A stretch of 64,000 nucleotides of DNA, taken from a virus. Lineage: Duplodnaviria; Caudoviricetes. The notes under the pieces were generated by a model. That model made no database searches and was not told where the DNA came from. It worked only from the letters and a program-made list of their open reading frames with translations. Shown piece after piece: positions 1 through 64,000 of this stretch. The stretch lies in the IMG/VR virus record IMGVR_UViG_3300028887_000103, positions 16,373 through 80,372 of that record; one strand, written 5' to 3'. The position numbers were made by a program, and so were the translations under genes. Each line of letters opens with the position of its first letter. Within the stretch, counting starts at the first letter, position 1.

Positions 1-10
1 TATTGCCCAG

Positions 11-3000
11 ATGACTTCTGATGAACTTAGCACTTTGAATGATATGTGGCTGAAGAAGCAATCTATTGCTAATGACGAAGGTGTCCGCCAGATGACCGAC
101 CTCAAGGAAGACACCCTAGAGCAAATCAACCAGTTGAAAAATGGTGTAGATGGCACTACAGTAGATATTGAAGATGTCGGTGGTAGATTGGTTGAGAACA
201 TTGCCGAGGGTGTTTATGGTGCTATGCCTACGCTAGAAAGTGCGTTAGACCAACTTGGCGATTACATTGAAAAAGCCAAGAGAGAACTAGCGAAGTCTGG
301 CGGTGTTGGCACAGACACTACAGGTGGGGGTGTTAACACCAATGGCACTGATGATTTAGTTAGTGGGATTAAAGAAGGTATCACTGCCAATCTTGAAAAA
401 GTCAAGAGTATGCTTCCGAATATTATACTAGGGGCTATTGGTGCTTGGGGAGTAGTGAAGTTTGGTCCGAAAGTAGTAAAGGCTCTGTTCAACAAAATTG
501 GGCAAGGTTTGTTGAACGGTGGGCTTGGTGCGCAAGGAATTGCCGGTTCTCTATTCAAGTCTGCTGACCTAGGGCTCGGATTAAGAGATGGGCTACTTGA
601 AGTGGTTGACAAAATCCCTCGTGAAGATACTACCGTCAGTGGAAAGATATTAAATAAGATTCAAGGATGGTTGAGTCCAAAAGAATCATCGCAAGTAGCA
701 AAAACAGCGAAACAAGTTACCAAGACAAGCAAACCAGTTCAACAGATTGCTGAAAGTTCTACACAAATCAGCCAGAGTGTTCAAACGACAGGCCAGAGTT
801 TCTCCAAGGCTAATGGTTGGATGAGTTCAATTCAGCAAGGGGCAAAGACAATAATCTACATTGCAGGTGCTATTGCCGCTGTCGCTGGTGCTCTATGGCT
901 TGCTTACAATGCTTTGAAAGATGTTGACTTTGTAAAGTTCCAAGTCTGTCTAGTGGAGATGGTAGAGGCTGTCGTAGTATTCGGTGCATTGGCAAAACTT
1001 GCCGATATGCTTAAAGTCGGGCTTGCTGGAATCTTGGTAATTGCTGGGGTTGCGGCTGATGTTGCTCTTATAGGTTTGGCTTGTAGTTCGGCTTACAATG
1101 TGATGAAAGATATTGATTTTGTCAAATATCAACTCGTGATTGTAGAAATGATTGAAGCGTTGACAGTCTTTGGTGGATTCAGTGCTTTGCTTGGTATATT
1201 CAGTCCGATTGTCGGTCCAGGGTTATTGATGATTGCTGGGGTGGCTGGAGACGTTGCTCTAGTAGGAATGGCTTGCAGGTCTGCTTATGATAATATGAAG
1301 GATATTGACTTTGGAAAGTTCCAGCATATTATTCTTGAGATGATTGAGGCTCTCGGTGCAATGGGTGGATTTAGTGCTATATTCGGGCTTTTTGCACCAC
1401 TTGTTGGTTTGGGTTGGTTAAGTATTACTGCTATCTGTGATGAACTATGTAAAGTTTCAGATGCTCTATACAAAGTCTATATGACAGTTCCTGATGACTT
1501 TGATGGAGTCAATGACAAAATTGACCTGATTATGAAAGTTCTGAATAAGATTGCTGATACTGACCTCGGAACTTTGATTGGCACGATTGTAGCGAGCTGG
1601 GAAGTCGGACCGTTGACCAGAATCATAGATATGTATGTCTATGTCGCAGAACAGTTGAATAAATTATCCCAGATTGAACTAAATGCAGACGCTATTGAGG
1701 GTAACTTGAATTATATTAAGACTACTCTGGATACTATCAAGGCAAAAACTGATGTGATTACTGGGTGGCTAGAGGCTTCTGCGTTAGATATGGAAGCATC
1801 CACAGTCGAAAATGCCGGTAGGATTGTGATTGTCTATGGCAATATGGTAGATGCTTTGAACAAACTGGCTAACTTCAAACCAGATGAAACGGCCATTGCC
1901 AAGAGTCTTGTTTCAATGGTAGCCGTGATTACTCTATTGCGCAATCAGTCTTACGGTGGACGTGGTCTATTCAATATCTTTAACGATATGGGCACTGTGG
2001 CTAATGATGTTGACAAAATTAAGAGTATCGTCAACAACTACTTAGAAATGATACCGACCATTAAGTCGTTAGGTGATAACGAGAATAAGATTTCAGACGC
2101 GCTAGAAACCACAGTAATCGAGAATGTTGATAATATTAAAGATATCGTCCTTGCGATTGGCTCTGTGAATACGGGCGGTTGGATTGACCAGAAGGAAAGC
2201 GATGTGGGTAAAATCCAGAGCATCCTTAACAAGTTTACTGAACTTGAACCTGTAATTTGGCAGATTGCTCAGTTTAACTTGAGTTATCTAGAAGGTGACA
2301 ATAGTGCGAAAAGTAAGATTGAAAAAATCCGAAATATCGTTCTGGAAATTGGCAAGGTTGACACTGGTGGTTGGATTGACCAAAAAGAAAGTGATATGGG
2401 TAAGATTCAAAGTATCTTGAATAAGTTTACTGAAGTTGCCAAGACCACTCAACTACTAGGTAAATATCCCGTTGCTGATAACGCAACAACTTGGGTCCAA
2501 ACAGTAAGAAACCTAGTCTGGGAAATTGGGCAGATTAACAATAGCCAATCGAGTAGTCTAGACAGCAAGATAGAAGTTATTGAAAAAAGCAAAACCATAG
2601 CACAGAAGTTAGGTGAGTTTGCTTCAGTTATTCAGAATCTTCAGAGTGTTGATAATGGAAGTGTCATCGAATCATTGACGAGTGCTTTGAATCAACTATT
2701 AAATGGAGTGTCCGATAGCCTCAGCAATAGGACGAGTGACTTTGAAAATATCGGTGCTAAACTTGGTCAATCTCTTGCGTCTGGTGTTCAGAGTCAAGGC
2801 GATGCTATGACTAATGCAGGGAATGCTCTACAAAGTGCGTTCTGGTGGGCGATTAACAATAGAATGCAAGATGAATACTACCAAGGTAGGTCATTGGGCG
2901 AGAGGTTCCGTCAAGGCTTATATGATATAGATTATGGCAATGCAGGGTGGTGGGCTGTTCAAGGCTTCATTAACGGTGCTTGGGGTAGAGCAGGAAGTGG

Positions 3001-3400
3001 CGATGGTGTCTATAATGCAGGTTGGTGGATTGCTGATAGGTTCTTACAAGGTTTGAAAGATAGAGGTGGTCAGGGTTCGCCGTGGCAAACCACTATGGAA
3101 TCTGGTGTCTTTGCGGTGGAAGGTTTGGTGGAAGGTTTGAAGGCCTCCGAAGGTGCTTTGGTGGACGAAGCAAACAGTCTAGCCGACCAAGTGATTGACG
3201 CTTTGACAATAGATGACCTTGCAATGTCTCCAACACTAAATGTAGGCACAAGTGGTGGTCTTGCTCCAAGTATGGATATCGAAGGTAGTTATGCTAGGAC
3301 AAATGGCAATGTTATAATAAGACAAACTAATAATAATTACACCGAATACGATGTTGAGCAAGTTCAACGAGATTTGGCTTGGGAATTGAGTAAGGTATAA
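11..3400 (+). CDS. Tail tape measure protein (C-terminal part; frame is open to the window edge, so probably 5'-truncated)
   Basis: Long Ala/Gly/Ile-rich helical protein with hydrophobic repeats and Trp-periodic C-terminus; lies directly upstream of a Dit-like gene. Confidence 0.85.
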   Translation: MTSDELSTLNDMWLKKQSIANDEGVRQMTDLKEDTLEQINQLKNGVDGTTVDIEDVGGRLVENIAEGVYGAMPTLESALDQLGDYIEKAKRELAKSGGVGTDTTGGGVNTNGTDDLVSGIKEGITANLEKVKSMLPNIILGAIGAWGVVKFGPKVVKALFNKIGQGLLNGGLGAQGIAGSLFKSADLGLGLRDGLLEVVDKIPREDTTVSGKILNKIQGWLSPKESSQVAKTAKQVTKTSKPVQQIAESSTQISQSVQTTGQSFSKANGWMSSIQQGAKTIIYIAGAIAAVAGALWLAYNALKDVDFVKFQVCLVEMVEAVVVFGALAKLADMLKVGLAGILVIAGVAADVALIGLACSSAYNVMKDIDFVKYQLVIVEMIEALTVFGGFSALLGIFSPIVGPGLLMIAGVAGDVALVGMACRSAYDNMKDIDFGKFQHIILEMIEALGAMGGFSAIFGLFAPLVGLGWLSITAICDELCKVSDALYKVYMTVPDDFDGVNDKIDLIMKVLNKIADTDLGTLIGTIVASWEVGPLTRIIDMYVYVAEQLNKLSQIELNADAIEGNLNYIKTTLDTIKAKTDVITGWLEASALDMEASTVENAGRIVIVYGNMVDALNKLANFKPDETAIAKSLVSMVAVITLLRNQSYGGRGLFNIFNDMGTVANDVDKIKSIVNNYLEMIPTIKSLGDNENKISDALETTVIENVDNIKDIVLAIGSVNTGGWIDQKESDVGKIQSILNKFTELEPVIWQIAQFNLSYLEGDNSAKSKIEKIRNIVLEIGKVDTGGWIDQKESDMGKIQSILNKFTEVAKTTQLLGKYPVADNATTWVQTVRNLVWEIGQINNSQSSSLDSKIEVIEKSKTIAQKLGEFASVIQNLQSVDNGSVIESLTSALNQLLNGVSDSLSNRTSDFENIGAKLGQSLASGVQSQGDAMTNAGNALQSAFWWAINNRMQDEYYQGRSLGERFRQGLYDIDYGNAGWWAVQGFINGAWGRAGSGDGVYNAGWWIADRFLQGLKDRGGQGSPWQTTMESGVFAVEGLVEGLKASEGALVDEANSLADQVIDALTIDDLAMSPTLNVGTSGGLAPSMDIEGSYARTNGNVIIRQTNNNYTEYDVEQVQRDLAWELSKV
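920..1400 (+). repeat. Three imperfect protein repeats in the tape measure (D[VI]DF[VG]K[FY]Q...EM[VI]EA...)
   Basis: DVDFVKFQVCLVEMVEA / DIDFVKYQLVIVEMIEA / DIDFGKFQHIILEMIEA in the translation; coordinates approximate. Confidence 0.75.
2155..2432 (+). repeat. Duplicated segment in the tape measure (TGGWIDQKESD[VM]GKIQSILNKFTE x2)
   Basis: Near-identical peptide twice with similar DNA; coordinates approximate. Confidence 0.8.
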
Positions 3401-3401
3401 T

Positions 3402-4193
3402 ATGCAGATAAAAATAGGAAGTATCTTATATGTCGGAGGTGATTCACCGTTTCATTTAGCACCTCCTGTTCAAGGATTGGAAAGTCCTGCTATCAGAGTG
3501 GGAGACGGCTTGTATGCTGGGCGTGATGGAGGCTTTGTTTCAGGTCATTTTTACGGACACAGAACTATCGTGATAAATGGCTTCTATATTGGTGCTGATT
3601 GTGAAGAAGCGTCTGAATTGCGAGAAACTCTATTCGGGCTTTTGAGGATTCGTTATCTCCACCCGACTATAATTACTACTGCGACACACAATTGGTATAC
3701 TGAAGGGGTAGTGACAAACGTAAAATCAGACATTGAAAACGAAGTGTCTGGAAAATATCAGGTCACTTTGCTTTGTCCTGACCCGATATTCTATAAATTA
3801 AATGACGGTTCTACTGACCCTTCAACAATAAGGACAAGTGCCTCAATGACAATAACTTCTGGGACAGGGACAATAACTATTGATAGCGCTAGTTCAGTGG
3901 ACACTTACCCGATAATTACTTGGAATGGCACAATTACTGGATTTTCTGCAACTAACGAAACGACCGGGAAGACTTTTGCTCTTGACAATAGTTTACCGGG
4001 CGGAAATACAATAATTGATTTTGGAAAAAGAACTGTAATTGTAAATGATGTCTGCTATAACTCACATAGGCTTGCCACTTCAGAGTGGTGGACGCTTATT
4101 CCTGGAGAGAATGTAATTACTTTTGCGAACACGAGTGGAAACAATAATTCTGGCGTAATAAGATGGGTTAAAGAAGCGAGGGCGGGCATCTAA
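3402..4193 (+). CDS. Distal tail protein (Dit, siphovirus tail family)
   Basis: Position after tape measure; typical size; 'LLCPDPIFY' and 'WWTLIPGENVITF' Dit-like segments. Confidence 0.8.
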   Translation: MQIKIGSILYVGGDSPFHLAPPVQGLESPAIRVGDGLYAGRDGGFVSGHFYGHRTIVINGFYIGADCEEASELRETLFGLLRIRYLHPTIITTATHNWYTEGVVTNVKSDIENEVSGKYQVTLLCPDPIFYKLNDGSTDPSTIRTSASMTITSGTGTITIDSASSVDTYPIITWNGTITGFSATNETTGKTFALDNSLPGGNTIIDFGKRTVIVNDVCYNSHRLATSEWWTLIPGENVITFANTSGNNNSGVIRWVKEARAGI

Positions 4194-7100
4194 TGGCAGT
4201 TTTTACCGACCAAGACCAATTATTGATGTCCAGGAGTTTCACCTCCCCGTATGGCTATACTGTTACCACTAAAGTTTACGGTCGACGAACTGCCCTTGGG
4301 GAAGGCACTTGCACAATTCACTACCGATATGTAGTCCAAACATCGACAAATGTATCTGGGATGAGTTGGGGAAATAATGGTGGGGTCTATTGGCGAGATA
4401 CTCAACACTCACAGGTGAATAAAGGCTCTTTTGCCCTTGCATCAACTACGAGCGAACAAGAATTATTTTCAGTTGATGTATATGTGAACGACCCCAATGG
4501 GGCTACTCTTAATGCCTATACTTTTACAGTGTATAACTGGATGGGCTTGAATGAGGGTAATTCAGCAATGTCTAATGACTCATCGGCATTTACCGCTCCT
4601 GCTGGAATCGATATGAGCAATGTGCGAAGGGGGATTGATTCGTTCACAGCGAATGTGAGTTTGACAGGTTGGGGTGGCGGTGGTTCGACTGACGAGAGAA
4701 AATACCGAGAACTACAATGCTGGACTCAAGGAATGACTGAGCCAAGAAGGTATCAAGTTCAATACGGTGGGAGTTTATCTGGTGATATTACCGTGAGTAA
4801 TAGTTCTAGTGGTAGTTTGACAATTCGTCCGAATACAATGTATACGCTAGGTATTTATGCTGCTACTCGTAGTTCTGCTTGGAATGATGGTTGGGCAGGT
4901 ACAGGCTCAAAAAATAAAGGTGTCTATACTACCCTTCCGCCGAAATCCACTTTATCTTTGAATACGGCTGGTTCGAATAGTCTAATGATAAATTATTCTG
5001 CACCTGCCGATGGTGGCCAATACAGTAAAACTTTGGAATATAGTGTAGATGGTGGGACAACTTGGGTTACGGGTGCTACGATAAATTCTGGAAGTGCTAC
5101 AACTGGGACTTTCACTATTTCTAATCTTGACCCGAATACGCAATATACAATTCAAAGCCGAGTGACCACTTCTGCTGGAACTACAACAAATGATAATCTT
5201 ACGGCCAAAACAATTGGTCCAGCAACACCAACTTTGACAGTAGCGAATAATGGTTCTAACTATAAAATCCAGACTGCTACTTACGGGACAACATCTTTTG
5301 GTGGTGGGACTAACGGAGTAGTATCTTTATATGCTGGGACCAGTGCCAATCCGACCACGTTGGTAGATTCTAAAACTACTACTGGCACTTCAACTTTCAA
5401 TAATACTAATCTGCAGGGAAATAAACTTTACTACTATCGTGCTAGAACTCAAGCTGATTTTGATGGGACTACGGTCTATTCAGACTATGTGTCTGCCAAC
5501 CAAGCTACGAGACCTCCAGTCCCTTCTATCACTTCAGCAACAACTTTGCAATATGAAACTGCTAGCACTGTAACGGCTAGAGTTCAAATCAGCGTTCCTG
5601 CCGATGGTGGTTATTCTGCCCAGAAAAAAATTCAATATAGATATTCAACTGACGGTGGTTCAACCTTTACTGCGTGGGTAGATGGACCAGTTATTTCTAC
5701 AAGTTCTGCGACCACTACTTATGTAGATTACACAGGGCTTCCAGTTAGCACGACTTTTAGATTTTCAATTCGTCAGGTAGCAATCACGGGAGGGTTGGCT
5801 TCTAATACAACGACAAAAAATTACACTTCTCCGGGACAACATCAACCACCTACGAATTTTGATTTTGAAATCTTTGATGCGAATACAAACGTAGTAAATT
5901 GGCTTTCGACATTCTCTGGATATACTAGCCCGATTTATGTTCAAGGGCAATCTATGGTTGGAATGAGAATCCCCGAAGCGACAAAAGGAACTTGTTCTGA
6001 TGGTGCGACACTAACTAAATACACTGGGAAACTGGTGGTTGATAATTTTACTATTATCGACACTACTTTTAGTTATCCAGTCGTGATTTCGTTTGGGTTT
6101 AACAAACCGATAAATAGAACCACAGATTATCCGTCCAATCTAATTACTATTCAGGGTTTTGCTTACGACTCGTTGGCTACTTATACGCAAGTGGATAAGA
6201 GTGCTTTATCATTGTCTTGGGAAAAGCCAACTGTGGCTGTGAGTGGGGAACGACTGCCGACAATAGGCACAGCAAGAATTGACTATTCTGGGACTTATGC
6301 TAGATTACAAGACGCTAGTCTAAACAGCGGAAATGACTTAAACAGCATTACGGTTCAATACAGAGTTCTAGATACTGAAGGTAATGTTCTTAAAACTTGG
6401 ACTACGGTGAGTGCGCCGAGTAGTTCAATAGATACAAACAAGCCATTCTTGAGGGATTATTCTGGAAGAATTACTGTGAGCGATATTCCTGCGAGCAGTG
6501 ATTGTAAGGTGGAAGTGAAAATTACTGACCACTTTACGAGTGTTACTGATTCATACATTTTAACCGTCTGGGACAATGCACAAATCAACGAGCCAGTCCA
6601 CTGTGATATTGAATTATGGGATTGGAAAACTAATACTTTCGTTGCCGACCTTTCTTACTTAGTCGTAGGTGAGTTAAACATTACTTGGCAACTAAATGAC
6701 GTGGAAGAAGTCAGTTTTGATATGGACCTGATGGAGTTTGAAAAAAAATGTCAAGAGATGGGGTTGGATTCAGAAGACTTATTAAAACCTTATGCCCACG
6801 ATATTCGGATTCGTAGAAATGGCGAATATATCGTAGGGTGTCAACTTGTAGATGTTGATATTCAAATTTCTAACAATCCGCCTTCAAAGATTTCAGTTAA
6901 AGGCACTGGGTTCTTAAACTTATTGAAAGACCAGTATATTCTAAACGAGGCTTGGAGTGGATATACCTATGCTCAAATTGCTAGGAAACTGGTTCAGGCC
7001 GCTCAACTACCCGATTGTCTAGTGAAAAACCCAACTGGGGATATCGATACTTCTTACTGGCTATCTGGTCACGGGACGATTGCTTACAGTAATAGTGCAC

Positions 7101-8587
7101 ATTCTGGCGACGGCTGTATCTCTTGCGGTAGGTCTGGCACGGGTTGGGTGTCTGGTGGGACACAGATGGATGTTGATACTGGTCAAACTATTAAGGTTGA
7201 TATGTGGGTTAAGGGCCAGAGTGGTATTGATTGTTATGTGCGAGAAAGACGCTATGTTACCGAATATAGCGCTCAAGGAACAATTGCAAGCATCACTTTG
7301 GATGGGAGTTGGCAACACATTCAAGTAAACAGTTATACTACTGCTTTTGAAAATAGCTATATTCTAGTTGAATGTAATAGGACTGATAGCACCAATTTAT
7401 TGATTGACGATTGCTATGTTTATGCAGTAAATGATAATGCTACTCTTTGTAATATGAATATCCCTCTTGGGGTTGATACTGCTTCAGTAAATCAAGAGAG
7501 CAGTCGGCAGGTAAACTATGAACTTCAGAACGTTAAAGATGCACTAATCAACTTGACTAATATGGAAGATGACAATTTTGAGTTTGAGTTCGAGCCAGAC
7601 AGAACCTTCAATGTATATGAGAGAAAAGGTGCAGACAAACTAGACTTAGAAGTAGAATACCCAGGAAATGTAGATTCAATGACAATCTCTAGGAGTGCGT
7701 CTAATGTGGCGAACAAGATTATTGCGCTAGGTTCGGGCATCGGTGACGAGCGTTTACAAACAGTCGTATATAATAACACCTCCAGAAGTAGTATCGGGAC
7801 AAGGGAGAGCGTCACGACAGATAGTAATATCAGTCTAGAAGAAACGCTTAGAAGTAAAGCGATTGGTAATCTTTACGATAGAAAAGACCCGACTAACATT
7901 CCAAAGATTGTGATACGGGATGGTTCAATCAACCCGTCGAATGTTGAAACCGGCGATGTAGTTCTAGTGGAAGTTCACGGGGAAAACTTTATCGAGTCCA
8001 CAACTGGGGAATACAGAATAGTTAAAATTGACTATTCGTTGAGTGAAAATGTTGTCGAGAAAATGACCTTAACAGTTGAACGTCCAATCCAGCGTCCTGA
8101 AAAGAAAATGATAAGATATATCCGAGATAGTATCGCTGGCAATAGTGTAAATGGTTATAATCACTGGGTAGAAATCGAAGCATTGATGTTGGTAGGAAAT
8201 GAATATGTAGATATTGCTCGTGGGAAGACGGTGACAATCAGTTTTACTCCAGAGTCTCCTCATAATGACCCCCAGATTGTAGTAGACGGGAATACGACCA
8301 CAGAACAAAATTATCTAGGGCAAGCTGACAGTAATGTTACTGGTGCCGTAACCGTTGATTTAGGTTCAGAATATCCAGTCGATTATATTCAAGTTTGGCA
8401 CTATTGGCAAGATGGTCGAAGTTATAAGGATAATACTTTGTCTGTCGGAACTGAACTAGTGGGTGGAACGACTGGCACGGGCGCATTGTCGGATGTTTTG
8501 TGGCAATATAGTGGCACGGCTTATGTAGAATCATCACAAGGAAAGAGGTCTAAGTGGTTGCAAGAACAAAATGTAGTGGAGGGTTAG
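4193..8587 (+). CDS. Multi-domain tail/baseplate hub protein (FN3-like repeats, hub, carbohydrate-binding insert, C-terminal F5/8 discoidin-like domain)
   Basis: Thr/Ser-rich FN3-like segments (YSVDGGTTW, YRYSTDGGSTF), hub-like region (ANKIIALGSG...), CBM-like insert, VTVDLG...YIQVWHY discoidin motif. Confidence 0.75.
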   Translation: MAVFTDQDQLLMSRSFTSPYGYTVTTKVYGRRTALGEGTCTIHYRYVVQTSTNVSGMSWGNNGGVYWRDTQHSQVNKGSFALASTTSEQELFSVDVYVNDPNGATLNAYTFTVYNWMGLNEGNSAMSNDSSAFTAPAGIDMSNVRRGIDSFTANVSLTGWGGGGSTDERKYRELQCWTQGMTEPRRYQVQYGGSLSGDITVSNSSSGSLTIRPNTMYTLGIYAATRSSAWNDGWAGTGSKNKGVYTTLPPKSTLSLNTAGSNSLMINYSAPADGGQYSKTLEYSVDGGTTWVTGATINSGSATTGTFTISNLDPNTQYTIQSRVTTSAGTTTNDNLTAKTIGPATPTLTVANNGSNYKIQTATYGTTSFGGGTNGVVSLYAGTSANPTTLVDSKTTTGTSTFNNTNLQGNKLYYYRARTQADFDGTTVYSDYVSANQATRPPVPSITSATTLQYETASTVTARVQISVPADGGYSAQKKIQYRYSTDGGSTFTAWVDGPVISTSSATTTYVDYTGLPVSTTFRFSIRQVAITGGLASNTTTKNYTSPGQHQPPTNFDFEIFDANTNVVNWLSTFSGYTSPIYVQGQSMVGMRIPEATKGTCSDGATLTKYTGKLVVDNFTIIDTTFSYPVVISFGFNKPINRTTDYPSNLITIQGFAYDSLATYTQVDKSALSLSWEKPTVAVSGERLPTIGTARIDYSGTYARLQDASLNSGNDLNSITVQYRVLDTEGNVLKTWTTVSAPSSSIDTNKPFLRDYSGRITVSDIPASSDCKVEVKITDHFTSVTDSYILTVWDNAQINEPVHCDIELWDWKTNTFVADLSYLVVGELNITWQLNDVEEVSFDMDLMEFEKKCQEMGLDSEDLLKPYAHDIRIRRNGEYIVGCQLVDVDIQISNNPPSKISVKGTGFLNLLKDQYILNEAWSGYTYAQIARKLVQAAQLPDCLVKNPTGDIDTSYWLSGHGTIAYSNSAHSGDGCISCGRSGTGWVSGGTQMDVDTGQTIKVDMWVKGQSGIDCYVRERRYVTEYSAQGTIASITLDGSWQHIQVNSYTTAFENSYILVECNRTDSTNLLIDDCYVYAVNDNATLCNMNIPLGVDTASVNQESSRQVNYELQNVKDALINLTNMEDDNFEFEFEPDRTFNVYERKGADKLDLEVEYPGNVDSMTISRSASNVANKIIALGSGIGDERLQTVVYNNTSRSSIGTRESVTTDSNISLEETLRSKAIGNLYDRKDPTNIPKIVIRDGSINPSNVETGDVVLVEVHGENFIESTTGEYRIVKIDYSLSENVVEKMTLTVERPIQRPEKKMIRYIRDSIAGNSVNGYNHWVEIEALMLVGNEYVDIARGKTVTISFTPESPHNDPQIVVDGNTTTEQNYLGQADSNVTGAVTVDLGSEYPVDYIQVWHYWQDGRSYKDNTLSVGTELVGGTTGTGALSDVLWQYSGTAYVESSQGKRSKWLQEQNVVEG

Positions 8588-9094
8588 ATGGGTCAGGTTC
8601 AGAGTTATAATGAGACACACCTAGCAAATAAAGTGGCTAGCATAGAGCAAGATGTGATTCAGTTGAAAGCCCGTCAGATTTACGGGATGAATGATGTCCA
8701 AGTTTTTACTTCTAACGAGTTAAAAGAAGGGAGTCACACCTTTATCGAGCAATCTTATGACCATCAATATAGTTGGACTGGCTCAGCCACAGATATTCTA
8801 AAAGTCAGATTCGTGGGCAATAAACCTGCTAAAACTGTAGTCGGGATTTTAAGGTATGCGTTTGAAATTATTTCTCAAGGGGAATTCTATTACGTCCCAT
8901 TCCTGAAAGCGTATAGGGGTTCTAACCCAAATGTTTTGGAGTGGCTAGTCTGTGCTTATGGCGGAAACGATGCTCTTGGGAGTAGGTATACGACCTTCAA
9001 TCTAAAATTGACGGCATTGACAAATGAAGTAGGTGTGCTATCTATCGTGGATAGTTATGATATTGGCACATACTACGGATGGGTGTTAGGGTAA
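8588..9094 (+). CDS. Small tail-tip/receptor-binding-like protein, paralog 1
   Basis: N-terminal heptad segment shared with the next two genes; beta-rich C-terminus; tail operon. Confidence 0.55.
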   Translation: MGQVQSYNETHLANKVASIEQDVIQLKARQIYGMNDVQVFTSNELKEGSHTFIEQSYDHQYSWTGSATDILKVRFVGNKPAKTVVGILRYAFEIISQGEFYYVPFLKAYRGSNPNVLEWLVCAYGGNDALGSRYTTFNLKLTALTNEVGVLSIVDSYDIGTYYGWVLG

Positions 9095-9095
9095 A

Positions 9096-9497
9096 ATGGA
9101 CATTGAAAAGAAGATAGCTGAGTTACAGGAAGAGGTCAGAAGGTTCAAGACCTCACAGGCTATTGGGCAGTCTAACTCCACAAACTATAAAATAGTGTCT
9201 GGAGCAAAAATGACAATCGCTACTAACCAGTATAAGTATGGCGATGCCACAATCACTTTCACTTCAAGTGGTAGGGCTTTCCCACACTTTTGCTATACTG
9301 TAGATAGTTACACTGTTTCGGATGGAGGCACGGCTACCATTACGCCTTACTACTTACCTCAATACACTTGGAGTGAGCAGGCTGATTTGTATAAAGATTC
9401 GATGCTAATTCAGGTTAGAACATCAAGTGCCAGCCAAACAGTGACAATCTACTTTACAATCTATTCGGATACACCGGGAACTTATGTAGTGAGTTAG
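9096..9497 (+). CDS. Small tail-tip/receptor-binding-like protein, paralog 2
   Basis: IEKKIAELQEEVRRFKTSQ N-terminus resembles its neighbours. Confidence 0.55.
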   Translation: MDIEKKIAELQEEVRRFKTSQAIGQSNSTNYKIVSGAKMTIATNQYKYGDATITFTSSGRAFPHFCYTVDSYTVSDGGTATITPYYLPQYTWSEQADLYKDSMLIQVRTSSASQTVTIYFTIYSDTPGTYVVS

Positions 9498-9499
9498 AT

Positions 9500-9895
9500 A
9501 TGGATGAAAATATAGTTAACAGAGTCGTAAAACTTCAAGAAGATGTCATTAAAATAAAACAAATCCAGCGTTCTCAAAATGACAGTTTCAAATTCTATGC
9601 GTATCAGACGGATAACTTATGGAATGTCTTGCCTCATACTGCACTGGGGACGACGGTCAATTTAGAGTTTAGGCCAGTTATGAAACAGAAGGATAAAGTG
9701 GTGTGTCGATTTTACGCAGAGGATGGGAGTGCCGTTCAATACTTTCCAGAAATAGATATAGACCCAACTAACCATCTGAAAGCGACCTATCTTTTCTTTG
9801 GTTATGACCCACCGACATCACCGCCGTCGTTTGAACAGTTCTGTTATCTTGGGTGCTATACAAATTGTGAGGGTGAACTAATCTGGAGTTTATGA
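9500..9895 (+). CDS. Small tail-tip/receptor-binding-like protein, paralog 3
   Basis: IVNRVVKLQEDVIKIKQIQ N-terminus resembles its neighbours. Confidence 0.55.
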   Translation: MDENIVNRVVKLQEDVIKIKQIQRSQNDSFKFYAYQTDNLWNVLPHTALGTTVNLEFRPVMKQKDKVVCRFYAEDGSAVQYFPEIDIDPTNHLKATYLFFGYDPPTSPPSFEQFCYLGCYTNCEGELIWSL

Positions 9896-10356
9896 TGAGT
9901 AGTAGAGGTTATCTAGTAGATTTGATAGAAAGTATCGGGGAGAAGATTTGTCTGTCATCCCATATAGAAGAAAAGTTACGGGCTAGTGATAATGACGATG
10001 AAAAAGCCCAACTAGAACAGATGTTGGATGCAGTTTTGAAACAGAGGCGAGAGCAGATGAGTCTTCTGCTTGAAAATGCTGAATGTCCAGACCCAACATA
10101 TCACTGTATCGTGAAACACGCTATCGGAAGTTGGTGGCGAGATATAGAGGTTTGGGAAGCATCTAATGACAATCGTGATTTAGAAAAGACTATCCAGTCA
10201 GCAGATTTGCTGGCTATGTGTTTGAGTAAATATCTAGGAATGGAGTTTGAAGTCTGTTCTAGATGCTTATGGGATAGGATGCTCGTTAAACAGGTCGAAA
10301 ACGAGCGTTCTGATATACTTAAAACAAATGAAAAAGGAGACGAAGATGGCAACTAA
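9892..10356 (+). CDS. Hypothetical protein with Cys/His motifs (HCxxxH, CxxC)
   Basis: Coupled ORF between tail and lysis genes. Confidence 0.6.
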   Translation: MMSSRGYLVDLIESIGEKICLSSHIEEKLRASDNDDEKAQLEQMLDAVLKQRREQMSLLLENAECPDPTYHCIVKHAIGSWWRDIEVWEASNDNRDLEKTIQSADLLAMCLSKYLGMEFEVCSRCLWDRMLVKQVENERSDILKTNEKGDEDGN

Positions 10357-10603
10357 AAAAGCAATGGCTACACAACCAATTGAAACGAGTATTTCTACTC
10401 AGAGAAAATTGTCGATTGCAGTGGGCCTTCTGTCGTTTGGTGCTTTCGTGATTCAAGCCCTAGGGCAAACTTGGGGGTTCTCAGAAGTAGCAACACAGAT
10501 TGTTCAGACTTGCTTGGCAATTTCAGGTGGCATAAGTATTTACTTCTTAGGTTCAACAACTCAGAAGATTACCGAGGAGAAGAAGCAAAATGGAGAAAGT
10601 TAA
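10346..10603 (+). CDS. Holin (two predicted TM segments; start re-called to ATG 10346)
   Basis: AAGGAG Shine-Dalgarno before 10346; two hydrophobic stretches; charged C-tail; overlaps the endolysin start. Confidence 0.7.
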   Translation: MATKKAMATQPIETSISTQRKLSIAVGLLSFGAFVIQALGQTWGFSEVATQIVQTCLAISGGISIYFLGSTTQKITEEKKQNGES

Positions 10604-11615
10604 ACAATTTTTCTTTGATTATCTACACTGGCTTATAGTCGGTGGAGTAGTAGTTCTCTGTGCTTTGTTCTTAGTCGTTGGTCATAAAGGTGAAGATGGG
10701 TACGTGACTTTGTCTGGAGGGGAAGTGACAATCACAGAGTCCACTCAACAGTTTATTAAAGAGGCACAGCAAGCAATAATTGAGTATTCCGAAACGGCTA
10801 TTCCTGCTGTCATAATCAATGACAATGGCGAAGAAGAAACTATTGAAGTGCCGACAGTAGAAAGTATTGACGGTGGCGAAATACTACACGATGAAGATTG
10901 CCCAGAAGGAGAATGTGGCAAGGGTGCGTATGTTTATGCTCCAACGGATACATATCAGCATTTTAAGGATTATACTATCGGGAAATGTTGGAATGTTGAC
11001 GGTGCTTATGGAGCACAATGCTGGGACCTCTCATCTTTACACGCTATGAATTACACTAATGACAAAAGAGTGTTCTCTACTTGTGGGACTGGTGCTGCTA
11101 AAGGTATGTGGGCTTGTAAAGAACAGAATGCTGGGACAGAGTATGATTTAGTCTACAACATTGGTAATCTTATAGTCGGTGATATTGCTGTGTTTGATGG
11201 TGGGACTTGGGGACACACTTGTATCATCGCAGGTCCAGTCAAGAATGGCTATGTGGCTTGTCTTGGGCAAAACCAAGGTGGGAGTGCTTGTCCTGGTGGT
11301 GGTGCTGCTACAAACATCATAAATATATCATTGAAAAACTTCTTGGGTGCTTTCCACCCGAAGACTTATGTTGACCCAGAACCGACACCTCCAACGCCTA
11401 CACCAACTGCTAAGTGTAAGAGCTGGACACTGTCTTGGGGCGATACTCTAGGTGCAATAATGAAAACTTGTGAGGGCAAAATAGAGTGGGGTGAAGTAAT
11501 GAATGCTTACGCAAAAACTTGGACCGACGAGGCTACTGGTATGACCGTTTGGGAAGGTTGGAACACCTATCCCGGAATTGGATTATATGCTGGGCATACA
11601 ATCGTAAAGAAATAA
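10590..11615 (+). CDS. Endolysin: N-terminal TM anchor, CHAP catalytic domain, Pro/Thr linker, LysM-like C-terminal domain
   Basis: YGAQCWDL (catalytic Cys) and WGHT (His) CHAP motifs; PTPPTPTPT linker; WGDTLGAI...LYAGHTI LysM-like segment. Confidence 0.8.
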   Translation: MEKVKQFFFDYLHWLIVGGVVVLCALFLVVGHKGEDGYVTLSGGEVTITESTQQFIKEAQQAIIEYSETAIPAVIINDNGEEETIEVPTVESIDGGEILHDEDCPEGECGKGAYVYAPTDTYQHFKDYTIGKCWNVDGAYGAQCWDLSSLHAMNYTNDKRVFSTCGTGAAKGMWACKEQNAGTEYDLVYNIGNLIVGDIAVFDGGTWGHTCIIAGPVKNGYVACLGQNQGGSACPGGGAATNIINISLKNFLGAFHPKTYVDPEPTPPTPTPTAKCKSWTLSWGDTLGAIMKTCEGKIEWGEVMNAYAKTWTDEATGMTVWEGWNTYPGIGLYAGHTIVKK

Positions 11616-12107
11616 CTATTTCCCGACTGTGAAGTTGATATTTAGGGTGAGTGAAAAACCGTTCTCAAGGGCGGTTTTTTCTACTGGAATAGTAACTTGC
11701 TGTGTCGGGGTGACTGGCTCTGCTGGCTTAACCACTGGTTCAATTGGTTTCGTTACAGGTTTGACAATTGCTGTGGATTTCTTTTTCTTAGCCGTAGGCT
11801 TTGCCACTTTGTTCTCATAAAAATGATACTCGTATTCTGGTCGATTATTTTTGTCAAACTTAACGAGAGTCTCCGTCATATAGCCGAGTGAAATCTTACG
11901 ATGGACCCACGTGTTAGCGACTGATATGCGTTCTTTTGGAATACCGACAAGTTCTGCCACTTCTGTTCTGTTTTTGGCTTGTGCTAATCTGCCGTCTTTT
12001 TCGGCTTCAATAATTTTTTTCATTCGTAACTCACCGAGTTGCTTGCGAGTCAGAGGCTGTTCTGTTTTTTTCAGAAAGTCTTTTGTGAAGATTACTCTTC
12101 CATTCAT
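11616..12107 (-). CDS. Hypothetical basic protein, possible DNA-binding regulator
   Basis: Good SD (AAAGGA) on the minus strand; helix-turn-helix-like segment (RTEVAELVGIP) and Lys/Pro-rich tail. Confidence 0.55.
   Translation of the reverse strand: MNGRVIFTKDFLKKTEQPLTRKQLGELRMKKIIEAEKDGRLAQAKNRTEVAELVGIPKERISVANTWVHRKISLGYMTETLVKFDKNNRPEYEYHFYENKVAKPTAKKKKSTAIVKPVTKPIEPVVKPAEPVTPTQQVTIPVEKTALENGFSLTLNINFTVGK
11654..11680 (+). terminator. Intrinsic terminator of the late/lysis operon (inside the 3' end of the opposite-strand gene)
   Basis: AAAAACCGTTC-TCAA-GGGCGGTTTTTT hairpin plus T tract. Confidence 0.7.
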
Positions 12108-12145
12108 TGCTTTATTCCTTTCTTTTAGATTTGATATAATATAGA

Positions 12146-12333
12146 GTAGATGTGTTATTATCAGCCGTAACGAGACTGCTCTATGTGAGGTAGGTTCTTA
12201 CCTCCAACCTACATTCGGCTTTGACCTGCGAGGGTTGCTTCAGTCCGTCTGAAGTGTAAAATGTTGGCTTAAAAATGCTCACCACATCTATAACACCTCC
12301 TTTCTTTGGAAGAAGACCCTTCGGGGTCTTTTT
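12146..12333 (+). ncRNA. Candidate small RNA antisense to the leader of the 11616..12107 gene
   Basis: Extended -10 TGATATAAT (12132-12140); closing helix TAGATGTG/CACATCTA; internal hairpins; ends at a terminator; no ORF. Confidence 0.45.
12313..12333 (+). terminator. Intrinsic terminator
   Basis: AAGACCC-TTCG-GGGTCTT followed by T tract. Confidence 0.8.
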
Positions 12334-12439
12334 CTTTTTGTTAAGCAGAAAAGGCTAGGTGAAAGACGCAAGTATGAAGCGTATGACCTAGCCTATCTGT
12401 AAAGCGAGGCTTGATTATGCCTAAATCAAACCTACCCTT

Positions 12440-12468
12440 ATTATAATGCAAAACGATGAAAATGTCAA
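12440..12468 (-). promoter_or_regulatory. Consensus sigma70-type promoter on the minus strand
   Basis: TTGACA-17 nt-TATAAT on the reverse strand. Confidence 0.8.
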
Positions 12469-12501
12469 GGAAATCGTTTTTGAGGGTCGTTTTGGCTTGA
12501 A

Positions 12502-12517
12502 TAGTATAATATATCGT
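12502..12517. repeat. Intergenic motif TAGTAT-N4-TATCGT, copy 1 of 3
   Basis: Same motif and spacing at 39383-39398 and 55739-55754. Confidence 0.6.
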
Positions 12518-12673
12518 CTTTGGGTCTAAAACCGTTTCTAGACGGCAATACGCAAGAATTACGGCATATTTTTTGTGGTGGTCGTGGTGGGCTTGAAAAT
12601 CCGAGGTTGATTTTTCTGCAATTCTGTGTTATAATAGTAGAGGGCGAATATTAACATTAAGAAAGGAAATAGT

Positions 12674-12940
12674 ATGGATTTCAAGATTAAGAAACCAGTT
12701 TACTATGTAGGTGTTCAAACGGGAGATTTTGAAAATCGTGATTACCACTTGACACTTATAACCGAAGTCGACTATGGAAAGAGGACTTGGAAGGCTGAAG
12801 TAGATAAGAAGCCCAAGAAGTTCACTAAGGAGTTGGCTGAAGAAATGGTAATCTGCTTGGCCATCAACGATGCCTTTGCTGTAGTAGTCTATTGCGATGG
12901 CGAATTGACTGGTCAACCATTCACTAAACACGACAAGTAA
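12674..12940 (+). CDS. Hypothetical protein
   Basis: SD GAAAGGA; TATAAT upstream. Confidence 0.7.
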   Translation: MDFKIKKPVYYVGVQTGDFENRDYHLTLITEVDYGKRTWKAEVDKKPKKFTKELAEEMVICLAINDAFAVVVYCDGELTGQPFTKHDK

Positions 12941-12950
12941 CTACAAAAGG

Positions 12951-13205
12951 GTGGGCACAAAGAAAGGAATGGTAATGAAAAAATCCACTAAAGAGTTTAT
13001 TCAGAGACTTCTGGATAGGGAGTTGCAAGCAGAGTTCCTGCAACAGAATCCGAATCCTCTAGAGGTTGAATATGTTAGAGACCTCATAGATGCTAGTAAA
13101 GATTTTGCTAAATGCTCTGGAGACTGGATGACCGTCTATTATACCAACGGGCTAATTGAGCAAGTCTTAACGGATAAGGATTTAGGGTATTCAGGTGGCC
13201 TCTAG
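12951..13205 (+). CDS. Hypothetical protein (likely start ATG 12975)
   Basis: ORF in operon with SD. Confidence 0.65.
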   Translation: MGTKKGMVMKKSTKEFIQRLLDRELQAEFLQQNPNPLEVEYVRDLIDASKDFAKCSGDWMTVYYTNGLIEQVLTDKDLGYSGGL

Positions 13206-13244
13206 GGTGTGGAAAACTCTATAAAAGAAAGTAGCCGAAATGTC

Positions 13245-13282
13245 AAAAAAGTATTGATTTTTGGCTATTTTTTTGTTATAAT
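13245..13282 (+). promoter_or_regulatory. Repeated 38-bp promoter cassette, copy 1 of 3
   Basis: AAAAAAGTA-TTGATT-17 nt-TATAAT; 37/38 identical to 40095-40132 and 55792-55829. Confidence 0.85.
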
Positions 13283-13319
13283 TAAGGTAGGGTGGAATAA
13301 ATTAAAGAAAGGAAAATGT

Positions 13320-13466
13320 ATGCAATTTACAAAAGAAATTGACAAAAAGCTGAAAGAGTTATTTACTCAAAAAGCGTTTAGCGAAGACGAGTTGAAACTT
13401 TTGGCTGAAATAATAACCCTTGCCTACGAGGAAGGGAAAAAGGAAGGAGTGGGCAATGACAAATAA
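13320..13466 (+). CDS. Small hypothetical protein (48 aa; start re-called)
   Basis: SD AAGAAAGGA before ATG 13320; the longer GTG-start ORF runs through the promoter. Confidence 0.65.
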   Translation: MQFTKEIDKKLKELFTQKAFSEDELKLLAEIITLAYEEGKKEGVGNDK

Positions 13467-13656
13467 CTATTACAAACAAGTAAAGAGTGGTCAGTATAGG
13501 TATGTCACTAACCACGGGATGGGACCAGGTGCTTATCCAAAAGACTGCATTGGCGTAAGAGCCTTACCGAATTATAAAACAGAGTTGTTCTTTGACAGAC
13601 CATTAACGCAAGAAGAACTTGACCAATATGATATCAAAGCAGAATGGGAGAGTTAG
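13456..13656 (+). CDS. Small protein resembling the DarA C-terminal domain
   Basis: YRY...GPGAYPK...FDRPLTQEELDQYDI pattern recalled for DarA_C; SD GGAG. Confidence 0.45.
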   Translation: MTNNYYKQVKSGQYRYVTNHGMGPGAYPKDCIGVRALPNYKTELFFDRPLTQEELDQYDIKAEWES

Positions 13657-13988
13657 AAATGTTTGGTATTCCTTTAACGAAGTGGCCGATAGAAGAAATG
13701 ACAGGCTACAAGCCAAAAACTACATTCTGGAATGATTTTGAAATTGCAGAAGCGTTTGGAATAGCAGAAGTGGAAGATACTTACAAAAGATGTTTCAAAC
13801 ATTGGAAGCACGATGTAGAGTATATTACAGAATTGGCTATGGTAGTCAACTGGAGGCTTCACTATTGGTTTGGTAAGAATGACAAATTGGCTAGATTATA
13901 CGAGAAGTTCTGGTTTGATTGCGATAAGTGGTGTATGGAAAACTTAAAAGATAAGGATTTGACCTATTATGTCCGCACTACTGATTAA
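13644..13988 (+). CDS. Hypothetical phage protein
   Basis: Coupled ORF with aromatic-rich sequence. Confidence 0.7.
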   Translation: MGELEMFGIPLTKWPIEEMTGYKPKTTFWNDFEIAEAFGIAEVEDTYKRCFKHWKHDVEYITELAMVVNWRLHYWFGKNDKLARLYEKFWFDCDKWCMENLKDKDLTYYVRTTD

Positions 13989-14166
13989 GATTTACTACAT
14001 AAATCCTGCTGGAATGACAGAAAGCGTCATCTGTCAAGGAGAAACGCAAGAGGAGTTGCAGAAAGACGCAGATTTGACAATTGATAGATTGGGGTGGAAT
14101 CGTGACTACTGTTGGTCGGAAGTAGTTAGAAATAATAAAGGAAAGGAGTCTTCAAGATGTATGTAG
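13969..14166 (+). CDS. Hypothetical protein
   Basis: Overlapping ORF in the operon. Confidence 0.55.
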   Translation: MSALLIKIYYINPAGMTESVICQGETQEELQKDADLTIDRLGWNRDYCWSEVVRNNKGKESSRCM

Positions 14167-14399
14167 TCTGGTGCGAAACTACTGAAGGAAACGGATGTTA
14201 CTTCGGTGGTATCTATCGTTCTCACGATAGGGCATTAAATAGAATGAAGTGGTGTAGCAATCATTGTCTCTACGGAAATGATGCTTGGAAGATTTCGTTT
14301 GTGAAGGCACAGCCAGCGGAAGGTGGCTATTATGCAGACGCTTTTGATAACGAAATAGAACCTGGTGACAATGTTGAATATGCAGAAAATGAACAATAA
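14157..14399 (+). CDS. Hypothetical protein
   Basis: SD AAGGAG; coupled ORF. Confidence 0.65.
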   Translation: MYVVWCETTEGNGCYFGGIYRSHDRALNRMKWCSNHCLYGNDAWKISFVKAQPAEGGYYADAFDNEIEPGDNVEYAENEQ

Positions 14400-14661
14400 A
14401 GAAAGGAATGAAATGCACGGAAATAAATTTCGAGATACAGAGGGTAGGTGGATGTCAAGATGTAACCCCTACCACGATGGTCATCATTTAGGAGGAACAA
14501 TCCCAGAAGGAGATTGTCCGAAGTGTCATAAGCACTACAGAGGTCATCCTGCTTTAAGTCGGGAAGACAACAAAACTAAAATCTGTCCAGAATGTGGGCA
14601 GAGAGAAGCGTTGGAAGCGTTTCAAGGTTACTTGAAAATCAAGCACGAGAAAGGAGAATAA
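14365..14661 (+). CDS. Zinc-ribbon hypothetical protein
   Basis: CPKC and CPEC pairs. Confidence 0.65.
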   Translation: MTMLNMQKMNNKERNEMHGNKFRDTEGRWMSRCNPYHDGHHLGGTIPEGDCPKCHKHYRGHPALSREDNKTKICPECGQREALEAFQGYLKIKHEKGE

Positions 14662-14663
14662 TA

Positions 14664-14999
14664 ATGGCAGACGATGCTGTTCCAGTTTCAAATCTTACCC
14701 TTAACAAGAAGGTTCTGTATAATGCGATGCTCAAGAGTCGCAAAAAGAGTGATACAGAATTCATAAAAGATGTAGATTTGGTAATTACTTCGGCTTGGTG
14801 TGCTGGACAAATGCAGGGTGCAATGGAAACCGCACAGTATGCTGGAATAAATGAATTGATGGAAAATCCACTAGAACTGCTTGGAGTGTTAGAATACATA
14901 ACAGAAAAAGTAGAGTCTGAAATGGATGACCCATCAGAATGGGAAAAATTCACCAGAGAATTAAACAAACAAAAAACCACCTCTGATAAGGTAGATTAA
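14664..14999 (+). CDS. Hypothetical protein (start re-called to 14664)
   Basis: SD AAAGGAG before ATG 14664. Confidence 0.65.
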   Translation: MADDAVPVSNLTLNKKVLYNAMLKSRKKSDTEFIKDVDLVITSAWCAGQMQGAMETAQYAGINELMENPLELLGVLEYITEKVESEMDDPSEWEKFTRELNKQKTTSDKVD

Positions 15000-15099
15000 A
15001 GTTCCACTGGTGTTTCTATGTAGGGCAAGCCGATTTTTGTTCTGCAACTTACTATGTGATACTTGTATTTTCTTGGTTTACGCATATTGTGTCCTTCTA

Positions 15100-16113
15100 T
15101 TATACCATATTACGAGGCTTTATTAACTGCCAGATTTGCTTATTGAGGGCTTCATCGCCTCTTTTTTTCAGCGTGAAAATTAACGACCTCATCTCTTTTG
15201 ATAAAGAATTATCTAGGGCTATGTCCTTGTCAGACAAGTGCTTTCTAGGCTCATACTCGTTCTTTACGGCAAGGAAAATCAGCGAGTGGTTATATTGTAG
15301 TTCGTCTTCCCACACTTCCATCTGACGCATAAATTCGTCTGGGATATCTAAATCTTGAATTCGTTGACCACTGGATAGGAGTTCCCACACCCTCTTTTTT
15401 GTGCAATCGGACAGTAGTCTGTGGTGGTTAATAAAGTATTGAGTCTTGATTTTAACTCGTTCAAAAGTCTTCAAGTCTTGTGCGACCACCCCTTCCACTT
15501 TTTGCTTTAAGTATTCTTTAGCCTCTGCCAATGATAATTCTTTAGCGATAGGAAATGGGCATTCTTCGTCTGGAATAATTTCGTTGAAGTTCTCATCTCT
15601 TATGGCCCAGCAAACTAACTTTGGCACTGGGTGTTTAGTTAGAATGATTGCTTCGTCACCTGGAAAGTTCTGCAAAAGTTCACAGAAATAAGTATAATTC
15701 GGGGTCATCTTTAGTAAGATTTCGTCTGTGAGGAACTTGTCCACAGCATCAATATACTGGTTTTTGAAACTCCCTCTAGAAGTGACAATCAGTCCCCAAT
15801 CAGAGTCTAGTTTGATTGAGATATAATAACCATCTAGTTTTTCGGAAATTCTAGCGTTCATCAAGTTGATTTCGGCGGCTAGAGGCTCTCCTTGGTTAAA
15901 AAACTTTTCAGGGCATCTAATGACAATCTTATAATTACTGTCTAATACTAAACCCCTTGTCTGTCTAGTAATCTTGTTCCAGTTGCCTTCGAACTGGGTT
16001 TTTTGGGAGTAGTTATAGATTGACAATGGTAATCTTGGGTGGTCAACCTTGCGAATATAGCCATCATCTACTAAAGAAATCAAATCGTCAATGTCTTGTT
16101 CACTTAAATTCAT
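15100..16113 (-). CDS. RNA ligase (T4 Rnl1-like nucleotidyltransferase)
   Basis: Motif I EKLDG, EGVV and RVKIK motifs; N-terminal 'YNYSQKTQFEGNW...RGLVLD' typical of Rnl1. Confidence 0.85.
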   Translation of the reverse strand: MNLSEQDIDDLISLVDDGYIRKVDHPRLPLSIYNYSQKTQFEGNWNKITRQTRGLVLDSNYKIVIRCPEKFFNQGEPLAAEINLMNARISEKLDGYYISIKLDSDWGLIVTSRGSFKNQYIDAVDKFLTDEILLKMTPNYTYFCELLQNFPGDEAIILTKHPVPKLVCWAIRDENFNEIIPDEECPFPIAKELSLAEAKEYLKQKVEGVVAQDLKTFERVKIKTQYFINHHRLLSDCTKKRVWELLSSGQRIQDLDIPDEFMRQMEVWEDELQYNHSLIFLAVKNEYEPRKHLSDKDIALDNSLSKEMRSLIFTLKKRGDEALNKQIWQLIKPRNMV

Positions 16114-16180
16114 AATGAAAATAGCCTCTGGGAGAAAGGGTAGATGAACTCCCAGAGACTTACCTCCTCCTAACTAAATA

Positions 16181-16954
16181 CTACCACGGAAGTTCTTTGC
16201 CGTCAAGAGAGATTTTGACAAAATTCTTGTCCTCAAGGGTAAGCAAAGAGTCGTCACCATACGGGGAATAATCAGAATAGGTAGAGAATGTGTCACAGAA
16301 ATAGATTTCTTCATCGTAGTTATTATAGAAGGTTACGGTCTGGTGTGGAGTATGTCCTACAATCTGAATTACTGGAAACCAATCTGCTATGAGTTCAACT
16401 GTGTCTGCCCAGAGTGGACTAGGGTCTTGGTGTCCTCCACGAGCATAACCTACATCGCCAAGTCCGAAGAAAGCGTCTTCACAATTTTCTTGTTTACGGT
16501 GATGAAAGGCATAGTTGGTTACTTTCATAATATCCCACGGGCTTTCAAAAGGTTTTTGAAAATACTTATTCAACCACGATTTAGTGAATCCTGCGTGAGA
16601 ACAGATAAAGGAACGGTCTTTGGGAACGAAAGCGATGTCAAAAAGTTCTTCGTATTTGGTAAAGAGTGGAGATATTAACTGTGAAGTCATAAAGTTATAA
16701 CCAGAACAAGCAAAAGGTTTGCCAAACCATTCAGATAAGTCGTGGTTACCTAGCAGAAGAATAACTTTGCCTGGGTTTGATAATTTGAAATCAATCAGAT
16801 TTTCTAATAACTGTTTAGAGTATTCTGGTGCTGACATCCAATCGTCAACATAATCGCCAAGGAAAATAACTTTGTCGTATCCTTCGGACAATTCTTTAAC
16901 CCGTTCTAGTATCCCGTTCTTGGTGTGTAAATCCCCTACGAATAAGTATTTCAT
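16181..16954 (-). CDS. Calcineurin-like metallophosphoesterase
   Basis: GDLH, GDYVD, GNHD, SHAG and GHT motifs. Confidence 0.9.
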   Translation of the reverse strand: MKYLFVGDLHTKNGILERVKELSEGYDKVIFLGDYVDDWMSAPEYSKQLLENLIDFKLSNPGKVILLLGNHDLSEWFGKPFACSGYNFMTSQLISPLFTKYEELFDIAFVPKDRSFICSHAGFTKSWLNKYFQKPFESPWDIMKVTNYAFHHRKQENCEDAFFGLGDVGYARGGHQDPSPLWADTVELIADWFPVIQIVGHTPHQTVTFYNNYDEEIYFCDTFSTYSDYSPYGDDSLLTLEDKNFVKISLDGKELPW

Positions 16955-17548
16955 TTAACTTTCATCCTCCAATACACTAATTATAGTAGGGTTATCTTGA
17001 CAATTCAAGTCTGCACCTACACCTCTTGCGAGCAGATATTCGTTACAAATCTTGCCGATTAAGTATTCCATTAGGGTTTTACGTTCTTCCCAACCTTCGT
17101 TCTTGGCCTTTAGATTGCTTTTGAGGATATTGTCTATCTGTCGAATGGCAAACTTAACACCATTATCTTGAGATTTTACTGCCATCTGGATAGTTTCTTT
17201 GGACGGTGCCTTGCCATAATTCAGGAGTAGAAAATTATAAAGTTGCTCTGGAGTGACAATCTCTATTACTTCGGTGTCTGGGTCATCAGAATCACCTAAC
17301 CAGATTCGACTACCTTTTTTGTTTCTGCCTCGGTCTGGAGCGTCCCACAACCACCACGAGATATAACCATCATCGTCCCCCATAGCATCCACTAGGAAAT
17401 CTACTAGGATGTCTAGTAGTCCTGTCTTTGCGAAGCCAGTAAAGTCGGAAGGTGCGTATTCCCGAAGTGCTTCGTCGAATTTTTCTTGGGAATCTTCTTC
17501 CTTTAAGATGAGTTCCAGTATAGTTAAGAACTGTTTTTTTGTTAGCAT
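16955..17548 (-). CDS. Hypothetical protein
   Basis: Coupled ORF in the minus-strand operon. Confidence 0.65.
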   Translation of the reverse strand: MLTKKQFLTILELILKEEDSQEKFDEALREYAPSDFTGFAKTGLLDILVDFLVDAMGDDDGYISWWLWDAPDRGRNKKGSRIWLGDSDDPDTEVIEIVTPEQLYNFLLLNYGKAPSKETIQMAVKSQDNGVKFAIRQIDNILKSNLKAKNEGWEERKTLMEYLIGKICNEYLLARGVGADLNCQDNPTIISVLEDES

Positions 17549-17763
17549 TATTCCTCCTCTTTAAATAAGTTACCTTCATCAATGACAATCATACCTTTTC
17601 GCTGGATTTCTCCATCTGCTACAGTCAAGTCTTCTTCAGATAAGATATGTTCTGGGAACAGTTCAAGAAGTTGCAAGTAATTATCGGGGTCTCCTTCGTT
17701 CTGTTTGACAAACTCCCTTAAAACTCCGAGTGGCACGGCTAAATAAAACTTTTCGTTAATCAT
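17548..17763 (-). CDS. Hypothetical protein
   Basis: Coupled ORF. Confidence 0.6.
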   Translation of the reverse strand: MINEKFYLAVPLGVLREFVKQNEGDPDNYLQLLELFPEHILSEEDLTVADGEIQRKGMIVIDEGNLFKEEE

Positions 17764-18157
17764 AGAGGTCGTCTTCCTTTCTTAAACTGTCCAAACATTC
17801 TTCTAACATTATAGCCAATTCATCGTGGGAGGTAGGACGGTTTGTCCAGAATCCTCGTCCACAATACTTATACCAAGTGATTTCTAAATCTCTCCACTTG
17901 AAGTTGATAGGTTGAGGGTTTGGGCTACTGTCATCATAGTCCCAACCCCAATCGTATGCGTGAACCTCGAAGGCGTCGTTTTTGTAGCCTTCTACATTGC
18001 CGGTATTTCTCCACGGATTTTGGTCATCATATTCTTTTTGATGAATATTCCACATCACTCTTAACCAATCATTTTCGATATAAGTTAAGATACAATCTAA
18101 AAAGTGATAACTGACACCGAGATTGTCGTTATTCATACTTCTCCCTTCTATATACAT
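17756..18157 (-). CDS. Hypothetical protein
   Basis: Coupled ORF, Trp-rich. Confidence 0.65.
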   Translation of the reverse strand: MYIEGRSMNNDNLGVSYHFLDCILTYIENDWLRVMWNIHQKEYDDQNPWRNTGNVEGYKNDAFEVHAYDWGWDYDDSSPNPQPINFKWRDLEITWYKYCGRGFWTNRPTSHDELAIMLEECLDSLRKEDDLYD

Positions 18158-18629
18158 TAGATTGGTCTTTTTCTATCAAGTTGGCAATCTTGCGAGTGCC
18201 TACGAATAAGTTCTCATATCGGTTATAGATAATCTGCATCTGGGAGAGTCTATACTTCCACTCTAGAAGTTGCTGTTGGGCTTTGATGTATTCCGGCTGA
18301 GTTTTGACAAAAGATTCACGGTCTTTGGCATTGGCAAGTCCGAGGTCTTCCTTGCGTTGATTGCATTTTCGCCAGAGTTCAGCAGTGATTGTGTCCACAT
18401 CAAGTTTGGCGTAATCGTATGCTCGTTGAAGTTTAGCGAGGAACAAGCCTGCTTCTGCTAGCATATTCGGGTCGTGTGATAAATGAAATCTGACCTGTTC
18501 TTCGTTAAAGCCCTCCATCTCACCTACCTGAATAGTCCGAATCATTTCGTTTTGTGCCTCTTCCACCCTATCAACATATTTTTGCAATCGGGCTATTCTT
18601 TGTTCTTCTGATTGAGTGAGGCTTTTCAT
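18129..18629 (-). CDS. Helical protein, possibly UvsY-like recombination mediator
   Basis: Coiled-coil character and location in the recombination operon; resemblance is weak. Confidence 0.35.
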   Translation of the reverse strand: MKSLTQSEEQRIARLQKYVDRVEEAQNEMIRTIQVGEMEGFNEEQVRFHLSHDPNMLAEAGLFLAKLQRAYDYAKLDVDTITAELWRKCNQRKEDLGLANAKDRESFVKTQPEYIKAQQQLLEWKYRLSQMQIIYNRYENLFVGTRKIANLIEKDQSNVYRREKYE

Positions 18630-18660
18630 ACCACAATCATATCATAACGGAATGAAAAAA

Positions 18661-18900
18661 TCAACCTCTGAATTTCTCCCCAACCCACTTTTTCGTAAGG
18701 TGATATTTTCCACAGTAGGAACATTGGTAATAATTCAATCTGATACCATATTTCATACACTGGTGTCTAATCATTCGGTTGGCTGCTCCAGAAGTTTCGT
18801 AGGCTTTCTTTTTCTTGCACTCGGAATACCAGCGTCGCTTATCTATGCGATAATTTTTGTTATGGATTTTACCTCGTAACTGCTTGCGAGAGTATTTCAT
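18661..18900 (-). CDS. Small basic zinc-binding hypothetical protein
   Basis: YQCSYCGKYHLT motif. Confidence 0.6.
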   Translation of the reverse strand: MKYSRKQLRGKIHNKNYRIDKRRWYSECKKKKAYETSGAANRMIRHQCMKYGIRLNYYQCSYCGKYHLTKKWVGEKFRG

Positions 18901-18909
18901 TGGCTCTCC

Positions 18910-19350
18910 TTAAAGAGTTTTGCCGTTGAACTTGATTGAAATACTCCTAGATTTTTTTACATCAAAACCAGCAGGAGGATTGAGACCTGCCTTTAGATAA
19001 TTGCTAACTAACTTGGTGTTAGGTATTCTTTGATAAAACTTGCCATTCGGTGCTTGGAAAACATTATCCACTTGAACTGTCGTGGTGTATTCTTCTGGGA
19101 CTTGTGTTTCGTCTGACACAACAACCGTGTTCCTATCTGTGATTGAAATGTCTAAAGTATTATCCCCAAGAGAAATGCTTTCTTTGACTTTGCCAGTGGT
19201 TTCTTCTTTTAACCGTTTCTTTAACTCCTCTATTTCGGCTTTGGTTTGGTTATAGAAATCAATCTGGGCTTTGACCTGTTCTGATACTTGTTGGAGTTGC
19301 GATTCCAACTTTAAGATTGACAATGCTGTTTCTTTGTTTTGCTCGTTCAT
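18910..19350 (-). CDS. Siphovirus Gp157-like coiled-coil protein
   Basis: N-terminal coiled coil, then 'VVVSDETQVPEEY'; next to exonuclease and annealase. Confidence 0.5.
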   Translation of the reverse strand: MNEQNKETALSILKLESQLQQVSEQVKAQIDFYNQTKAEIEELKKRLKEETTGKVKESISLGDNTLDISITDRNTVVVSDETQVPEEYTTTVQVDNVFQAPNGKFYQRIPNTKLVSNYLKAGLNPPAGFDVKKSRSISIKFNGKTL

Positions 19351-19361
19351 AACTAACCTTT

Positions 19362-19937
19362 CTAGAATGTGATTTTACTAGGGTCAAGTCCTGAAAAGAT
19401 GGATTCAAACTTATCTTGAAAATCTTTCATTGGATAAATTCGGTGAACAAACATTGCGTCCTTTAAGTTATCCACATCTGGATTGTAAAGAACCAAGTCA
19501 TTCCAATCTCGTTCAGTGACCCATAACTGATATTGAATCTGGCAGATAATATGAGGGTCTAGGTTCTGGTTTACTTCATAATGCCGTTTCAAACTAAAGC
19601 ACTTGACTTCAACCATTCCGTCTTTGTTGACTAGTCCGTCTGGGCTACACCCTACAAAAGGATGTTTGTCGTTGATGACAAAACCTACATCTGTGGTAGG
19701 AGAATAAATTTCAGAGTAAATCTCTTTTGCTTCTGGCTCTAGTTTATGCCCTCGTTCTGTCCAGTAGTTGCCTCTGAATGCGTTGGTCTGTGGAGCGTTC
19801 TTATGTCTTAAGATTTCTTGAACTGATGCTCCGTTGATAAGACCATAAGCGTCAGTTGCCGAGATGTATTTTGCTCTTAAGTCCAACCATTCTTGGCTTC
19901 CTTGTGGCACCTTGTCACTTGGAATAATGGTAATCAT
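19362..19937 (-). CDS. YqaJ/lambda-exonuclease-like recombination nuclease
   Basis: QGSQEWLDLR, GHKLE, GCSPDGLV, EVKC and QIQYQL motifs. Confidence 0.9.
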   Translation of the reverse strand: MITIIPSDKVPQGSQEWLDLRAKYISATDAYGLINGASVQEILRHKNAPQTNAFRGNYWTERGHKLEPEAKEIYSEIYSPTTDVGFVINDKHPFVGCSPDGLVNKDGMVEVKCFSLKRHYEVNQNLDPHIICQIQYQLWVTERDWNDLVLYNPDVDNLKDAMFVHRIYPMKDFQDKFESIFSGLDPSKITF

Positions 19938-20536
19938 TAAGATTCACCCTTGATAGCATTAACGATTGCTTGCTTTTTGCTTTTGCTAGTTCTAATCTTT
20001 TCTGCCATTTCTGGAGATAGATAAGTATAAACTATCTGATTATCGTCAGGTAACTTGGTATTGATAATCTGCAAAGCACTAATGTTACCGGCCTCGTCAT
20101 AAGCAATCTTGGCAACTTCAAAGTTTGCGTCTGGGTAAAACTTCCCATTGCGAGAAGTATTATTATACTTGCTAGATGGCACCCAGATGAATGGGGAAGT
20201 ATAAAGTTCTCTACCTATACCCCAGTTGACACAGGCTCTTTTGAATGAGTCAGATGCGATGCCCTTTTCTTTTTCGGTGTTGGATTCTGTGCCGACATCT
20301 TCTTTTTCTATCCACTGATTTTTCATTTTGTCCCAGATAGATACAATACAGTTAGCATTGTCCCTAGAATGATGTCTTTGCCAGTTTCTACTCCCAACCG
20401 TTTCGTCCAAGATGTTCATATCACATCTAGCGTCTTTGTAGAGTAAGAGTGTGCAACCCTTTTCTTTTGATATTCCGACCCGACATTCAATTTCGTCGGC
20501 TCGTAGTTTGCGAAACTTTAACGAATCGTCTTGCAT
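19937..20536 (-). CDS. Sak/Rad52-like single-strand annealing protein
   Basis: LLYKDAR...LDETVG and ASDSFKRACVNWGIGRELY motifs. Confidence 0.85.
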   Translation of the reverse strand: MQDDSLKFRKLRADEIECRVGISKEKGCTLLLYKDARCDMNILDETVGSRNWQRHHSRDNANCIVSIWDKMKNQWIEKEDVGTESNTEKEKGIASDSFKRACVNWGIGRELYTSPFIWVPSSKYNNTSRNGKFYPDANFEVAKIAYDEAGNISALQIINTKLPDDNQIVYTYLSPEMAEKIRTSKSKKQAIVNAIKGES

Positions 20537-20570
20537 TTTTTGCCTCCTTTTTGTTAAATTCTATACCCTT

Positions 20571-20637
20571 ATTATAAAACTAAAACTTCAAAAAGTCAAT
20601 AGAAACTCGTGTAATTTTCTGCATTTCATATTATAAT
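20571..20637. promoter_or_regulatory. Divergent promoter pair (recombination operon vs replication gene)
   Basis: Minus strand TTGACT-17-TATAAT (20571-20599); plus strand TATAAT (20632-20637). Confidence 0.7.
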
Positions 20638-20651
20638 AGGGTTATGGAAAA

Positions 20652-21722
20652 GTGGAGGTAAGCACATTTCCAAGAAAGGAGTTAAGAGTGGGGAATGAAG
20701 AACAAAAACGGAGTAAAATTTCGGTCATCAATGAGGAAATATTGAGTGACAAAAATCTTACGCCATCGGAAAAGATGGTGTATGCTAGAATCTGCTATTT
20801 TGAATTGTTCTTTGAAAGTCCAAAAGAAACAGCAGAGTATCTTGGCTTGAGTGAGTGGGCAGTCAAGTCGGCAAAAAGGAAACTTGAGCAATTGGGCTAC
20901 ATTATCTGTGTGCAAGATACAGGTCGTGGAAAGCAATATATTGCTGATGTCAATGTAGGTGTTGGAAATACCAATAGCAGATGTTTGGAAAAACAACATC
21001 AGGTGTTGGAAAAACCAATATCAGATGTTGGAAATAACAACATCAGATGTTTGGAAAACCAATACATAGGTAAGAATATAATAAAGAATATAGGTAAGAA
21101 AGAGAATAAGAAAGAAAGTGGGCGAGAGACTTTTGCTAGCATTTTGGAAGAAAAGGTGGCAGATGAAGAATTGAGGGTTCTGTTTCAAGAGTTTATCAAG
21201 ATGCGTAAGATGATTCGTGCTCCTTTAACGAATTATGCTCTTAAGTTGGCTATCAACAAAACAGAAAAGTTGTCTGGGGGTGATATTGAAAAAGCCAAGC
21301 GAATAGTGGAACAGAGTATCGAGAGGTCGTGGAAAGGTCTGTTTGATGTTCCAGATGAGGTTAAGCAAAAGTCCAATGACAATCTTTACAAGCCAAAAGA
21401 TGGAGAAGATATTTCTTATCGCAGAATGTTCGGGGTGTGGAAAAAGTTTCTAGGGTATTCAGTCAAGGAGACGAATGACAATGTTCAAGCGTGTAGAGAT
21501 TTGCTAGCAGATATAGGCGAAGAGTCACTGACACGGCTGATAGTGGCTCTGAAGATGCGAGGCGAGCACAAGTTTTTGACAAAAGAGTTGAAGTCGGTGT
21601 CAGATTTTGTCGGGTTAAAACAGAATGTTGGAGTAGTGCAGAGTTTCTATGATGAGCACTGGAAGTTCTGGAAGATGAGACAAGAGGCAGAGTCTAAAGG
21701 TAAGAAGGTTTGGGAATTGTAA
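20652..21722 (+). CDS. Phage replication initiator (N-terminal HTH, low-complexity linker, helical C-terminal domain); likely start GTG 20688
   Basis: LTPSEKMVY...TAEYLGLSEWAVKSAKRKLEQLGYI winged-HTH; 'EFIKMRKMIRAPLT...IVEQSIERSWKGLF' initiator-type domain. Confidence 0.7.
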   Translation: MEVSTFPRKELRVGNEEQKRSKISVINEEILSDKNLTPSEKMVYARICYFELFFESPKETAEYLGLSEWAVKSAKRKLEQLGYIICVQDTGRGKQYIADVNVGVGNTNSRCLEKQHQVLEKPISDVGNNNIRCLENQYIGKNIIKNIGKKENKKESGRETFASILEEKVADEELRVLFQEFIKMRKMIRAPLTNYALKLAINKTEKLSGGDIEKAKRIVEQSIERSWKGLFDVPDEVKQKSNDNLYKPKDGEDISYRRMFGVWKKFLGYSVKETNDNVQACRDLLADIGEESLTRLIVALKMRGEHKFLTKELKSVSDFVGLKQNVGVVQSFYDEHWKFWKMRQEAESKGKKVWEL

Positions 21723-21763
21723 AATTCGGGAAAATGAATTATAATTAAGAAAAGGAGTAACAG

Positions 21764-22132
21764 ATGTCTAAAGTCGTAGGAATCTTACTTAAAAACAACA
21801 AGGTAGATAGTCTTGGAGTCAAGCAGTGGCTTTATGTCACAAAAGATAAGTTTGACAAAATGATGGAATCTCAACTTGACCCAGAAATGCGTGGCTTTAG
21901 ATGGGCTGTGAAAGATGTCACTTTTACAATGGCTGATATTGCAGAAACAAAGGAAATGGATGATGATTACGCTAGAACATTGCCAACTTGGGGAAAGTAT
22001 ATCGAAGAAAGAGTGCAAGAGCAGAAACTTCTGGAAGCAAAGCAACAAGAGAGTTTGAATCCAGAAGGGTTGAAAAAGTTAGAAGAGATGAAGGCTAATT
22101 TTAGGCTTAACAAGGGGGTAAATGATAACTAG
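21764..22132 (+). CDS. Hypothetical protein
   Basis: SD AAAGGAG. Confidence 0.7.
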   Translation: MSKVVGILLKNNKVDSLGVKQWLYVTKDKFDKMMESQLDPEMRGFRWAVKDVTFTMADIAETKEMDDDYARTLPTWGKYIEERVQEQKLLEAKQQESLNPEGLKKLEEMKANFRLNKGVNDN

Positions 22133-22466
22133 GTATTTTGATAAGAATGGGCAGGAGTTGAAAGTGCCAATCAACCCAGCACATCTTTGGACGAATAATG
22201 CAAAAGATAACAGACCACCTGATTATGTGATAATTAAACAGAATGAAGTAGAAGAAATGTTGACCGACCCCTACGGACAATCAACAATGATAAGACACTT
22301 GAGTGAACCAGTAGAAGAAGTCTACTGTCGTTGGCAGTGGGATAGTGGAACTTGGTATCACCTGATTTGTATGGTAGTTCGAGGGAATCAAGTTATAATA
22401 GACCGAAGACCAAACGGATGGAGTTTCTATGAAGAGTTCCAGAAACATAGACCGAGGTTTCGATGA
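22122..22466 (+). CDS. Hypothetical protein
   Basis: Coupled ORF. Confidence 0.65.
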   Translation: MITRYFDKNGQELKVPINPAHLWTNNAKDNRPPDYVIIKQNEVEEMLTDPYGQSTMIRHLSEPVEEVYCRWQWDSGTWYHLICMVVRGNQVIIDRRPNGWSFYEEFQKHRPRFR

Positions 22467-22684
22467 AACAGGAGGAATGGCCAATGACAAAATTGCCAGA
22501 ATATTATAGTGTCCCGATACAATGCGTTAACTGTGGCAGTAAATTCATAGATGACGACCCAGGGTATTATTCTGACCCAGGAGTTATCGGGGAAGCAATA
22601 AATATAAAGAAAGGAATGAAAATCTGCGAAGTTGAATGTCCACTCTGCGGATGTCTAACACTAGCGAGATGGAGGGTAAGATGA
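22463..22684 (+). CDS. Zinc-ribbon hypothetical protein
   Basis: CVNC and CPLCGC motifs. Confidence 0.6.
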   Translation: MKQEEWPMTKLPEYYSVPIQCVNCGSKFIDDDPGYYSDPGVIGEAINIKKGMKICEVECPLCGCLTLARWRVR

Positions 22685-23493
22685 GTCAAAGAGATAAAGC
22701 AAAAGTTATTCTGGAAGAATTGAAAAACAGAGGATTCCATCCAGAGGGAGTTAAATATCAGGGTGGCTACTTCCTGTTTGATTTCGGAAAAGATATGGTC
22801 GTTCATTTTCGGCTAAAAGAGTGTAAAGGTTGGCTGTTTGCTATCTGGTGGAATGTAGATGACAAAAATCAATTCGACTTCTTTACTCAATTTGAAAAGA
22901 ATATAGATAAGTTCAAGCCGACTGCTTCTAATTTTGTCCAAACCGATATATCTTATGCGAAAAAGGATGCCCGCTCTATCGTAGATTTCTATCTTCTGCC
23001 GATAATAAAGTTTATTCGGAATCATAAATATGTGGCTTGGTGCTATGACAATTACTATTACCTCAAGAGTTGGCAGTATATGACAGGTTTCGAGGCTTGG
23101 CGTGAATATACAAAATACAGTCTGAAATATTACAGGTTGAAACCGTTGGTAGAAAAAAGAATGGTAAAGCGATGGAAGAAGATTATGCGAGGGATTTGCG
23201 ACCAAGAACTAGAGAATTATGCCATCGTGGATGATAATGTTGGCGGGGTAATCTGCTATCCGAGATTTCATATTGTCTGCGAAAACTTTAAGGAGGAAAA
23301 AGTAGAGAAAGGTTACTGGACACTTGAGATAGATGAACAAGATGTCAAACTAAAAAAGAAGATTGATAGGTTCAACAAAAAACTAAAAAGAATGCAGAAG
23401 AGATTCGGGCATATGTTTGATGTGGATGAAATCAGAACTCATATCGGAGTTGTCGTAAATGGAAAGAGACTTGTAAAACAGAAGAAGAAATAG
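22681..23493 (+). CDS. Hypothetical protein (start re-called to 22681)
   Basis: GGAGG SD; ATGA overlap with the previous stop. Confidence 0.7.
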   Translation: MSQRDKAKVILEELKNRGFHPEGVKYQGGYFLFDFGKDMVVHFRLKECKGWLFAIWWNVDDKNQFDFFTQFEKNIDKFKPTASNFVQTDISYAKKDARSIVDFYLLPIIKFIRNHKYVAWCYDNYYYLKSWQYMTGFEAWREYTKYSLKYYRLKPLVEKRMVKRWKKIMRGICDQELENYAIVDDNVGGVICYPRFHIVCENFKEEKVEKGYWTLEIDEQDVKLKKKIDRFNKKLKRMQKRFGHMFDVDEIRTHIGVVVNGKRLVKQKKK

Positions 23494-23596
23494 TATAATT
23501 AAATTGAGGACAGTGGTTCATTGGTTCTGTCCTCCAGTTTAGGTGCATTACCGGGGCTAGTCAATTCCTTTCGGCTAGTCCCGTCAAGGAGAAAAG

Positions 23597-23758
23597 ATGA
23601 TTACAATAGGTATAATGATAATCGGTTTAGGAATAGGACTTATCTGCTTTGCTTTACTCCTCATCGGTGGGTTTGTCGGAATCTGTCTAATACCAGTTGC
23701 TATAGTTCTGTGTCTATTGAAGGCTCTGTGGAAAATGACTTTTGACAAAGAAAACTGA
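23597..23758 (+). CDS. 53-aa very hydrophobic membrane protein (not in ORF track)
   Basis: SD AAGGAG; MITIGIMIIGLGIGLICFALLLIGGFVGICLIPVAIVLCLLKALWKMTFDKEN. Confidence 0.7.
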   Translation: MITIGIMIIGLGIGLICFALLLIGGFVGICLIPVAIVLCLLKALWKMTFDKEN

Positions 23759-23770
23759 CCTTGCTATAAT
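23742..23770 (+). promoter_or_regulatory. Consensus promoter upstream of the RNA island
   Basis: TTGACA-17 nt-TATAAT with TG extension. Confidence 0.85.
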
Positions 23771-23789
23771 TAAAATACGCATAACAAAC

Positions 23790-24075
23790 AAGCCCATTAA
23801 AAAGTGAGTAGGTTGATAATATCGGTTTGATGATGCCGAGGTAGCCAAAAATACTGTCGTTAAGAAGATACGAGATGGGTGGATGGTGACGGCGAAGAAT
23901 ATCACCACGAGTCCCCAATCCAGAGGTTTAGAAGAGAGATTCGCCAAGAATATAGTTCGGTGACGCTAAACCAAACCGTGAGAACGGAGTTGCAAGGACA
24001 GTAACCTTACAAGCCGAACCAACCAATACTAATTGCCAGCACGGGTGAAGTTATGTTTGATTGAAATGCTGGCAT
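23790..24075 (+). ncRNA. Candidate structured ncRNA 1 (upstream of tRNA)
   Basis: No credible ORF; nested helices (TCGGTTT/AAGCCGA, GGCGAA/TTCGCC, CCGT-GAGA-ACGG, TGCCAGCA/TGCTGGCA); boundaries approximate. Confidence 0.55.
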
Positions 24076-24077
24076 AT

Positions 24078-24153
24078 TGTGGGGAGATGCGGAAGTCGCA
24101 TACTGGCCTCATAAACCAGTTGTTAGTAGGAGCGTTACCTGCCCCCACAACCA
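24078..24153 (+). tRNA. tRNA with CAT anticodon (Met or Ile2) and non-canonical T-loop
   Basis: 76 nt; acceptor TGTGGGG/CCCCACA; encoded ACCA end; D-stem ATGC/GCAT; anticodon loop CTCATAA; T-stem GTAGG/CCTGC with loop AGCGTTA. Confidence 0.8.
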
Positions 24154-24155
24154 TA

Positions 24156-24185
24156 TTGACAATGAAAATATGAATGTGCTATAAT
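24156..24185 (+). promoter_or_regulatory. Promoter for ncRNA 2
   Basis: TTGACA-18 nt-TATAAT with TG extension. Confidence 0.75.
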
Positions 24186-24191
24186 GTAAGC

Positions 24192-24468
24192 AGATTCGGA
24201 CTCGTGCGTCGTGCACGAAGAAAAAGCACCTTTCAGTTGTGGCAGTAGTAGCATAATAAACCCCCCAAGACGGTTAATGCTGAATGTAAATCCGAGAGGA
24301 ATATATCTGGGAGGCGATAAGCCGAAGGATGAACTGCAGAAATGTTTACATTTGAAAATCGGGCTTAAAATATATGGAAAATGCAACACGAAGCCTTGGA
24401 GCCCGTCAATGTAGAGACACTGGCGAGAGTTAGTTCCTACCTACTGTCATAACTGAAGGGTGTTTTTT
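24192..24468 (+). ncRNA. Candidate structured ncRNA 2 closed by a 28-bp helix
   Basis: 24221-24248 pairs fully with 24441-24468 (24 Watson-Crick + 4 G-U); interior has GAGA tetraloop hairpins; ends in a T tract. Confidence 0.7.
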
Positions 24469-24486
24469 GTGTTATAATTTGGATGA

Positions 24487-24593
24487 GGGGCTGACAGGAT
24501 TAGAATCTTAAAGAATGTTACGGACGAAAAAGGGTTTGAAAATAAGTCTGGAGTACTTAAGATGACGTGGTTTCGACACCACCAGCTCCACCA
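24487..24593 (+). ncRNA. Minimal tmRNA-like RNA (tRNA-like domain only, 107 nt)
   Basis: 5' GGGGCTG pairs with CAGCTCC-A-CCA (G3-U70 alanine identity); D-arm-less 5' segment; P2-like helix ATCTTAA/TTAAGAT; GAC-GTGGT-TTCGAC-ACCAC T arm; own TGTTATAAT -10 just upstream. Confidence 0.8.
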
Positions 24594-24606
24594 GGAGGAG
24601 AGGAAT

Positions 24607-25170
24607 ATGGGAAGACCGAAGATTAGAGAGGATTGTTCTGTTACTGGTTGTGACAAGCCCTATTTTGGTAGAGGCTACTGTGTTATGCATTATGCTCGTT
24701 GGAAGAAAAATGGAGATACTGGACCAATAGGAAAGTATGGACAAAGGAGAAAAGTTTTTAGGACAGAAGACCACCCACTTTATGAAACTTATAGAGGTAT
24801 GGTAAAAAGATGTTGTTTGAAGACGCATATTCACTATAAAGATTATGGCGGTAGGGGTATTAAGGTTTGCGATAGATGGTTAGGTAAAAATGGGTTTGAT
24901 AATTTTATTGAAGATATGGGTGAAAAGCCAAGCGGATACAGTTTGGATAGAATAGACAATGATGGTAATTATTGCCCAGAAAATTGTCGTTGGGCTACCC
25001 ATATAGAACAGGCTAGCAACAAACGTAACAATAAAATTATTACATATAAAGGTGAAACCCATACAGCGGCAGAGTGGAGTAGGATTCTAGGTATAAGACC
25101 AGGCACATTTTCTGAACGAAGAAGGGCATATCCTAACGACAAGGACAAATGGTTTAAGGAGTTGGTATGA
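24607..25170 (+). CDS. HNH homing-type endonuclease (start re-called to 24607)
   Basis: CSVTGC...GYCVMHY N-terminal motif; [12 protein letters not shown]; [20 protein letters not shown]...QASNKR; SD GGAGGAG right after the RNA's CCA. Confidence 0.9.
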
Positions 25171-25463
25171 GAAATCGTCTTTTTCAACAAAAAGATATTT
25201 ACAATAATCGTGAGTATGTCTTAAAATCTAGGGCACGACAAGGCGATTGTTTATGGTGTTATCCGAATCATAATGAAAATCGTAGAGGACATAAGAGTAG
25301 ATGGGGTAGAAAAGTGGCTTCCAGACGACAATACACCACGGGAAAAGGCAGAAAAGAAGTAGATTGGACTAAACACCCATACTGGGATTTATGGGATGAA
25401 CATTACGAAAGGAGAAACAAAGGTGTTAAACACGACCTTTATCTTGCCTGGGAATGTGCCTAG
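25167..25463 (+). CDS. Small basic hypothetical protein
   Basis: ATGA-coupled ORF. Confidence 0.55.
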
Positions 25464-25803
25464 CAAGAAGAATTCAAGACAAGTATTCGTTAAGCACGGT
25501 AGAATTACAAACATTCCGTCAAAACGATACAAAGAGTGGCACGACCAAGCAATGACAATACTAGACGGGTTTGGACGATTAAACCCTCCTTATGAAATAA
25601 TCTTGACTTTCTGGATGAAAGATAATCGCAGGTGTGATTTAGATAATAAGTTGGCTAGCGTTCTAGATTTATTTCAGGATGCTGGAATCATTGAAGATGA
25701 CTGTTGGCAAAAACTAACTAGTATCAAAGCAAACGCAGGTGGAATAAGTAGAGATGCTCCACGGGTTAAGGTAGAAATACATTCAGGGCTTGACAAAACA
25801 TAA
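25423..25803 (+). CDS. rusA: RusA-like Holliday junction resolvase (start re-called to GTG 25423)
   Basis: VPSKKN, RRCDLDNKLASVLDLFQDAGIIEDD motif with catalytic Asp residues. Confidence 0.85.
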   Translation: MLNTTFILPGNVPSKKNSRQVFVKHGRITNIPSKRYKEWHDQAMTILDGFGRLNPPYEIILTFWMKDNRRCDLDNKLASVLDLFQDAGIIEDDCWQKLTSIKANAGGISRDAPRVKVEIHSGLDKT

Positions 25804-25841
25804 AGAGTTTGCTATAAAGAGGGAAATAGGAGGTTGAAAAG

Positions 25842-26666
25842 TTGAAGACTGATTTTCGAAGAGATGCTAAAGTGCTGTTCTATGATTTAGAAGTAGCACC
25901 AAGACTAGGTTATTACTACGGCGCTTATGAAGTTACACCAATCAAGGAGGTTAGACCTCCGATTTTGCTTTCTGTGGCTTGGAAATGGCTTGGGGATAAA
26001 AAGGCTCATTGTCTAACACTTTATGATAGGCCGACAGTTGACCCATACAATGACAAACTACTAGTAAACGAACTGTGGAATCTTTTGGACGAGTGTCAGA
26101 TAGCGGTAGGGCATAATTCCAAACGATTTGATGATAAAATGGCTAACTACTTCTTTATTAAGCACGATATGACACCTCCAAGTCCGTTCAAGGAGTTTGA
26201 CACTTTGCAGACTGCTAAAAAGTATTTCAAATTCGATTGCAACAAACTTGACTATCTGGGTAAAATGCTTGTCGGGGAAGGGAAAACAGAAGTCACTTAT
26301 GGAGATGTCTGGGAGGAGTTGCTAGAAGGGAATAGAAAAGAGAGAAAGAAAGCGTCTGATTTGATGGCTGAATACAATATCAGAGATGTGGAAGTTCTTG
26401 AAAAAATATATCTTAAGATGTTGCCGTGGGCTACTAATCACCCGAATATGGCTCTTTATGCTGGGCAAGAGCACATCTGTCCAAGATGTGGAAATGATAG
26501 CGAGTTCCAAGTCAAGAGTTATCGGAGAACAGGTGTCCAGATTAACGCTATTCAATATCAATGTAAGAAATGTGGTGGCTATGTCACTAGAGTTTTGACA
26601 AAAGAAGAACGGGAGGAACTCAAAGAAGAGGGCAAACTCAAGCCAATTTTCAGAAATGTGGTATAA
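25842..26666 (+). CDS. DnaQ/RNase H-like 3'-5' exonuclease with C-terminal zinc ribbon
   Basis: YDLEV, GHNSKRFDD, NKLDYL and YNIRDVEVLE motifs; CPRC...CKKC. Confidence 0.8.
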   Translation: MKTDFRRDAKVLFYDLEVAPRLGYYYGAYEVTPIKEVRPPILLSVAWKWLGDKKAHCLTLYDRPTVDPYNDKLLVNELWNLLDECQIAVGHNSKRFDDKMANYFFIKHDMTPPSPFKEFDTLQTAKKYFKFDCNKLDYLGKMLVGEGKTEVTYGDVWEELLEGNRKERKKASDLMAEYNIRDVEVLEKIYLKMLPWATNHPNMALYAGQEHICPRCGNDSEFQVKSYRRTGVQINAIQYQCKKCGGYVTRVLTKEEREELKEEGKLKPIFRNVV

Positions 26667-26784
26667 TATAAGCAAGATAAACTGGGCAAGGTATGGATAA
26701 AGAAACTAAACGAGTATTAAACCTACTAGAAGAAGAACTAAAGAATACGAACAAGAACGAAGCGTAGGTAGGTTCCAGTTTATT

Positions 26785-26810
26785 AAAAAGGAGTCAGAAG
26801 GCTCTTTTTT
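26785..26810 (+). terminator. Intrinsic terminator
   Basis: AAAAAGGAGTC-AGAA-GGCTCTTTTTT. Confidence 0.65.
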
Positions 26811-26831
26811 TCTTGTGATATAATCAGGCTA

Positions 26832-27086
26832 ATGAAAAAAATAATCCGAAAAAGTAAACTCGGATGGGTCTTGACAGATGATTCAATTACAGTGTTCGAC
26901 CGATTACAGGCTACAGTCTATCATACTTACGACTTGACAAACAGGCAACCGTTTGATGTGATGAAATACAAGATATTGAAATCTAAACCAGAAGAGTATA
27001 ACTCTTGGGTGGATGTTCTAGATTTAGCAGTTAAACAAGGAATACGAGGATATGGAACAAGAATGCCAGAGTTGGAAGAGTCTTGA
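26832..27086 (+). CDS. Hypothetical protein (probably leaderless)
   Basis: TGATATAAT 7 nt before the ATG; no SD. Confidence 0.65.
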   Translation: MKKIIRKSKLGWVLTDDSITVFDRLQATVYHTYDLTNRQPFDVMKYKILKSKPEEYNSWVDVLDLAVKQGIRGYGTRMPELEES

Positions 27087-27498
27087 CCCTATGTATTTTT
27101 GGCCTCTGGTAATGAGGTGGAAAAATAGGGTTTGCCCAAGAATAGTGATAAAAGGTAATTCAGAAGAAGAGTTTTTGGAACAAATTTCTAAACATCCAGA
27201 AATGGATTTTGTTATCGAGGATAGCGAAAGTCTAGTTGCTCCAAGGTTCAACAACCTAGTGTATAGGTGGCGAAATAAGATGTCGTATAAGAGCTGGGTT
27301 GACGAGTGGGCTAGGGTAGATTATTTAGTCTGTGATGAAAATGACAAAGATTACTGGATGCAGGCTGGGCTTTGCGGAGTAAAGGTATTCTTTAGCTGGG
27401 AGAAGTTCGTAGAGGCTTTGAATAGAGGTGAGATTCTGGTCTTGAGTAAGATAGATAGAATTGACCAATGGGAAATGACAAAAAACCTCTTGACATAA
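27052..27498 (+). CDS. Hypothetical protein (start uncertain)
   Basis: ORF fills the gap in a plus-strand operon. Confidence 0.55.
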   Translation: MEQECQSWKSLDPMYFWPLVMRWKNRVCPRIVIKGNSEEEFLEQISKHPEMDFVIEDSESLVAPRFNNLVYRWRNKMSYKSWVDEWARVDYLVCDENDKDYWMQAGLCGVKVFFSWEKFVEALNRGEILVLSKIDRIDQWEMTKNLLT

Positions 27499-27525
27499 CT
27501 AACTAGGTGTGCTACTTTAAAACTA

Positions 27526-28152
27526 ATGGTTACGATAATTACTTTAGTTAGCAATCGGAAAGGATTTGAAAATCTGAAGAGAAATCTAGTCAGTTTTGAA
27601 TCTGATTGGAAACTTGGGGTGGATATTCTTTGTATTGTTTCAGACTATGACTTATATCTAGAATGTCGGAATTTCTTGCACGAAAATGTAGATAGAGGGG
27701 AATGTCTAGTTGTCTTTGACCAAGATGCTACCTTAAAGTCTGGAAAAGAATATCTGGATACCAAGAATGAATATGTGTTCTTACTTGCCGAGAATGTCAG
27801 AGTTCCGAGTGGTGGTATCACTAAACTATACAAAAACTATCTTGAAAAACCACAGGCAGGGTTCATCACAGGGGAGTGGAACCAATTCCCGACTGTTCGC
27901 TGGGTCAAAGATATCTATGGTGCTCCGAAGTATATCTATTCAAATGAGCCGTCACCTTATGGGTTAAGAATGGATATAGATGTGGCAGAAGTCCACGGCA
28001 TAATGACAAAAACTAGTCTATACAAAGAATTGTTCTGTGCAGAGGATTTAGATGGTTACGGTAGTCATAGTTTCGGGATACGATTAAGAAGGCAAGGATA
28101 CAAAAATTATATTAACACAGGGGTAGAATACAAATATGGAGGTAACGAGTGA
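27526..28152 (+). CDS. Putative GT-A-fold glycosyltransferase-like protein
   Basis: N-terminal 'VTIITLV' strand, 'YVFLLAENV' at the DxD position, C-terminal 'FGIRLRRQGYKNYI' GT2-like segment; canonical DxD not seen. Confidence 0.4.
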   Translation: MVTIITLVSNRKGFENLKRNLVSFESDWKLGVDILCIVSDYDLYLECRNFLHENVDRGECLVVFDQDATLKSGKEYLDTKNEYVFLLAENVRVPSGGITKLYKNYLEKPQAGFITGEWNQFPTVRWVKDIYGAPKYIYSNEPSPYGLRMDIDVAEVHGIMTKTSLYKELFCAEDLDGYGSHSFGIRLRRQGYKNYINTGVEYKYGGNE

Positions 28153-29033
28153 AAATAATTATGTTGAAGGGGTTGCCTGCGAGTGGAAAATCTACTTGGG
28201 CTAGGGAGCGTCAAAAGGAAGGTGGCAATTATCTAGTCATAAGCAAAGATGAAATTCGTAAGATGTTCGGCGGGTATGCCCCCAAGCGAGAGAAAGATGT
28301 CTTAAGAGTAAGAAATGAACTGATAAAACTGGGCATTAAACTACGCAAGAATGTAATAGTGGATGATACCAACTTGAACATCAAGCACGAAAGATATATC
28401 AGACAATTGGCAAATGAACTAGGGGTGAAGTTTGAAATCAACGATGACTTTATGGAAGTTCCACCAGAAGAATGTATAAAACGAGATTTACACCGTGGAG
28501 AAAAGGCCGTCGGTGCTAGCGTGATTTGGGATATGTATTATAGATGGGTGGCACCAGACCCACAAGTCAATTTAGATGTAAACTTTGACAAACCGAGGTG
28601 TGTGATTTGTGATGTCGATGGCACATTGGCTCTGAATACAGAGGGCAGAAGTTTCTACGATTTGTCCAGAGTTAACGAGGATACGGCTGACCCGTTTGTC
28701 TCTTGCGTAGTAGATGCTCTGTATAACTATGGCACTGAAATCAATGGGGATAAATACCCTAGCATAATTATCTTGAGTGGAAGGGAAGAAATAAGTAGAG
28801 AAGCCACGGAGGGGTGGCTTAAACAATATGGTATTCCTTATGACCAAGTGATAATGCGAGAAACTGGGGATAAACGGAGTGATAGTATTGTGAAGCGAGA
28901 ACTCTATGAAAAATATGTAGAGCCAAACTACTGTGTCTTGGGAGTGATAGATGATAGACCTAGCGTCTGTGCTGTCTGGCGTAGTTTAGGCTTAAGAGTT
29001 GCTCAAGTTGGTAACCCATATATTGATTTCTGA
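28149..29033 (+). CDS. pseT: Polynucleotide 5'-kinase/3'-phosphatase (T4 PseT-like)
   Basis: GLPASGKST P-loop, VIVDDTN, then HAD domain DVDGTL, SGR, IDDR. Confidence 0.9.
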   Translation: MKIIMLKGLPASGKSTWARERQKEGGNYLVISKDEIRKMFGGYAPKREKDVLRVRNELIKLGIKLRKNVIVDDTNLNIKHERYIRQLANELGVKFEINDDFMEVPPEECIKRDLHRGEKAVGASVIWDMYYRWVAPDPQVNLDVNFDKPRCVICDVDGTLALNTEGRSFYDLSRVNEDTADPFVSCVVDALYNYGTEINGDKYPSIIILSGREEISREATEGWLKQYGIPYDQVIMRETGDKRSDSIVKRELYEKYVEPNYCVLGVIDDRPSVCAVWRSLGLRVAQVGNPYIDF

Positions 29034-29071
29034 ACTAGAAGTATGTTAAACTATAAAAAAGGAGACAATAG

Positions 29072-29284
29072 ATGAAAGAAAAAGCAACAAGTGGCGGAGT
29101 AGGTTTCTTAAGTTTACTATTCTTGCTATTTCTAGGTTTGAAACTTGGTAATGTGATTGACTGGTCGTGGTGGTGGGTGTTTGCACCACTTTGGGTTCCA
29201 GTGGCACTGTTCGTAGTCTTTATCGGGCTAGCGTTCTTGGGAGTGGTAATCTTTAACCCAAGATGGAAGAAGGGAAAGAAATGA
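29072..29284 (+). CDS. Small membrane protein
   Basis: Two hydrophobic segments with 'IDWSWWWVFAPLW'. Confidence 0.75.
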   Translation: MKEKATSGGVGFLSLLFLLFLGLKLGNVIDWSWWWVFAPLWVPVALFVVFIGLAFLGVVIFNPRWKKGKK

Positions 29285-29691
29285 TTACACCTTTTCGTCA
29301 GATTCGAAATGGATTTAGAAGAGTCAAGTGGTGGTTTATGCGAGCCAACGGGACACTTCCACCGTGCGACTGGTGGGATTATAAGTATAGTCTTGCCGAC
29401 TTTATCAAGCAGGGGCTTTCTGGGTTATTGCACGAAGGAGTGACTGACTGGGATAGCAAACATCATAAGAAGGAAAAGAAGGATTTGGAGTTTGTTCTAG
29501 ACTGGGCTATTGAGTTCCCTTATTATGAATCTGGAATAATTGCAAGCAATGAGGATGACTGCAAAAATCTAAAAAACCAGTTCGGTGATGAAGTTTTGGT
29601 AATGACAAAAGATGACTTTGAGGAGTTCCAGAAGAGGACAGAAAAAGCATTTAAACTGTTAGCGAAAAATATACATACTTTATGGGATTAA
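29263..29691 (+). CDS. Hypothetical protein
   Basis: Coupled ORF. Confidence 0.65.
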   Translation: MEEGKEMITPFRQIRNGFRRVKWWFMRANGTLPPCDWWDYKYSLADFIKQGLSGLLHEGVTDWDSKHHKKEKKDLEFVLDWAIEFPYYESGIIASNEDDCKNLKNQFGDEVLVMTKDDFEEFQKRTEKAFKLLAKNIHTLWD

Positions 29692-29692
29692 G

Positions 29693-30454
29693 ATGAAAAC
29701 AAAAGATTTAGATATAGTTTACTGTCTCAAAGAAAAAGTAACTCACGAGGAGTTCAGGTATTCTTTGAGGTCATTGAAAAACATAGAGCACAACCGAGTA
29801 TGGGTTTTTGGTGGCTGTCCAGATTGGCTTGATTTAGATAAGGTAGAATATGTCAAGACACTACAGAATAAGGGGAATAAATGGCTCAATGTGGCAAGTA
29901 TGCTTTTAGAGATTGCAGAGAATGACAATGTCACGGAAGATTTTATCTGGTTCAATGACGATTTCTTTGTGCTTCAAAAAACAGATGAGTTGAATTACTA
30001 CTATGATAGGACACTTTCAGCCAGAATATCTGATTTCTATAAACTTCATCTGTATCTGATGAATAACAACTACACTCGTAGGTTGGCGAATGCGAATAGA
30101 GCGTTGAAGTGGAAGAAACAAACCACACTAAACTATGAATTACATTTACCGATAATCTTTAACCGTAAGAAGTTGGCAGAAGTGATAAAGGCTTATCCAA
30201 ATGTCGGTGCCAAGAGAAGTCTCTACGGGAATAATTATGTAGAAGATGCCATCCAACGAAATGATGTTAAGATATATGACAATGAAAATACCCCCGACGA
30301 TACTTGGGATTTTGTATCCACTAGCGATAGTTCTTTTGTTGCAGGAAATGTTGGAAAATATATTCGTCAGAAGTTTAAGGCTAAAAGCAAATATGAAAAA
30401 GTTGACAAGAAAAAAAGCAAGCGCTATAATAAAACTGAAAAGGAGAACGAATGA
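29693..30454 (+). CDS. Stealth-like sugar-phosphotransferase/glycosyltransferase
   Basis: DIVY, EEFRYSLRSL, FIWFNDDFF and YELHLP motifs resemble Stealth conserved regions. Confidence 0.65.
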   Translation: MKTKDLDIVYCLKEKVTHEEFRYSLRSLKNIEHNRVWVFGGCPDWLDLDKVEYVKTLQNKGNKWLNVASMLLEIAENDNVTEDFIWFNDDFFVLQKTDELNYYYDRTLSARISDFYKLHLYLMNNNYTRRLANANRALKWKKQTTLNYELHLPIIFNRKKLAEVIKAYPNVGAKRSLYGNNYVEDAIQRNDVKIYDNENTPDDTWDFVSTSDSSFVAGNVGKYIRQKFKAKSKYEKVDKKKSKRYNKTEKENE

Positions 30455-30543
30455 ACTGCTGGGATTCGCCACTAGATAAAATAACTTACTATCCACTAAC
30501 GGATACAGTTAAATATGAAACATTTTCTAATAAGGAGGCAAAT

Positions 30544-30750
30544 ATGTCACTAACTAAAAGATATGCTAACAGAAATCGTAGTGCCGATGAGCAACTGGCC
30601 ATAGATGAAGGGCTTTTGCGGGAAGATGGGACTCTGACTTCAGAAGGGCGAGAGTTTCTTTGTCAGATACTTTTTGATGATGAGAGTATCAAAGAAAAGT
30701 TCTATGAGGCTTTACGAGAGTTGATTGATGAAGAAGACGAGGAAGAATAA
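30544..30750 (+). CDS. Small acidic hypothetical protein (start re-called)
   Basis: SD AAGGAGG before ATG 30544. Confidence 0.6.
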   Translation: MSLTKRYANRNRSADEQLAIDEGLLREDGTLTSEGREFLCQILFDDESIKEKFYEALRELIDEEDEEE

Positions 30751-30829
30751 TGGATATTGACAATCCTAGTCCGAAAGTAGCCCTTACCGAGAATGGAATA
30801 GTAGTCAAAAATCGGGCTTATCGGAGGAA

Positions 30830-31249
30830 GTGGAAAAACAGGGCTATGTTAGAGGGGAAACAGTCCAAGAAGTTCTATACTCAAAAGAAGAAAGGGAAAA
30901 GGAAGAAAAAATGAAAGATGAAATGAAAAAAGCCAGAAATCTGGTCAATAAAATTGTGAAGAAGTTTAATCGTAACGATTTAGATTGGACAGTGCAAGTG
31001 AGTATTAACTCTACCCGTCCAGAACGAGTGAATTACTGTGCTCAAATAGAAGCACCGGCTAATGGGTTACAACCATTGACTTGGGTGAAAGAAAGTTTTG
31101 CCGAGTTAGAAGATGCATTGAAAATCGCCGAAAAGGGTTTAGACCAAGATGCTGTGGATAGGGCTTGGCACGAGGCTGAAATACAGAGGGCAGAGTCCCT
31201 TATTAAATACCACAAGGACGCTATTGCTGAACTTGATAATGAAAGTTAG
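30830..31249 (+). CDS. Hypothetical protein
   Basis: Plus-strand ORF; start uncertain. Confidence 0.6.
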   Translation: MEKQGYVRGETVQEVLYSKEEREKEEKMKDEMKKARNLVNKIVKKFNRNDLDWTVQVSINSTRPERVNYCAQIEAPANGLQPLTWVKESFAELEDALKIAEKGLDQDAVDRAWHEAEIQRAESLIKYHKDAIAELDNES

Positions 31250-31289
31250 ATGATATAAAATGGGGGTTATAAAAAGAAAAGGAGAGCAG

Positions 31290-31532
31290 ATGGAAAGTTT
31301 AAGTTCAAAAGCAAAAGAGTTCTTAAGGTTATGGACGGAGTTAAGCCCGTATGCGAAGAATTCCACATCCGTAGTCAATGACAAAGAAAATTGTAGAATA
31401 TACTTTGTGATTGACGATTTCGATGGAAATGTAGGAAGTTTTGAATATCATCTCTACCACAAGAATATGACAGGGTTTGAGACTTTAGAAGATAAGAAAC
31501 CTTACAAGATTACAGATTTGATAAACTCATAA
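31290..31532 (+). CDS. Hypothetical protein (start re-called)
   Basis: SD AAGGAG. Confidence 0.6.
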   Translation: MESLSSKAKEFLRLWTELSPYAKNSTSVVNDKENCRIYFVIDDFDGNVGSFEYHLYHKNMTGFETLEDKKPYKITDLINS

Positions 31533-31612
31533 CCTCTTGTATTTTTCTACAAAATGACTTATAATAATAATTGGTAATGCTATAAATATCATTTAACAAA
31601 AGGAGGTATGAA

Positions 31613-32011
31613 ATGGCAATCAATTCAGTAAATCTAGTCGGAAGGCTAGTTCAAGACCCAACACTAAAATCTGTCGGGGATAATTTACAGATGTGCCAAT
31701 TTACTTTAGCCGTTGACAAACGAGGCAAGGATAAAGGAACAAACTTTATTGATTGCGTGGCTTGGAATAAGACGGCAGAAACAATTGCCCAATATGTGAA
31801 AAAAGGTAATCAGTTCGGGGTGTCAGGTCGTCTAGACCACCAAGTCTGGGAAAAAGATGGACAGAAGAACAGCAAGATTTCTGTTATCGTGGACGATTTT
31901 ACTTTTGTTTCTGGAGGAGAAAGAAAAACCCCTAGCGAAGAAGTTGGCTTGTATGATAGACCACCGAAAGAAGACAAAGAAGAAATAGATTTGAGTCAGA
32001 TTCCTTTCTAG
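31613..32011 (+). CDS. ssb: Single-stranded DNA-binding protein
   Basis: INSVNLVGRLVQDP, FIDCVAW, VSGRL; acidic tail ending IPF. Confidence 0.95.
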   Translation: MAINSVNLVGRLVQDPTLKSVGDNLQMCQFTLAVDKRGKDKGTNFIDCVAWNKTAETIAQYVKKGNQFGVSGRLDHQVWEKDGQKNSKISVIVDDFTFVSGGERKTPSEEVGLYDRPPKEDKEEIDLSQIPF

Positions 32012-32031
32012 ATTTATTGTCTGCGAAGCGC

Positions 32032-32057
32032 AAAAAATCCTCTACGGAGGGTTTTTT
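32032..32057. terminator. Intrinsic terminator (possibly bidirectional)
   Basis: AAAAAATCCTC-TACG-GAGGGTTTTTT. Confidence 0.8.
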
Positions 32058-32177
32058 GTTGAGTATGCTATAATGATGCTAGTTTTAGTTCCCCAGAAAA
32101 CTAAAACTGTAAACCGTTGGCGAGGACATAGATGTCCTAACCAGAAATACAACAACTAAAACCGAAAGGGGAATACA

Positions 32178-32816
32178 GTGAAAAAAAATCTTAAAGATGT
32201 CAATATGGGCTGGGTTGCGACATCTGCTATAGTGGCTTATGCAATTATAGCGATTGCGACTGATATGTTCGCAAACAAAATGCTAAGCATCGGAAGTCTA
32301 ACGCTAGCAGGCGGTATTCTGATGATTCCGTTCAGTTTCACCATTCGTGACTTAATCCACAAATTGATTGGGTTTGACAATGTGAAGAAGGTGGTCTGGA
32401 CTACTGCAATTGTAAATCTAGTGGTAGCGATATTACTTATCGTTCTAGATGTTATTCCGTCGGCAGTTCCGGGCCAACAAGAGGCTTGGCACGCTTTGAT
32501 GGGTGCTAGTTGGCGAGTGATAATCGCTTCGTTCATAGCACAACTTGTGGCTGATTTAGGTAATACCTATGTCTACCAATGGGTGTGGAATAAACTTGGC
32601 GATAAACACGTTTGGTTGAGGACTATCATTTCAAACTTGCCAGCGTGTTTTCTAGATTCGGCGATATTCAGTTATATTGCGTTTCTAGGGGTGCTTGACC
32701 CAAACATTATCTGGGCGAGTGTTATAAGTTCATTCGCAGTAAAGTATGTCCTGTCGATTGTAGCGACACCACTTACTTACTTGAGTGAAACAAAGGAAAA
32801 AGAAAAGAAGAAATGA
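32178..32816 (+). CDS. yhhQ: YhhQ/VUT-family queuosine-precursor transporter
   Basis: Multi-TM protein with FTIRDLI, RVIIASFIA and RTIISN...DSAIFSYIAF motifs. Confidence 0.85.
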   Translation: MKKNLKDVNMGWVATSAIVAYAIIAIATDMFANKMLSIGSLTLAGGILMIPFSFTIRDLIHKLIGFDNVKKVVWTTAIVNLVVAILLIVLDVIPSAVPGQQEAWHALMGASWRVIIASFIAQLVADLGNTYVYQWVWNKLGDKHVWLRTIISNLPACFLDSAIFSYIAFLGVLDPNIIWASVISSFAVKYVLSIVATPLTYLSETKEKEKKK

Positions 32817-32858
32817 CAATATCCTGCTGGTCTGGGCTGGCAGGGGTAAAGGAATAGA

Positions 32859-33101
32859 ATGAGTCTAATTGAAGCAACAGGTCTAATAGCAACACTCCTA
32901 GTCTTTGTATCGTTCCTACCCAAGAATATCGTGTTTATCCGATGGGCTAACTTGATAGGAAGTATATTCTTCGTCATCTATGGCTTTGGGATAGGTGCGT
33001 TCTGGACGGGGTTTATGAATGCTTGTTTGATACTTGTTCAGGCTTATCACTTAACTAAAATCTATATGGAAAGGAAAAAGAATGGCAGGAAAGATAAATA
33101 G
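32859..33101 (+). CDS. Small multi-TM membrane protein (YgjV/PQ-loop-like)
   Basis: Three hydrophobic segments; 'IRWANLIGSIFFVIYG' pattern. Confidence 0.55.
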   Translation: MSLIEATGLIATLLVFVSFLPKNIVFIRWANLIGSIFFVIYGFGIGAFWTGFMNACLILVQAYHLTKIYMERKKNGRKDK

Positions 33102-33444
33102 TCTTACTGAAGAAGAGCAAGCAAAATGGCTTGACAATACTTATGGGATTGACGAGATTAAATTCGTCGAGGAAATACAGCATCATTGTCCACTAGGTGA
33201 GCAGGTCGGAGTGACAACTTATAATGTGGAAGTCGTGCCTGGAAAGCACTTGGCAGAGTTAATCCAACTGCACTGGGATATTCAGAAACTAATGGGACAA
33301 ACATTCACACTTGAAAGTGGTGCTGCTGAAGTTCTAGAGATAGTGAAAAAAGCGTATGTTGACCCTGAATATGTCTGTGTGAGAGCCAAGTGTCCACCCA
33401 ACCGACATATGAGCGTGGAAGTATCAGTGGAATACGAGGGTTAA
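33082..33444 (+). CDS. QueF-like T-fold protein
   Basis: HHCPLGEQ aligns by eye with QueF 'SLCPxTGQ'; 'ELIQL' and 'TFTLE' match later QueF elements; cluster context. Confidence 0.55.
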   Translation: MAGKINSLTEEEQAKWLDNTYGIDEIKFVEEIQHHCPLGEQVGVTTYNVEVVPGKHLAELIQLHWDIQKLMGQTFTLESGAAEVLEIVKKAYVDPEYVCVRAKCPPNRHMSVEVSVEYEG

Positions 33445-34266
33445 ATGTTACTGTTCTTCGCCGCTACAGAAGCAAGACAACACAGGGACGCTGCAATCGA
33501 GGGAGGTGTTAAAAACTCCCTCCAGTCTTTTTACACACTAGGTTGCGGTAAAGGAGTTCCAGATAACAAGAAGTTTGAGAATTATCTACTTGATTCGGGT
33601 GGGTATTCTGCTAGAAAGCACGGTATAGACATCAATGTCGAAGATTATGCTAGGTATCTCAATAACTACAAGATTAAAGTGGCGTTCAATCTAGACTTCA
33701 AGGACAATGACAAAAGTCTTCGGAATCAGAAATATCTTGAAACCCATACCGATACTTATGTGCTTCCTGTTTACCACGGGACAGAATGGATGAATCCGAA
33801 GTGGGATGGGTTGCTTGAATACTATATGGAACACTACCCATATATTGCTTTGGGTGGTATGGCAGGCAGGGAAAACTCGAAGGAAAATCTACCGAGATTT
33901 TTGAATTATGTATTCAGCAGAACTAAAAACAAAACCCAAGTTCACGGTCTAGGAATGACTAGTGAGCCACTGCTTAAGCAATATCCGTTCTATTCTGTCG
34001 ATTCCACGAGTTGGATGAGTCCAGCATTGTTCGCCAACAGCAGAATACACGGCGAGAAGTGGATGAAGGCTAACGCTAAAAGCAGACACTTCACCTATAA
34101 CATCATAGATGAGATGCCGTTCTGGTTTAAACTTGAAAAAGATGTTACGAAACTCTGGGAACAAAGAGGGGTGAGGTGGGGAAAGTTTGATTATGATATA
34201 TTCATATCAAAGAGGAAGAAAGAAATTCCTACTTTTGAAGAATGGAGAAATCATAATATAATATAA
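33445..34266 (+). CDS. DpdA/TGT-like guanine transglycosylase, paralog 1
   Basis: LLDSGGYS, FNLD, LPVYHG, IALGG, VHGLG and YPFYSVDSTSW motifs. Confidence 0.8.
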   Translation: MLLFFAATEARQHRDAAIEGGVKNSLQSFYTLGCGKGVPDNKKFENYLLDSGGYSARKHGIDINVEDYARYLNNYKIKVAFNLDFKDNDKSLRNQKYLETHTDTYVLPVYHGTEWMNPKWDGLLEYYMEHYPYIALGGMAGRENSKENLPRFLNYVFSRTKNKTQVHGLGMTSEPLLKQYPFYSVDSTSWMSPALFANSRIHGEKWMKANAKSRHFTYNIIDEMPFWFKLEKDVTKLWEQRGVRWGKFDYDIFISKRKKEIPTFEEWRNHNII

Positions 34267-34268
34267 CT

Positions 34269-34784
34269 ATGGCAAGTGGTGTTTATATTATAAAAGTAGG
34301 CAAAACTAAATATGTCGGAGCATCTGGCAATCTAAAGGTTAGAAAAGAAATACATTTTAATCAATTAAAAAGAGGAAAGCATTATAATCCATATTTACAA
34401 GAAGCCTACAACAAAAGTCAGGAATTTCGATTTGAAATAATAGAAGAGTGTGAAAATTCTTTTGAAAGGGAAAGGTGGTGGGTAGAGAGAATAGGAATAG
34501 AAAAATTAGCAAATGAAATTCTACCAGACGGGGTTAGTGGGATTCCAAGCGAGAGGATGAATAAGAAGCGTTCAGATTCTCTAAAAAAGTATTATGAAAC
34601 CCACGATGGTAATAAAACTTGGTTAGGGAAGACCAGGTCAGAAGAAACAAAACAAAAACTCCGAGAGCATCATAACCCTAAGAGCAATCCAAAAGGGTGT
34701 GTTCGGTCCGAGGAAACAAAGAGGAAAATCTCAGAATCAATTAAGAAGTGGCATCAGGAGAGGAAAAATGCAGGAAAAAGCTAA
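34269..34784 (+). CDS. GIY-YIG homing endonuclease with NUMOD3-like repeats
   Basis: GVYII...KYVGAS, HYNPYLQEAYNK; C-terminal SEETKQKLRE / SEETKRKISES. Confidence 0.85.
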   Translation: MASGVYIIKVGKTKYVGASGNLKVRKEIHFNQLKRGKHYNPYLQEAYNKSQEFRFEIIEECENSFERERWWVERIGIEKLANEILPDGVSGIPSERMNKKRSDSLKKYYETHDGNKTWLGKTRSEETKQKLREHHNPKSNPKGCVRSEETKRKISESIKKWHQERKNAGKS

Positions 34785-35424
34785 AGAAATATTTGAGTTT
34801 GACCCTAAAAAACTTTTGAAGGTTCCTATTTCGGAGGTTCGGGAAAATAATTGGAATCCAAAAGACCCAAATAGCCCAGAATATGAAAAAGTAAAAAGGT
34901 CTATCGAAATCAATGGTTTAACTCAACCAATTTTTGTTAGAGAGAATAGTGATGGGGATACAAAATATGAAGTCTTAGACGGAGCTCATAGATTTAGAAG
35001 TTGCAAAGAATTGGGGTTCAAGGAAATTTACATCTATAACGAAGGTGTTGTCCCAGACCCTTTGGCAAAAAGTTTCACTATCTATCATCAAATTCAGGTT
35101 CCGTTCGATGAAGCAGAATTGGCACCAATCGTGATGGAGTTAAACAACTTGCAGATGGAGTTACCTTACAACGAACTAGAGATAGATGGTTTTAGGAACT
35201 TGGCTAGTTTTGATTTTGATAAGGCTTACGAAAGTCAAACACCGTTGAAAGAAGACAATGACAAAGATGAGGAAATCTTAACTATAAAGATGACGGCAGA
35301 CCAGATAGAAAAGGTCAATAACGCTATCGAGGAAGTGAAGGCTTCTAAAAAAGTAAAAGAAGGGGAGGCATTGACAATGTTATGCGAAGGAGGGCTAGAT
35401 GTTATATTTTCTGACGAATCTTAA
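34768..35424 (+). CDS. ParB/Srx N-terminal domain protein 1 (start re-called)
   Basis: NNWNPK, SIEINGLTQPIFVRE, YEVLDGAHR. Confidence 0.85.
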   Translation: MQEKAKEIFEFDPKKLLKVPISEVRENNWNPKDPNSPEYEKVKRSIEINGLTQPIFVRENSDGDTKYEVLDGAHRFRSCKELGFKEIYIYNEGVVPDPLAKSFTIYHQIQVPFDEAELAPIVMELNNLQMELPYNELEIDGFRNLASFDFDKAYESQTPLKEDNDKDEEILTIKMTADQIEKVNNAIEEVKASKKVKEGEALTMLCEGGLDVIFSDES

Positions 35425-36304
35425 GAAACAGGCACCGTGGCAAATAGACTATGAAAATCTTTACCAGAAATACTTGACCGTGCCATATAAAGTTCTTACA
35501 GATAGAAGTCAATTGAGTGAGTTGACCGATAAAGATATTCTTTGGATACAACACTTTTTGGATATTGATACTCCAGAAACTAGGGCTTGCAAGGCTCGTA
35601 AGATGGCTCAGGTCAATGGAACAGCAGTCAACCCGTATATTGGTGCCGTGGATAAGAAACAGGAAGAAATTGAATACAACGAGATTTTAGACATTGCTTT
35701 GGTTTTTGATAGCGTAATCTCTTCCACAATGAAACACGCTTATCCGAAGGTAGATTTTTGGCGAGTAGGGTTCCCGATTCCAGAAATAAAACTTCCTCAA
35801 GTAGAAAAAAAGAAACAAATCTGCATTGCTGGAAGGCTGGATGCTTACAAGAATGTGAATATAAATATCTGGCTGACAGAGAATTTACGACGAGAAGGGT
35901 ATAAAGTAATCTTCTGTTACCCAGATAAAGATGTCCAAGCAGAAAGAGTCCAACTTTACAAACCAGAGAAGTTTGACAATCTTGAGTTCAGACGCTGTAA
36001 GAAGGAAGAATGGCTACAGATTGCCAACGAGAGTGAGTTCTATCTTTTGACAAGTTTCGATGATGTCTGTTCTGTGAGTATGTGGGAAGCCTACTATGCT
36101 GGGTGCTATTTACTTATTCCAGACATTCAAACCGGAATTATCAGGTATCCTGCGTATGTCAATCCACAGTTCCGTGCGTTTGACCGAGATTCTTTGGAAT
36201 GTTTAGTGGAAACAAAACCAAAACAAACCGTCAATACAATCAATATAATACCTCAAAAATGCGTAGAAAGGTTGGAGGAATACTTAAATGAAGAAAGTCT
36301 ATGA
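35399..36304 (+). CDS. GT-B-fold glycosyltransferase
   Basis: C-terminal 'ICIAGRLDAYKN' and 'LLTSFDDVCSVSMWEAYYAGC' match GT4-like nucleotide-sugar binding segments. Confidence 0.7.
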   Translation: MLYFLTNLKKQAPWQIDYENLYQKYLTVPYKVLTDRSQLSELTDKDILWIQHFLDIDTPETRACKARKMAQVNGTAVNPYIGAVDKKQEEIEYNEILDIALVFDSVISSTMKHAYPKVDFWRVGFPIPEIKLPQVEKKKQICIAGRLDAYKNVNINIWLTENLRREGYKVIFCYPDKDVQAERVQLYKPEKFDNLEFRRCKKEEWLQIANESEFYLLTSFDDVCSVSMWEAYYAGCYLLIPDIQTGIIRYPAYVNPQFRAFDRDSLECLVETKPKQTVNTINIIPQKCVERLEEYLNEESL

Positions 36305-37319
36305 TTTAGATGGGACTATCTGTGAAAATGGAAGTCCAGAAAACTTTGCAAATGCAATTGCTTTTAAGGAAGTGATTGCTGAAATAAACAATTCTTACGA
36401 TGCTGGCGATGAAATCGTGATTCACACTGCTAGGCTAGCAAAAGACCGAGAAGTGACAAAAGAATGGCTTAAAAAGAATGGAGTAAAGTATCACGAGTTG
36501 CTAATGGGCAAACCAACGGCTGACCTCTATATTGATGATAAAGCCCTTCCTTACATTCCAGCAAGAGGGCCACAACTCAATAGGAAGAAGTTGGCTGTCT
36601 GTATCTCTGGAGGGATGGATTCTTACATCGCTTACTGGTATGCCATCTATGAAAAAGGATATGACCCTGAAGATATTATCTGTCTAAACTTTGATATCGG
36701 GCATCCTTACAGAAAGAAAGAACAGGAATGTTTGAAAAAGTTAGAAATTCCTTATGAAACTATCACGGTGGATATTTTGCGACCAGAGTTTGGCAATATG
36801 CCAGACGAGGAAAATTATATTATCCCGGCAAGGAATATGATTTTTGCGTCTATAGCATCTGGATTTGCTGAACGGGTGTGGATAATGGGAATGAAATACG
36901 AAGACCATTACTTTATGCTAGACAAGAATACAAACTTCTTTAAGGGTGCGTCTTTCATTTTAAGTCAAGCAACAGGAAACCCTACAGTAGTGGAAACCCC
37001 GTTCAAGAACTTGACAAAAACTGACATCATTAACTGGGCAAAGAACTTCAAACTTCCTCACCTGCACGATACGACTTCTTGCTATAACCCAGACCATCAA
37101 AGATGTGGTAAATGTTCGCTATGCTTTAAGAGATATATCGCTATGAAGGCTTGTGGTCTAGACGAAGAGTTTGCTACTGACCCTACCCAATCAGAAGAGG
37201 CAAAGCGTCTAGTGGAGGCTTACAGAGAAGCAGTGAAAAATAATGATTACACCCACTACCAGAAGGATAGAATTGAAGAAACCTTCCGAGTGCTGGGTTT
37301 GGATGAAAAAGGATACTAG
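36288..37319 (+). CDS. HAD-phosphatase-like domain fused to QueC-like PP-loop ATPase
   Basis: N-terminal YDLDGT, HTAR, MGKP...YIDDKA; C-terminal SGGMDS, IPARNMIF and CYN...CGKCSLC zinc site. Confidence 0.8.
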   Translation: MKKVYDLDGTICENGSPENFANAIAFKEVIAEINNSYDAGDEIVIHTARLAKDREVTKEWLKKNGVKYHELLMGKPTADLYIDDKALPYIPARGPQLNRKKLAVCISGGMDSYIAYWYAIYEKGYDPEDIICLNFDIGHPYRKKEQECLKKLEIPYETITVDILRPEFGNMPDEENYIIPARNMIFASIASGFAERVWIMGMKYEDHYFMLDKNTNFFKGASFILSQATGNPTVVETPFKNLTKTDIINWAKNFKLPHLHDTTSCYNPDHQRCGKCSLCFKRYIAMKACGLDEEFATDPTQSEEAKRLVEAYREAVKNNDYTHYQKDRIEETFRVLGLDEKGY

Positions 37320-38126
37320 ATGCTAATTTTCTTTGCAGGAGCAGAAGGAGAAGACTTTAGAATAATTCTAAAGCAGGCAGGAGCCAAGAATGTGCTTCAA
37401 TCGTTTTGGGCTTTAAGACCAGACAAACCACCGAAGACAGAGGCGTTTGACAATTATTTACTAGATTCAGGTGGGTTTTCGGCAAGGCAACACGGAGTTG
37501 AAATAAGTGTCCAAGAGTATGCTAACTACTTGAATATGTATAAAATCAAGTATGCTTTCAACTTGGATGTTCTAGACTTAAAGACGAGTTTGAAAAACCA
37601 AGACTACCTAGTCAGAAATACCAACACTTACATTATGCCAGTCTATCACGGCAATGAATGGATTGACCCTAAAACCAGAGATTTGCTTGATTATTATATC
37701 GAGTGCTTCCCATACATAGCCCTAGGAGGTATGGCAGGCAGAGAAAATAGCAAAGCCAACCTTCCGAAGTTTCTAAATTATGTATTCAAGAGAACTAGAG
37801 ATAAGACAAAAGTCCACGGGCTAGGGATGACGGGGGTGACCTTCCTTCGCAAATACCCGTTCTTCTCGGTAGATTCAACGAGTTGGATTTGCATAAACCG
37901 ATATGCCCAGAGTAAAGTCTATTCCCACGAGATGACCAGAGTTCGGCTTAACAACAGGTCGTGGAGGGAAAATCTTGTTCCAGAAGCAAAACATTGGATT
38001 GGAGTGCAAAATGAAATGACAAGGCTATGGGATAGACGGGGTATCGTCTGGGGAAACCTCGACTATGATAAACTGATGGCAGAAAGAAAGGTTATGACCT
38101 ATGAAGAATGGAAGGAAAAGAAATGA
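37320..38126 (+). CDS. DpdA/TGT-like guanine transglycosylase, paralog 2
   Basis: LLDSGGFS, FNLD, MPVYHG, IALGGMAGRENSK, YPFFSVDSTSW; clear paralog of 33445..34266. Confidence 0.8.
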   Translation: MLIFFAGAEGEDFRIILKQAGAKNVLQSFWALRPDKPPKTEAFDNYLLDSGGFSARQHGVEISVQEYANYLNMYKIKYAFNLDVLDLKTSLKNQDYLVRNTNTYIMPVYHGNEWIDPKTRDLLDYYIECFPYIALGGMAGRENSKANLPKFLNYVFKRTRDKTKVHGLGMTGVTFLRKYPFFSVDSTSWICINRYAQSKVYSHEMTRVRLNNRSWRENLVPEAKHWIGVQNEMTRLWDRRGIVWGNLDYDKLMAERKVMTYEEWKEKK

Positions 38127-38704
38127 GAGATTTTAACCCAGATAACATACAGATTGTGGGTATAGATGAGGTTCGGCCTAACGGCTGGAACCCTAAACTT
38201 GAAAATACACCAGAATATCAAAAGATTGTAGAAAGTATCCAAGTCAATGGCTTCAAGTCCCCTATTATCGTGCGAGAAGTAGAAGGAGAAGACGGCTATG
38301 AAATCTGTGACGGTTGTCAGAGATGGAATGCCGCTAAACAACTAGGCTTTGACAAAATCTACATTTACAACTTGGGTAAGATTTCAGAAAGTGAAGCGAA
38401 GTCTATCACTATCTGGATGGAAACTCAAGTCAAGTTTGATGAGTTGCAACTTGCACCACTTGTGGCAGAATTAAACGATTTGCAAATGACAATGCCATAC
38501 ACGGAAGATGAAGTTCAAGATTACATAAATATGCTTCACTTCGATTTTGAGGGTGATGGCAAAATCAGTTTGAGTGTTAAATGCACTCCAGAACAGTTCG
38601 ATAAGATTAAAGAATGTCTGAATGTCTATACTTACAACAATGAAGTGGAGGAAGACAAGGCTTTGGTGGAAATGGTAAAACTAGGAGTGAAGAGGTATGA
38701 GTAG
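38123..38704 (+). CDS. ParB/Srx N-terminal domain protein 2
   Basis: NGWNPK, SIQVNGFKSPIIVRE, YEICDGCQRW. Confidence 0.85.
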   Translation: MRDFNPDNIQIVGIDEVRPNGWNPKLENTPEYQKIVESIQVNGFKSPIIVREVEGEDGYEICDGCQRWNAAKQLGFDKIYIYNLGKISESEAKSITIWMETQVKFDELQLAPLVAELNDLQMTMPYTEDEVQDYINMLHFDFEGDGKISLSVKCTPEQFDKIKECLNVYTYNNEVEEDKALVEMVKLGVKRYE

Positions 38705-39329
38705 TGATTTTGACCCAAAAAATCTGAAGAAGATTAAAATATCTGAAATGCTGTTTAACGACTGGAATCCGAAGGAGAATGAAAAAGACTATGAGAAGGT
38801 CAAGAAGTCGATAGTCGTCAATGGATTGGTCACTCCAATTTTTGTGCGTAAAACAGATGAGGGCTATGAGGTTGTCGATGGTAATCAGAGGGCAAGGGCT
38901 TGCAGAGAGTTAGGTTACACAGAAATCTATGTCTATGATTTAGGTGAAATCAGTGAGGCAGAGGCAAAACAACTAGTTCTTTATCTTCAGATTCAAGTTC
39001 CGTTCGTAACTGATATGCTAGCACCAATCGCTGTGGAATTGGAAAGTCTAGGTATGGAGTTGCCCTACAATGAAAAAGAGATGCAGAAGTTTCGTGATTT
39101 AGAAGCGTTTGATATGGACACGGCTTATGAAGACGAAGAACCAGTGCCAGAGCCAGAAAAACCAGAAGACGAGATAAAAGAAAAACTTAAAACCTACAAG
39201 ATTAAACTCCAACCAGAAGATTTCGATATAGTGCGAGATGCTATTGATAAAGTCATAATGTCCGAGAATGTGAATGAAGGCAGGGCTTTGGAGTTGCTTT
39301 TGCTTGTGGCGATGGAATGGGAAAGTTAG
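38697..39329 (+). CDS. ParB/Srx N-terminal domain protein 3
   Basis: NDWNPK, SIVVNGLVTPIFVR, YEVVDGNQR. Confidence 0.85.
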   Translation: MSSDFDPKNLKKIKISEMLFNDWNPKENEKDYEKVKKSIVVNGLVTPIFVRKTDEGYEVVDGNQRARACRELGYTEIYVYDLGEISEAEAKQLVLYLQIQVPFVTDMLAPIAVELESLGMELPYNEKEMQKFRDLEAFDMDTAYEDEEPVPEPEKPEDEIKEKLKTYKIKLQPEDFDIVRDAIDKVIMSENVNEGRALELLLLVAMEWES

Positions 39330-39382
39330 AATAGGTCCTACGAGGCGTTTTAAGCCGTCTAGGAGCCGTTCTAGAACAAAAG

Positions 39383-39398
39383 TAGTATCCAGTATCGT
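39383..39398. repeat. Intergenic motif TAGTAT-N4-TATCGT, copy 2 of 3
   Basis: TAGTAT-CCAG-TATCGT. Confidence 0.6.
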
Positions 39399-39457
39399 TC
39401 TTGACAATAAAGAGGCTTATACTTGATTTTAGAGGCGTTTTCAGTTATAATGTAAAT

Positions 39458-39724
39458 ATGAGAACGAAATATAATCTCAAAGAAGATGAAGAAGTCATTG
39501 TCACAGTGGCACAAATCATCGACATCGTAGAAGGAATTGCTAGCATCAGCAATCTCATAGATGACGAGATTAAGAATATGCCACCAGAAAAACAGAGAAA
39601 AGCCACTATTACTATTTTGGCACTGTTTACTGTCGTGGCTAGACTTTTCCCGTCCAAGCAAAGAAAGTTGATATTCAAGGATTTGAAAGAAGTCTGCGGG
39701 GTTGACTTGATGGATTTGCTCTAA
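39458..39724 (+). CDS. Hypothetical protein (probably leaderless; start re-called)
   Basis: TATAAT 6 nt before ATG 39458. Confidence 0.6.
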   Translation: MRTKYNLKEDEEVIVTVAQIIDIVEGIASISNLIDDEIKNMPPEKQRKATITILALFTVVARLFPSKQRKLIFKDLKEVCGVDLMDLL

Positions 39725-40065
39725 TGAGAGAAGACAACCGCTGTCCAGAGGGTTATCCAGTCTTCAGAGATGGTGGGTTTCACAAGAATCTTCTAGTAGA
39801 TGAAGGCACCTACATAGTTGATAGATACGGCAGAGTTTGCGTTACCACAACCAGCAATAAATGGGAAAAATTGCAGGGGTCTGTCCAAGAATGGAATCAA
39901 GGTTTCGTCCGTGCTAGGTATTTTAGCAACAAGGGCGATTTTTTGACCTATTCTAATCAAATACGGCTTGCTACAGCCGAAGAAGTGGAAAAAACGAGGA
40001 AATGGGCAAAATCCGTGGAAATGCCGTATGAAATGGATAAAAATGGGCAGTTTCGCCTCTGTTAA
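39724..40065 (+). CDS. Hypothetical protein
   Basis: TAATG-coupled ORF. Confidence 0.65.
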   Translation: MREDNRCPEGYPVFRDGGFHKNLLVDEGTYIVDRYGRVCVTTTSNKWEKLQGSVQEWNQGFVRARYFSNKGDFLTYSNQIRLATAEEVEKTRKWAKSVEMPYEMDKNGQFRLC

Positions 40066-40094
40066 ACCTGTGGAAAACTCCTCAAGAAAAAGTC

Positions 40095-40132
40095 AAAAAA
40101 GTATTGATTTTTTGCTATTTTTTTGTTATAAT
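40095..40132 (+). promoter_or_regulatory. Repeated 38-bp promoter cassette, copy 2 of 3
   Basis: Differs from the other two copies at one base. Confidence 0.85.
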
Positions 40133-40178
40133 ATAGGTATAGGGGGAAAGGGTAAATTAAGGAAAAGAAAGGAAAAGT

Positions 40179-40481
40179 ATGAGAATTACAATTTACCAAC
40201 CAGTCAAGCCAGAATATATGTTTAGGGTTGACGAAAATAAGCACTTTTACAAAATCAGAGATTACGAGATAGTCTTTGACGAAATAGAAGATGACGGAAT
40301 CTACTTAAATCAAGCAGACAAAGATATTTTGGAAGGCTTGTTTGAAAGATTCAACTGTGGGGAATATCCAGAAAGTTATCGTGGACACAGTTTGTCCGTT
40401 GGTGACATTGTGGAATTAAATGACAATCTTTACATCTGTGACAGTATCGGATGGAATAAGATTGAATGGGTAAAGGATTAA
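40179..40481 (+). CDS. YodL-like domain protein
   Basis: IYQ...F...N...YRGHSLSVGDIVEL...Y.CDSIGW motif. Confidence 0.7.
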   Translation: MRITIYQPVKPEYMFRVDENKHFYKIRDYEIVFDEIEDDGIYLNQADKDILEGLFERFNCGEYPESYRGHSLSVGDIVELNDNLYICDSIGWNKIEWVKD

Positions 40482-40490
40482 GGAGGAGAT

Positions 40491-40616
40491 ATGATAATCT
40501 TAAGCAAAGAAGAAGCCAGAAGGATGGAGAAGAACATCATCGACCCAGAGACAGAAATGTCGGAGATGGACTTATTTGAATGGCAACATTGTAACGAAGA
40601 CTGGAGGATAGCATAA
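40491..40616 (+). CDS. 41-aa hypothetical protein (not in ORF track)
   Basis: SD AAGGAGG; TAATG overlap with the next gene. Confidence 0.6.
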   Translation: MIILSKEEARRMEKNIIDPETEMSEMDLFEWQHCNEDWRIA

Positions 40617-40807
40617 TGGATGCTAGACAAGCAAGGGAAAGGTTGGCTGAAATCAGGTATATGTATAAGACCAAACAGATTGAAGCCGATGAAGCATATA
40701 GGTTGGCAGAAGAGCCACTAAAGATTTATAATGACAAAGCGACTGAAATTGCTAAGAAATATGGAGTCAGACCAAAAACATTACCAAACAAGATAATCTA
40801 TTGGTAG
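40616..40807 (+). CDS. Hypothetical protein
   Basis: Coupled ORF. Confidence 0.65.
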   Translation: MDARQARERLAEIRYMYKTKQIEADEAYRLAEEPLKIYNDKATEIAKKYGVRPKTLPNKIIYW

Positions 40808-40819
40808 AAAGGAGTTGAA

Positions 40820-41056
40820 ATGAAAAAGATTAAAGTAGAAATTCATATAGATTGTGACCCGATGGCGAGATATCAAGAGTATCTAGGCAAAAAGGTTTTC
40901 AAGATTTTAGGTCAAGAATATCGGAGACCAGATTGGACACTTTTCGGGGATTGGGTGTGGGAGAATGTAGAAATGGATGAAGAAACTGAAAAGAAGGTCG
41001 GAGAGTTGCTAAAAGATGCCTATGAAAAAAATATGTGCCGATATGCACAATGGTAG
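40820..41056 (+). CDS. Hypothetical protein
   Basis: SD GAAAGGAG. Confidence 0.7.
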   Translation: MKKIKVEIHIDCDPMARYQEYLGKKVFKILGQEYRRPDWTLFGDWVWENVEMDEETEKKVGELLKDAYEKNMCRYAQW

Positions 41057-41065
41057 GGAGGACAG

Positions 41066-41293
41066 ATGAGTTTTAGATTAAATCAAAATGCCAGAGATTT
41101 CTACGGAGATAAAGACTATACAATTTCGGAAGGGATATTGTCTGGAAAAGGAAAGTTGATAGTCAGACGAGATATGACTACAAACTGGAAAAACCAGTAT
41201 CTTTATCGTGAAGGGTTGATAGTAATGCAGGTGGATGGACGAGAAGCAAAGAAATTTGCTAAAGATAACAATTTAACAATAGGAAAGGAATAG
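41066..41293 (+). CDS. Hypothetical protein
   Basis: SD GGAGG. Confidence 0.7.
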   Translation: MSFRLNQNARDFYGDKDYTISEGILSGKGKLIVRRDMTTNWKNQYLYREGLIVMQVDGREAKKFAKDNNLTIGKE

Positions 41294-41295
41294 AT

Positions 41296-41586
41296 ATGAA
41301 ATACAATAAGAATCTATCTTTAGGACAAAATGCTATGCGTGGAGTAGATATTACAGAACCAGATGAGATATTTACACCAGAGAATACTAGGTGGGAAGTA
41401 GAAGAGAATGAATATGGGCATCAAGAAAGTCACCTTGTCTATACAGGAGATATGGAAGAACTTGTGGAAGAAACTGGGTTAACAGAAGATGAGTTATATG
41501 ACGAACTAGCAGAATATGAAGCAGAAAGTTTAGATTTGATTGAATCCCAACGAGAAATAGATGAAGCCAGAAAAGGTCAGTATTGA
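41296..41586 (+). CDS. Acidic hypothetical protein
   Basis: SD AAAGGA. Confidence 0.7.
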   Translation: MKYNKNLSLGQNAMRGVDITEPDEIFTPENTRWEVEENEYGHQESHLVYTGDMEELVEETGLTEDELYDELAEYEAESLDLIESQREIDEARKGQY

Positions 41587-41626
41587 TAAGATGAATTTTT
41601 GCTGTATAATGTAAGAAAGGAGTCTA

Positions 41627-42049
41627 ATGAAAATCATAGATTTTGAAAAGAAAGGAAATGTCGTCAAGTTCTACTTGGGCATATCCAAAGATTTTACTGG
41701 AGATGATTGGAATGATGCACCTTATGACTGTAACGCAGAAAGAGTTTCGTCAGAGTATATTCTAGGCACTATGGAAGTGATGTTCCCATACGATTATTCG
41801 GTGAGAGAGCCGAAAGAGCCAGAATGGGAAAGACATTCTTGGACAAAAGATGATATGAAAAATAGGAAAGTCCCCTGCATAGTGGCTAAAAGATATCCAG
41901 AAGACGAAAGTGAAGATTATTTTGACAAGGTATTGGCTGATTCAGAATCTCTAAAGGTGTATTTTGGAGACGATGTAGCGGATGTTAAGAGTTTGCTTTA
42001 TTCGGCAGACGATAAGATAGTGGCGAATATATGTTTGAAAAAGTTTTAA
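41627..42049 (+). CDS. Hypothetical phage protein
   Basis: SD AAAGGAG; GDDWNDAPYDCNA motif. Confidence 0.7.
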   Translation: MKIIDFEKKGNVVKFYLGISKDFTGDDWNDAPYDCNAERVSSEYILGTMEVMFPYDYSVREPKEPEWERHSWTKDDMKNRKVPCIVAKRYPEDESEDYFDKVLADSESLKVYFGDDVADVKSLLYSADDKIVANICLKKF

Positions 42050-42300
42050 GCAAAGAAGAAATCGAAGAATTAAATAGAAAAGCATACGAAACTTGTGCTT
42101 GGGAAATTACTTCGGAAGCAGAAGATGAAAAAGCAATAAAAAAAATAAAGGCTTGGGAACGACTGAAAGAAAAAGGGTTCAGATTTAAGGGTTGGAGAAC
42201 TGCTGACTTGGGTGCAGATAAATACTATTTCGTAATAACAGCCGAAGCCGATGATGCCTGTAAAGATGACCTGGACATTTGTTTCGGAGGTAAAGAATGA
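42031..42300 (+). CDS. Hypothetical protein
   Basis: Coupled ORF. Confidence 0.65.
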   Translation: MFEKVLSKEEIEELNRKAYETCAWEITSEAEDEKAIKKIKAWERLKEKGFRFKGWRTADLGADKYYFVITAEADDACKDDLDICFGGKE

Positions 42301-42533
42301 AGTATAAAATTGGCAGGAAGTATGGATGGTTTGACCGTGCTAACAGAAAAATAGAAACAGTGACATTAGTAGGTGTTCATAGAGATTGCACAAAACCGTG
42401 GAATTTTGGCAAGGAACCGATGGAGTATTATGTCCAGTTTGACAATGGAGAAATTACGATGGGTTACGAGAATAATTTGCTTACGGAATATATTGATTCA
42501 AATGGAGTTAAACATAAAGGAGGCGAAGAATGA
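42297..42533 (+). CDS. Hypothetical protein
   Basis: ATGA-coupled ORF. Confidence 0.65.
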   Translation: MKYKIGRKYGWFDRANRKIETVTLVGVHRDCTKPWNFGKEPMEYYVQFDNGEITMGYENNLLTEYIDSNGVKHKGGEE

Positions 42534-42808
42534 ATAAAGAGAAGAAGAATGGGTATTGGTTTAGCCCTTGCATAAACTGTGGGCAAATGCCTACGGTAGA
42601 AGACACAGAATTATGTGGGCCTTGCTGTTTCGGTGAAGCAGATAGTTTATGGGATTGGCTTTGGGAAGATTGGAAAGGCTGTAAAAAAGCCAGCAAGTAT
42701 GCCTCGAAATTATTGAAAGAAGTAAATGGTGCGGGGTTAAGATATATACCAGATATTGAAAATCGTTTGAAAGAAATAGTGAAGGAGGGTAAAGATGGGA
42801 ATGTTTGA
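42530..42808 (+). CDS. Cys-rich hypothetical protein
   Basis: CINC...CGPCC; coupled ORF. Confidence 0.65.
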   Translation: MNKEKKNGYWFSPCINCGQMPTVEDTELCGPCCFGEADSLWDWLWEDWKGCKKASKYASKLLKEVNGAGLRYIPDIENRLKEIVKEGKDGNV

Positions 42809-43076
42809 TTGGGTGCAAAGAAAACCTGCTAAGTGTCCTGTCTGTGGAAAAGATATTGACGAGTTCCAGAGTAAGGATGGGTTCAAAAAATTGCTAAAAG
42901 TTACCCCAGAGCAACTCATAAAGGACGCATACGAGGTATTAGGCGAAACGGAAGTCCAGTACTACGGATATTGTGATAACGGCTGTGGGGCACTTTATTA
43001 TATCTACAATAGACAGAAAGGTAAATGGACAGAAGATTTTTTGAAAAACGAGGAGTTATATGAACAAAAAGATTAA
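42795..43076 (+). CDS. Zinc-ribbon hypothetical protein
   Basis: CPVC...CDNGC. Confidence 0.65.
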   Translation: MGMFDWVQRKPAKCPVCGKDIDEFQSKDGFKKLLKVTPEQLIKDAYEVLGETEVQYYGYCDNGCGALYYIYNRQKGKWTEDFLKNEELYEQKD

Positions 43077-43161
43077 AGGTTTAGAGCCAGCATTCTGGAT
43101 TTTTCTAATTATCGTGGCGATAATGACAATCATTGCTGTAAAGGTGGCTTATGGCATCTAG
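43060..43161 (+). CDS. 33-aa single-TM peptide (not in ORF track)
   Basis: SD GAGGAG; MNKKIKGLEPAFWIFLIIVAIMTIIAVKVAYGI. Confidence 0.55.
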   Translation: MNKKIKGLEPAFWIFLIIVAIMTIIAVKVAYGI

Positions 43162-43169
43162 GAGAAAGA

Positions 43170-43628
43170 ATGCTCGTATTTTGTGATATAGATGGGGTTT
43201 TAGCCGATTGTAACCACAGACTGCATTACTTAAGCGAGAAGAATTACGACAAGTTCTATTCCGAAGAAGAAATGATGAATGACAAACCTATTGAAGAAGG
43301 TTTAGGTTTGCTTGAGATACTTTTGAATGACCCATTCTGCAGGGTAGTTCTCTTAACGGGGAGGCCATATCGGACAGAGAAACAAACTAGGGAGTGGCTA
43401 AAAACATACAGTTACCATAAAGGCATTGAAAAAATAGATATTGTTATGCGTAAAGACCACGACTACAGACCATCAGAAGTGGTTAAAGTAGAAGCACTAA
43501 ACCAGTTCAATACGGGAGACTTCAAACTTGGAGTTTTAGTTATTGATGACGACCCCAAGAATGTGGTTGCTGTGGAAAAGGGTGTGGAAAACTGTAAAGG
43601 TATTCTCTTTGGAACATCAAGATTATAG
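43170..43628 (+). CDS. HAD-family phosphatase (PNK 3'-phosphatase-like)
   Basis: DIDGVL, LTGRP, MRKDHDYRPSEVVK, VIDDD. Confidence 0.8.
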   Translation: MLVFCDIDGVLADCNHRLHYLSEKNYDKFYSEEEMMNDKPIEEGLGLLEILLNDPFCRVVLLTGRPYRTEKQTREWLKTYSYHKGIEKIDIVMRKDHDYRPSEVVKVEALNQFNTGDFKLGVLVIDDDPKNVVAVEKGVENCKGILFGTSRL

Positions 43629-43687
43629 TTGATTTCTACCTGCATCGAAATTATAATTGGGTTATAAATTAACAACCCGGAGGTAGA

Positions 43688-44011
43688 ATGATAAAAGATA
43701 TAAAAGAAATAAGCCAGAGCCAAAGCACTATGACAGAGAGTGAATTGCAGGTGGTGGTTGCTTGTAAATGGCTAAAAATCGGTATTCCAAGTATGGCAGG
43801 AGGGGAGGCATTGGCAATGTGGCTTGAGAAGCACATAGATGGGATAGAAAGCATCTTTGGTGCTGATGATAGGGTATATATCAGGACAAAAACTCCAGAG
43901 TTAAATAAGGAGTTAGCAGAGTTTCTAATAGGAAAGGAGGTAGGTGACGAATTACAGTGGAAAAAATGTAAAGAGTCAGACCGTTGGTGGTTGATGGTTT
44001 GGTGGGATTGA
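43688..44011 (+). CDS. Hypothetical protein
   Basis: SD GGAGGT. Confidence 0.65.
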   Translation: MIKDIKEISQSQSTMTESELQVVVACKWLKIGIPSMAGGEALAMWLEKHIDGIESIFGADDRVYIRTKTPELNKELAEFLIGKEVGDELQWKKCKESDRWWLMVWWD

Positions 44012-44111
44012 GGGGAATGATAATGTCTGATGACCACTGGGCTTCCGAAGGTAGAAAGTGGCAAAATCAAATTAACAAACTAATAGATACTTACAGAGAA
44101 AGGGTAAAAAA

Positions 44112-44357
44112 ATGGCAACAAAAAAATTCAAAAAGGTAACAGTTTATCTTTATTCACAAATAGAACCACTCGTGTTTGAAGATGGTTGGTTCTATGTGAC
44201 CCCAAAAGATTTGAGCGACACTAGGGTAGAAGAGTTTATCCCGATGGGCCCAAACTTTGTCCGAAAAACAGATATTAGCAAGATTTTTGTAGAAGATGTC
44301 GTGAGAGAAGTAGAAGATAAGAAGGAAAAGAAAGATGAGAATGACAAAGGAAATTAA
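44112..44357 (+). CDS. Hypothetical protein
   Basis: ORF in operon. Confidence 0.65.
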   Translation: MATKKFKKVTVYLYSQIEPLVFEDGWFYVTPKDLSDTRVEEFIPMGPNFVRKTDISKIFVEDVVREVEDKKEKKDENDKGN

Positions 44358-44526
44358 ACTTACTTGTAACGGAGATTCTCCAGACGAGTTGCAATGTAGT
44401 TTAGAATACGATAATTGGCACTTTGACGGGACTTATGATGAAGTCAAAGAACAACTAGATAGTTTGATAAATCAAATGGATTATGAGGTAAAGAAAGGTA
44501 GAAAGTATGAAAGTCAATACAAATAA
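44335..44526 (+). CDS. Hypothetical protein
   Basis: Coupled ORF. Confidence 0.6.
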   Translation: MRMTKEIKLTCNGDSPDELQCSLEYDNWHFDGTYDEVKEQLDSLINQMDYEVKKGRKYESQYK

Positions 44527-44788
44527 GATGCGAGATAAGATATTAGCACTAGTTAAAAAAGATGCTAGGTTTGCCAACGATGACAAATTGCTAATCGCTG
44601 CTATCTGGTGGGGTGAAGGGTGGAAAGATAAAGAACTCTACAAACACTTGAAGGCTGTGTCCAGTGCTGAAACTATCAGAAGGACTAGAGCCAAACTAGT
44701 GGAAGAGGGGTTGATTAAGCCAAATGAAAAAGTTCAACAAGCCAGAAAAGAAGCAGAGCAGTGGGCAAGGGGTGATTTAGGCTATTAA
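44507..44788 (+). CDS. Hypothetical protein
   Basis: Coupled ORF; SAETIRRTR motif. Confidence 0.65.
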   Translation: MKVNTNKMRDKILALVKKDARFANDDKLLIAAIWWGEGWKDKELYKHLKAVSSAETIRRTRAKLVEEGLIKPNEKVQQARKEAEQWARGDLGY

Positions 44789-44806
44789 ACAAACAAGGAG
44801 GTAAAG

Positions 44807-45082
44807 GTGCCATTTCATTTAGTTTATGAAGAAGAGGGGAAAGTCAGAAGACAACAATTTAGCAGTTACTATCAATGCGTGGTGAAGAAGGAACAACTTC
44901 GGAAAAAAGGAATAACAGCAAAATACGGGGAAAGCGGTAGTGATGTAACCCAGCACTATGAAAATAAGATATTCGGGGTAGGAGATAAAGAAGCCATCAA
45001 AAGATTTTTGAAAGTCTGCGATAATGTTGGTGACCTACACAATTCTAAAACTTATGCTAAAATGAAGGCTAAAAAGGAATAA
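44807..45082 (+). CDS. Hypothetical protein
   Basis: SD AAGGAGG with GTG start. Confidence 0.6.
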   Translation: MPFHLVYEEEGKVRRQQFSSYYQCVVKKEQLRKKGITAKYGESGSDVTQHYENKIFGVGDKEAIKRFLKVCDNVGDLHNSKTYAKMKAKKE

Positions 45083-45084
45083 GA

Positions 45085-45378
45085 ATGGACGAATTGGTAG
45101 AAAAGGTTAAAATCTGGGGAAGGGAAAAAGGCATTGACAATCCTTCCCGACAATTAAACAAGGTGACAGAGGAAGTAGGTGAGTTAGCCCACGAGGTATG
45201 CAGAGATAGACTAGATAGCGAAGAGTTCCGAGATGCAATCGGAGATGTTCTAGTGACAGTGATAATCCTAGCCGACATAACAGGAAATGACCCAAAAGAA
45301 TGTCTAGAGGAAGCCTATAACGAAATAGCAAATCGGAAAGGAATTACCTCTGATGGAATGTTCATCAAAGACTTGTGA
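45085..45378 (+). CDS. mazG: MazG-like nucleotide pyrophosphohydrolase
   Basis: KVTEEVGELA, DAIGDVLVT, CLEEAYNEI.NRKG. Confidence 0.85.
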   Translation: MDELVEKVKIWGREKGIDNPSRQLNKVTEEVGELAHEVCRDRLDSEEFRDAIGDVLVTVIILADITGNDPKECLEEAYNEIANRKGITSDGMFIKDL

Positions 45379-45435
45379 AAATAGATGAAAGGTGTTATAA
45401 TATAAGTATTAACAAATTAAGAAAGGAAGGCAAGT

Positions 45436-46215
45436 ATGAGTCATTTCGTAGTTATGGTGACTAGAACAGATGAAGATTCAGTTGAGTCACAACTAGAACC
45501 TTTTTACGAGCAAGGGAATGAAAATGATTCCTTTATGGAAAAGGAGTATTATCTAAAGAATGACGAAAAGGAAATAGAGGAGTGGTTAGATAGCGAAATC
45601 AAAAGTTTCAATGAACATCTAAACAATCCAGATGTTTCAGTAGACAACAAAAGGTGGTGTCAAAATTGTCTGAAAGATTTAGAGAGAATTAAGAATCTTA
45701 AGACCGTCAGAGGTAAATTGAAGGCTATCAAGAGGCACGAAGGAGGAGGGCTTGACAAAGATGGGCTATATTGGTTAAACAACCCGAATGCCCAATGGGA
45801 CTGGTGGTCAATTGGTGGCAGGTGGGATGGCTGGTTGGTGGATAAAAATGGTATTCATTGTAACATCTGCACAGTAAAAGATTTAGATTTTGATAGGATG
45901 CGAGAAGCAGAAAAGGAAAGTCGTGCTAGATATTATGACCAAGAAATGAAAAAGAAGGAAGAAAAGCCAGAGTATAAGCCACTATTCTGGGATTTCGACC
46001 ATATTCCTACGAGAGAAGAATATATTAACAAGGAACTTTCAGTAGCACCTTATGCGTTTCTACACGACGGGGAGTGGGTTGAGAGAGGCGAAATGGGTTG
46101 GTGGGGAATAAGCAATGACAAATTCTCTGCTGAAGAATGGGATAAGAAGTTTGAAGAGTTCATCAAAAGTCTAGACCCAGAAACAGAAATAACAATTGTA
46201 GATTGCCACATATAA
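45436..46215 (+). CDS. Hypothetical phage protein
   Basis: SD; NPNAQWDWWSIGGRW and PYAFLHDGEW...GWWG motifs. Confidence 0.75.
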   Translation: MSHFVVMVTRTDEDSVESQLEPFYEQGNENDSFMEKEYYLKNDEKEIEEWLDSEIKSFNEHLNNPDVSVDNKRWCQNCLKDLERIKNLKTVRGKLKAIKRHEGGGLDKDGLYWLNNPNAQWDWWSIGGRWDGWLVDKNGIHCNICTVKDLDFDRMREAEKESRARYYDQEMKKKEEKPEYKPLFWDFDHIPTREEYINKELSVAPYAFLHDGEWVERGEMGWWGISNDKFSAEEWDKKFEEFIKSLDPETEITIVDCHI

Positions 46216-46460
46216 GGAGGCGAATGACAAAAGGTAGAATAAGACTAGAGTGGGATGGCCGAGTGCTTGAAGAACAAGAAGATGGCTCAATTACTATTTC
46301 GTTAAATAGAGAAGACCTGCTAGAATGCACTGTTCAGATATACGGAGAGTATCTTCTAAAAGGTGGCAAGAAAAGTGGCTTCGGAAAGTATATTGACGAA
46401 GAATTAAGAAAAGTGAGAGAAGAAAGGATTAAGAGAGAATATGGAAAACAAGAAAGTTAA
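46203..46460 (+). CDS. Hypothetical protein
   Basis: SD AAGGAGG (likely start 46224). Confidence 0.6.
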   Translation: MPHIRRRMTKGRIRLEWDGRVLEEQEDGSITISLNREDLLECTVQIYGEYLLKGGKKSGFGKYIDEELRKVREERIKREYGKQES

Positions 46461-46869
46461 ACTTGATGACCTCTATTTTGGGGTAAAGTTATATCCACTA
46501 TCCTACAGTTCTAAAGATGACTCGAAGGAATTGAAAACCTACAACCTGTTTGATTTTGGAAGAGTGAAGTGGAGTGTTGCTAGATGGGTGACGATGAATG
46601 ATAAAGAAAAGAAGGAAATCTGGAGTGACCCGCTAATGTTCTGTTTCGGAGATGTCTGGAGTAGGTGTGAATATGAATTCATTGTCTGTCCGTGGGGTGG
46701 TTTAGATGAGAATGATAAAGTTATAGATGTCGGAATTAAGATGGATACTTTTGAAATGTATGTTAAACCTAACGAAAAACTGCTGATGAATATGGTAAAT
46801 AGTGTGAGTGTCAGTAGCGCTAAAAAGTATCTATCAGAAGAAAGAAAGCGTATCAAGGGGTTGAAATAG
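46441..46869 (+). CDS. Hypothetical protein
   Basis: Coupled ORF. Confidence 0.65.
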   Translation: MENKKVKLDDLYFGVKLYPLSYSSKDDSKELKTYNLFDFGRVKWSVARWVTMNDKEKKEIWSDPLMFCFGDVWSRCEYEFIVCPWGGLDENDKVIDVGIKMDTFEMYVKPNEKLLMNMVNSVSVSSAKKYLSEERKRIKGLK

Positions 46870-46903
46870 AATAGTTTTGCTATAATTCCTCATAGGAGGA
46901 ATA

Positions 46904-47398
46904 ATGCAAGAGAAGAAATATACTGCTCAAGATATTGAGGAATTAAAAAAGAAAGACCCTAAAGAATTAACTGCTAAAGAAAAAGGTTTGATAAATCTAC
47001 GACCAAACAAGCCAGGTGAAACTGGTGACAAACATCTAGGAGGAAGAAAGAAGGGTACTCCAAATTGGTCAACCCATTTCAAAAGATTGATGGGCGATGA
47101 ACAGTTCTTAAATACTATTATCAGTGCTCTACCTCAACAGTGGGAAGGAGTAGTTGATAAATATCCTGCCAGCGTGATAGCGGCTGGGCTGATTACTACT
47201 GCCACTCAACAGATTGCAAAAAGTGTCGTGGAGGGGAAACCAGTTGACGAACAAACACTACGAATAATAGATAGAATTTCAAAGATTGGATATGGAGATG
47301 AAAGTAGAGTAACGCTGAACACAGAAGAAGGCTTCTTTGATAAAGTGAACTTCACTTTCAATGTGGTAGAGGACAGAGAGCAACCAGAGGAATCCTAG
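46904..47398 (+). CDS. Terminase small subunit (putative)
   Basis: NLRPNKPGETGD..GGRKKGTPN motif; directly upstream of TerL. Confidence 0.7.
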   Translation: MQEKKYTAQDIEELKKKDPKELTAKEKGLINLRPNKPGETGDKHLGGRKKGTPNWSTHFKRLMGDEQFLNTIISALPQQWEGVVDKYPASVIAAGLITTATQQIAKSVVEGKPVDEQTLRIIDRISKIGYGDESRVTLNTEEGFFDKVNFTFNVVEDREQPEES

Positions 47399-48819
47399 TG
47401 GATATAAGTAAGAAGCAAAGACAATTTCTACAACTGCTGGAAGACCCTACCATTAACGAACTTCTGATTGGAGGAGCAGGTGGAGGTGCCAAGAGTTTCA
47501 GTCTAGGGATGGGAGCAACTCTTTTGGCTAGAAAGTATCCAGGGGTTAGAATCTTTATGGGAAGAAAAACCCTAAAAAGTCTTAAGCAATCTACTGTCAA
47601 TACTCTACTTACAAAGGTGTTCCCATTTCTCGGAATAAGTGGCAATGATTATGCTATCCACTTCCAAGATATGACGCTAGATTATAAGAATGGTTCAAAG
47701 ATAATTTTTGGCGAATTGGATACAGTCCCGTCCGACCCAGATTTTTCTAGGATTGGCTCTACTGAATACGATATAGCAATCGTAGATGAGGCAGGTGAGA
47801 TAACCTTACAAGCAAAAAATGCTATCAAAACTCGTATTGGTCGTGGTATCCTGGCTAATTATGGAGTGCCGGGGAAGTTGATAATATCGGCTAACCCTAG
47901 CACCAACTTTTTGTTCTCTGAATACTATGAGCCATACGAAAGACAGGGTGGGGGTGGTTTTCAGAAATGGCAAATCGGTCATACGACTGTTTACGAGGGA
48001 ACAGAGAAGGAAAAACGATTGCCGTCATATCGGGGGTTCTTAAGAATGGGTGCTTACGATAACCCTTTCTTGCCACAAGCATACATTGACAATCTTAAGA
48101 CTCTTCCAGATAGGGAAAGAAGAAGAATTCTTGACGGGGATTGGCATTATGCTGATGATGAAAGTTCGCTGTTTAGAAGTGGTTTGCTAGATAAGGCTAC
48201 CATCTGGGAGTTACCAGAAAGCGATGAAAATGAGTGTTTTATCGGGGTTGACCTTTCCGATTCGGGTAAAGATAAGACTATATTCAGTTTGATAAAAAAT
48301 GGCATACTCGTAAACCAGAAGGCTTCTAGCGTTCAGATGAACTGGGAAAAAGAATCTAAACTTCCAATGGGTAGATTGATAACAGATGAACTAGTAGAGT
48401 TTGCCCAGAGAAATGGGATTGACCAGCGTCTAGCAAGTCGTATAGCAGTAGAAATTAACGGTGTGGGTGCTAGTGTTCGTGACTTCTTACGGGAAAGAGG
48501 TTGGCATATTACAGAATACACTGCAACTCATAAGTCTAGGAGTGAAAATTATTACAATCTGATGCTTGATATGGACGCAGGAGACATAAAGATATATCAC
48601 GAAATAAATGACTTGGACGGCTTAAGAAGAGAATTGTCTGCTCATTCCTACGAGATGAACAACCAAGAGCCAAGCGTAGTGAAAAAGGAAAAGATTAAAC
48701 TAACAATCGGGCATTCACCTGACCGTGCAGATAGTTTTGCTATCGCTAACTTTGCTAGAAGGATGGCCGAGCATCCAGAATTGAGTCCAAGAACTAATCG
48801 CAATCGCTTGATTTTCTAG
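47398..48819 (+). CDS. Terminase large subunit
   Basis: GGAGGGAKS Walker A, IVDEA Walker B, SANP coupling motif, IGVDLS RNase-H nuclease Asp, SPDRADS. Confidence 0.95.
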   Translation: MDISKKQRQFLQLLEDPTINELLIGGAGGGAKSFSLGMGATLLARKYPGVRIFMGRKTLKSLKQSTVNTLLTKVFPFLGISGNDYAIHFQDMTLDYKNGSKIIFGELDTVPSDPDFSRIGSTEYDIAIVDEAGEITLQAKNAIKTRIGRGILANYGVPGKLIISANPSTNFLFSEYYEPYERQGGGGFQKWQIGHTTVYEGTEKEKRLPSYRGFLRMGAYDNPFLPQAYIDNLKTLPDRERRRILDGDWHYADDESSLFRSGLLDKATIWELPESDENECFIGVDLSDSGKDKTIFSLIKNGILVNQKASSVQMNWEKESKLPMGRLITDELVEFAQRNGIDQRLASRIAVEINGVGASVRDFLRERGWHITEYTATHKSRSENYYNLMLDMDAGDIKIYHEINDLDGLRRELSAHSYEMNNQEPSVVKKEKIKLTIGHSPDRADSFAIANFARRMAEHPELSPRTNRNRLIF

Positions 48820-48853
48820 AGAGAAGATATTAAAATAGTAGAAAGGAGAAATA

Positions 48854-49201
48854 ATGAAAGCAGTAGATTTTAAGGAATATTCCAAAAATGTTATGAATTA
48901 TTGCTGGAAACTATTATTCGACAAGAGTAAAGAATATGCCAGCGACGAAGATGTGCTGGCTAATTTTAAGCAACCGACATCTTTGCTAGAAACTAATCCA
49001 GTCAAGGTGTGTCTGATGTATGATATGAAGCATATAGCGTCAATGGCAAAGATGGCTAATGATGTGGATAAGGGTATATTGCCAACGAAGGAATTGCTTT
49101 TAGAAAAAGTCGGAGACTACATTAATTACGGCTTATTGTTCTATTCTAATATGCTTGAGATGATAGAAGAAGAAAAGGCAGGATATGAAGAAGAAAGTTG
49201 A
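48854..49201 (+). CDS. Nucleotide-modification-associated domain protein (DUF1599/Nmad1-like)
   Basis: KSKEYASDEDVLANFK and EKVGDYINYGLL pattern. Confidence 0.55.
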   Translation: MKAVDFKEYSKNVMNYCWKLLFDKSKEYASDEDVLANFKQPTSLLETNPVKVCLMYDMKHIASMAKMANDVDKGILPTKELLLEKVGDYINYGLLFYSNMLEMIEEEKAGYEEES

Positions 49202-49589
49202 TGTAGATTTGACAAAAGTAGAAATCGTGTTGGAAAATTGCGAGGTATTTACTTTTGACGCTTGTGATGTTACTGTTCTGGTCGGAGGTTTGGGTGCGAG
49301 TTTTTGGAGTGGTGATTTTGTTTTTGACAATGCCAAGTATGCGAAGATTTACATCAACAAGGATGCTAAAGCGTCTGGGGGGTGGGAGAATGAGGCTTGG
49401 CAAGATAGAATTCATAAAGACATCACACAAGTTCATCTTCACTTTGAGGATGGTTCTAGCGTAGGGTATCATCTAGATTGGGATATAGAAACTAGTGACT
49501 ATGAAAATAGTTACGAAGAGGATACCGAAAACGAATTACAAAAAATCTACACAATATGTAACCCTAAATGGAAGGAGATTTATGAGTAA
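49185..49589 (+). CDS. Hypothetical protein
   Basis: Coupled ORF. Confidence 0.65.
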   Translation: MKKKVDVDLTKVEIVLENCEVFTFDACDVTVLVGGLGASFWSGDFVFDNAKYAKIYINKDAKASGGWENEAWQDRIHKDITQVHLHFEDGSSVGYHLDWDIETSDYENSYEEDTENELQKIYTICNPKWKEIYE

Positions 49590-50124
49590 ACTAAAACTAA
49601 TTGCTTGCGTGGCAAAAGACGGTGGGATAGGGAAAGACGGAAAGTTATTATTCCACTCTAAAAAAGATATGGTTTATTTTAAGCGAATGACAATGGGACG
49701 GACGGTGGTGATGGGGAGGAAGACTTACGAAAGTTTAGGTAAACCACTTGCCCACAGGAATAATGTAGTTATCTCAAAAAAGCCAATGGATGAAAATATA
49801 TCAGAATGCGTCTGGGGTTATCGAAGCGTGGAAGAGTTCTTGTCTAAATTAAACGAGGAACAAGAATTTTTCGATATCAAGGCTATTCTGATGAAAGAAA
49901 CAGATGTATATGTTATCGGAGGAGGTTCTGTTTACGAGCAACTTCTACCGTTCTGTGATACATTATATCTAACCGAAGTGGATGTAACTAGAGAAGCAGA
50001 CACCTTCTTCCCGAAGTTTGACAAAAATGACTTCAACCAGAGAGTTCTTGACGAATGGGAGGAAGACGGGTTGAGATATAAACTTACAGAATATACGAGA
50101 AAAAAGGATGATAACAGCAAATGA
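49582..50124 (+). CDS. folA: Dihydrofolate reductase (start re-called)
   Basis: IACVAKDGGIG, DMVYFK..T, VVMGRKTYES, VIGGG.VY, LYLTEVD, DTFFP. Confidence 0.95.
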   Translation: MSKLKLIACVAKDGGIGKDGKLLFHSKKDMVYFKRMTMGRTVVMGRKTYESLGKPLAHRNNVVISKKPMDENISECVWGYRSVEEFLSKLNEEQEFFDIKAILMKETDVYVIGGGSVYEQLLPFCDTLYLTEVDVTREADTFFPKFDKNDFNQRVLDEWEEDGLRYKLTEYTRKKDDNSK

Positions 50125-50419
50125 TACTGCAGAAGATATAAAGCCAAGAAAGGGCTTGTATCTGATGACGGATATTTTCGGCAACCAGCGTAGAGTGGAA
50201 GTGATGCCAGCAGAGAAATCTATGCTGATTAAAATGAAGGACAATCCACCAAAACTAAAGACGAATGACAATTATGATACCTTCCTTTACAAAAAAGGCT
50301 CTGTGAGGCTAAAATATGCCGATTACAGCCTACTTTACTGCTTCAATGATATGGAGTTTAAGTTATACCCTAAAGAGGGGTCTGAGCCACTATATTTTGA
50401 GTTTGAAAAGAAAATATAG
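50108..50419 (+). CDS. Hypothetical protein
   Basis: Coupled ORF. Confidence 0.6.
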   Translation: MITANDTAEDIKPRKGLYLMTDIFGNQRRVEVMPAEKSMLIKMKDNPPKLKTNDNYDTFLYKKGSVRLKYADYSLLYCFNDMEFKLYPKEGSEPLYFEFEKKI

Positions 50420-50523
50420 TATAATACGACAAAGGTTCCTCCCTGTCAATGACAAACCTCTGGGTTTAGACGGGGAGGTCATTTTTTACTTGATTTTTTC
50501 TGGAATGTGTATTATAATGAAAG

Positions 50524-50625
50524 GGTAGTAGATGTAAATCTACTGCCGGTTACAAGTTGGTAGGATGTTCTCAACCCCTACGACTATGTGAGAAAGGAGA
50601 GTGGTAGAAATACCACTTTCTTTTT
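50524..50625 (+). ncRNA. Candidate ~100-nt small RNA
   Basis: TTGATT-17-TATAAT promoter; GGTAGTAGAT-GTAA-ATCTACTGCC hairpin; second hairpin; terminator hairpin plus T tract; no ORF. Confidence 0.45.
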
Positions 50626-50776
50626 GATAAAAAATACCTGTCTTGCTGTATGTTAATCCAGCACTTTCTAACAGGGGTGAAATTGGACAATTCGTGCGTA
50701 TTATGGTCTCTCGATTAACCCATTCGTTGAGTGCTAAAATAGAAAATACACATTAAAAATAACGAAAGGGAAATAG

Positions 50777-51190
50777 ATGAGAATAATTTACGATAACGAG
50801 AAGCATACTGCAGATTTTGATTTAGATAAGTTCTATAAATCTTTGAATAGATATGGCGAGGTGAGCAAAGACCAGATAACCAAAGAACTTGAAAATTGGC
50901 ACTATGACCCGTTGCATTATTCTTGTCTAGTGGAAATTGGAGTTAAACTACTTCCTGATGAAAAAAGTGCTAGGGCTTACTACAATGACCACGCTAAAGA
51001 AAATCAAGATTTTGAAAGATTAAGGAGAATCACGGGTTATCTAGTGGGAAGTCTAGAGCGATGGAATGATGCAAAAAAGGCCGAGGAGAAGGCTAGAGTC
51101 AAACACGCTTTAGGTGGACAATACACACCAGAGGAGAAGACCGCTATCGAGGTGTTGAAACTGGAAAATAGTGTGATGTCACAGTTCTAA
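50777..51190 (+). CDS. Stand-alone NrdD C-terminal (glycyl-radical motif) domain protein
   Basis: RLRRITGYLVG...WNDAKKAEEKARVKH matches the class III RNR C-terminus; catalytic barrel absent. Confidence 0.75.
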   Translation: MRIIYDNEKHTADFDLDKFYKSLNRYGEVSKDQITKELENWHYDPLHYSCLVEIGVKLLPDEKSARAYYNDHAKENQDFERLRRITGYLVGSLERWNDAKKAEEKARVKHALGGQYTPEEKTAIEVLKLENSVMSQF

Positions 51191-51363
51191 TGATAAAAAA
51201 ATACATACTATACTTATTGAGATGGCAATTAAGCACCCCTATCCTTGCTGTATGTCTAATCTGGTTGGCAGGCTTGGGTGAGGTGTGGGCTACTATTGTG
51301 GCTAATCTTATTGGTGGGCTAATCTTCTTCTGGGTTGATAGGCTAATCTTCAAAAAGGGTTGA
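51190..51363 (+). CDS. 57-aa membrane protein, GtrA-like (not in ORF track)
   Basis: MIKKYILYLLRWQLSTPIL...ANLIGGLIFFWVDRLIF; TAATG overlap. Confidence 0.6.
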   Translation: MIKKYILYLLRWQLSTPILAVCLIWLAGLGEVWATIVANLIGGLIFFWVDRLIFKKG

Positions 51364-51477
51364 AAAAACTGGGGAAAAATAGTATAATATATACAGGAGG
51401 TAGTCCAAGCATTGGGTTGCCTTCTTTTATGCTATAATAAGATTAACGATTAAAAAACTTTTGAGGAATAAAATAAA

Positions 51478-52413
51478 ATGAGTTTACCACAAAGATATGG
51501 AGTAGATAAGAAAATCAATTCTATGGAAGGCTTATCTGCGTATGAAAATGGAGGAAAGGGGAGTGGAAACTTCGGTCACGAAGGCCGTCCAGGTTTAGTA
51601 GGGGGTAGTGGCGGAAGAGGAGTAAGTGCCACTAGTTTTCACGAGTCTAGACAAAGAGTAGGTTCGGTTGAAAAAGAGGCGAAAGAGGCTGAAAGGCTTA
51701 AACGAGAGGAAGAGGCTTATTCAGAAGTTATGAATCCAACCAGAAAGTTAGATGACGAAACGCTTGAGATGGGGCGTGAGGCTGTTAACAGTGCGATGGA
51801 TACTGCTGATGCTAAACTCCGTTCGGGAAAAATACAACCAACGGTAGATGGCAAACCTTTTGCACCGTGGCGAAGAGAATTGAAAGAAAGTGGACAGACG
51901 TTAGCAACCCCGCTAGAAGGGGACACAGACAATTCTGTCATCTCGTCTGTAATGGGTCAGTTATCAGATGGGATTTGGGAAAATTCTCCTGCTATGGAAT
52001 CCTACTGGAGAATGTGCGAACCATTCAAAGCGGATGATGGAAAAATATATATGAAAGTAAGCAAGAAACTTGATTATGTAGATTATACTGACCATCGTGG
52101 TGTTAGACACTGGAAAAACAATAAATATGCAAATCTGACTAATGCTGGAGTTAGAGATTTCTGGGGTAAAAAGGTGAAACAGGTAGTAGATACAGAGCGT
52201 AGGGATTCCAAGCATTCTTCAATATTCAAGGGGAATGAGGATTATTCTTGGCGACCAGATAATAATACTAGGCTTCAATATATGCACTCAACTAAAGAAG
52301 GTGCTAAAAATCCAACAGTAGGGGATGCTTATAGAGTTTGGGCAAAACTTGTTGCACCCAAGACCGCCAAGTTAAATCGCAACCCATTCGATTATAGAGA
52401 GGACAATTACTAG
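51478..52413 (+). CDS. Tag-bearing hypothetical protein (one NGGKGSGNFGH tag), putative capsid cargo
   Basis: Tag at 51547-51612 near the N-terminus. Confidence 0.7.
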   Translation: MSLPQRYGVDKKINSMEGLSAYENGGKGSGNFGHEGRPGLVGGSGGRGVSATSFHESRQRVGSVEKEAKEAERLKREEEAYSEVMNPTRKLDDETLEMGREAVNSAMDTADAKLRSGKIQPTVDGKPFAPWRRELKESGQTLATPLEGDTDNSVISSVMGQLSDGIWENSPAMESYWRMCEPFKADDGKIYMKVSKKLDYVDYTDHRGVRHWKNNKYANLTNAGVRDFWGKKVKQVVDTERRDSKHSSIFKGNEDYSWRPDNNTRLQYMHSTKEGAKNPTVGDAYRVWAKLVAPKTAKLNRNPFDYREDNY

Positions 52414-52414
52414 A

Positions 52415-55414
52415 ATGAAAAAAGAAATCTACAATAAACTTAAAAAAAAGGTGGACAGGTTAGAGTTGCTCATCAATGGGGGTAAAGGTTCTGGTAACTT
52501 CGGTCATAGCGGGCGACCTGGAGAAGTAGGTGGTAGTGGAGATGGTGCAGGTGCCTCAGAGGGTGGCGCTGACAGACTGCAAGGTCCAGCAAAAACTAGA
52601 GAAGAATATGTCTATAAGAAAGCGAGTGAAAAATGCCAAGGTGATGCGTCTGATGTATATGCGTCACTGAGCGAACACGCTGAGTGGATTGCTGATGATG
52701 GCTCTTTTGCTGAAGGCTATAATGCTGATGACTATTGGAAATTAGCAGATAGACTGGGGGTTCGGGGTGATAAATTGGGTGAGCAGAGTAGAGTATATAC
52801 ACAGCAAGACTTAGTGGAAGGGTTCAAAAGGCTCGTAAAAGAGGTTGAACCTTATGGGTTGCTAGATGGCTCTAGTTCAAATGATAAACTGGATGAGTTT
52901 TTGGGCACTTATGACTTTGACCGACGGAATGGTCTTAACGGGAGAGTGTTTGAAAATGGCGGGAAAGGTTCTGGCAATTTCGGTCACGCTGGCCGTCCGG
53001 GAGAAGTAGGTGGTAGTGGTAGAGGGGTTAAGGCAAGTTCGCTTCATAGTAAAGGAGAGACTTCTACCAGCTCAGAGGAAAAAGAGAGGTCAAAAGCGTT
53101 ACAAGCATCTTTTGAATCTGCCGCGCTTGAAAGTCAATTAAGAGATAAAAGATTTGAGTTAAAGAAGCGGGGTCTGTTTGATTATTATGACTATGAAGAT
53201 ATGAGAATGGACGAGTTAGTTGAAGATGGGGCTACTCCTGTAGATTTAGCTAACCAGAAACTTATTGATTCTATACGCCGAGAGTATGATGAAAAGACGC
53301 AGGCTTTGAAAGATGAAATAGAGGATTTAGAAAAACAGGTTAGGGCTAAGTATAAAGTAGTGGATGATTATCTGGAAAAATATGGCAAGAAGAATAGTTT
53401 CGTCACTAATGGTGGTAAGGGGTCTGGGAATTTCGGACATTCAGGACGACCTGGGGAAGTAGGTGGGTCTGGCAAAGGTTTTAGTGCTGGAGAAAAAGTT
53501 GAAGTTTCGGCAGGAATCTTCGGAAGTTATGAGGCAAAGATTGTCAAAAAACTTAAAGATAGTGAAAAACCTGTCTTTTCGGAAGAAGGAGAAGATTATT
53601 ATGAGGTTTCTAGAACTTCTCACGGTTCAGAAGTCAAAGGAATAGTGAAGAGTTCCGATATTAAGAAAAAGGGTGCGAACGAAAAAGGTAAGAAAGAAGC
53701 AAAAACCCAGACGGTTTCTTTGAAGGGTAAATCTCTTTATGAAAAAGTGCATATGATTGAGGCTGGAGATGAAGTTCACATCACACCGAAAGATAATCTG
53801 CCAAACTTTGACAGAAAGATTAAGGTTGATTATATTCAAGATGGCACCATTCATTACGGTAGTTCAGAAACAAGCGATGGTTATACTTATCCTGCTTGGG
53901 CAATTAAAGACATCACAAAGATTATAAGAAAGAAAAAGAATTCAATCTACGCTGAAGTGTCCAGAAGGCTTGACAAGATTGAAAAAATGTTAAATGGTGG
54001 AAAAGGTTCAGGTAACTTCGGGCATTCTGGGAGGCCAGGAGAAGTAGGAGGCAGTGGAAATGGTAAAGGTAACACAAAGATTGCAGAATTGGAATCTAAA
54101 ATTGCTCAAGTCGAACAAGATTATGCAGACAACCGTCGGACAAAAATTGATATGCTAAAGACCAAGAGGGCACTAATGGAAGAGTTGTCCCAAGCGAGGT
54201 TAGAGGAGGCTTCGGCAAAAAGGAAAGAAGAAAAGGGGAAGGAATGGTCTATTCCTGTTTCAGATAAATCAAAGGAATGGGAAAGGTCGAAAAATTACAA
54301 GATAGAGTATTGCGACTCTGAAGCATTGGAAAATTTCAAAGATGAATTCGAAGGGTTAAGCAATGAGGACGCCTTTGAAGGGCTTAAATCTATACTCGAA
54401 ACATTGCCAAAAGATTTTGATACTAATGTTACGGCGAAGTTAGGTTTATCTGCTGGCAATGGGACAGTGGGTAGAATGCCGGCTAAAGGTTCTAGTGTTT
54501 CTAGACAAGTTGCTGGGGATTATCTGCTAGCATCAATGGCAAAGATGCATAGCCGAAGAGATTTGAGTCTTGACAGAACTTCGGATAAAAGAAGGTTTGA
54601 AGCATTTAGGCAAGTTATCGATTCACCTGCTGGGACATATTTTGATAGCGATAAATTATTCGATGATACGACATATCTTCGTGACACAAAAAAGAATTCA
54701 ACAATAGTCAATGGGGGTAAGGGCAGTGGCAACTTCGGACACGCTGGCAGACCTGGTGAGGTTGGTGGCTCAAGTAAAGATGGAGGGGGGATGAACCCAA
54801 ACACCAAGATTGCGAGGGATTTAGCCAAACAAAAAGAGTATATTGAAAAAGCCAAGCAAGTGACTAAAGACATTGAGGACAGAATTGGTCAAAAGATGAA
54901 GGAAGGGGAAACCTACACGGCTTTTGATGAAGCGAAATTTAGTAGGTTCAAGTTCTTCCACGGTGAAGATGGAACTGAATATACCTACGATAAGATTGCT
55001 GATATGATTACCAAGACAAATCCGAAGACGGGCGACCAAGAAGTTGTTACCAAGCAAAAGAAGGATTATGGTTCGGAAAGAAGTGGAGTTAGCAAGAGAG
55101 ATGGACATCAAATAGCTAGTGAGTTTGCTGATTTATCGGCAGAATTAGAAACAGCGAGAACCAACTTGAAAATGTTGAAAGAGGATAAAGGGAAAGCGTA
55201 TAAAGACCTATCTGGAAGAAATACATTTATGGATAGAAGTTCTGAAATTAGTAGGTCATTACATTACGCAGAGGCATTAGGTAAGAGTAAAATGTCTAAA
55301 GAGACCAAAAAGTTGGTTAAAGAGATGGAAAAAGAATTACGCTCCATCCGAGATGAATATGATAAATTAGGGACTGATAAATACTTTGACCCAGATTTGA
55401 ATCACGAGAATTAG
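52415..55414 (+). CDS. Tag-punctuated polyprotein-like protein (five tags), putative capsid cargo
   Basis: Tags start at 52475, 52955, 53408, 53993 and 54710, separating unrelated segments. Confidence 0.75.
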   Translation: MKKEIYNKLKKKVDRLELLINGGKGSGNFGHSGRPGEVGGSGDGAGASEGGADRLQGPAKTREEYVYKKASEKCQGDASDVYASLSEHAEWIADDGSFAEGYNADDYWKLADRLGVRGDKLGEQSRVYTQQDLVEGFKRLVKEVEPYGLLDGSSSNDKLDEFLGTYDFDRRNGLNGRVFENGGKGSGNFGHAGRPGEVGGSGRGVKASSLHSKGETSTSSEEKERSKALQASFESAALESQLRDKRFELKKRGLFDYYDYEDMRMDELVEDGATPVDLANQKLIDSIRREYDEKTQALKDEIEDLEKQVRAKYKVVDDYLEKYGKKNSFVTNGGKGSGNFGHSGRPGEVGGSGKGFSAGEKVEVSAGIFGSYEAKIVKKLKDSEKPVFSEEGEDYYEVSRTSHGSEVKGIVKSSDIKKKGANEKGKKEAKTQTVSLKGKSLYEKVHMIEAGDEVHITPKDNLPNFDRKIKVDYIQDGTIHYGSSETSDGYTYPAWAIKDITKIIRKKKNSIYAEVSRRLDKIEKMLNGGKGSGNFGHSGRPGEVGGSGNGKGNTKIAELESKIAQVEQDYADNRRTKIDMLKTKRALMEELSQARLEEASAKRKEEKGKEWSIPVSDKSKEWERSKNYKIEYCDSEALENFKDEFEGLSNEDAFEGLKSILETLPKDFDTNVTAKLGLSAGNGTVGRMPAKGSSVSRQVAGDYLLASMAKMHSRRDLSLDRTSDKRRFEAFRQVIDSPAGTYFDSDKLFDDTTYLRDTKKNSTIVNGGKGSGNFGHAGRPGEVGGSSKDGGGMNPNTKIARDLAKQKEYIEKAKQVTKDIEDRIGQKMKEGETYTAFDEAKFSRFKFFHGEDGTEYTYDKIADMITKTNPKTGDQEVVTKQKKDYGSERSGVSKRDGHQIASEFADLSAELETARTNLKMLKEDKGKAYKDLSGRNTFMDRSSEISRSLHYAEALGKSKMSKETKKLVKEMEKELRSIRDEYDKLGTDKYFDPDLNHEN

Positions 55415-55708
55415 ATGATAATATTTTACTCAAAGAGTTGTGAAAGTTGTGCAGGAAACCACGCTTTGGCGAAGATGAAAAACCACTGTAAACGACAGGG
55501 GGTAAAGTTTGAAGAGCATAGGACTGTGCTTTGGGTAAGATATGAAGATGAAGCCAAACAGATAATGGAGTTGAATGAAGGGCTTAAATTGCCCTTCTTC
55601 TATTCCACTAATTCCGGGGAAGTTTTGTCGGGGTATAGTTTGACACCCCTAGAAACCTTACAAAAATTGATTGAAATTGACAAATCTAGTGAAAAACTAG
55701 GCTCGTAA
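55415..55708 (+). CDS. Thioredoxin/glutaredoxin-like small redoxin
   Basis: N-terminal IFYSKSCESC (CxxC) and cis-Pro 'LPFF' segment. Confidence 0.6.
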   Translation: MIIFYSKSCESCAGNHALAKMKNHCKRQGVKFEEHRTVLWVRYEDEAKQIMELNEGLKLPFFYSTNSGEVLSGYSLTPLETLQKLIEIDKSSEKLGS

Positions 55709-55738
55709 ACGAGTTCTAAAGCGTCTCTCGGCTGAAAG

Positions 55739-55754
55739 TAGTATAAAATATCGT
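55739..55754. repeat. Intergenic motif TAGTAT-N4-TATCGT, copy 3 of 3
   Basis: TAGTAT-AAAA-TATCGT. Confidence 0.6.
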
Positions 55755-55791
55755 GGGTGAAATAAGCGAAAAAATCAGATAAAAATCTTTG

Positions 55792-55829
55792 AAAAAAGTA
55801 TTGATTTTTCGCTATTTTTTTGTTATAAT
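55792..55829 (+). promoter_or_regulatory. Repeated 38-bp promoter cassette, copy 3 of 3
   Basis: Differs from the other two copies at one base. Confidence 0.85.
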
Positions 55830-55940
55830 AGGGTTATAGAAATGGAAGTTTCTATCTAGGGGCTTGGTTGACTTCCTCCTAGTAAAACAAGGAACAGAAG
55901 CAAAAAAGGGTGGGCAACCATTAAAAGAAAGGAAAAAAGT

Positions 55941-56186
55941 ATGTTCGGAAAAGAAATGAAATGGACAAATTGGAGTCAGATTAAGAAGTGGGCGAAATCG
56001 AAAGGTTTTGACAATCTGGTTGCCAGAATGGAATTAAATGACCGTGCTTGGATGTCAAGTGGCGAGTTTGGTAGAAGCCAAGCACAAATCTGCGACAGTT
56101 TAAGGTTTGCAGAAAATGAAGAAGAAGCAATGCAAATTGCTGAAGAATATAATAAGGCTTTTGCCAGCAACTACGGATTGTATTGA
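55941..56186 (+). CDS. Hypothetical protein
   Basis: SD AAGAAAGGA. Confidence 0.7.
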   Translation: MFGKEMKWTNWSQIKKWAKSKGFDNLVARMELNDRAWMSSGEFGRSQAQICDSLRFAENEEEAMQIAEEYNKAFASNYGLY

Positions 56187-56196
56187 AAGGAGGAAT

Positions 56197-56763
56197 ATGT
56201 CAACAAGAAGTAGAATTGGAATGGTAATGCCAGATGGCAAGATAAAGAGTATCTACTGCCACTGGGACGGCTATCCAGAAGGAGTGGGTGTAAAACTGGA
56301 GAAGTATTACAAAAACCCAAAGCAAATCGAGGAATTGATGGAATTGGGTGACATTTCAAGTCTAGGTGACCACTATGACAAAGAAGCATCAGGCTTGGAT
56401 TGGAAAATGTTTGAAATAGCAAACAAGGACAAGAAGAAACTGGAGGAAATTCAGAAAAAGACGGCAAATTGCACAGTCGCTTACAAGGACAGAGGCGAGA
56501 ATAGTCCTGCCAGAATTGATGCCGATGAAGATGAGTTCTTGGCAAGTCTAGGTAGGAACTGGGAAGAATACACTTACCTCTACAAAGAAGATTATGATGG
56601 TGTCTATAAGTGGCACCTCGTGGAAACACCGTTCTTTCATCCATTACACGAGGAATTGAAAAAGCGTGGGGTGAAAGATTTGGATAGTGACGAGAGGCAG
56701 ATGGGTATTGATGTCATTAAGAAACTTGACTTAGAAGACGGGATGAAAGTGGAGTTTAACTAA
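56197..56763 (+). CDS. Hypothetical phage protein (MSTRSRIG...YCHWDGYP motif; start re-called)
   Basis: SD AAAGGAGG before ATG 56197. Confidence 0.75.
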   Translation: MSTRSRIGMVMPDGKIKSIYCHWDGYPEGVGVKLEKYYKNPKQIEELMELGDISSLGDHYDKEASGLDWKMFEIANKDKKKLEEIQKKTANCTVAYKDRGENSPARIDADEDEFLASLGRNWEEYTYLYKEDYDGVYKWHLVETPFFHPLHEELKKRGVKDLDSDERQMGIDVIKKLDLEDGMKVEFN

Positions 56764-56906
56764 TGAGTGACCTGACTGCTGAGATGTTTGAAAAAGTCAA
56801 GGAAATGGGGTATAACAGTTTTGAGGAACTGCATAAAGCAGGATATGTAGTAGTTCTAGAGGGGAATGAATGGAAAATAATGAAACGGGAGGAAGCATAT
56901 GGCTAG
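56763..56906 (+). CDS. 47-aa hypothetical protein (not in ORF track)
   Basis: TAATG-coupled; overlaps the next start. Confidence 0.5.
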   Translation: MSDLTAEMFEKVKEMGYNSFEELHKAGYVVVLEGNEWKIMKREEAYG

Positions 56907-57180
56907 AAAGCGATTGAATATGACTGCGGAAGAACGCAGGAAATATAACAATGAGATGCATCGGAAACAGACTAAGGTGCGTAGAGAAAGGGCTGAGCGA
57001 GAGGCTTACAAGGAAATTGTAAAGACTGTTGCTGATACCTTTGAAAAACTTGGTTGGAATGAAGTTGACTTACTAGTTGGTGCAGATAATGAGATGATAG
57101 ATAAGGCTGTGGAAGAATTGATAAAAGCAGACAAGTTCAAAATCGTGCTAGGGTCGAAAATCGGTGTTAAAATTAAATAG
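56899..57180 (+). CDS. Hypothetical protein
   Basis: SD GGAGG. Confidence 0.65.
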   Translation: MARKRLNMTAEERRKYNNEMHRKQTKVRRERAEREAYKEIVKTVADTFEKLGWNEVDLLVGADNEMIDKAVEELIKADKFKIVLGSKIGVKIK

Positions 57181-57192
57181 AAAGGAGATAAG

Positions 57193-57537
57193 ATGCCGAA
57201 ACAACAAGAAATAATAGATGCAGATAATTGGCTAGAGCATCTTCAAAATGAAAAAGCCTCTATTGCCAGAAGGGGAAGGAAAATACGGAGGGCTGAAAAG
57301 GTATTTACTATTCTGTGGGTAGTATCTTTAACGGTTGGAATGGTAATGACATTCTTTATGCCGGGTCTTGCGTCTTATCTAGTGTTCGTGAGTGTCATAT
57401 TCGCAGGGCTAGGTATGGATTGTTCTGGGTATCTATGGGGAGTTGCAGAAGGAAGGTTGGAGCACAATCTTGACGACCTCATAGAATACGAAAAAGAAAG
57501 GAGAAAAAATGCAGAACATTTCGAAAGCGGGAAGTAA
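57193..57537 (+). CDS. Membrane protein (two TM)
   Basis: Hydrophobic central segments; SD AAAGGAG. Confidence 0.7.
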   Translation: MPKQQEIIDADNWLEHLQNEKASIARRGRKIRRAEKVFTILWVVSLTVGMVMTFFMPGLASYLVFVSVIFAGLGMDCSGYLWGVAEGRLEHNLDDLIEYEKERRKNAEHFESGK

Positions 57538-57724
57538 AGTAGAAGAAGCCCGTCAACTAATTAACAAATTATCTAGGGAAGAACTAGAAAAATATGGAAA
57601 GCCTGCATTGGAGTATATTGGAGATTATCCTCTATATGGCTCGATGTCTAATATCGGCTATGATGAGGCTATTCTATTAACAATAGCGTTAGAGGGGAAA
57701 GAGTTTTTCGAAGGAGTAAAATGA
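57509..57724 (+). CDS. Hypothetical protein
   Basis: SD AAAGGAG. Confidence 0.6.
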   Translation: MQNISKAGSKVEEARQLINKLSREELEKYGKPALEYIGDYPLYGSMSNIGYDEAILLTIALEGKEFFEGVK

Positions 57725-58146
57725 AAAAGTTGCTAGTGACCGACCCGTGCTATCTTATTAACGAAACCGACTGGGCAGGTATGTGTGATGCCTGTTTTGG
57801 AAAAGTTGAAGGTGATGAAGGGTTTAAGAAGTTCAAAAACCAAGTTCAGGAATTGCTACGAGCAATATCTGGAGATATTAAGGCAGTAGCAGATGAAACT
57901 GGAATCGGAGATTGGACAAATAGCATTGACAATCAGATGTTTTATGCAGATTCAGGTATGGTATGCGTGGTGGAAGATACGAAGAAGTTGCGAGAGTATC
58001 TAGACAAATACAAAATAATTCTACCTATCGGGGTGGCAAGGGTTGAAGTAGAAGATGATGCTATGTATAAGATTGATACCCACAACCCGAATTGGAGTGT
58101 GGTGGAGATTTTAGATTCTAAAAAATTACTGAGGTCAGACGAATAA
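57721..58146 (+). CDS. Hypothetical protein
   Basis: ATGA-coupled; VTDPCY and FYADSGMVCV motifs. Confidence 0.7.
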   Translation: MKKLLVTDPCYLINETDWAGMCDACFGKVEGDEGFKKFKNQVQELLRAISGDIKAVADETGIGDWTNSIDNQMFYADSGMVCVVEDTKKLREYLDKYKIILPIGVARVEVEDDAMYKIDTHNPNWSVVEILDSKKLLRSDE

Positions 58147-58201
58147 TTACTATTCAACTTTGCTTGTGTTATAATGGGGTTATAGTAAATTAACAAAGCA
58201 C

Positions 58202-58231
58202 AAAAAGGAGGGTCTTTAACAACCCTCCCTT
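58202..58231. terminator. Terminator hairpin usable from the minus strand (possibly both)
   Basis: AAAAAGGAGGGT-CTTTAACA-ACCCTCCCTT. Confidence 0.6.
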
Positions 58232-58582
58232 GTAGGTATCCAGATAAGACAACCTACCTACATAAATCTATTATAGCACACGTTAGACTAAAAATCTAGT
58301 GCTAAAAATGTTACCGTTCCGAGCGGGATACAAAATCGGCACCTCTGTAAATTGGGCCACCGTCTAGGGTTGACGAGTCCGACCTAGAAACAGATTCCTA
58401 CAGCCTCGAGGGTTAAAAAGTAGAGGCAGGAGAGGTGAAAATAATGTCGCTAGAAAGAAAACTGGACTGGAATTTAGGTTTTCACTAGAACAGCTTTGTT
58501 AAATCGTCTTATATCTCTATCACCTATTTCTAGGGGGTAAAACCTTATTGAGTGAAAATAAAAACTGTGCTAAAATTAAACT

Positions 58583-59146
58583 ATGAAACAACCCACTTGC
58601 AAAATCTGTGGCTCTCATTCGCACTATACTTATATGTGCTTCCAGAACCCTAAAAGAAAAGCGGCTCTAAAACGCAAATATAGCGAGTTTAAGGCAGGGA
58701 AAGTTCCGAAGAGGGATAAGTTATTAAGCAATGAAAAAAGTCTTGACAGAAAGCGTTTGATACTTGAATTGGATAAGTATTGCTCGTTATATGTGAGGCT
58801 TAAGGCAAGCAATAAATATGGGGTATTGAGTTGCTACACTTGTGGAAAAAGAATACCGTGGAAGACAGCCCATTGCTGTCATTTTATTTCTCGAAGATTT
58901 GGTGGCACTAGATTTGATTTTGACAATCTTCGTGCTGGCTGTGAAAACTGCAATGTCGCTTTACACGGGAACTTGGAAGTGTATAGAAAAAACTTGGTGA
59001 GAGAGATAGGTGAGAAGGCAGTTGATAATCTTGAGCAGAGGAAAAATCAGAAGATATCAACACCTGATTTAGAAACTCTTTTGGAAGAGACTAAACAAAA
59101 ATACAAAAATCTAATAGCAGAGAAAAAGGCAGAACAGATAAAATAG
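58583..59146 (+). CDS. ninG: NinG/Rap-like recombination endonuclease
   Basis: CYTCG, HCCHFISRR..GTRFDFDN...GCENCN motifs. Confidence 0.8.
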   Translation: MKQPTCKICGSHSHYTYMCFQNPKRKAALKRKYSEFKAGKVPKRDKLLSNEKSLDRKRLILELDKYCSLYVRLKASNKYGVLSCYTCGKRIPWKTAHCCHFISRRFGGTRFDFDNLRAGCENCNVALHGNLEVYRKNLVREIGEKAVDNLEQRKNQKISTPDLETLLEETKQKYKNLIAEKKAEQIK

Positions 59147-59207
59147 TTTTTTGCTATAATAGAAGTAACGATTAAAAAATTAACTTGAAAATATAGGTAA
59201 ATTAACA

Positions 59208-62200
59208 ATGGCACTCAGAGATACGTTCTTGAATATGCTTGGCGTAGAGACTCAAGAAGTTCAAAAAACAAGCAATGGAGCAATAAGGTCCGCTAGAGAC
59301 TTTCTCAGAAATGGAAACCGTGAAAGATTATATCCTACTTGGTCAGATATTAAGATGTCTGATTCGGATATGTATCGTGGTTACTCCTACGCTGTGATAC
59401 AAAAACGAGGAAATAAGGTTGCCTCACTTGCGAAAAATAACCTTAAAACTTGGGCAAATCAAGAGGTCGTTGACGAGTTTCAAAAGAAAAATGAAACTGT
59501 GATGCACCCCTATCTAAAACTAATTGAAGATTCTACCAAGTTCACAGAAAAACAATTTTGGAAAAACATTTCTATCTATCTAGATTTGGCAGGTAGGTAT
59601 TACTTGGGAGTGGTTCGTAACACCGTCAAACCGTTCAATCCAAAACTTCCAGTTATTACAACCGACCCAACCGAGTTCGTGATGCTTAACCCTTACGAAA
59701 TTCGTAGAGTGGTTGACAAAAACGGGTTGGTGGCAGGTTATATTGAAAGGAAGAAAGATGGCAGATATAGGGAATGGCCGGTTCATCAGATTATTGAATT
59801 GCGTGAATTAAACCCATTCGACCCAGAGAATAGCCAATGGGCTATGACTGACGCTGCTAAAAATGCTGTCTATACAATCAACCAGAGTGGCGATTATACA
59901 AGGCAGTCTCTCAATGGCAATATAGACGCACCTGGAATTATTACGACTGATGTCCTATTAAATGATGAAGACTTTGCTAACTTCAAATCGAGAGTCACTC
60001 AACATACGAAGGGTGAACCCCTGTTTGGTAATGGCACAGGTGCTATCAAATGGGATTCAATGCAGATTGATTTAGACAAGGCCGCTCTACTAGATATTAA
60101 CGAAATTAACAGAACTGAATTGTTCGCTGTATCTGGGACAAGTAAAACTTCTCTAGGTATTGAGCAATCAGGGACGACAAGGGAAACAGCGAGAGTTCAG
60201 AGTGAGCAGTTTATTTCTGATACTGCCCAACCACGGCTAGAAGACATCGTGGATTTCTTGAACTTGGACTATAAAAAGTATTACAACCGTGAGTATAAAA
60301 AGACTGGCTACAGCATTGAGGTGGAAAGTGCTGTGGGTAAAGATTATGATACAGAACAAAAAGCAACAGCGTTAAAACAAAGTCAATTCCAATTGGCAAT
60401 GCAACTTATTCAGGCAGGCTATACTACTCAAAGTGCTTATCAGTTTGCTGAAGGTGAGATTGATTTTGCTGACTTGGAACTAGAAAAGGGCATTGATAAA
60501 CCGAAGAATCCAGACCAACCAGAAGAGCCCGACGAGAGTGCCTCTAATCCGCAAAATATACCACCTGACAGCGGTTCTGGTGGTGGGAATGATAAAAGTA
60601 TCGTGTCGGAAGAAGAAAGTGGTTCAAACGAGAATCTGGAGGACCTGAATGGACTTGAACCACACAATGATTTAGTAGAAAATGGTGGCAAGGGAAGTGG
60701 TAACTTTGGACACGAAGGACGGCCGGGGCTAGTAGGGGGAAGCGGAGATGGTGGCTTAACCTCTTTTGAAGAAGAAATCTCTGCTATTGATAATCCAGAT
60801 ATTCTTTACAAAAAACAAGAAAGTCTAGTGACTACTGAAGTTGTTAGCTGTTTGGAGAAAGATAGCGATTCTCTTACGGGAGAGGAAAAAGACGTTTTGA
60901 AAGAGTTTTATGACAAAACTAATCTTTTGAGAAAAAAGTTGTTTAAGTTGGAGTGGTCAGATATAGAAAAGGCAGATAAAAAAATCTCCGAGTGGATATC
61001 TGGGGCCCTAGACTGGGAATTTAGGGATATTGATTTTGACCCAGTAGATATTAGACTGTCTAAATCCACGGTTCAAGGGATGTTAGATAAAGAATCTGAG
61101 TTAATTGCTTATCGTATTCAAGCCACGGATAGGATGGAGAAAAGCAAAGGCTCCTCGTTCAGTCTATCAGAAACTTTTTCCGAATCTTCTCCAGATTCAG
61201 AGACCCCTTATGTTTTTGCTCAGAAAGTAACTAAAGAAAATACTATTTTAACCCCGAACATAGTTCAAGCCGGCTACGGTTATGAGCTTGGCCCCAATTG
61301 GCAACACGAGATTGTGCTTTCGAATGATAAAGAGTTAATGCCGATAAATAACTCTGTGGAGGGTGAGAAGTGCGACCCTTTAACACGGAATGGAGGGAAA
61401 GGCTCAGGAAACTTTGGGCATAGTGGAAGACCTGGAGAAGTCGGAGGAAGTGGTAATGGTTCTGCCACAGATTTTCAGAATGAACTTGATAATATAGAGT
61501 CTTACCATATTCCAGAAGCAACTAAAGCAAAACTAAGCGATTTACAAAAAATCAATACTTACAATAAGATAGAAGAATATCTTGCTAGCAAAGGTATTGA
61601 GGTTGATACTGATGCCGAATCTTTAAAAGGTGAAAGAAAAGATGAAGTCATTTCCTCTCCTGCCGATACTTTTGTTAGGTTAGCAATCGGAATAGAGGCT
61701 TATCAGGATACTTTTGGTTCAGATGCTTTAAGTTCTTTGAAGAAGGTCAAGTTTTATGACAATGATGAAGATTCTCAAGCCGCTTACTATTATTCTGAAA
61801 TAGGAGAAAAAGAGCCAAAAGAAGGGCAAATAAGTTTTCGTCAATGGGGTAATACAGGCAAAACTATATTTCACGAGTTAGCTCACGCCTTTCAAGATTC
61901 ACATAAAAAATCTGGAGAAGATGCTGTAACCTACTCCGATAGGATGGTGAAAGAGGCAGGTTTGAGTGAAAAATCTGGGTCTTATATGGGAGCGAGTCAG
62001 AGTGGAAATGGAAAAGGGTTACAAGCAGAAAGGTTTGCTGATGCTTTCGCTAAGGGTTTCGCTAGTGGAAATAAGGAAGGACTTGACTTCATAGAAAGAG
62101 TAGCTCAGATTGAGAAAAAGAAAAATCACTGCACCTGTGAACACGACCATAAGGTTGAAACTTTTATTAACGAGGTGGCACAGGATGACGGCAAGGTAGT

Positions 62201-63971
62201 AGATAAGGCTTACAAGGAGTTTCTACAAGAAGTCCGAGATATTGAAAAAGAAACGATTGATGCTTCTGTCAGAAAAGTGGAGGTTAACGCTTTTGAAATC
62301 TCTGATATTATCGGGCCGAAGAAGCGTAAAACTCTTACCGAGAAATTGAAAAACGCATTACATAAATACTGGTGGCTAATCTTCCCACTATTTGCTAATA
62401 ATTCAATGTCTAAGCGTAATGAGGAGTTCGGTAAGGATATTGGGTTCGTGTTTAGCAACGAACTACAAGCAGGAGTGGATGACAATGCTCTAAGGGTTGC
62501 TGAAGGGCATATGGAAACTATCTTAAATGATATTCTAGGTGCGAGCAATCGGGCTTACACTAATATCTTAGAGGAGGCTGCTGCTGAAATCATAATAAAT
62601 GTCTATGATGATTCCCCGACGAAATGGGAAAAATACTTTGAGCATAAACCAACAATGGCTGAAGCCCTATCAAGTATCAGGAAGACAGATATTCTAGAGG
62701 AAAATCGTAAAATCTATGAAAAAGCGAATAAGATGGCTTTTGAAGGCTATAACCGACGGGATATAATCAAGGCAATCCGAGAGGAATATAATTATATCAG
62801 CGAAACAAGGGCTACCCTGATTGCTAGAAATGAAACCTCTAGGGCGTTTACTAGAAGTCAGTTTGAAGCAGATAAGCAATTCTTAAACAGCATTGGTAAA
62901 CTTGGTCAGGCTTACAAGGTTTGGTATTCAAGACGACCTGCTAACGAGCAAGATAAGATTTGCGACTTCTGCAATGAGATGATTCGTTCCTCCGAGGAAA
63001 ATCCAGTTCCTTTTGAAGAACCGTTCATCAAATATGGGGATTCAATGGAAGTAGTTGGTAATGATGGAAAATTAAAGATATTTACGGCTAACTACGAGGA
63101 TATAGAGGGAGGTTGTCTGCACCCGAATTGTATGTGTGGCTATCATTTAGTTTTCAAGAACGCATCGGGAGAGTTTATCAAGACTTTGAATGGTGGTTCT
63201 GGGTCAGGGAACTTTGGTCATAGCGGAAGACCCGGCGAGGTCGGTGGCAGTGGTAAAGGTGATATTACCACAGGGAAAGATTTGTTCAACGCTAAGATGA
63301 GTGATAAATTGGAAGCGTTTAGAAACTTAACTCCAGAAGAGCAGGCAGTATTTTGTGAAAAAGCGATGGAAATGGACTACTCGGATATGCCTCAAGATTT
63401 AGCCGATACCGACTTTCAAAGAATATCTTACGCTTTAGGAATCAAAGATAAACCAAAAACGGTTAGTGATGAAGAATTCAAAGAGTTAGTAGAGAGTGGA
63501 GAGATGGAATACTTCAGATGTGTCAAAGATTACTATAAATTGAGTTCTAAAGAGATTGCAGAGAGGCTCTCAACGGGTGAATATACTTATCAAGGTAACG
63601 GCGATTATTGTGATGGAACTTATTTTACACCAGATTGGGGAGCTATGACTGCATATTCTAATTCGGACAGTGACTCGGTTATTCGTAGCATAGTGGATAT
63701 AGATGCAAATATCTACTATACTGATGCTCGTGAGCCATTTGACGCTAAAATGCTTCATACAATGAGAATACTTGAGGAAAAGACTGGAATGAAGCAAAAT
63801 ACCTCTAGAGCCGTTGCTTTATTGGGCGCTGGATATGATGGGTGGAATTTCATAAGTGGGGGTGTTAACAAAGAATATCTCTGTATGTTGAATAGAAAAT
63901 ATCTAACTGTCAATAAAGACAATTACAGTCTTCAAAAATCGGATTATGAAAGGAGTGATGATGTGGAATAA
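59208..63971 (+). CDS. Portal protein fused to tag-delimited cargo domains and a MuF (phage head morphogenesis) domain
   Basis: N-terminal ~430 aa portal-like; three tags (60681, 61389, 63189); R-S-QxE ART-like domain; HELAH zincin; MuF motifs (RATLIARNET, CDFC, LHPNCMC); C-terminal ART-like domain. Confidence 0.8.
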   Translation: MALRDTFLNMLGVETQEVQKTSNGAIRSARDFLRNGNRERLYPTWSDIKMSDSDMYRGYSYAVIQKRGNKVASLAKNNLKTWANQEVVDEFQKKNETVMHPYLKLIEDSTKFTEKQFWKNISIYLDLAGRYYLGVVRNTVKPFNPKLPVITTDPTEFVMLNPYEIRRVVDKNGLVAGYIERKKDGRYREWPVHQIIELRELNPFDPENSQWAMTDAAKNAVYTINQSGDYTRQSLNGNIDAPGIITTDVLLNDEDFANFKSRVTQHTKGEPLFGNGTGAIKWDSMQIDLDKAALLDINEINRTELFAVSGTSKTSLGIEQSGTTRETARVQSEQFISDTAQPRLEDIVDFLNLDYKKYYNREYKKTGYSIEVESAVGKDYDTEQKATALKQSQFQLAMQLIQAGYTTQSAYQFAEGEIDFADLELEKGIDKPKNPDQPEEPDESASNPQNIPPDSGSGGGNDKSIVSEEESGSNENLEDLNGLEPHNDLVENGGKGSGNFGHEGRPGLVGGSGDGGLTSFEEEISAIDNPDILYKKQESLVTTEVVSCLEKDSDSLTGEEKDVLKEFYDKTNLLRKKLFKLEWSDIEKADKKISEWISGALDWEFRDIDFDPVDIRLSKSTVQGMLDKESELIAYRIQATDRMEKSKGSSFSLSETFSESSPDSETPYVFAQKVTKENTILTPNIVQAGYGYELGPNWQHEIVLSNDKELMPINNSVEGEKCDPLTRNGGKGSGNFGHSGRPGEVGGSGNGSATDFQNELDNIESYHIPEATKAKLSDLQKINTYNKIEEYLASKGIEVDTDAESLKGERKDEVISSPADTFVRLAIGIEAYQDTFGSDALSSLKKVKFYDNDEDSQAAYYYSEIGEKEPKEGQISFRQWGNTGKTIFHELAHAFQDSHKKSGEDAVTYSDRMVKEAGLSEKSGSYMGASQSGNGKGLQAERFADAFAKGFASGNKEGLDFIERVAQIEKKKNHCTCEHDHKVETFINEVAQDDGKVVDKAYKEFLQEVRDIEKETIDASVRKVEVNAFEISDIIGPKKRKTLTEKLKNALHKYWWLIFPLFANNSMSKRNEEFGKDIGFVFSNELQAGVDDNALRVAEGHMETILNDILGASNRAYTNILEEAAAEIIINVYDDSPTKWEKYFEHKPTMAEALSSIRKTDILEENRKIYEKANKMAFEGYNRRDIIKAIREEYNYISETRATLIARNETSRAFTRSQFEADKQFLNSIGKLGQAYKVWYSRRPANEQDKICDFCNEMIRSSEENPVPFEEPFIKYGDSMEVVGNDGKLKIFTANYEDIEGGCLHPNCMCGYHLVFKNASGEFIKTLNGGSGSGNFGHSGRPGEVGGSGKGDITTGKDLFNAKMSDKLEAFRNLTPEEQAVFCEKAMEMDYSDMPQDLADTDFQRISYALGIKDKPKTVSDEEFKELVESGEMEYFRCVKDYYKLSSKEIAERLSTGEYTYQGNGDYCDGTYFTPDWGAMTAYSNSDSDSVIRSIVDIDANIYYTDAREPFDAKMLHTMRILEEKTGMKQNTSRAVALLGAGYDGWNFISGGVNKEYLCMLNRKYLTVNKDNYSLQKSDYERSDDVE

Positions 63972-64000
63972 GTTAGCAGAAAGTGGAACGATTTTGTTGA

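What the first reader, a model, noticed from the sequence alone, without database searches (positions are those of the whole stretch)
51547..63254. Nine copies of a 22-aa tag (N-GGKGSGNFGHxGRPGxVGGSG) punctuate three head-region proteins
Seen: tags start at 51547; 52475, 52955, 53408, 53993, 54710; and 60681, 61389, 63189. The peptide is nearly invariant while codons differ synonymously, so selection is on protein. An Asn always precedes GG, often after a KKNS/NNS-like segment, and each tag opens an unrelated domain, including inside the portal. Inference: a prohead-protease cleavage and/or capsid-loading signal turning polyproteins into packaged effectors delivered at infection, a modular cargo system.
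Basis: partly seen in the sequence, partly recalled or inferred. Interest (0 to 1): 0.9.

Follow-up and report, generated by a model that had tools for sequence, protein, structure and literature searches.

The report
Conserved junction tag on phage cargo
An 80-kb uncultured phage puts the same 20-residue glycine-rich peptide in front of every enzyme module of its head-associated "polyvalent" proteins; the peptide recurs in thousands of phages, seems undescribed in print, and its front edge looks like the cutting site of each phage's own capsid-maturation protease.

Summary
All nine copies of N-GG[K/S]GSGNFGHxGRPGxVGGS lie at the stated coordinates. Three more lie just past the window end, giving 12 copies in five head-module proteins.

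The copies are 91% identical as protein but 70% as DNA, so selection acts on the peptide. A profile of the tag finds 3,754 protein clusters (up to 9 copies each). They carry polyvalent-protein domains (ARTs, MuF, portal, zeta kinases, ParB, 2H, zincins) in phages and prophages of many bacterial phyla.

The tag almost always precedes a module, often 8-45 residues from the N-terminus. The residue just before GG is fixed within a genome but differs between lineages (N, K, L/A, R, D). It matches motifs at the borders of that lineage's own prohead protease:
- DUF2213, shown here to have the T4 gp21 fold;
- S78_2;
- the protease-like N-terminal domain fused ahead of this phage's capsid protein.

Best reading: leader - P1|GG cut by the prohead protease - invariant 19-residue handle - linker - cargo module. 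The handle's role is unknown and no cleavage has been shown. This scan described the same motif earlier on another genome (e1-3415899). I found no paper that describes it.

The parts
51478..52413 (+). Cargo protein 1 (311 aa): 23-aa leader, tag at aa 24-44, then an unassigned 267-aa module
   Evidence: no Pfam, PHROG or NCBIfam hit
51547..51609 (+). tag copy 1 (AYEN|GGKGSGNFGHEGRPGLVGGS)
52415..55414 (+). Cargo polyprotein (999 aa): 20-aa leader and five [tag-linker-module] cassettes. The stretch before the fourth tag resembles the protein's own N-terminal leader.
   Evidence: Modules are found at other positions in relatives.
52475..52537 (+). tag copy 2
52955..53017 (+). tag copy 3
53408..53470 (+). 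tag copy 4 (preceded by KKNS)
53993..54055 (+). tag copy 5 (preceded by a KKKNS...KMLN leader-like stretch)
54710..54772 (+). tag copy 6 (preceded by KKNS)
59208..63971 (+). Portal fusion (1587 aa): portal domain aa 75-391, acidic/Gly linker, tag, module, tag, HExxH module plus MuF-like region, tag, C-terminal module
   Evidence: Pfam PF04860 E=3.4e-16; phrog_2662; Phage_Mu_F weak, E=0.0085, below cut-off; HExxH at about aa 896 of the open frame
60681..60743 (+). tag copy 7
61389..61451 (+). tag copy 8
63189..63251 (+). tag copy 9 (GGS instead of GGK)
47398..48819 (+). Large terminase, marking the start of the head/packaging module
   Evidence: phrog_2 E=2.7e-29

Best explanation
The repeat is the N-terminal address-and-processing unit of head-associated cargo proteins (polyvalent proteins). 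Each cassette reads: a lineage-specific leader or upstream border (8-45 aa when at the N-terminus), then a genome-specific P1 residue, then the invariant GG-x-GSG-[N/H]-[F/Y/W/H]-GH-x-GRPG-x-[V/I]-GGS, then a Gly/Ser/Pro/Ala linker, then the cargo module.

I propose that the phage's own assemblin-type prohead protease cuts between the P1 residue and GG. In this phage that would be after Asn. [quoted passage not shown] Cutting would separate the modules of the polyproteins and remove the N-terminal leaders inside the procapsid. Each freed module would keep the invariant 19-residue handle at its new N-terminus and would be injected with the DNA.

Shown here:
- the anatomy of the cassette;
- its spread;
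- selection on the peptide;
- covariation of P1 with the head-module (prohead-protease) type;
- the T4 gp21-like fold of DUF2213.

Inferred:
- cleavage itself;
- packaging and injection;
- any role of the handle. It is not needed at the protease's own presumed sites, so it must serve something else, such as docking of substrates cut in trans, retention in the head, or exit from it.
For: 1. The unit is real and under protein-level selection.

2. It is widespread. The profile search gives 3,754 clusters at E<=1e-3 and 672 at E<=1e-10, with up to 9 copies per protein. IMG/VR holds 165 confirmed stretches. Prophage-like loci occur in Clostridia, Elusimicrobia, Proteobacteria, Chloroflexi, Acidobacteria, Actinobacteria and others.

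3. Tagged proteins carry polyvalent/virion domains: ART-PolyVal, ADPrib_exo_Tox, Mu_F, portal, Zeta_toxin, ParBc, 2H, Fic, GNAT and S78_2. The 266-aa tagged protein just past the window is an Alt-like ART. In three named bacterial genomes (at least one a complete genome) the tag sits in the portal ORF or the adjacent polyvalent ORF of a head module; two read TerL-portal-MuF-DUF2213-capsid protein.

4. Position. Of 170 tagged ORFs, 122 have one tag. In about half of the ORFs the first tag lies within 56 aa of the longest-ORF start, and the shortest leaders are 8 aa. The last tag is followed by a median of 268 aa.

5. The residue before GG has identity 0.82 within a protein or genome and 0.20 overall. 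Position -2 has 0.20 within. P1 is uniform in most genomes, and always so in those with four or more tags, counting Leu/Ala as one class: N, K, L/A, R, D or F.

6. P1 matches the protease type and the protease's own borders.
- DUF2213 is present in 12 of 29 tag phages and in 0 of 14 controls.
- DUF2213 has invariant His, Ser and His, and its AF2 model matches only T4 gp21 (E=2.6e-6, TM 0.60-0.62).
- The strong-match class of DUF2213 has P1=Asp in all cases. Its domain is followed by conserved NID|G/S, and the seven genomes whose sequence continues that far also have R-[A/T]-D|G, like their tags (x-R-T-D|GG).
- One divergent member has AIHD|A at the domain end and AVHD|GG at its tag.
- The weak-match class has P1=Leu/Ala in five of its six genomes, and four of those five have [N/H/P]-R-[A/T]-A right after the domain.
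- S78_2 proteins of the K-type lineage have GEK|G and KNK|A at the domain start.
- In this phage, three invariant [K/R/H]-N-S motifs lie at aa 12-14, at 153-155 (end of the protease-like domain) and at 393-395, which is 8 aa before the point where the Pfam capsid profile begins to align in the 75%-identical relative.

7. The tag and linker are predicted to be disordered (pLDDT 33-45).
Against: - No cleavage, virion or injection data exist for any tagged protein.
- Nineteen invariant residues are far more than a protease site needs, and the protease's own presumed sites lack them. Most of the conservation is therefore unexplained by this model.
- Covariation of P1 with lineage could partly reflect shared descent rather than protease specificity.
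- This phage's own protease domain rests on a language-model lead (0.96) and on invariant His61, Ser109 and His131. Pfam S78, S78_2 and S77 do not detect it, hhalign against DUF2213 found nothing, and the AF2 model failed.
- A few tags lie 15-36 aa from a C-terminus.
- In several genomes the tagged ORFs are spread over about 35 kb rather than clustered at the portal.
Confidence: 0.55

Rival explanations
1. The tag is a capsid-loading or retention peptide that works without being cut. It would act like an encapsulin cargo-loading peptide, docking each module to a conserved surface inside the HK97-fold shell, the portal or the scaffold. The genome-specific residue would be only part of that contact.
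For: - The peptide is short, Gly-rich and invariant, lies at the cargo terminus next to a flexible linker, and is predicted to be disordered.
- Single-module proteins carry it near the N-terminus. A cleavable spacer alone would not need that.
- By analogy, encapsulin loading peptides stay conserved while the shells diverge (my own knowledge, not tested here).
Against: - No head protein conserved at BLAST level co-occurs across the loci; the best family is in 13 of 75. Only one of 29 tagged phages shares a detectable capsid protein with this one.
- This reading does not explain why the residue before GG matches the protease-border motifs of the same genome.
- A module tethered to the shell would not be free to be injected.
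Confidence: 0.15
2. The tags are cut by zincin-like metallopeptidase modules carried in the polyvalent proteins themselves, as Iyer et al. 2017 predicted for polyvalent proteins. This might happen after injection, for example before the aromatic residue (N|F).
For: - HExxH occurs 80 times against 9 expected in 192 tagged proteins, and 31% of them have one.
- This phage's portal fusion holds an HExxH module between its second and third tags.
- The published prediction is in PMC5512222.
Against: - Only 4 of 10 complete or near-complete tagged genomes have HExxH in a tagged ORF.
- Pfam MPTase-PolyVal is not detected in this genome.
- The genome-specific residue lies before GG, not next to the invariant Phe.
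- Zincins may simply be one common kind of cargo.
Confidence: 0.12
3. The tag is an uncut structural or binding element: a hinge, a short Gly-X-Y (collagen- or polyglycine-II-like) association motif, or an AT-hook-like GRP anchor that ties the modules to the packaged DNA.
For: - Gly falls at every third position through five triplets (GNF GHx GRP GxV GGS), and a G-R-P core is present.
- DNA is the one partner common to all these phages.
Against: - The AT-hook definition (R-G-R-P with basic flanks) is not met. There is one Arg, and Glu follows GRPG in 55% of copies.
- Five triplets are too short for a stable triple helix (my own knowledge).
- This reading explains neither the N-terminal leaders nor the genome-specific P1.
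- The tag profile has no relative among solved structures.
Confidence: 0.08
4. The tag cleaves itself by Asn cyclisation at N|FGH, as the NPTH loop of FlhB/YscU does.
For: The tag has Asn-x-x-His spacing and an invariant His and Arg nearby.
Against: Asn is replaced by His, Asp, Phe or Tyr in about 20% of tags and throughout whole lineages (GSGHFGH, GSGHHGH, GSGFHGH). The tag is also predicted to be disordered, whereas NPTH needs a strained turn inside a folded domain.
Confidence: 0.03

Closest known systems
Polyvalent proteins of phages and conjugative elements (Iyer, Burroughs, Anand, de Souza, Aravind 2017, PMC5512222)
   Same: These are multi-module proteins that combine ARTs, nucleases, kinases, zincins, MuF and portal domains. 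They are encoded beside head genes, were predicted to be packaged, processed and injected, and show extensive module shuffling.
   Different: The paper's text contains none of the words glycine, linker, spacer or 'conserved motif', and no Pfam family matches the tag. It proposes zincins and, for the rare C-terminal assemblin-like domains, self-processing. The evidence here points to the resident prohead protease and to a defined junction, P1|GG.
T4 capsid-targeting sequence and gp21-processed internal proteins (IPI-III, Alt)
   Same: A short N-terminal leader targets cargo to the prohead and is removed by the prohead protease. Alt is a packaged, injected ART, and the tagged 266-aa protein just past the window is Alt-like. 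DUF2213 of the tagged phages has the gp21 fold.
   Different: The T4 site is a 3-residue L/I-x-E motif with nothing conserved after the cut. Here a 19-residue invariant peptide follows the cut and is shared by lineages with different P1 residues and protease families. Pfam S77 is absent from this genome.
Encapsulin cargo-loading peptides
   Same: These are short, Gly-rich, conserved peptides on flexible linkers that address unrelated enzymes to the inside of an HK97-fold shell.
   Different: They have a different sequence, are usually C-terminal and are not cut. No binding of the tag to a shell has been shown. The tag sits on the N-terminal side of its module and is repeated within polyproteins.
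MuF polymorphic toxins (MuF domain with a variable C-terminal toxin)
   Same: In this phage and its relatives the MuF region is followed by swappable effector modules (ART in relatives).
   Different: I recall no conserved junction tag being described for MuF toxins (not checked in the papers searched here). A 75%-related phage has a portal-MuF fusion with no tags at the equivalent junctions.
MARTX toxin processing by the internal cysteine protease domain
   Same: It is a string of effectors released by cuts in the linkers between modules.
   Different: MARTX cuts follow Leu in otherwise unconserved linkers and are triggered in the eukaryotic cytosol. No cysteine protease domain was seen among the domains recorded for the tagged proteins.

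Membership tests
Phage polyvalent proteins (Iyer et al. 2017) | Two or more unrelated enzymatic or effector domains in one polypeptide | tested here: met
   The portal fusion has a portal domain (Pfam-significant), an HExxH module, a weak MuF match and a C-terminal module. The 999-aa protein has five unrelated modules. Relatives carry ART, MuF, zeta, ParB, 2H and other domains.
Phage polyvalent proteins (Iyer et al. 2017) | Encoded by a phage or mobile element, linked to virion genes such as portal or MuF | tested here: met
   The record is an 80-kb virus genome estimated 100% complete. TerL, portal and the capsid protein flank the tagged genes. Three prophages show the same layout.
Phage polyvalent proteins (Iyer et al. 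2017) | Packaged in the virion and injected | not testable with these tools
   This needs virion proteomics and infection assays.
T4-type capsid-targeting sequence with prohead-protease processing | Short N-terminal leader ahead of a protease site on non-structural head cargo | tested here: met
   Lineage-specific leaders of 8-45 aa end in a genome-specific residue before GG.
T4-type capsid-targeting sequence with prohead-protease processing | Cleavage by the prohead protease at its consensus site | tested here: inconclusive
   The evidence is comparative only. P1 matches the motifs at the protease borders in the DUF2213, S78_2 and this phage's lineages. There is no biochemical evidence.
T4-type capsid-targeting sequence with prohead-protease processing | S77 (gp21) protease and an L/I-x-E site | tested here: not met
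   PF03420 is absent from this genome. P1 here is Asn, not Glu.
Assemblin/gp21-fold prohead protease (for DUF2213 of tagged phages) | gp21/assemblin fold with conserved Ser and two His | tested here: met
   The AF2 model has domain pLDDT of about 66-96, mostly above 80. Foldseek finds only T4 gp21 (5jbl) as a significant hit, E=2.6e-6. His83, Ser149 and His179 are invariant in 14 sequences of 15-46% identity.
HK97-type S78 prohead protease (for aa 1-155 of this phage's 705-aa ORF) | Match to the family model or fold | tested here: inconclusive
   The Atlas feature score is 0.96 to S78 clusters, and His61, Ser109 and His131 are invariant. However, Pfam S78 and S78_2 give no hit, the AF2 model failed and hhalign found nothing.
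Encapsulin cargo-loading peptide | C-terminal GSLxIGSLK-like consensus that binds the shell interior | tested here: not met
   The sequence is different and the tag lies on the N-terminal side of its module. Binding cannot be tested here.
AT-hook | R-G-R-P core with basic flanks | tested here: not met
   The core is H-x-G-R-P-G, followed mostly by Glu or Gln.
NPTH-type autocleavage loop | Invariant catalytic Asn | tested here: not met
   Asn is present in 80% of copies. Whole lineages have His, Phe or Asp instead.

The most novel reading that the evidence does not exclude
The invariant 19-residue peptide left on each module after the cut is a universal cargo handle that does not depend on phage lineage. 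It would mediate loading, retention or exit of proteins from tailed-phage heads across bacterial phyla, while a one-residue 'P1 code' adapts each cassette to the resident prohead protease. If so, it is a portable tag for putting arbitrary proteins into phage particles and delivering them into bacteria. It would also allow the injected proteome of uncultured phages to be listed from sequence alone.
Probability: 0.25. Interest if true: 0.85.

Novelty: new variant of a known kind. Interest (0 to 1): 0.66.

Why it matters
Polyvalent proteins were predicted in 2017 to be processed and injected, but no processing site or enzyme has been pinned down. This tag gives several concrete things:
- a sequence-searchable marker (about 3,750 clusters) for candidate packaged effectors in uncultured phages;
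- a precise predicted scissile bond (P1|GG);
- a candidate enzyme in each lineage. This includes DUF2213, which is assigned here to the gp21-type prohead protease fold;
- a simple prediction that can be tested, namely that swapping P1 swaps which protease cuts.

The unexplained part is also of interest. Nineteen residues are held invariant across phages whose capsid proteins are no longer detectably similar. That points to a shared step in cargo handling that current models of head assembly do not include. If the handle proves sufficient for loading or delivery, it would be a practical tool for engineering phages.

Tried and rejected
- **Family libraries.** Pfam, PHROGs and NCBIfam on the three window proteins and on each inter-tag segment gave only the portal and a sub-threshold MuF match.
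- **Solved structures.** PDB sequence searches with the tag profile and with several modules found nothing useful.
- **GenBank phages.** tblastn of the portal fusion, the bare tag and the protease domain found no match. The low-complexity filter probably hides the tag.
- **Literature.** Six motif strings gave 0 papers. Searches on polyvalent proteins, prohead protease, capsid-targeting sequence and DUF2213 found nothing that describes the tag.
- **Protease and capsid profiles.** Pfam S78 and S78_2 were absent from 29 tagged phage records, apart from one weak sub-threshold S78_2 match. S77 and MPTase were absent from this genome. PF05065 was barely detectable in 12 records.
- **AF2 of the 705-aa protease-scaffold-capsid fusion.** The model failed (pLDDT 34.5), because the alignment held only close relatives.
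- **hhalign of DUF2213 against that fusion.** No match; both profiles have Neff of about 1.8.
- **Search for a co-occurring conserved partner.** All-against-all BLAST over 75 loci found none; the best family is in 13 loci.
- **Readings considered and set aside.** Self-cleavage at Asn; AT-hook; collagen-like association; double-glycine bacteriocin leader or ubiquitin-like LRLRGG mimicry (the hydrophobic register does not fit consistently); mimicry of the ribosomal protein L27/Prp site (no real similarity); an N-degron exposed by an N|F cut (no evidence). I also considered a DNA-level recombination joint and rejected it, because synonymous sites are saturated.
Full report
**1. What is in the sequence.**

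All are on the + strand. They lie in three ORFs:
- 51478-52413 (311 aa, one tag);
- 52415-55414 (999 aa, five tags);
- 59208-63971 (1587 aa, three tags).

The window is the last 64 kb of an 80,372-bp IMG/VR virus record rated 100% complete. Its first 150 nt repeat its last 149 nt imperfectly, so the ends join.

Read across that join, the next two ORFs carry three more tags. These ORFs are at genome 95-895 (266 aa) and 885-2834 (649 aa). The phage therefore has 12 tags in five proteins, all between the large terminase (window 47398-48819) and the tail-fibre and capsid genes.

The 12 copies are 91% identical as protein and 70% identical as DNA. Of codon pairs that encode the same residue, 65% differ, including switches between the two Ser and the two Arg codon families. 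These are old copies held by selection on the peptide. They are not recent duplications and not a DNA-level signal.

**2. What the tagged proteins are.**

- The 1587-aa ORF starts with a Pfam-significant portal domain (aa 75-391, E=3.4e-16).
- Its tags at aa 492, 728 and 1328 all follow that domain. They are not inside it.
- Between the second and third tags lie an HExxH module and a weak MuF match (E=0.0085, below cut-off).
- The 266-aa protein past the window is an Alt/VIP2-type ADP-ribosyltransferase. This rests on Atlas features (0.94) and structure (TM 0.73 to the T-even ADPRT cluster).
- Most other modules match nothing.

**3. The tag is a large family.**

A 32-column profile of the 12 copies was searched against 1.84 billion cluster representatives. 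It finds 3,754 proteins at E<=1e-3, 672 at E<=1e-10 and 79 at E<=1e-30. Some hold up to nine copies.

The family consensus is GG-[P/K]-GSG-[N 80%/H 13%]-[F/Y/W/H]-GH-x-GRPG-[E/Q/K]-[V/I]-GGS, followed by a Gly/Ser/Pro/Ala-rich stretch. The median spacing between tags is 220 aa, about one domain.

Pfam domains recorded on these proteins are the repertoire of 'polyvalent proteins'. They include ART-PolyVal, ADPrib_exo_Tox, Phage_Mu_F, portal families, Zeta_toxin, ParBc, 2H phosphoesterase, PI3/4-kinase-like, Fic, GNAT, SprT/M48/MPTase zincins and Peptidase_S78_2.

IMG/VR holds 165 confirmed stretches. One exact-pattern scan of GTDB genomes gave 29 loci. They come from Clostridia, Elusimicrobia, Chitinivibrionales, Gamma- and Betaproteobacteria, Dehalococcoidia, Acidobacteria, Eggerthellaceae, Omnitrophota and one archaeal MAG.

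Three prophages lie in named bacterial genomes: Candidatus Desulfosporosinus nitrosoreducens, Clostridiales bacterium CCNA10 (a complete genome) and Oxalobacter paraformigenes. In each, the tagged ORF is the portal ORF or its neighbour within a head module. Two of the modules read TerL - portal - MuF - DUF2213 - capsid protein.

No Pfam, PHROG or NCBIfam model and no solved structure covers the tag.

**4. Anatomy of a cassette.**

In 170 tagged ORFs from 75 viral contigs:
- 122 have a single tag;
- in about half, the first tag lies within 56 aa of the longest-ORF start, and often much closer;
- the last tag is followed by at least 54 aa, with a median of 268 aa.

A looser pattern finds a few exceptions 15-36 aa from a C-terminus, one of them a degenerate copy.

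The leaders are lineage-specific:
- 8-residue strand-like peptides, such as M-K-L-T-L-R-F-K;
- about 20-residue amphipathic helices in this phage's clade;
- basic R-I-R-R-S-L...R-R-M-D types;
- L-R-x-L types.

In the 999-aa protein, the stretch before the fourth tag (KKKNSIYAEVSRRLDKIEKMLN) resembles the protein's own N-terminal leader (MKKEIYNKLKKKVDRLELLIN). This suggests that polyproteins arise by in-frame fusion of [leader-tag-module] genes.

Modules move between positions and proteins in relatives. The ART that is a separate gene here ends the portal fusion in three relatives. Modules of the 999-aa protein occur at other positions in shorter proteins. A phage whose capsid protein is 75% identical has only two tags, and its portal-MuF fusion has none at the equivalent junctions. 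The tags therefore travel with the cargo cassettes, not with the portal or MuF.

**5. The key new result: a genome-specific residue at the front edge.**

I compared 777 tags in 192 proteins or genomes that each hold at least three.
- The residue just before GG is identical within a group in 82% of pairs, against 20% overall. This is the largest excess of any position.
- Position -2 is free (20% within groups).
- Position -3 is intermediate (33%).

In complete or long records the residue is uniform in most genomes, counting Leu/Ala as one class; two genomes with only two or three tags are mixed:
- Asn, 12 of 12 in this phage;
- Lys in seven genomes;
- Arg in three;
- Asp in six;
- Leu/Ala in eight (five with the weak-match DUF2213, three without DUF2213);
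- Phe in two, one of which also has a Leu.

That is the pattern expected of a P1 residue read by a lineage-specific protease that cuts X|GG.

**6. The residue matches the resident prohead protease and its own borders.**

- **DUF2213 is a prohead protease by fold.** DUF2213 (PF09979) is present in 12 of 29 tagged phage records and in none of 14 control genomes. Fourteen sequences of 15-46% identity share invariant His83, Ser149 and His179. An AF2 model has domain pLDDT of about 66-96, mostly above 80. Its only significant PDB matches are the three chains of the T4 capsid assembly protease gp21 (E=2.6e-6, probability 1.00, TM 0.60-0.62).
- **Strong-match class, P1 = Asp.** The six viral genomes with strong DUF2213 matches, plus two prophages, all have P1=Asp. 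In seven of these eight genomes the domain is followed at once by conserved NID|G/S. Those whose sequence continues that far (one ORF ends earlier) also have R-[A/T]-D|G about 30 aa later. Both resemble their tags' R-T-D|GG and R-x-D|GG.
- **A divergent member.** The Desulfosporosinus member ends its domain with AIHD|A, and its single tag is preceded by AVHD|GG.
- **Weak-match class, P1 = Leu/Ala.** Five of the six genomes with weak matches have P1=Leu/Ala, and four of those five carry [N/H/P]-R-[A/T]-A just after the domain. Their tags read L-R-A-A|GG, I-R-T-A|GG and similar. In one of them a full tag follows the protease domain after 27 aa.
- **Lys-type lineage with S78_2.** In two Lys-type proteins the S78_2 protease is itself a C-terminal module. 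Tag-less G-E-K|G and K-N-K|A lie at or within about 10 residues of the N-terminal border of the protease domain, and in one protein a tag follows it.
- **This phage.** The 705-aa ORF just past the window is a fusion of three parts: a protease-like domain, an acidic scaffold-like region and an HK97-type capsid protein. The evidence for the protease-like domain is the Atlas score of 0.96 to S78 clusters. The evidence for the capsid part is that homologues carry PF05065. His61, Ser109 and His131 are invariant. The ORF holds three [K/R/H]-N-S motifs that are invariant in 120 homologues: one at aa 12-14, one at 153-155 (the end of the protease-like domain) and one at 393-395. In the 75% relative, the Pfam capsid profile starts to align 8 aa after the third motif. 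From memory, the HK97 maturation cut lies at a comparable distance from the equivalent motif; I did not check this.

Asn followed by a small residue is thus the likely cut in this clade, and the tags offer Asn|Gly-Gly. In Asn-type lineages a further N-[S/T/G] lies within 30 aa upstream of 58% of tags, against 26% expected. There is no such excess in the K, L or R types. This could be a second site, or it could be shared ancestry of the leaders.

**7. What this does not explain.**

The protease's own presumed sites lack the 19 invariant residues, so recognition by the protease cannot be why they are invariant.

Only one of 29 long tagged phage records has a capsid/protease protein detectable with this phage's protein. 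No family conserved at BLAST level co-occurs in more than 13 of 75 loci. The partner of the handle is therefore one of three things: something conserved in shape rather than sequence, something common to all tailed phages or their hosts, or a property of the peptide itself.

The handle and linker are predicted to be disordered.

Zincin modules are strongly enriched in tagged proteins (80 HExxH against 9 expected). They occur in tagged ORFs of only 4 of 10 complete or near-complete genomes. They are more likely common cargo than the universal processing enzyme.

**8. Comparison with what is known.**

The proteins are members of the polyvalent-protein class of Iyer et al. 2017 (PMC5512222). That paper's text has no mention of glycine, linker, spacer or a conserved motif. 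A later paper from the same group on packaged ARTs does not mention glycine or a linker either. Six motif strings return no paper in the library searched.

In function the nearest analogue is the T4 capsid-targeting sequence with gp21 cleavage. The differences are the long invariant peptide that remains after the cut and the varying P1.

Earlier notes of this scan bear on the finding:
- The same motif was described on another genome, with the same conclusion that it is undescribed (e1-3415899).
- The three copies just outside my window were noted (e1-5917459).
- Other junction motifs were noted in other phage lineages, one of them a hydrophobic-x-x-Asn motif (e1-5780453).

**9. Verdict.**

The cleavage half has good comparative support. 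The loading half is plausible but untested.

I rate this a new variant of a known kind, polyvalent or processed head cargo, with a large unexplained feature: the invariant handle.

Noticed in passing
L001:8642-10759 (genome bases 8642-10759, just past the window end): This is a 705-aa single ORF that fuses a protease-like domain (invariant His61, Ser109, His131), an acidic scaffold-like region of about 140 aa and an HK97-type capsid protein. Three invariant [K/R/H]-N-S motifs sit at the domain borders. There are at least 719 close homologues, on contigs of 80-85 kb.
   Followed up: partly
L056:16093-16866 and 13 other loci (alignment A5): Pfam DUF2213 (PF09979) folds like the T4 prohead protease gp21 (Foldseek E=2.6e-6) and has an invariant His/Ser/His. 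It therefore looks like an unannotated family of prohead proteases. The weak-match class has a conserved Cys-rich G-A-C-S-x-E-M-G-C-G stretch right after the domain.
   Followed up: partly
window 53393-53407, 53927-53941, 54695-54709; L001:2118-2132: The KKNS motif occurs 5 times in the proteome against 0.58 expected, and 4 of these lie 5-50 aa upstream of tags. KKINS, INNS and KNAS variants precede other tags. It could be a second Asn|Ser processing site or the remnant of former N-termini (M-K-K-N-S...).
   Followed up: partly
window 63852-64000 and genome 1-150: The genome ends overlap by 150 nt at 98.7% identity, with one mismatch and one 1-nt gap. The record is a circularly closed assembly with a slightly heterogeneous repeat. 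The gap shifts the frame of the 266-aa ART gene as read at the window end.
   Followed up: partly
window 52411-52417: The stop of the 311-aa ORF and the ATG of the 999-aa ORF are 1 nt apart. The 266-aa and 649-aa ORFs overlap by 11 nt. The cargo genes are tightly coupled, one step from fusion.
   Followed up: no
L089:7889-10852: A prophage portal fusion (portal - NUDIX - tag - module) ends with a degenerate tag (Arg replaced by Val) only about 15 aa from the C-terminus. It is possibly the scar of a lost cassette.
   Followed up: no
L001:7157-7654: An HNH/NUMOD4 homing-endonuclease-like gene sits between the LRR/tail-fibre genes and the capsid fusion (Pfam E about 1e-13).
   Followed up: no
L001:5373-6611: A BspA-type leucine-rich-repeat protein (LRR_5, E=1.9e-13) follows a tail-fibre-repeat protein. 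It is a likely receptor-binding or adhesion component.
   Followed up: no

Follow-up and report, generated by a model that had tools for sequence, protein, structure and literature searches.

A conserved 21-residue peptide heads the cargo modules of a portal-MuF fusion protein from a metagenomic phage

Introduction

How could enzymes that are fused to a phage portal be set free to act in a host? Among the weapons that a phage delivers, polyvalent and MuF-fused proteins are thought to come first, and as to how one giant chain of this kind is packaged, cut, and released, the 2017 survey of polyvalent proteins only suggested an embedded metallopeptidase (Iyer 2017, J Bacteriol, PMC5512222). A 1587 aa ORF poses the question in a rare form, in which the portal itself bears approximately 1150 cargo residues per subunit. 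This ORF lies near the end of the window, that is, the whole 64,000-nucleotide stretch of phage DNA analyzed here (positions 16,373 to 80,372 of the IMG/VR record IMGVR_UViG_3300028887_000103). Below, all positions are those of the window unless the genome is named.

Results

The ORF and its relatives

The ORF of the portal-MuF polyvalent virion protein occupies positions 59208 to 63971 on the plus strand (1587 aa plus the stop) and is a single frame without internal stops. Profile matches and motif positions revealed the order portal, acidic linker, tag, module A, tag, HExxH region-MuF, tag, and module C. This confirms the order given in the original prediction (portal, linker, tagged modules, MuF, and a further tagged module), and its claim of cargo on both sides of MuF was borne out. 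Terminase-like and NinG/HNH genes were found upstream of the ORF, and capsid and tail genes downstream.

The source contig is a metagenome assembly, circularly assembled with overlapping ends, and an assembly or sequencing artefact that joined separate portal, cargo, and MuF genes had been named from the outset as what would refute the fusion. Such an artefact is extremely improbable. Portal and MuF share one ORF in more than 110 metagenome proteins of 874–2216 aa, which carry different cargo between and after the two domains. These homologues come from assemblies made independently of one another (ENA, Logan, JGI, and NCBI), and for three relatives the reading was repeated on their own contigs. 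The independent single-ORF proteins effectively rule the artefact out, and no point in its favor was found. When the whole 1587 aa protein was compared with 50,697 deposited phage genomes by tblastn, there was no match, indicating that the lineage is known only from metagenomes.

Portal, linker, and MuF domains

The portal domain comprises residues 1–430 (59208 to 60497, plus strand), as assigned by Pfam, PHROG, and identity to homologues. Pfam PF04860 (Phage_portal) matched residues 75–391 with an E value of 3.4e-16 and 59.8 bits against a cut-off of 39.1, and the match spanned profile positions 15–304 of 321, which places the domain in the portal family. PHROG 2662 ‘portal protein’ matched with an E value of 4e-19, and the domain shared 50–91% identity with 113 homologues. 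In known tailed phages, the portal subunit is present in 12 copies per capsid. Behind the portal domain, residues 431–491 (60498 to 60680, plus strand) form a low-complexity linker that is acidic and Pro-rich in residue composition; residues 431–489 (59 residues) include 15 D/E, 3 K/R, and 8 P. The sequence of the linker varies between homologues.

The MuF (SPP1 gp7-like) head-morphogenesis domain was located at residues ~968–1327 (62109 to 63188, plus strand) by PF04233 and PHROG 2468, and it ends with ...HPNCMCGYHLVFKNASGEFIKTL. On the isolated segment, the PF04233 (Phage_Mu_F) match had an E value of 0.009 and 17.2 bits, under the cut-off of 29.6, and covered profile positions 13–55 only; the PHROG 2468 ‘head morphogenesis’ match to the region had an E value of 0.001. 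The MuF core was kept in 112 of 119 homologues with 64–93% identity, and the homologue P0041, which has the same 326 aa core, carries a precomputed PF04233 match. In the head module, the coding sequence of MuF immediately follows that of the portal, here within one ORF. Together, these results support the assignment of the domain as MuF.

Cargo modules

Module C, at the C-terminus (residues 1349–1587; 63252 to 63968, plus strand), has the ART fold with its split beta-sheet NAD-binding core, in agreement with the ART-like nature first proposed for the C-terminal module. Its candidate catalytic triad consists of R1437, G-T1471-YFT, and E1556. R1437 and G-T1471 were invariant in 11 sequences, and E1556 was kept in the seven close relatives and in P0048, but P0035 and P0024 have S in its place and P0018 has D. 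The Pfam ART models did not match module C, and a search for stand-alone relatives of 129–412 aa found none.

The segment in front of MuF, residues 749–967 (61452 to 62108, plus strand), contains an HExxH motif, HELAH, at residues 889–893 (61872 to 61886), and runs straight into MuF with no tag between them. In the closest homologue, P0116, which shared 39.6% identity with the region across 202 aa, both HELAH and the downstream ..QDS..EDAV.. stretch were kept. Judged from this motif, the region is a putative zincin. The zincin domain of the original prediction was not confirmed: besides the motif, the one profile match was a weak one to Pfam WLM (E value of 0.047; 14.2 bits, with the cut-off at 26). 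The HExxH and MuF segment had no match among the PDB sequences.

Module A (residues 513–727; 60744 to 61388, plus strand) is made up of an N-terminal helical half and a C-terminal half with Y635-R636, S650, and Q699-x-E701. This YR..S..QxE pattern was invariant in five sequences, and on that basis module A is possibly an R-S-E ART. The pattern was the part that remained of an earlier ‘ART-like’ label, but the label itself could not be upheld: alignment with two real ART module families by hhalign gave a probability of <1%, and Foldseek and VIA-wide searches returned no meaningful fold match. The AF2 model was poor, with a pLDDT of 61 overall and <50 over module positions 120–211, the half with the invariant residues. 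Nothing above 0.84 was found in the ESM Atlas. Relatives of module A are few, only four in 1.8 billion representative proteins, and a HMMER search of 1.84 billion representatives yielded just three, all distant.

The 21-residue tag

The modules are delimited by tags, as had been claimed; the tag is a glycine-rich peptide of 21 residues and is present in three copies. Tag 1 (NGGKGSGNFGHEGRPGLVGGS) covers residues 492–512 (60681 to 60743), tag 2 residues 728–748 (61389 to 61451), and tag 3 residues 1328–1348 (63189 to 63251), all on the plus strand. In the 80 kb genome the tag has the form NGGKGSGNFGHxGRPGEVGGS, and its invariant form is NGGxGSGNFGHxGRPGxVGGS. There are 12 copies in five proteins of this genome, nine of which head modules in the four other proteins.

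Across the 12 copies, the protein identity was 0.91, compared with a nucleotide identity of 0.70. At identical fourfold-degenerate codons the third-position identity was 0.28, and Ser was encoded by both AGY and TCN. Since the peptide is kept while synonymous sites are randomised, selection acts on the peptide, and the tag is under strong purifying selection. The same nucleotide identity and randomised third positions rule out the tag as a DNA recombination site within this genome. The first Asn of NGG was also considered as a universal Asn-Gly cleavage point and rejected, because other lineages carry D, K, A, or L at this position.

Among homologues, 14 positions were invariant in all of 122 tag copies, indicating that the tags are not there by chance. 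The tag was always ahead of a module and never C-terminal, the stretch after it being no shorter than 92 aa in the family and 63 aa in 108 IMG/VR ORFs. In stand-alone cargo proteins, a conserved leader comes first and the tag lies at residue ~25–37. The 115 tag-led modules fell into 30 clusters, and modules shuffle at the tags: module A lies before MuF in the 1587 aa protein and after MuF in P0002, and the ART encoded by the downstream 266 aa gene recurs in other portals as their C-terminal module.

The tag is widespread, occurring in at least 173 IMG/VR loci as well as in prophages of many phyla, among them a cultivable one at the Oxalobacter paraformigenes HOxBLS locus (L014). The phages that bear it differ in their portals (PF04860 or PF06381), in their capsids (PF05065 or PF09950), and in their head-gene sets. 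At other loci, portal or MuF proteins carry the tag ahead of ART-PolyVal, Zeta, Fic, NUDIX-Ntox50, DUF4258, and PBECR2 modules. Besides this class I tag, GGxGSGNFGHxGRPGxxGGS, there is a shorter relative, the class II motif GNP[YN]HDxxGRF, which is found at the same positions as class I and keeps N-P-x-H. The tag was absent from all PDB chains and had no match among the Pfam, PHROG, and NCBIfam models, and its motif strings were not found in the searched literature. For the class II string, the only matches were chance ones to antibody framework sequences. The 21-residue tag appears to be undescribed so far.

Neighboring genes

The next ORF had been described as cut by the window end, and it does start at position 63946, overlapping the end of the portal ORF. 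It runs on the plus strand to 64000 and resumes at the beginning of the circular contig (genome 95–895, L001). Its product is a 266 aa protein in which a leader and then a tag precede an R-S-E ART with the residues LYRG, STS, and ELE, for which hhalign gave a 95% probability to an ADPrib_exo_Tox module. This downstream gene had been suggested as a place to look for immunity; on examination, it encodes tagged ART cargo instead. The second gene downstream encodes a 649 aa protein with two tags. On the other side of the portal-MuF ORF, also on the plus strand, are the genes of a 311 aa protein with an N-terminal leader and one tag (51478 to 52413; tag at 51547) and a 999 aa protein with five tags (52415 to 55414; tags at 52475, 52955, 53408, 53993, and 54710).

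In the scanned neighbors, there was no ADP-ribosyl hydrolase or known immunity family; two small ORFs of 71 aa (genome 2838–3053 and 3061–3276) also lie in the neighborhood. The first impression that no immunity gene is obvious therefore stands, the next two genes being tagged cargo.

These data bear on whether the protein might be a MuF-type polymorphic toxin for competition between bacteria, like Bxa and Apk2, which would need cognate immunity and would not be a set of early-infection effectors. There are points of resemblance: in MuF polymorphic toxins (Jamet 2017, PMC5576092; Bxa, PMC11699363; Apk2), MuF is encoded beside the portal, to which it is fused here, and is followed by a variable C-terminal enzyme, commonly an ART (PMC5576092, PMC11699363), and this published layout matches MuF plus module C. 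The module repertoires are highly polymorphic, and an ADP-ribosylglycohydrolase lies near one tag-bearing locus elsewhere. However, in MuF polymorphic toxins a single C-terminal toxin is accompanied by neighboring immunity genes, whereas here cargo is on both sides of a MuF domain that is fused to the portal, the neighbors are more cargo, and no adjacent cognate immunity gene or ADP-ribosyl hydrolase was found. Because cargo is found ahead of MuF and also in four further proteins, the polyvalent-effector theme fits better, and a role in bacterial competition is in our judgment very unlikely.

Discussion

Comparison with known systems

Polyvalent proteins have been described among virion genes, including MuF/portal fusions, and their processing into units and delivery along with the DNA have been proposed, with an embedded metallopeptidase named as the likely processing agent and no cleavage or delimiter motif defined (PMC5512222); the words ‘glycine’, ‘linker’, and ‘conserved motif’ are absent from the text of that paper. 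Like these proteins, the 1587 aa protein combines unrelated enzyme domains (ART and putative zincin) in one chain among portal-terminase phage virion genes, and with module C, the HExxH region, and module A it has at least two unrelated effector-type domains in a virion gene context. Unlike them, it has an invariant 21-residue tag that heads every module, stand-alone genes included, and the Pfam ART-PolyVal model does not match P0001. The original prediction held that the layout exceeds the known single-toxin pattern. This was overstated, as multi-enzyme portal/MuF fusions are a published polyvalent class (PMC5512222), and the layout is a variant within the published polyvalent/MuF-toxin class (Iyer 2017; Jamet 2017), not a new class. 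The tag is more interesting than the multi-enzyme layout of the fusion.

In phage T4, IPI–III and the ART Alt are directed to the prohead by a short N-terminal leader, cut by the gp21 prohead protease, and injected with the DNA. The tag would be similar to the T4 capsid-targeting sequence (reviewed in PMC9026906) in that it, too, would precede capsid enzymes, including ARTs, that are freed by cleavage. The T4 signal, however, has ~10 residues, is lineage-specific, and has a known protease, which cuts at (L/I)xE, whereas the tag has 21 residues, is Gly-rich, is common to many phyla and head types, and is also internal in polyproteins.

The delimiter motifs of polymorphic toxins are another point of comparison, and in some cases they are release sites. 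Like VENN of CdiA, DPxGL of Rhs, and PT-HINT (PMC3482391), the tag is a short conserved element at which a constant delivery part meets exchangeable cassettes. Unlike these delimiters, it has another sequence, occurs in many copies within one protein and one genome, and is also N-terminal in separate genes; in contrast to them, too, the DNA of its copies is not conserved, so that it does not serve recombination within the genome. With the pre-ejectosome protein of cyanophage A4 (PDB 9k3a, chain B), the sequence identity is 14%; that protein is not portal-fused, and the paper on it (PMC12002296) describes no ART domain or activity for it.

Processing at the tag

The tag is most likely a processing site that frees cargo for injection, because a portal-fused enzyme cannot reach the host uncut and the tag is the only element conserved at every junction. 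In our best explanation, which as a whole we hold to be probable with some reserve, an uncultured siphophage of ~80 kb makes the ORF product as a ‘polyvalent’ virion protein, whose capsid-packed cargo is cut at the tags and whose enzymes, once injected, act early. Here, we infer that the cargo sits in the capsid, that it is cut at the tag and by what agent, that it is injected, and what it targets. Everything past residue 430 would hang from the portal into the capsid interior. The portal/MuF fusion, or the N-terminal leader helix in stand-alone proteins, would first put the cargo in the procapsid, and the modules would then be cut free at the tag. The freed enzymes would exit with the DNA and modify host targets as infection begins, for example by ADP-ribosylation. 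The cutting might be done by the phage prohead protease, by the embedded zincin, by self-cleavage, or by a host enzyme.

In other genomes, 79 genes that adjoin tagged genes included a single Peptidase_S78 match, and the prevailing capsids were of the DUF2213 and PF09950 kinds. A canonical prohead protease was rejected on this count as a common partner of the tag, and given the varied portals, capsids, and head genes as well, one lineage-specific protease is hard to reconcile with the data. In the phage studied here, the N-terminal 145 residues of the 705 aa capsid protein, which is without a tag, are highly conserved, with H61 and S109/S113 invariant. This domain drew nothing from Pfam, the PDB sequence search, or the profile search, and from its conserved residues it is possibly an HK97-type protease. 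As for the embedded zincin, the relatives L031 and L032 have 4–6 tags, and none of their tagged proteins within 10 kb contained an HExxH. This weakens its candidacy as the tag protease and indicates that it is not an obligatory partner.

No dedicated protease would be needed if the tag cleaved itself, the core shared by both classes, N-x-x-H...G-(R/K)-(P/F) (GNFGH.GRPG; GNPYHD..GRF), being an asparagine-cyclisation site; this core resembles the N|PTH loop of the export-switch proteins FlhB/YscU. The extreme conservation of the tag across phyla and head-assembly systems suits intrinsic chemistry over a co-evolving partner. The retention of N-P-x-H in class II motifs at class I positions points the same way, as do the untagged capsid-scaffold protein and the tagged systems in which a zincin is not present. 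However, known Asn-lyases need a strained turn, which a Gly-rich peptide of 21 residues would hardly be able to hold, and constitutive cutting would lose the N-terminal leaders and the portal fusion before assembly. We consider self-cleavage unlikely.

Whether the tag is a cleavage site at all is called into question by the Dehalococcoidia locus L018, in which a self-cleaving HINT domain lies directly before a tag, so that the tag may do something besides, or other than, cleavage. It could be an address or handling element, such as a capsid docking peptide, a GRP DNA hook, or a threading leader for the portal/tail channel. Encapsulin cargo-loading peptides and the AT-hook, with its GRP core and basic flanks, are parallels. 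The constant position of the tag N-terminal to a module would fit such a function, and so would its presence in stand-alone cargo at a fixed distance from the N-terminus. But portal-fused modules would already be in the capsid and, if still attached, could not act in the host, and the residues flanking GRP are not basic, unlike those of true AT-hooks. A purely addressing role is improbable, and release of cargo by processing at the tag remains our preferred reading.

Implications for phage biology

The 1587 aa protein, its four sisters, and their relatives, with one invariant peptide at the module boundaries, offer a concrete, testable answer to how such chains are processed. We tentatively suggest, at somewhat less than an even chance, that the class I and class II tags are a portable and near-universal signal of tailed phages, which marks capsid cargo, sets its release point, and is possibly self-cleaving. 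If so, any enzyme could join the injected set as a separate gene or as a portal/MuF fusion, and the tag would be the missing processing code of polyvalent proteins. If the tag is a cut site, the cargo sets of phages would be readable directly from their genomes, it would be clear why anti-host enzymes are swapped so rapidly, and the tag would be usable to load chosen proteins into capsids or phage heads.

A portal-MuF fusion with variable modules

A single open reading frame of 1587 codons occupies window positions 59208-63971 (+). Residues 75-391 of its product matched Pfam Phage_portal (59.8 bits against a cut-off of 39.1, E 3.4e-16) and PHROG 2662 'portal protein', followed by an acidic Pro-rich linker at residues 431-489 (15 D/E, 3 K/R). 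Three copies of a 21-residue tag, NGG(K/S)GSGNFGH(E/S)GRPG(L/E)VGGS, start at residues 492, 728, and 1328, and a zincin motif, HELAH, is located at residues 889-893. The MuF core (residues about 968-1327) gave weak matches to Pfam Phage_Mu_F (E 0.009 for the isolated segment) and to PHROG 'head morphogenesis' (E 0.001). The domain order of the original prediction was correct.

A search of 5.8 billion proteins yielded another 119 (P0002-P0120), which are 874-2216 aa long and come from ENA, Logan, JGI, and NCBI assemblies. The top 115 were portal fusions, sharing 46-91% portal identity with the window protein. The MuF core was 64-93% identical across 112 of the 119 homologues, and 112 of them combined portal and MuF in a single chain, which excludes the suspicion that the long frame is an assembly artefact. 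Three relatives were re-read on their own contigs of ~80 kb each. The segments between portal and MuF, and those past MuF, vary protein by protein, and their precomputed Pfam matches include ADPrib_exo_Tox, 2',5' RNA ligase (2H), and NUDIX.

The tag is conserved as a peptide

The genome carries 12 tag copies across five proteins, with a mean identity of 0.91 at the protein and 0.70 at the nucleotide level. At identical Gly, Pro, and Val codons, third positions agreed in 0.28 of pairs, which is approximately random, and both Ser codon families were used, indicating that selection acts on the tag peptide and not on the DNA. The portal family contains 122 copies with 14 invariant positions. Each is followed by at least 92 residues, usually one domain of 170-375 aa, and a C-terminal copy was never seen; the 115 tag-led modules fell into 30 clusters.

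In stand-alone proteins, the tag follows a leader and is placed at about residue 25-37. A leader helix, MKKxxYxxLxxK(V/I)xxLExxL, is conserved in many of them and stands directly ahead of the tag in numerous cargo proteins that are otherwise unrelated (window 52415-52480; L031:6731, L033:7594, and L033:15552 on relatives' contigs; P0117, P0118, P0120, and P0122). A second leader type, MALPS(R/K)YG(I/V)DKKINSMEGLSAYE, characterises orthologues of the 311-aa tagged protein.

The slot after MuF may instead hold degenerate tags or a shorter class II motif, GNP(Y/N)HDxxG(R/K)F, with the full pattern GNP[YN]HDxxG[RK]F...GG. In a relative with a tagless portal, class II likewise stands at the head of stand-alone cargo; with the class I tag it shares the core N-x-x-H...G-(R/K)-(P/F). 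It was found after MuF or, in stand-alone cargo, at about residue 27-32 (P0073, P0083, P0085, P0100-P0106, and P0113; L033:6434-7303 and L033:13035-14495), and both classes can coexist in one phage.

Predicted activities of the modules

For module C (residues 1349-1587), the portal family contains 10 relatives of close or moderate similarity, always C-terminal and always with a tag ahead. Its AlphaFold2 model, built from the alignment of relatives, reached a pLDDT of 84 and a pTM of 0.84. Among the Foldseek matches listed, most had the ADP-ribosyltransferase (ART) fold (exotoxin A, diphtheria toxin, ParT, RES, and PARPs), with weak E-values of 0.009-0.1 and probabilities up to 0.99. R1437 and G-T1471 are invariant, and E1556 is kept in close relatives and absent from the most distant ones. 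We accept that module C adopts an ART fold, and the predicted enzyme activity is plausible.

Module A (residues 513-727) is rare, with one relative in the portal family (P0002) and three among 1.84 billion representative proteins, every one flanked by tags. It lies ahead of MuF in the window protein and past MuF in P0002. The original prediction had called it ART-like. Its invariant Y-R, S, and Q-x-E residues are in line with this; however, hhalign gave no significant alignment to two genuine ART module families, no match appeared in the fold search, and the predicted model was unreliable over the half holding the invariant residues. From its sequence, module A is a possible ART candidate.

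The HExxH region (residues 749-967) runs straight into MuF with no intervening tag. The set includes 34 proteins with HExxH regions, which are of several sequence types; P0121 and P0123 are counted here, and two proteins with only a tag-adjacent HEIS-H string are left out. These regions sit immediately ahead of MuF or form C-terminal modules.

Genome context and the downstream genes

The window covers bases 16373-80372 of one 80,372-bp contig with overlapping ends, so that the genes 'after' the portal are found at the contig start (L001). A terminase-like gene (window 47398-48819, weak match) is followed by the 311-aa tagged protein, a 999-aa five-tag protein, small ORFs, a NinG/HNH nuclease, the portal fusion, a 266-aa tagged protein, a 649-aa two-tag protein, fibre-repeat and LRR proteins, HNH, a 705-aa capsid fusion, connector-sized ORFs, a ~1900-aa tape-measure-sized ORF, and Dit. 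This gene set is a siphovirus head-tail module. The nuclease gene (window 58583-59146) lies immediately upstream of the portal, a position kept in three relatives' contigs (L031, L032, and L033).

In the 266-aa protein, a leader and a tag precede an R-S-E ART (LYRG, STS, ELE). Its module aligned to the ADPrib_exo_Tox module of P0006 with 95% probability; P0011, P0013, P0014, and P0002 are among the other portals that have the same module at the C-terminus. This protein counts as cargo and not as immunity. The 649-aa protein (L001:885-2834, genome coordinates) has a putative ParB-like ...QEGRHRAEGA... stretch in the module behind its second tag.

The 705-aa protein (L001:8642-10759, genome coordinates, outside the window) is a three-part fusion. 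Its first 145 residues are strongly conserved, with H61 and S109/S113 invariant in a spacing reminiscent of HK97-type prohead proteases, a putative link for which database searches gave no match. An acidic scaffold-like stretch precedes the C-terminal half, an HK97-fold capsid domain (PF05065, E 3e-5). The N-terminal domain has at least 499 matching relatives of 387-1234 aa; of the 120 listed, almost all measure 695-779 aa.

The tag beyond the portal family

In one-genome-per-species bacterial and archaeal assemblies, one exact pattern retrieved 29 tag loci, from Clostridia (several families), Eggerthellaceae, Oxalobacter, Sulfuricaulis, Terriglobus, Dehalococcoidia, Elusimicrobiales, Omnitrophota, Chitinivibrionales, and one Methanomassiliicoccales bin. 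The copy in that bin, on a 4.3-kb contig (L012, CALKWP010000078.1), could stem from a virus of archaea or from mis-binning. Architectures included Phage_portal_3 (a different portal family)-NUDIX-tag-Ntox50, portal_3-tag-DUF4258, MuF-HINT-tag-module, and PBECR2-tag-ART-PolyVal ... helicase. Neighbours of tagged genes were MuF, DUF2213, cement proteins, and PF09950 capsids, with only one Peptidase_S78. In a Dehalococcoidia MAG (L018:3041-5734), MuF is followed by a PT-HINT/intein-like domain, the tag, and a module of ~240 aa, so that self-cleaving domain and tag adjoin.

IMG/VR contained at least 173 confirmed tag loci. In the 59 kept loci with a complete tagged ORF there were 108 such ORFs with 150 tags, none of which was C-terminal; a single protein carried as many as 7, and a single locus as many as 13. 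Tagged modules included ART-PolyVal, Zeta toxin, Fic, and GNAT. Two IMG/VR loci encode non-portal polyproteins with 7 (L040:1047-5930) and 5 tags (L061:4837-8466), with ART-PolyVal, Fic, and Zeta toxin among their modules.

No model in Pfam, PHROGs, or NCBIfam matched the tag, and no PDB chain contained it. The motif strings were absent from the papers searched, although the tag may be described in figures or in other journals, and two key surveys, of polyvalent proteins and MuF toxins, mention no delimiter, linker, or cleavage motif.

Possible role of the tag

Cargo would enter the procapsid via portal or MuF fusion, or via an N-terminal leader, and a portal-fused enzyme would stay capsid-bound unless cut off. 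Because the tag is the sole element conserved at every junction and such an enzyme needs cutting off, we lean towards the tag being a processing site. The embedded putative zincin is a candidate cutting agent, but is missing in some relatives. A lineage-specific prohead protease fits poorly, since the tag is spread over several head types and the capsid-scaffold protein has none. Self-cleavage via the invariant Asn and His of the tag (putative) is attractive. Room should also be left for an addressing or threading role besides processing, as one tag lies directly behind a HINT domain and stand-alone proteins also carry it.

The window protein falls within the polyvalent-protein theme already published and also overlaps with the MuF-toxin family, from which it differs in that no immunity gene was found among the neighbouring genes scanned. 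The proposed way of working resembles that of T4 capsid-targeted internal proteins, with no sequence in common. The portal-cargo-MuF architecture is thus a variation on the known polyvalent-protein theme, and the tag system may be the part of the finding that is new.
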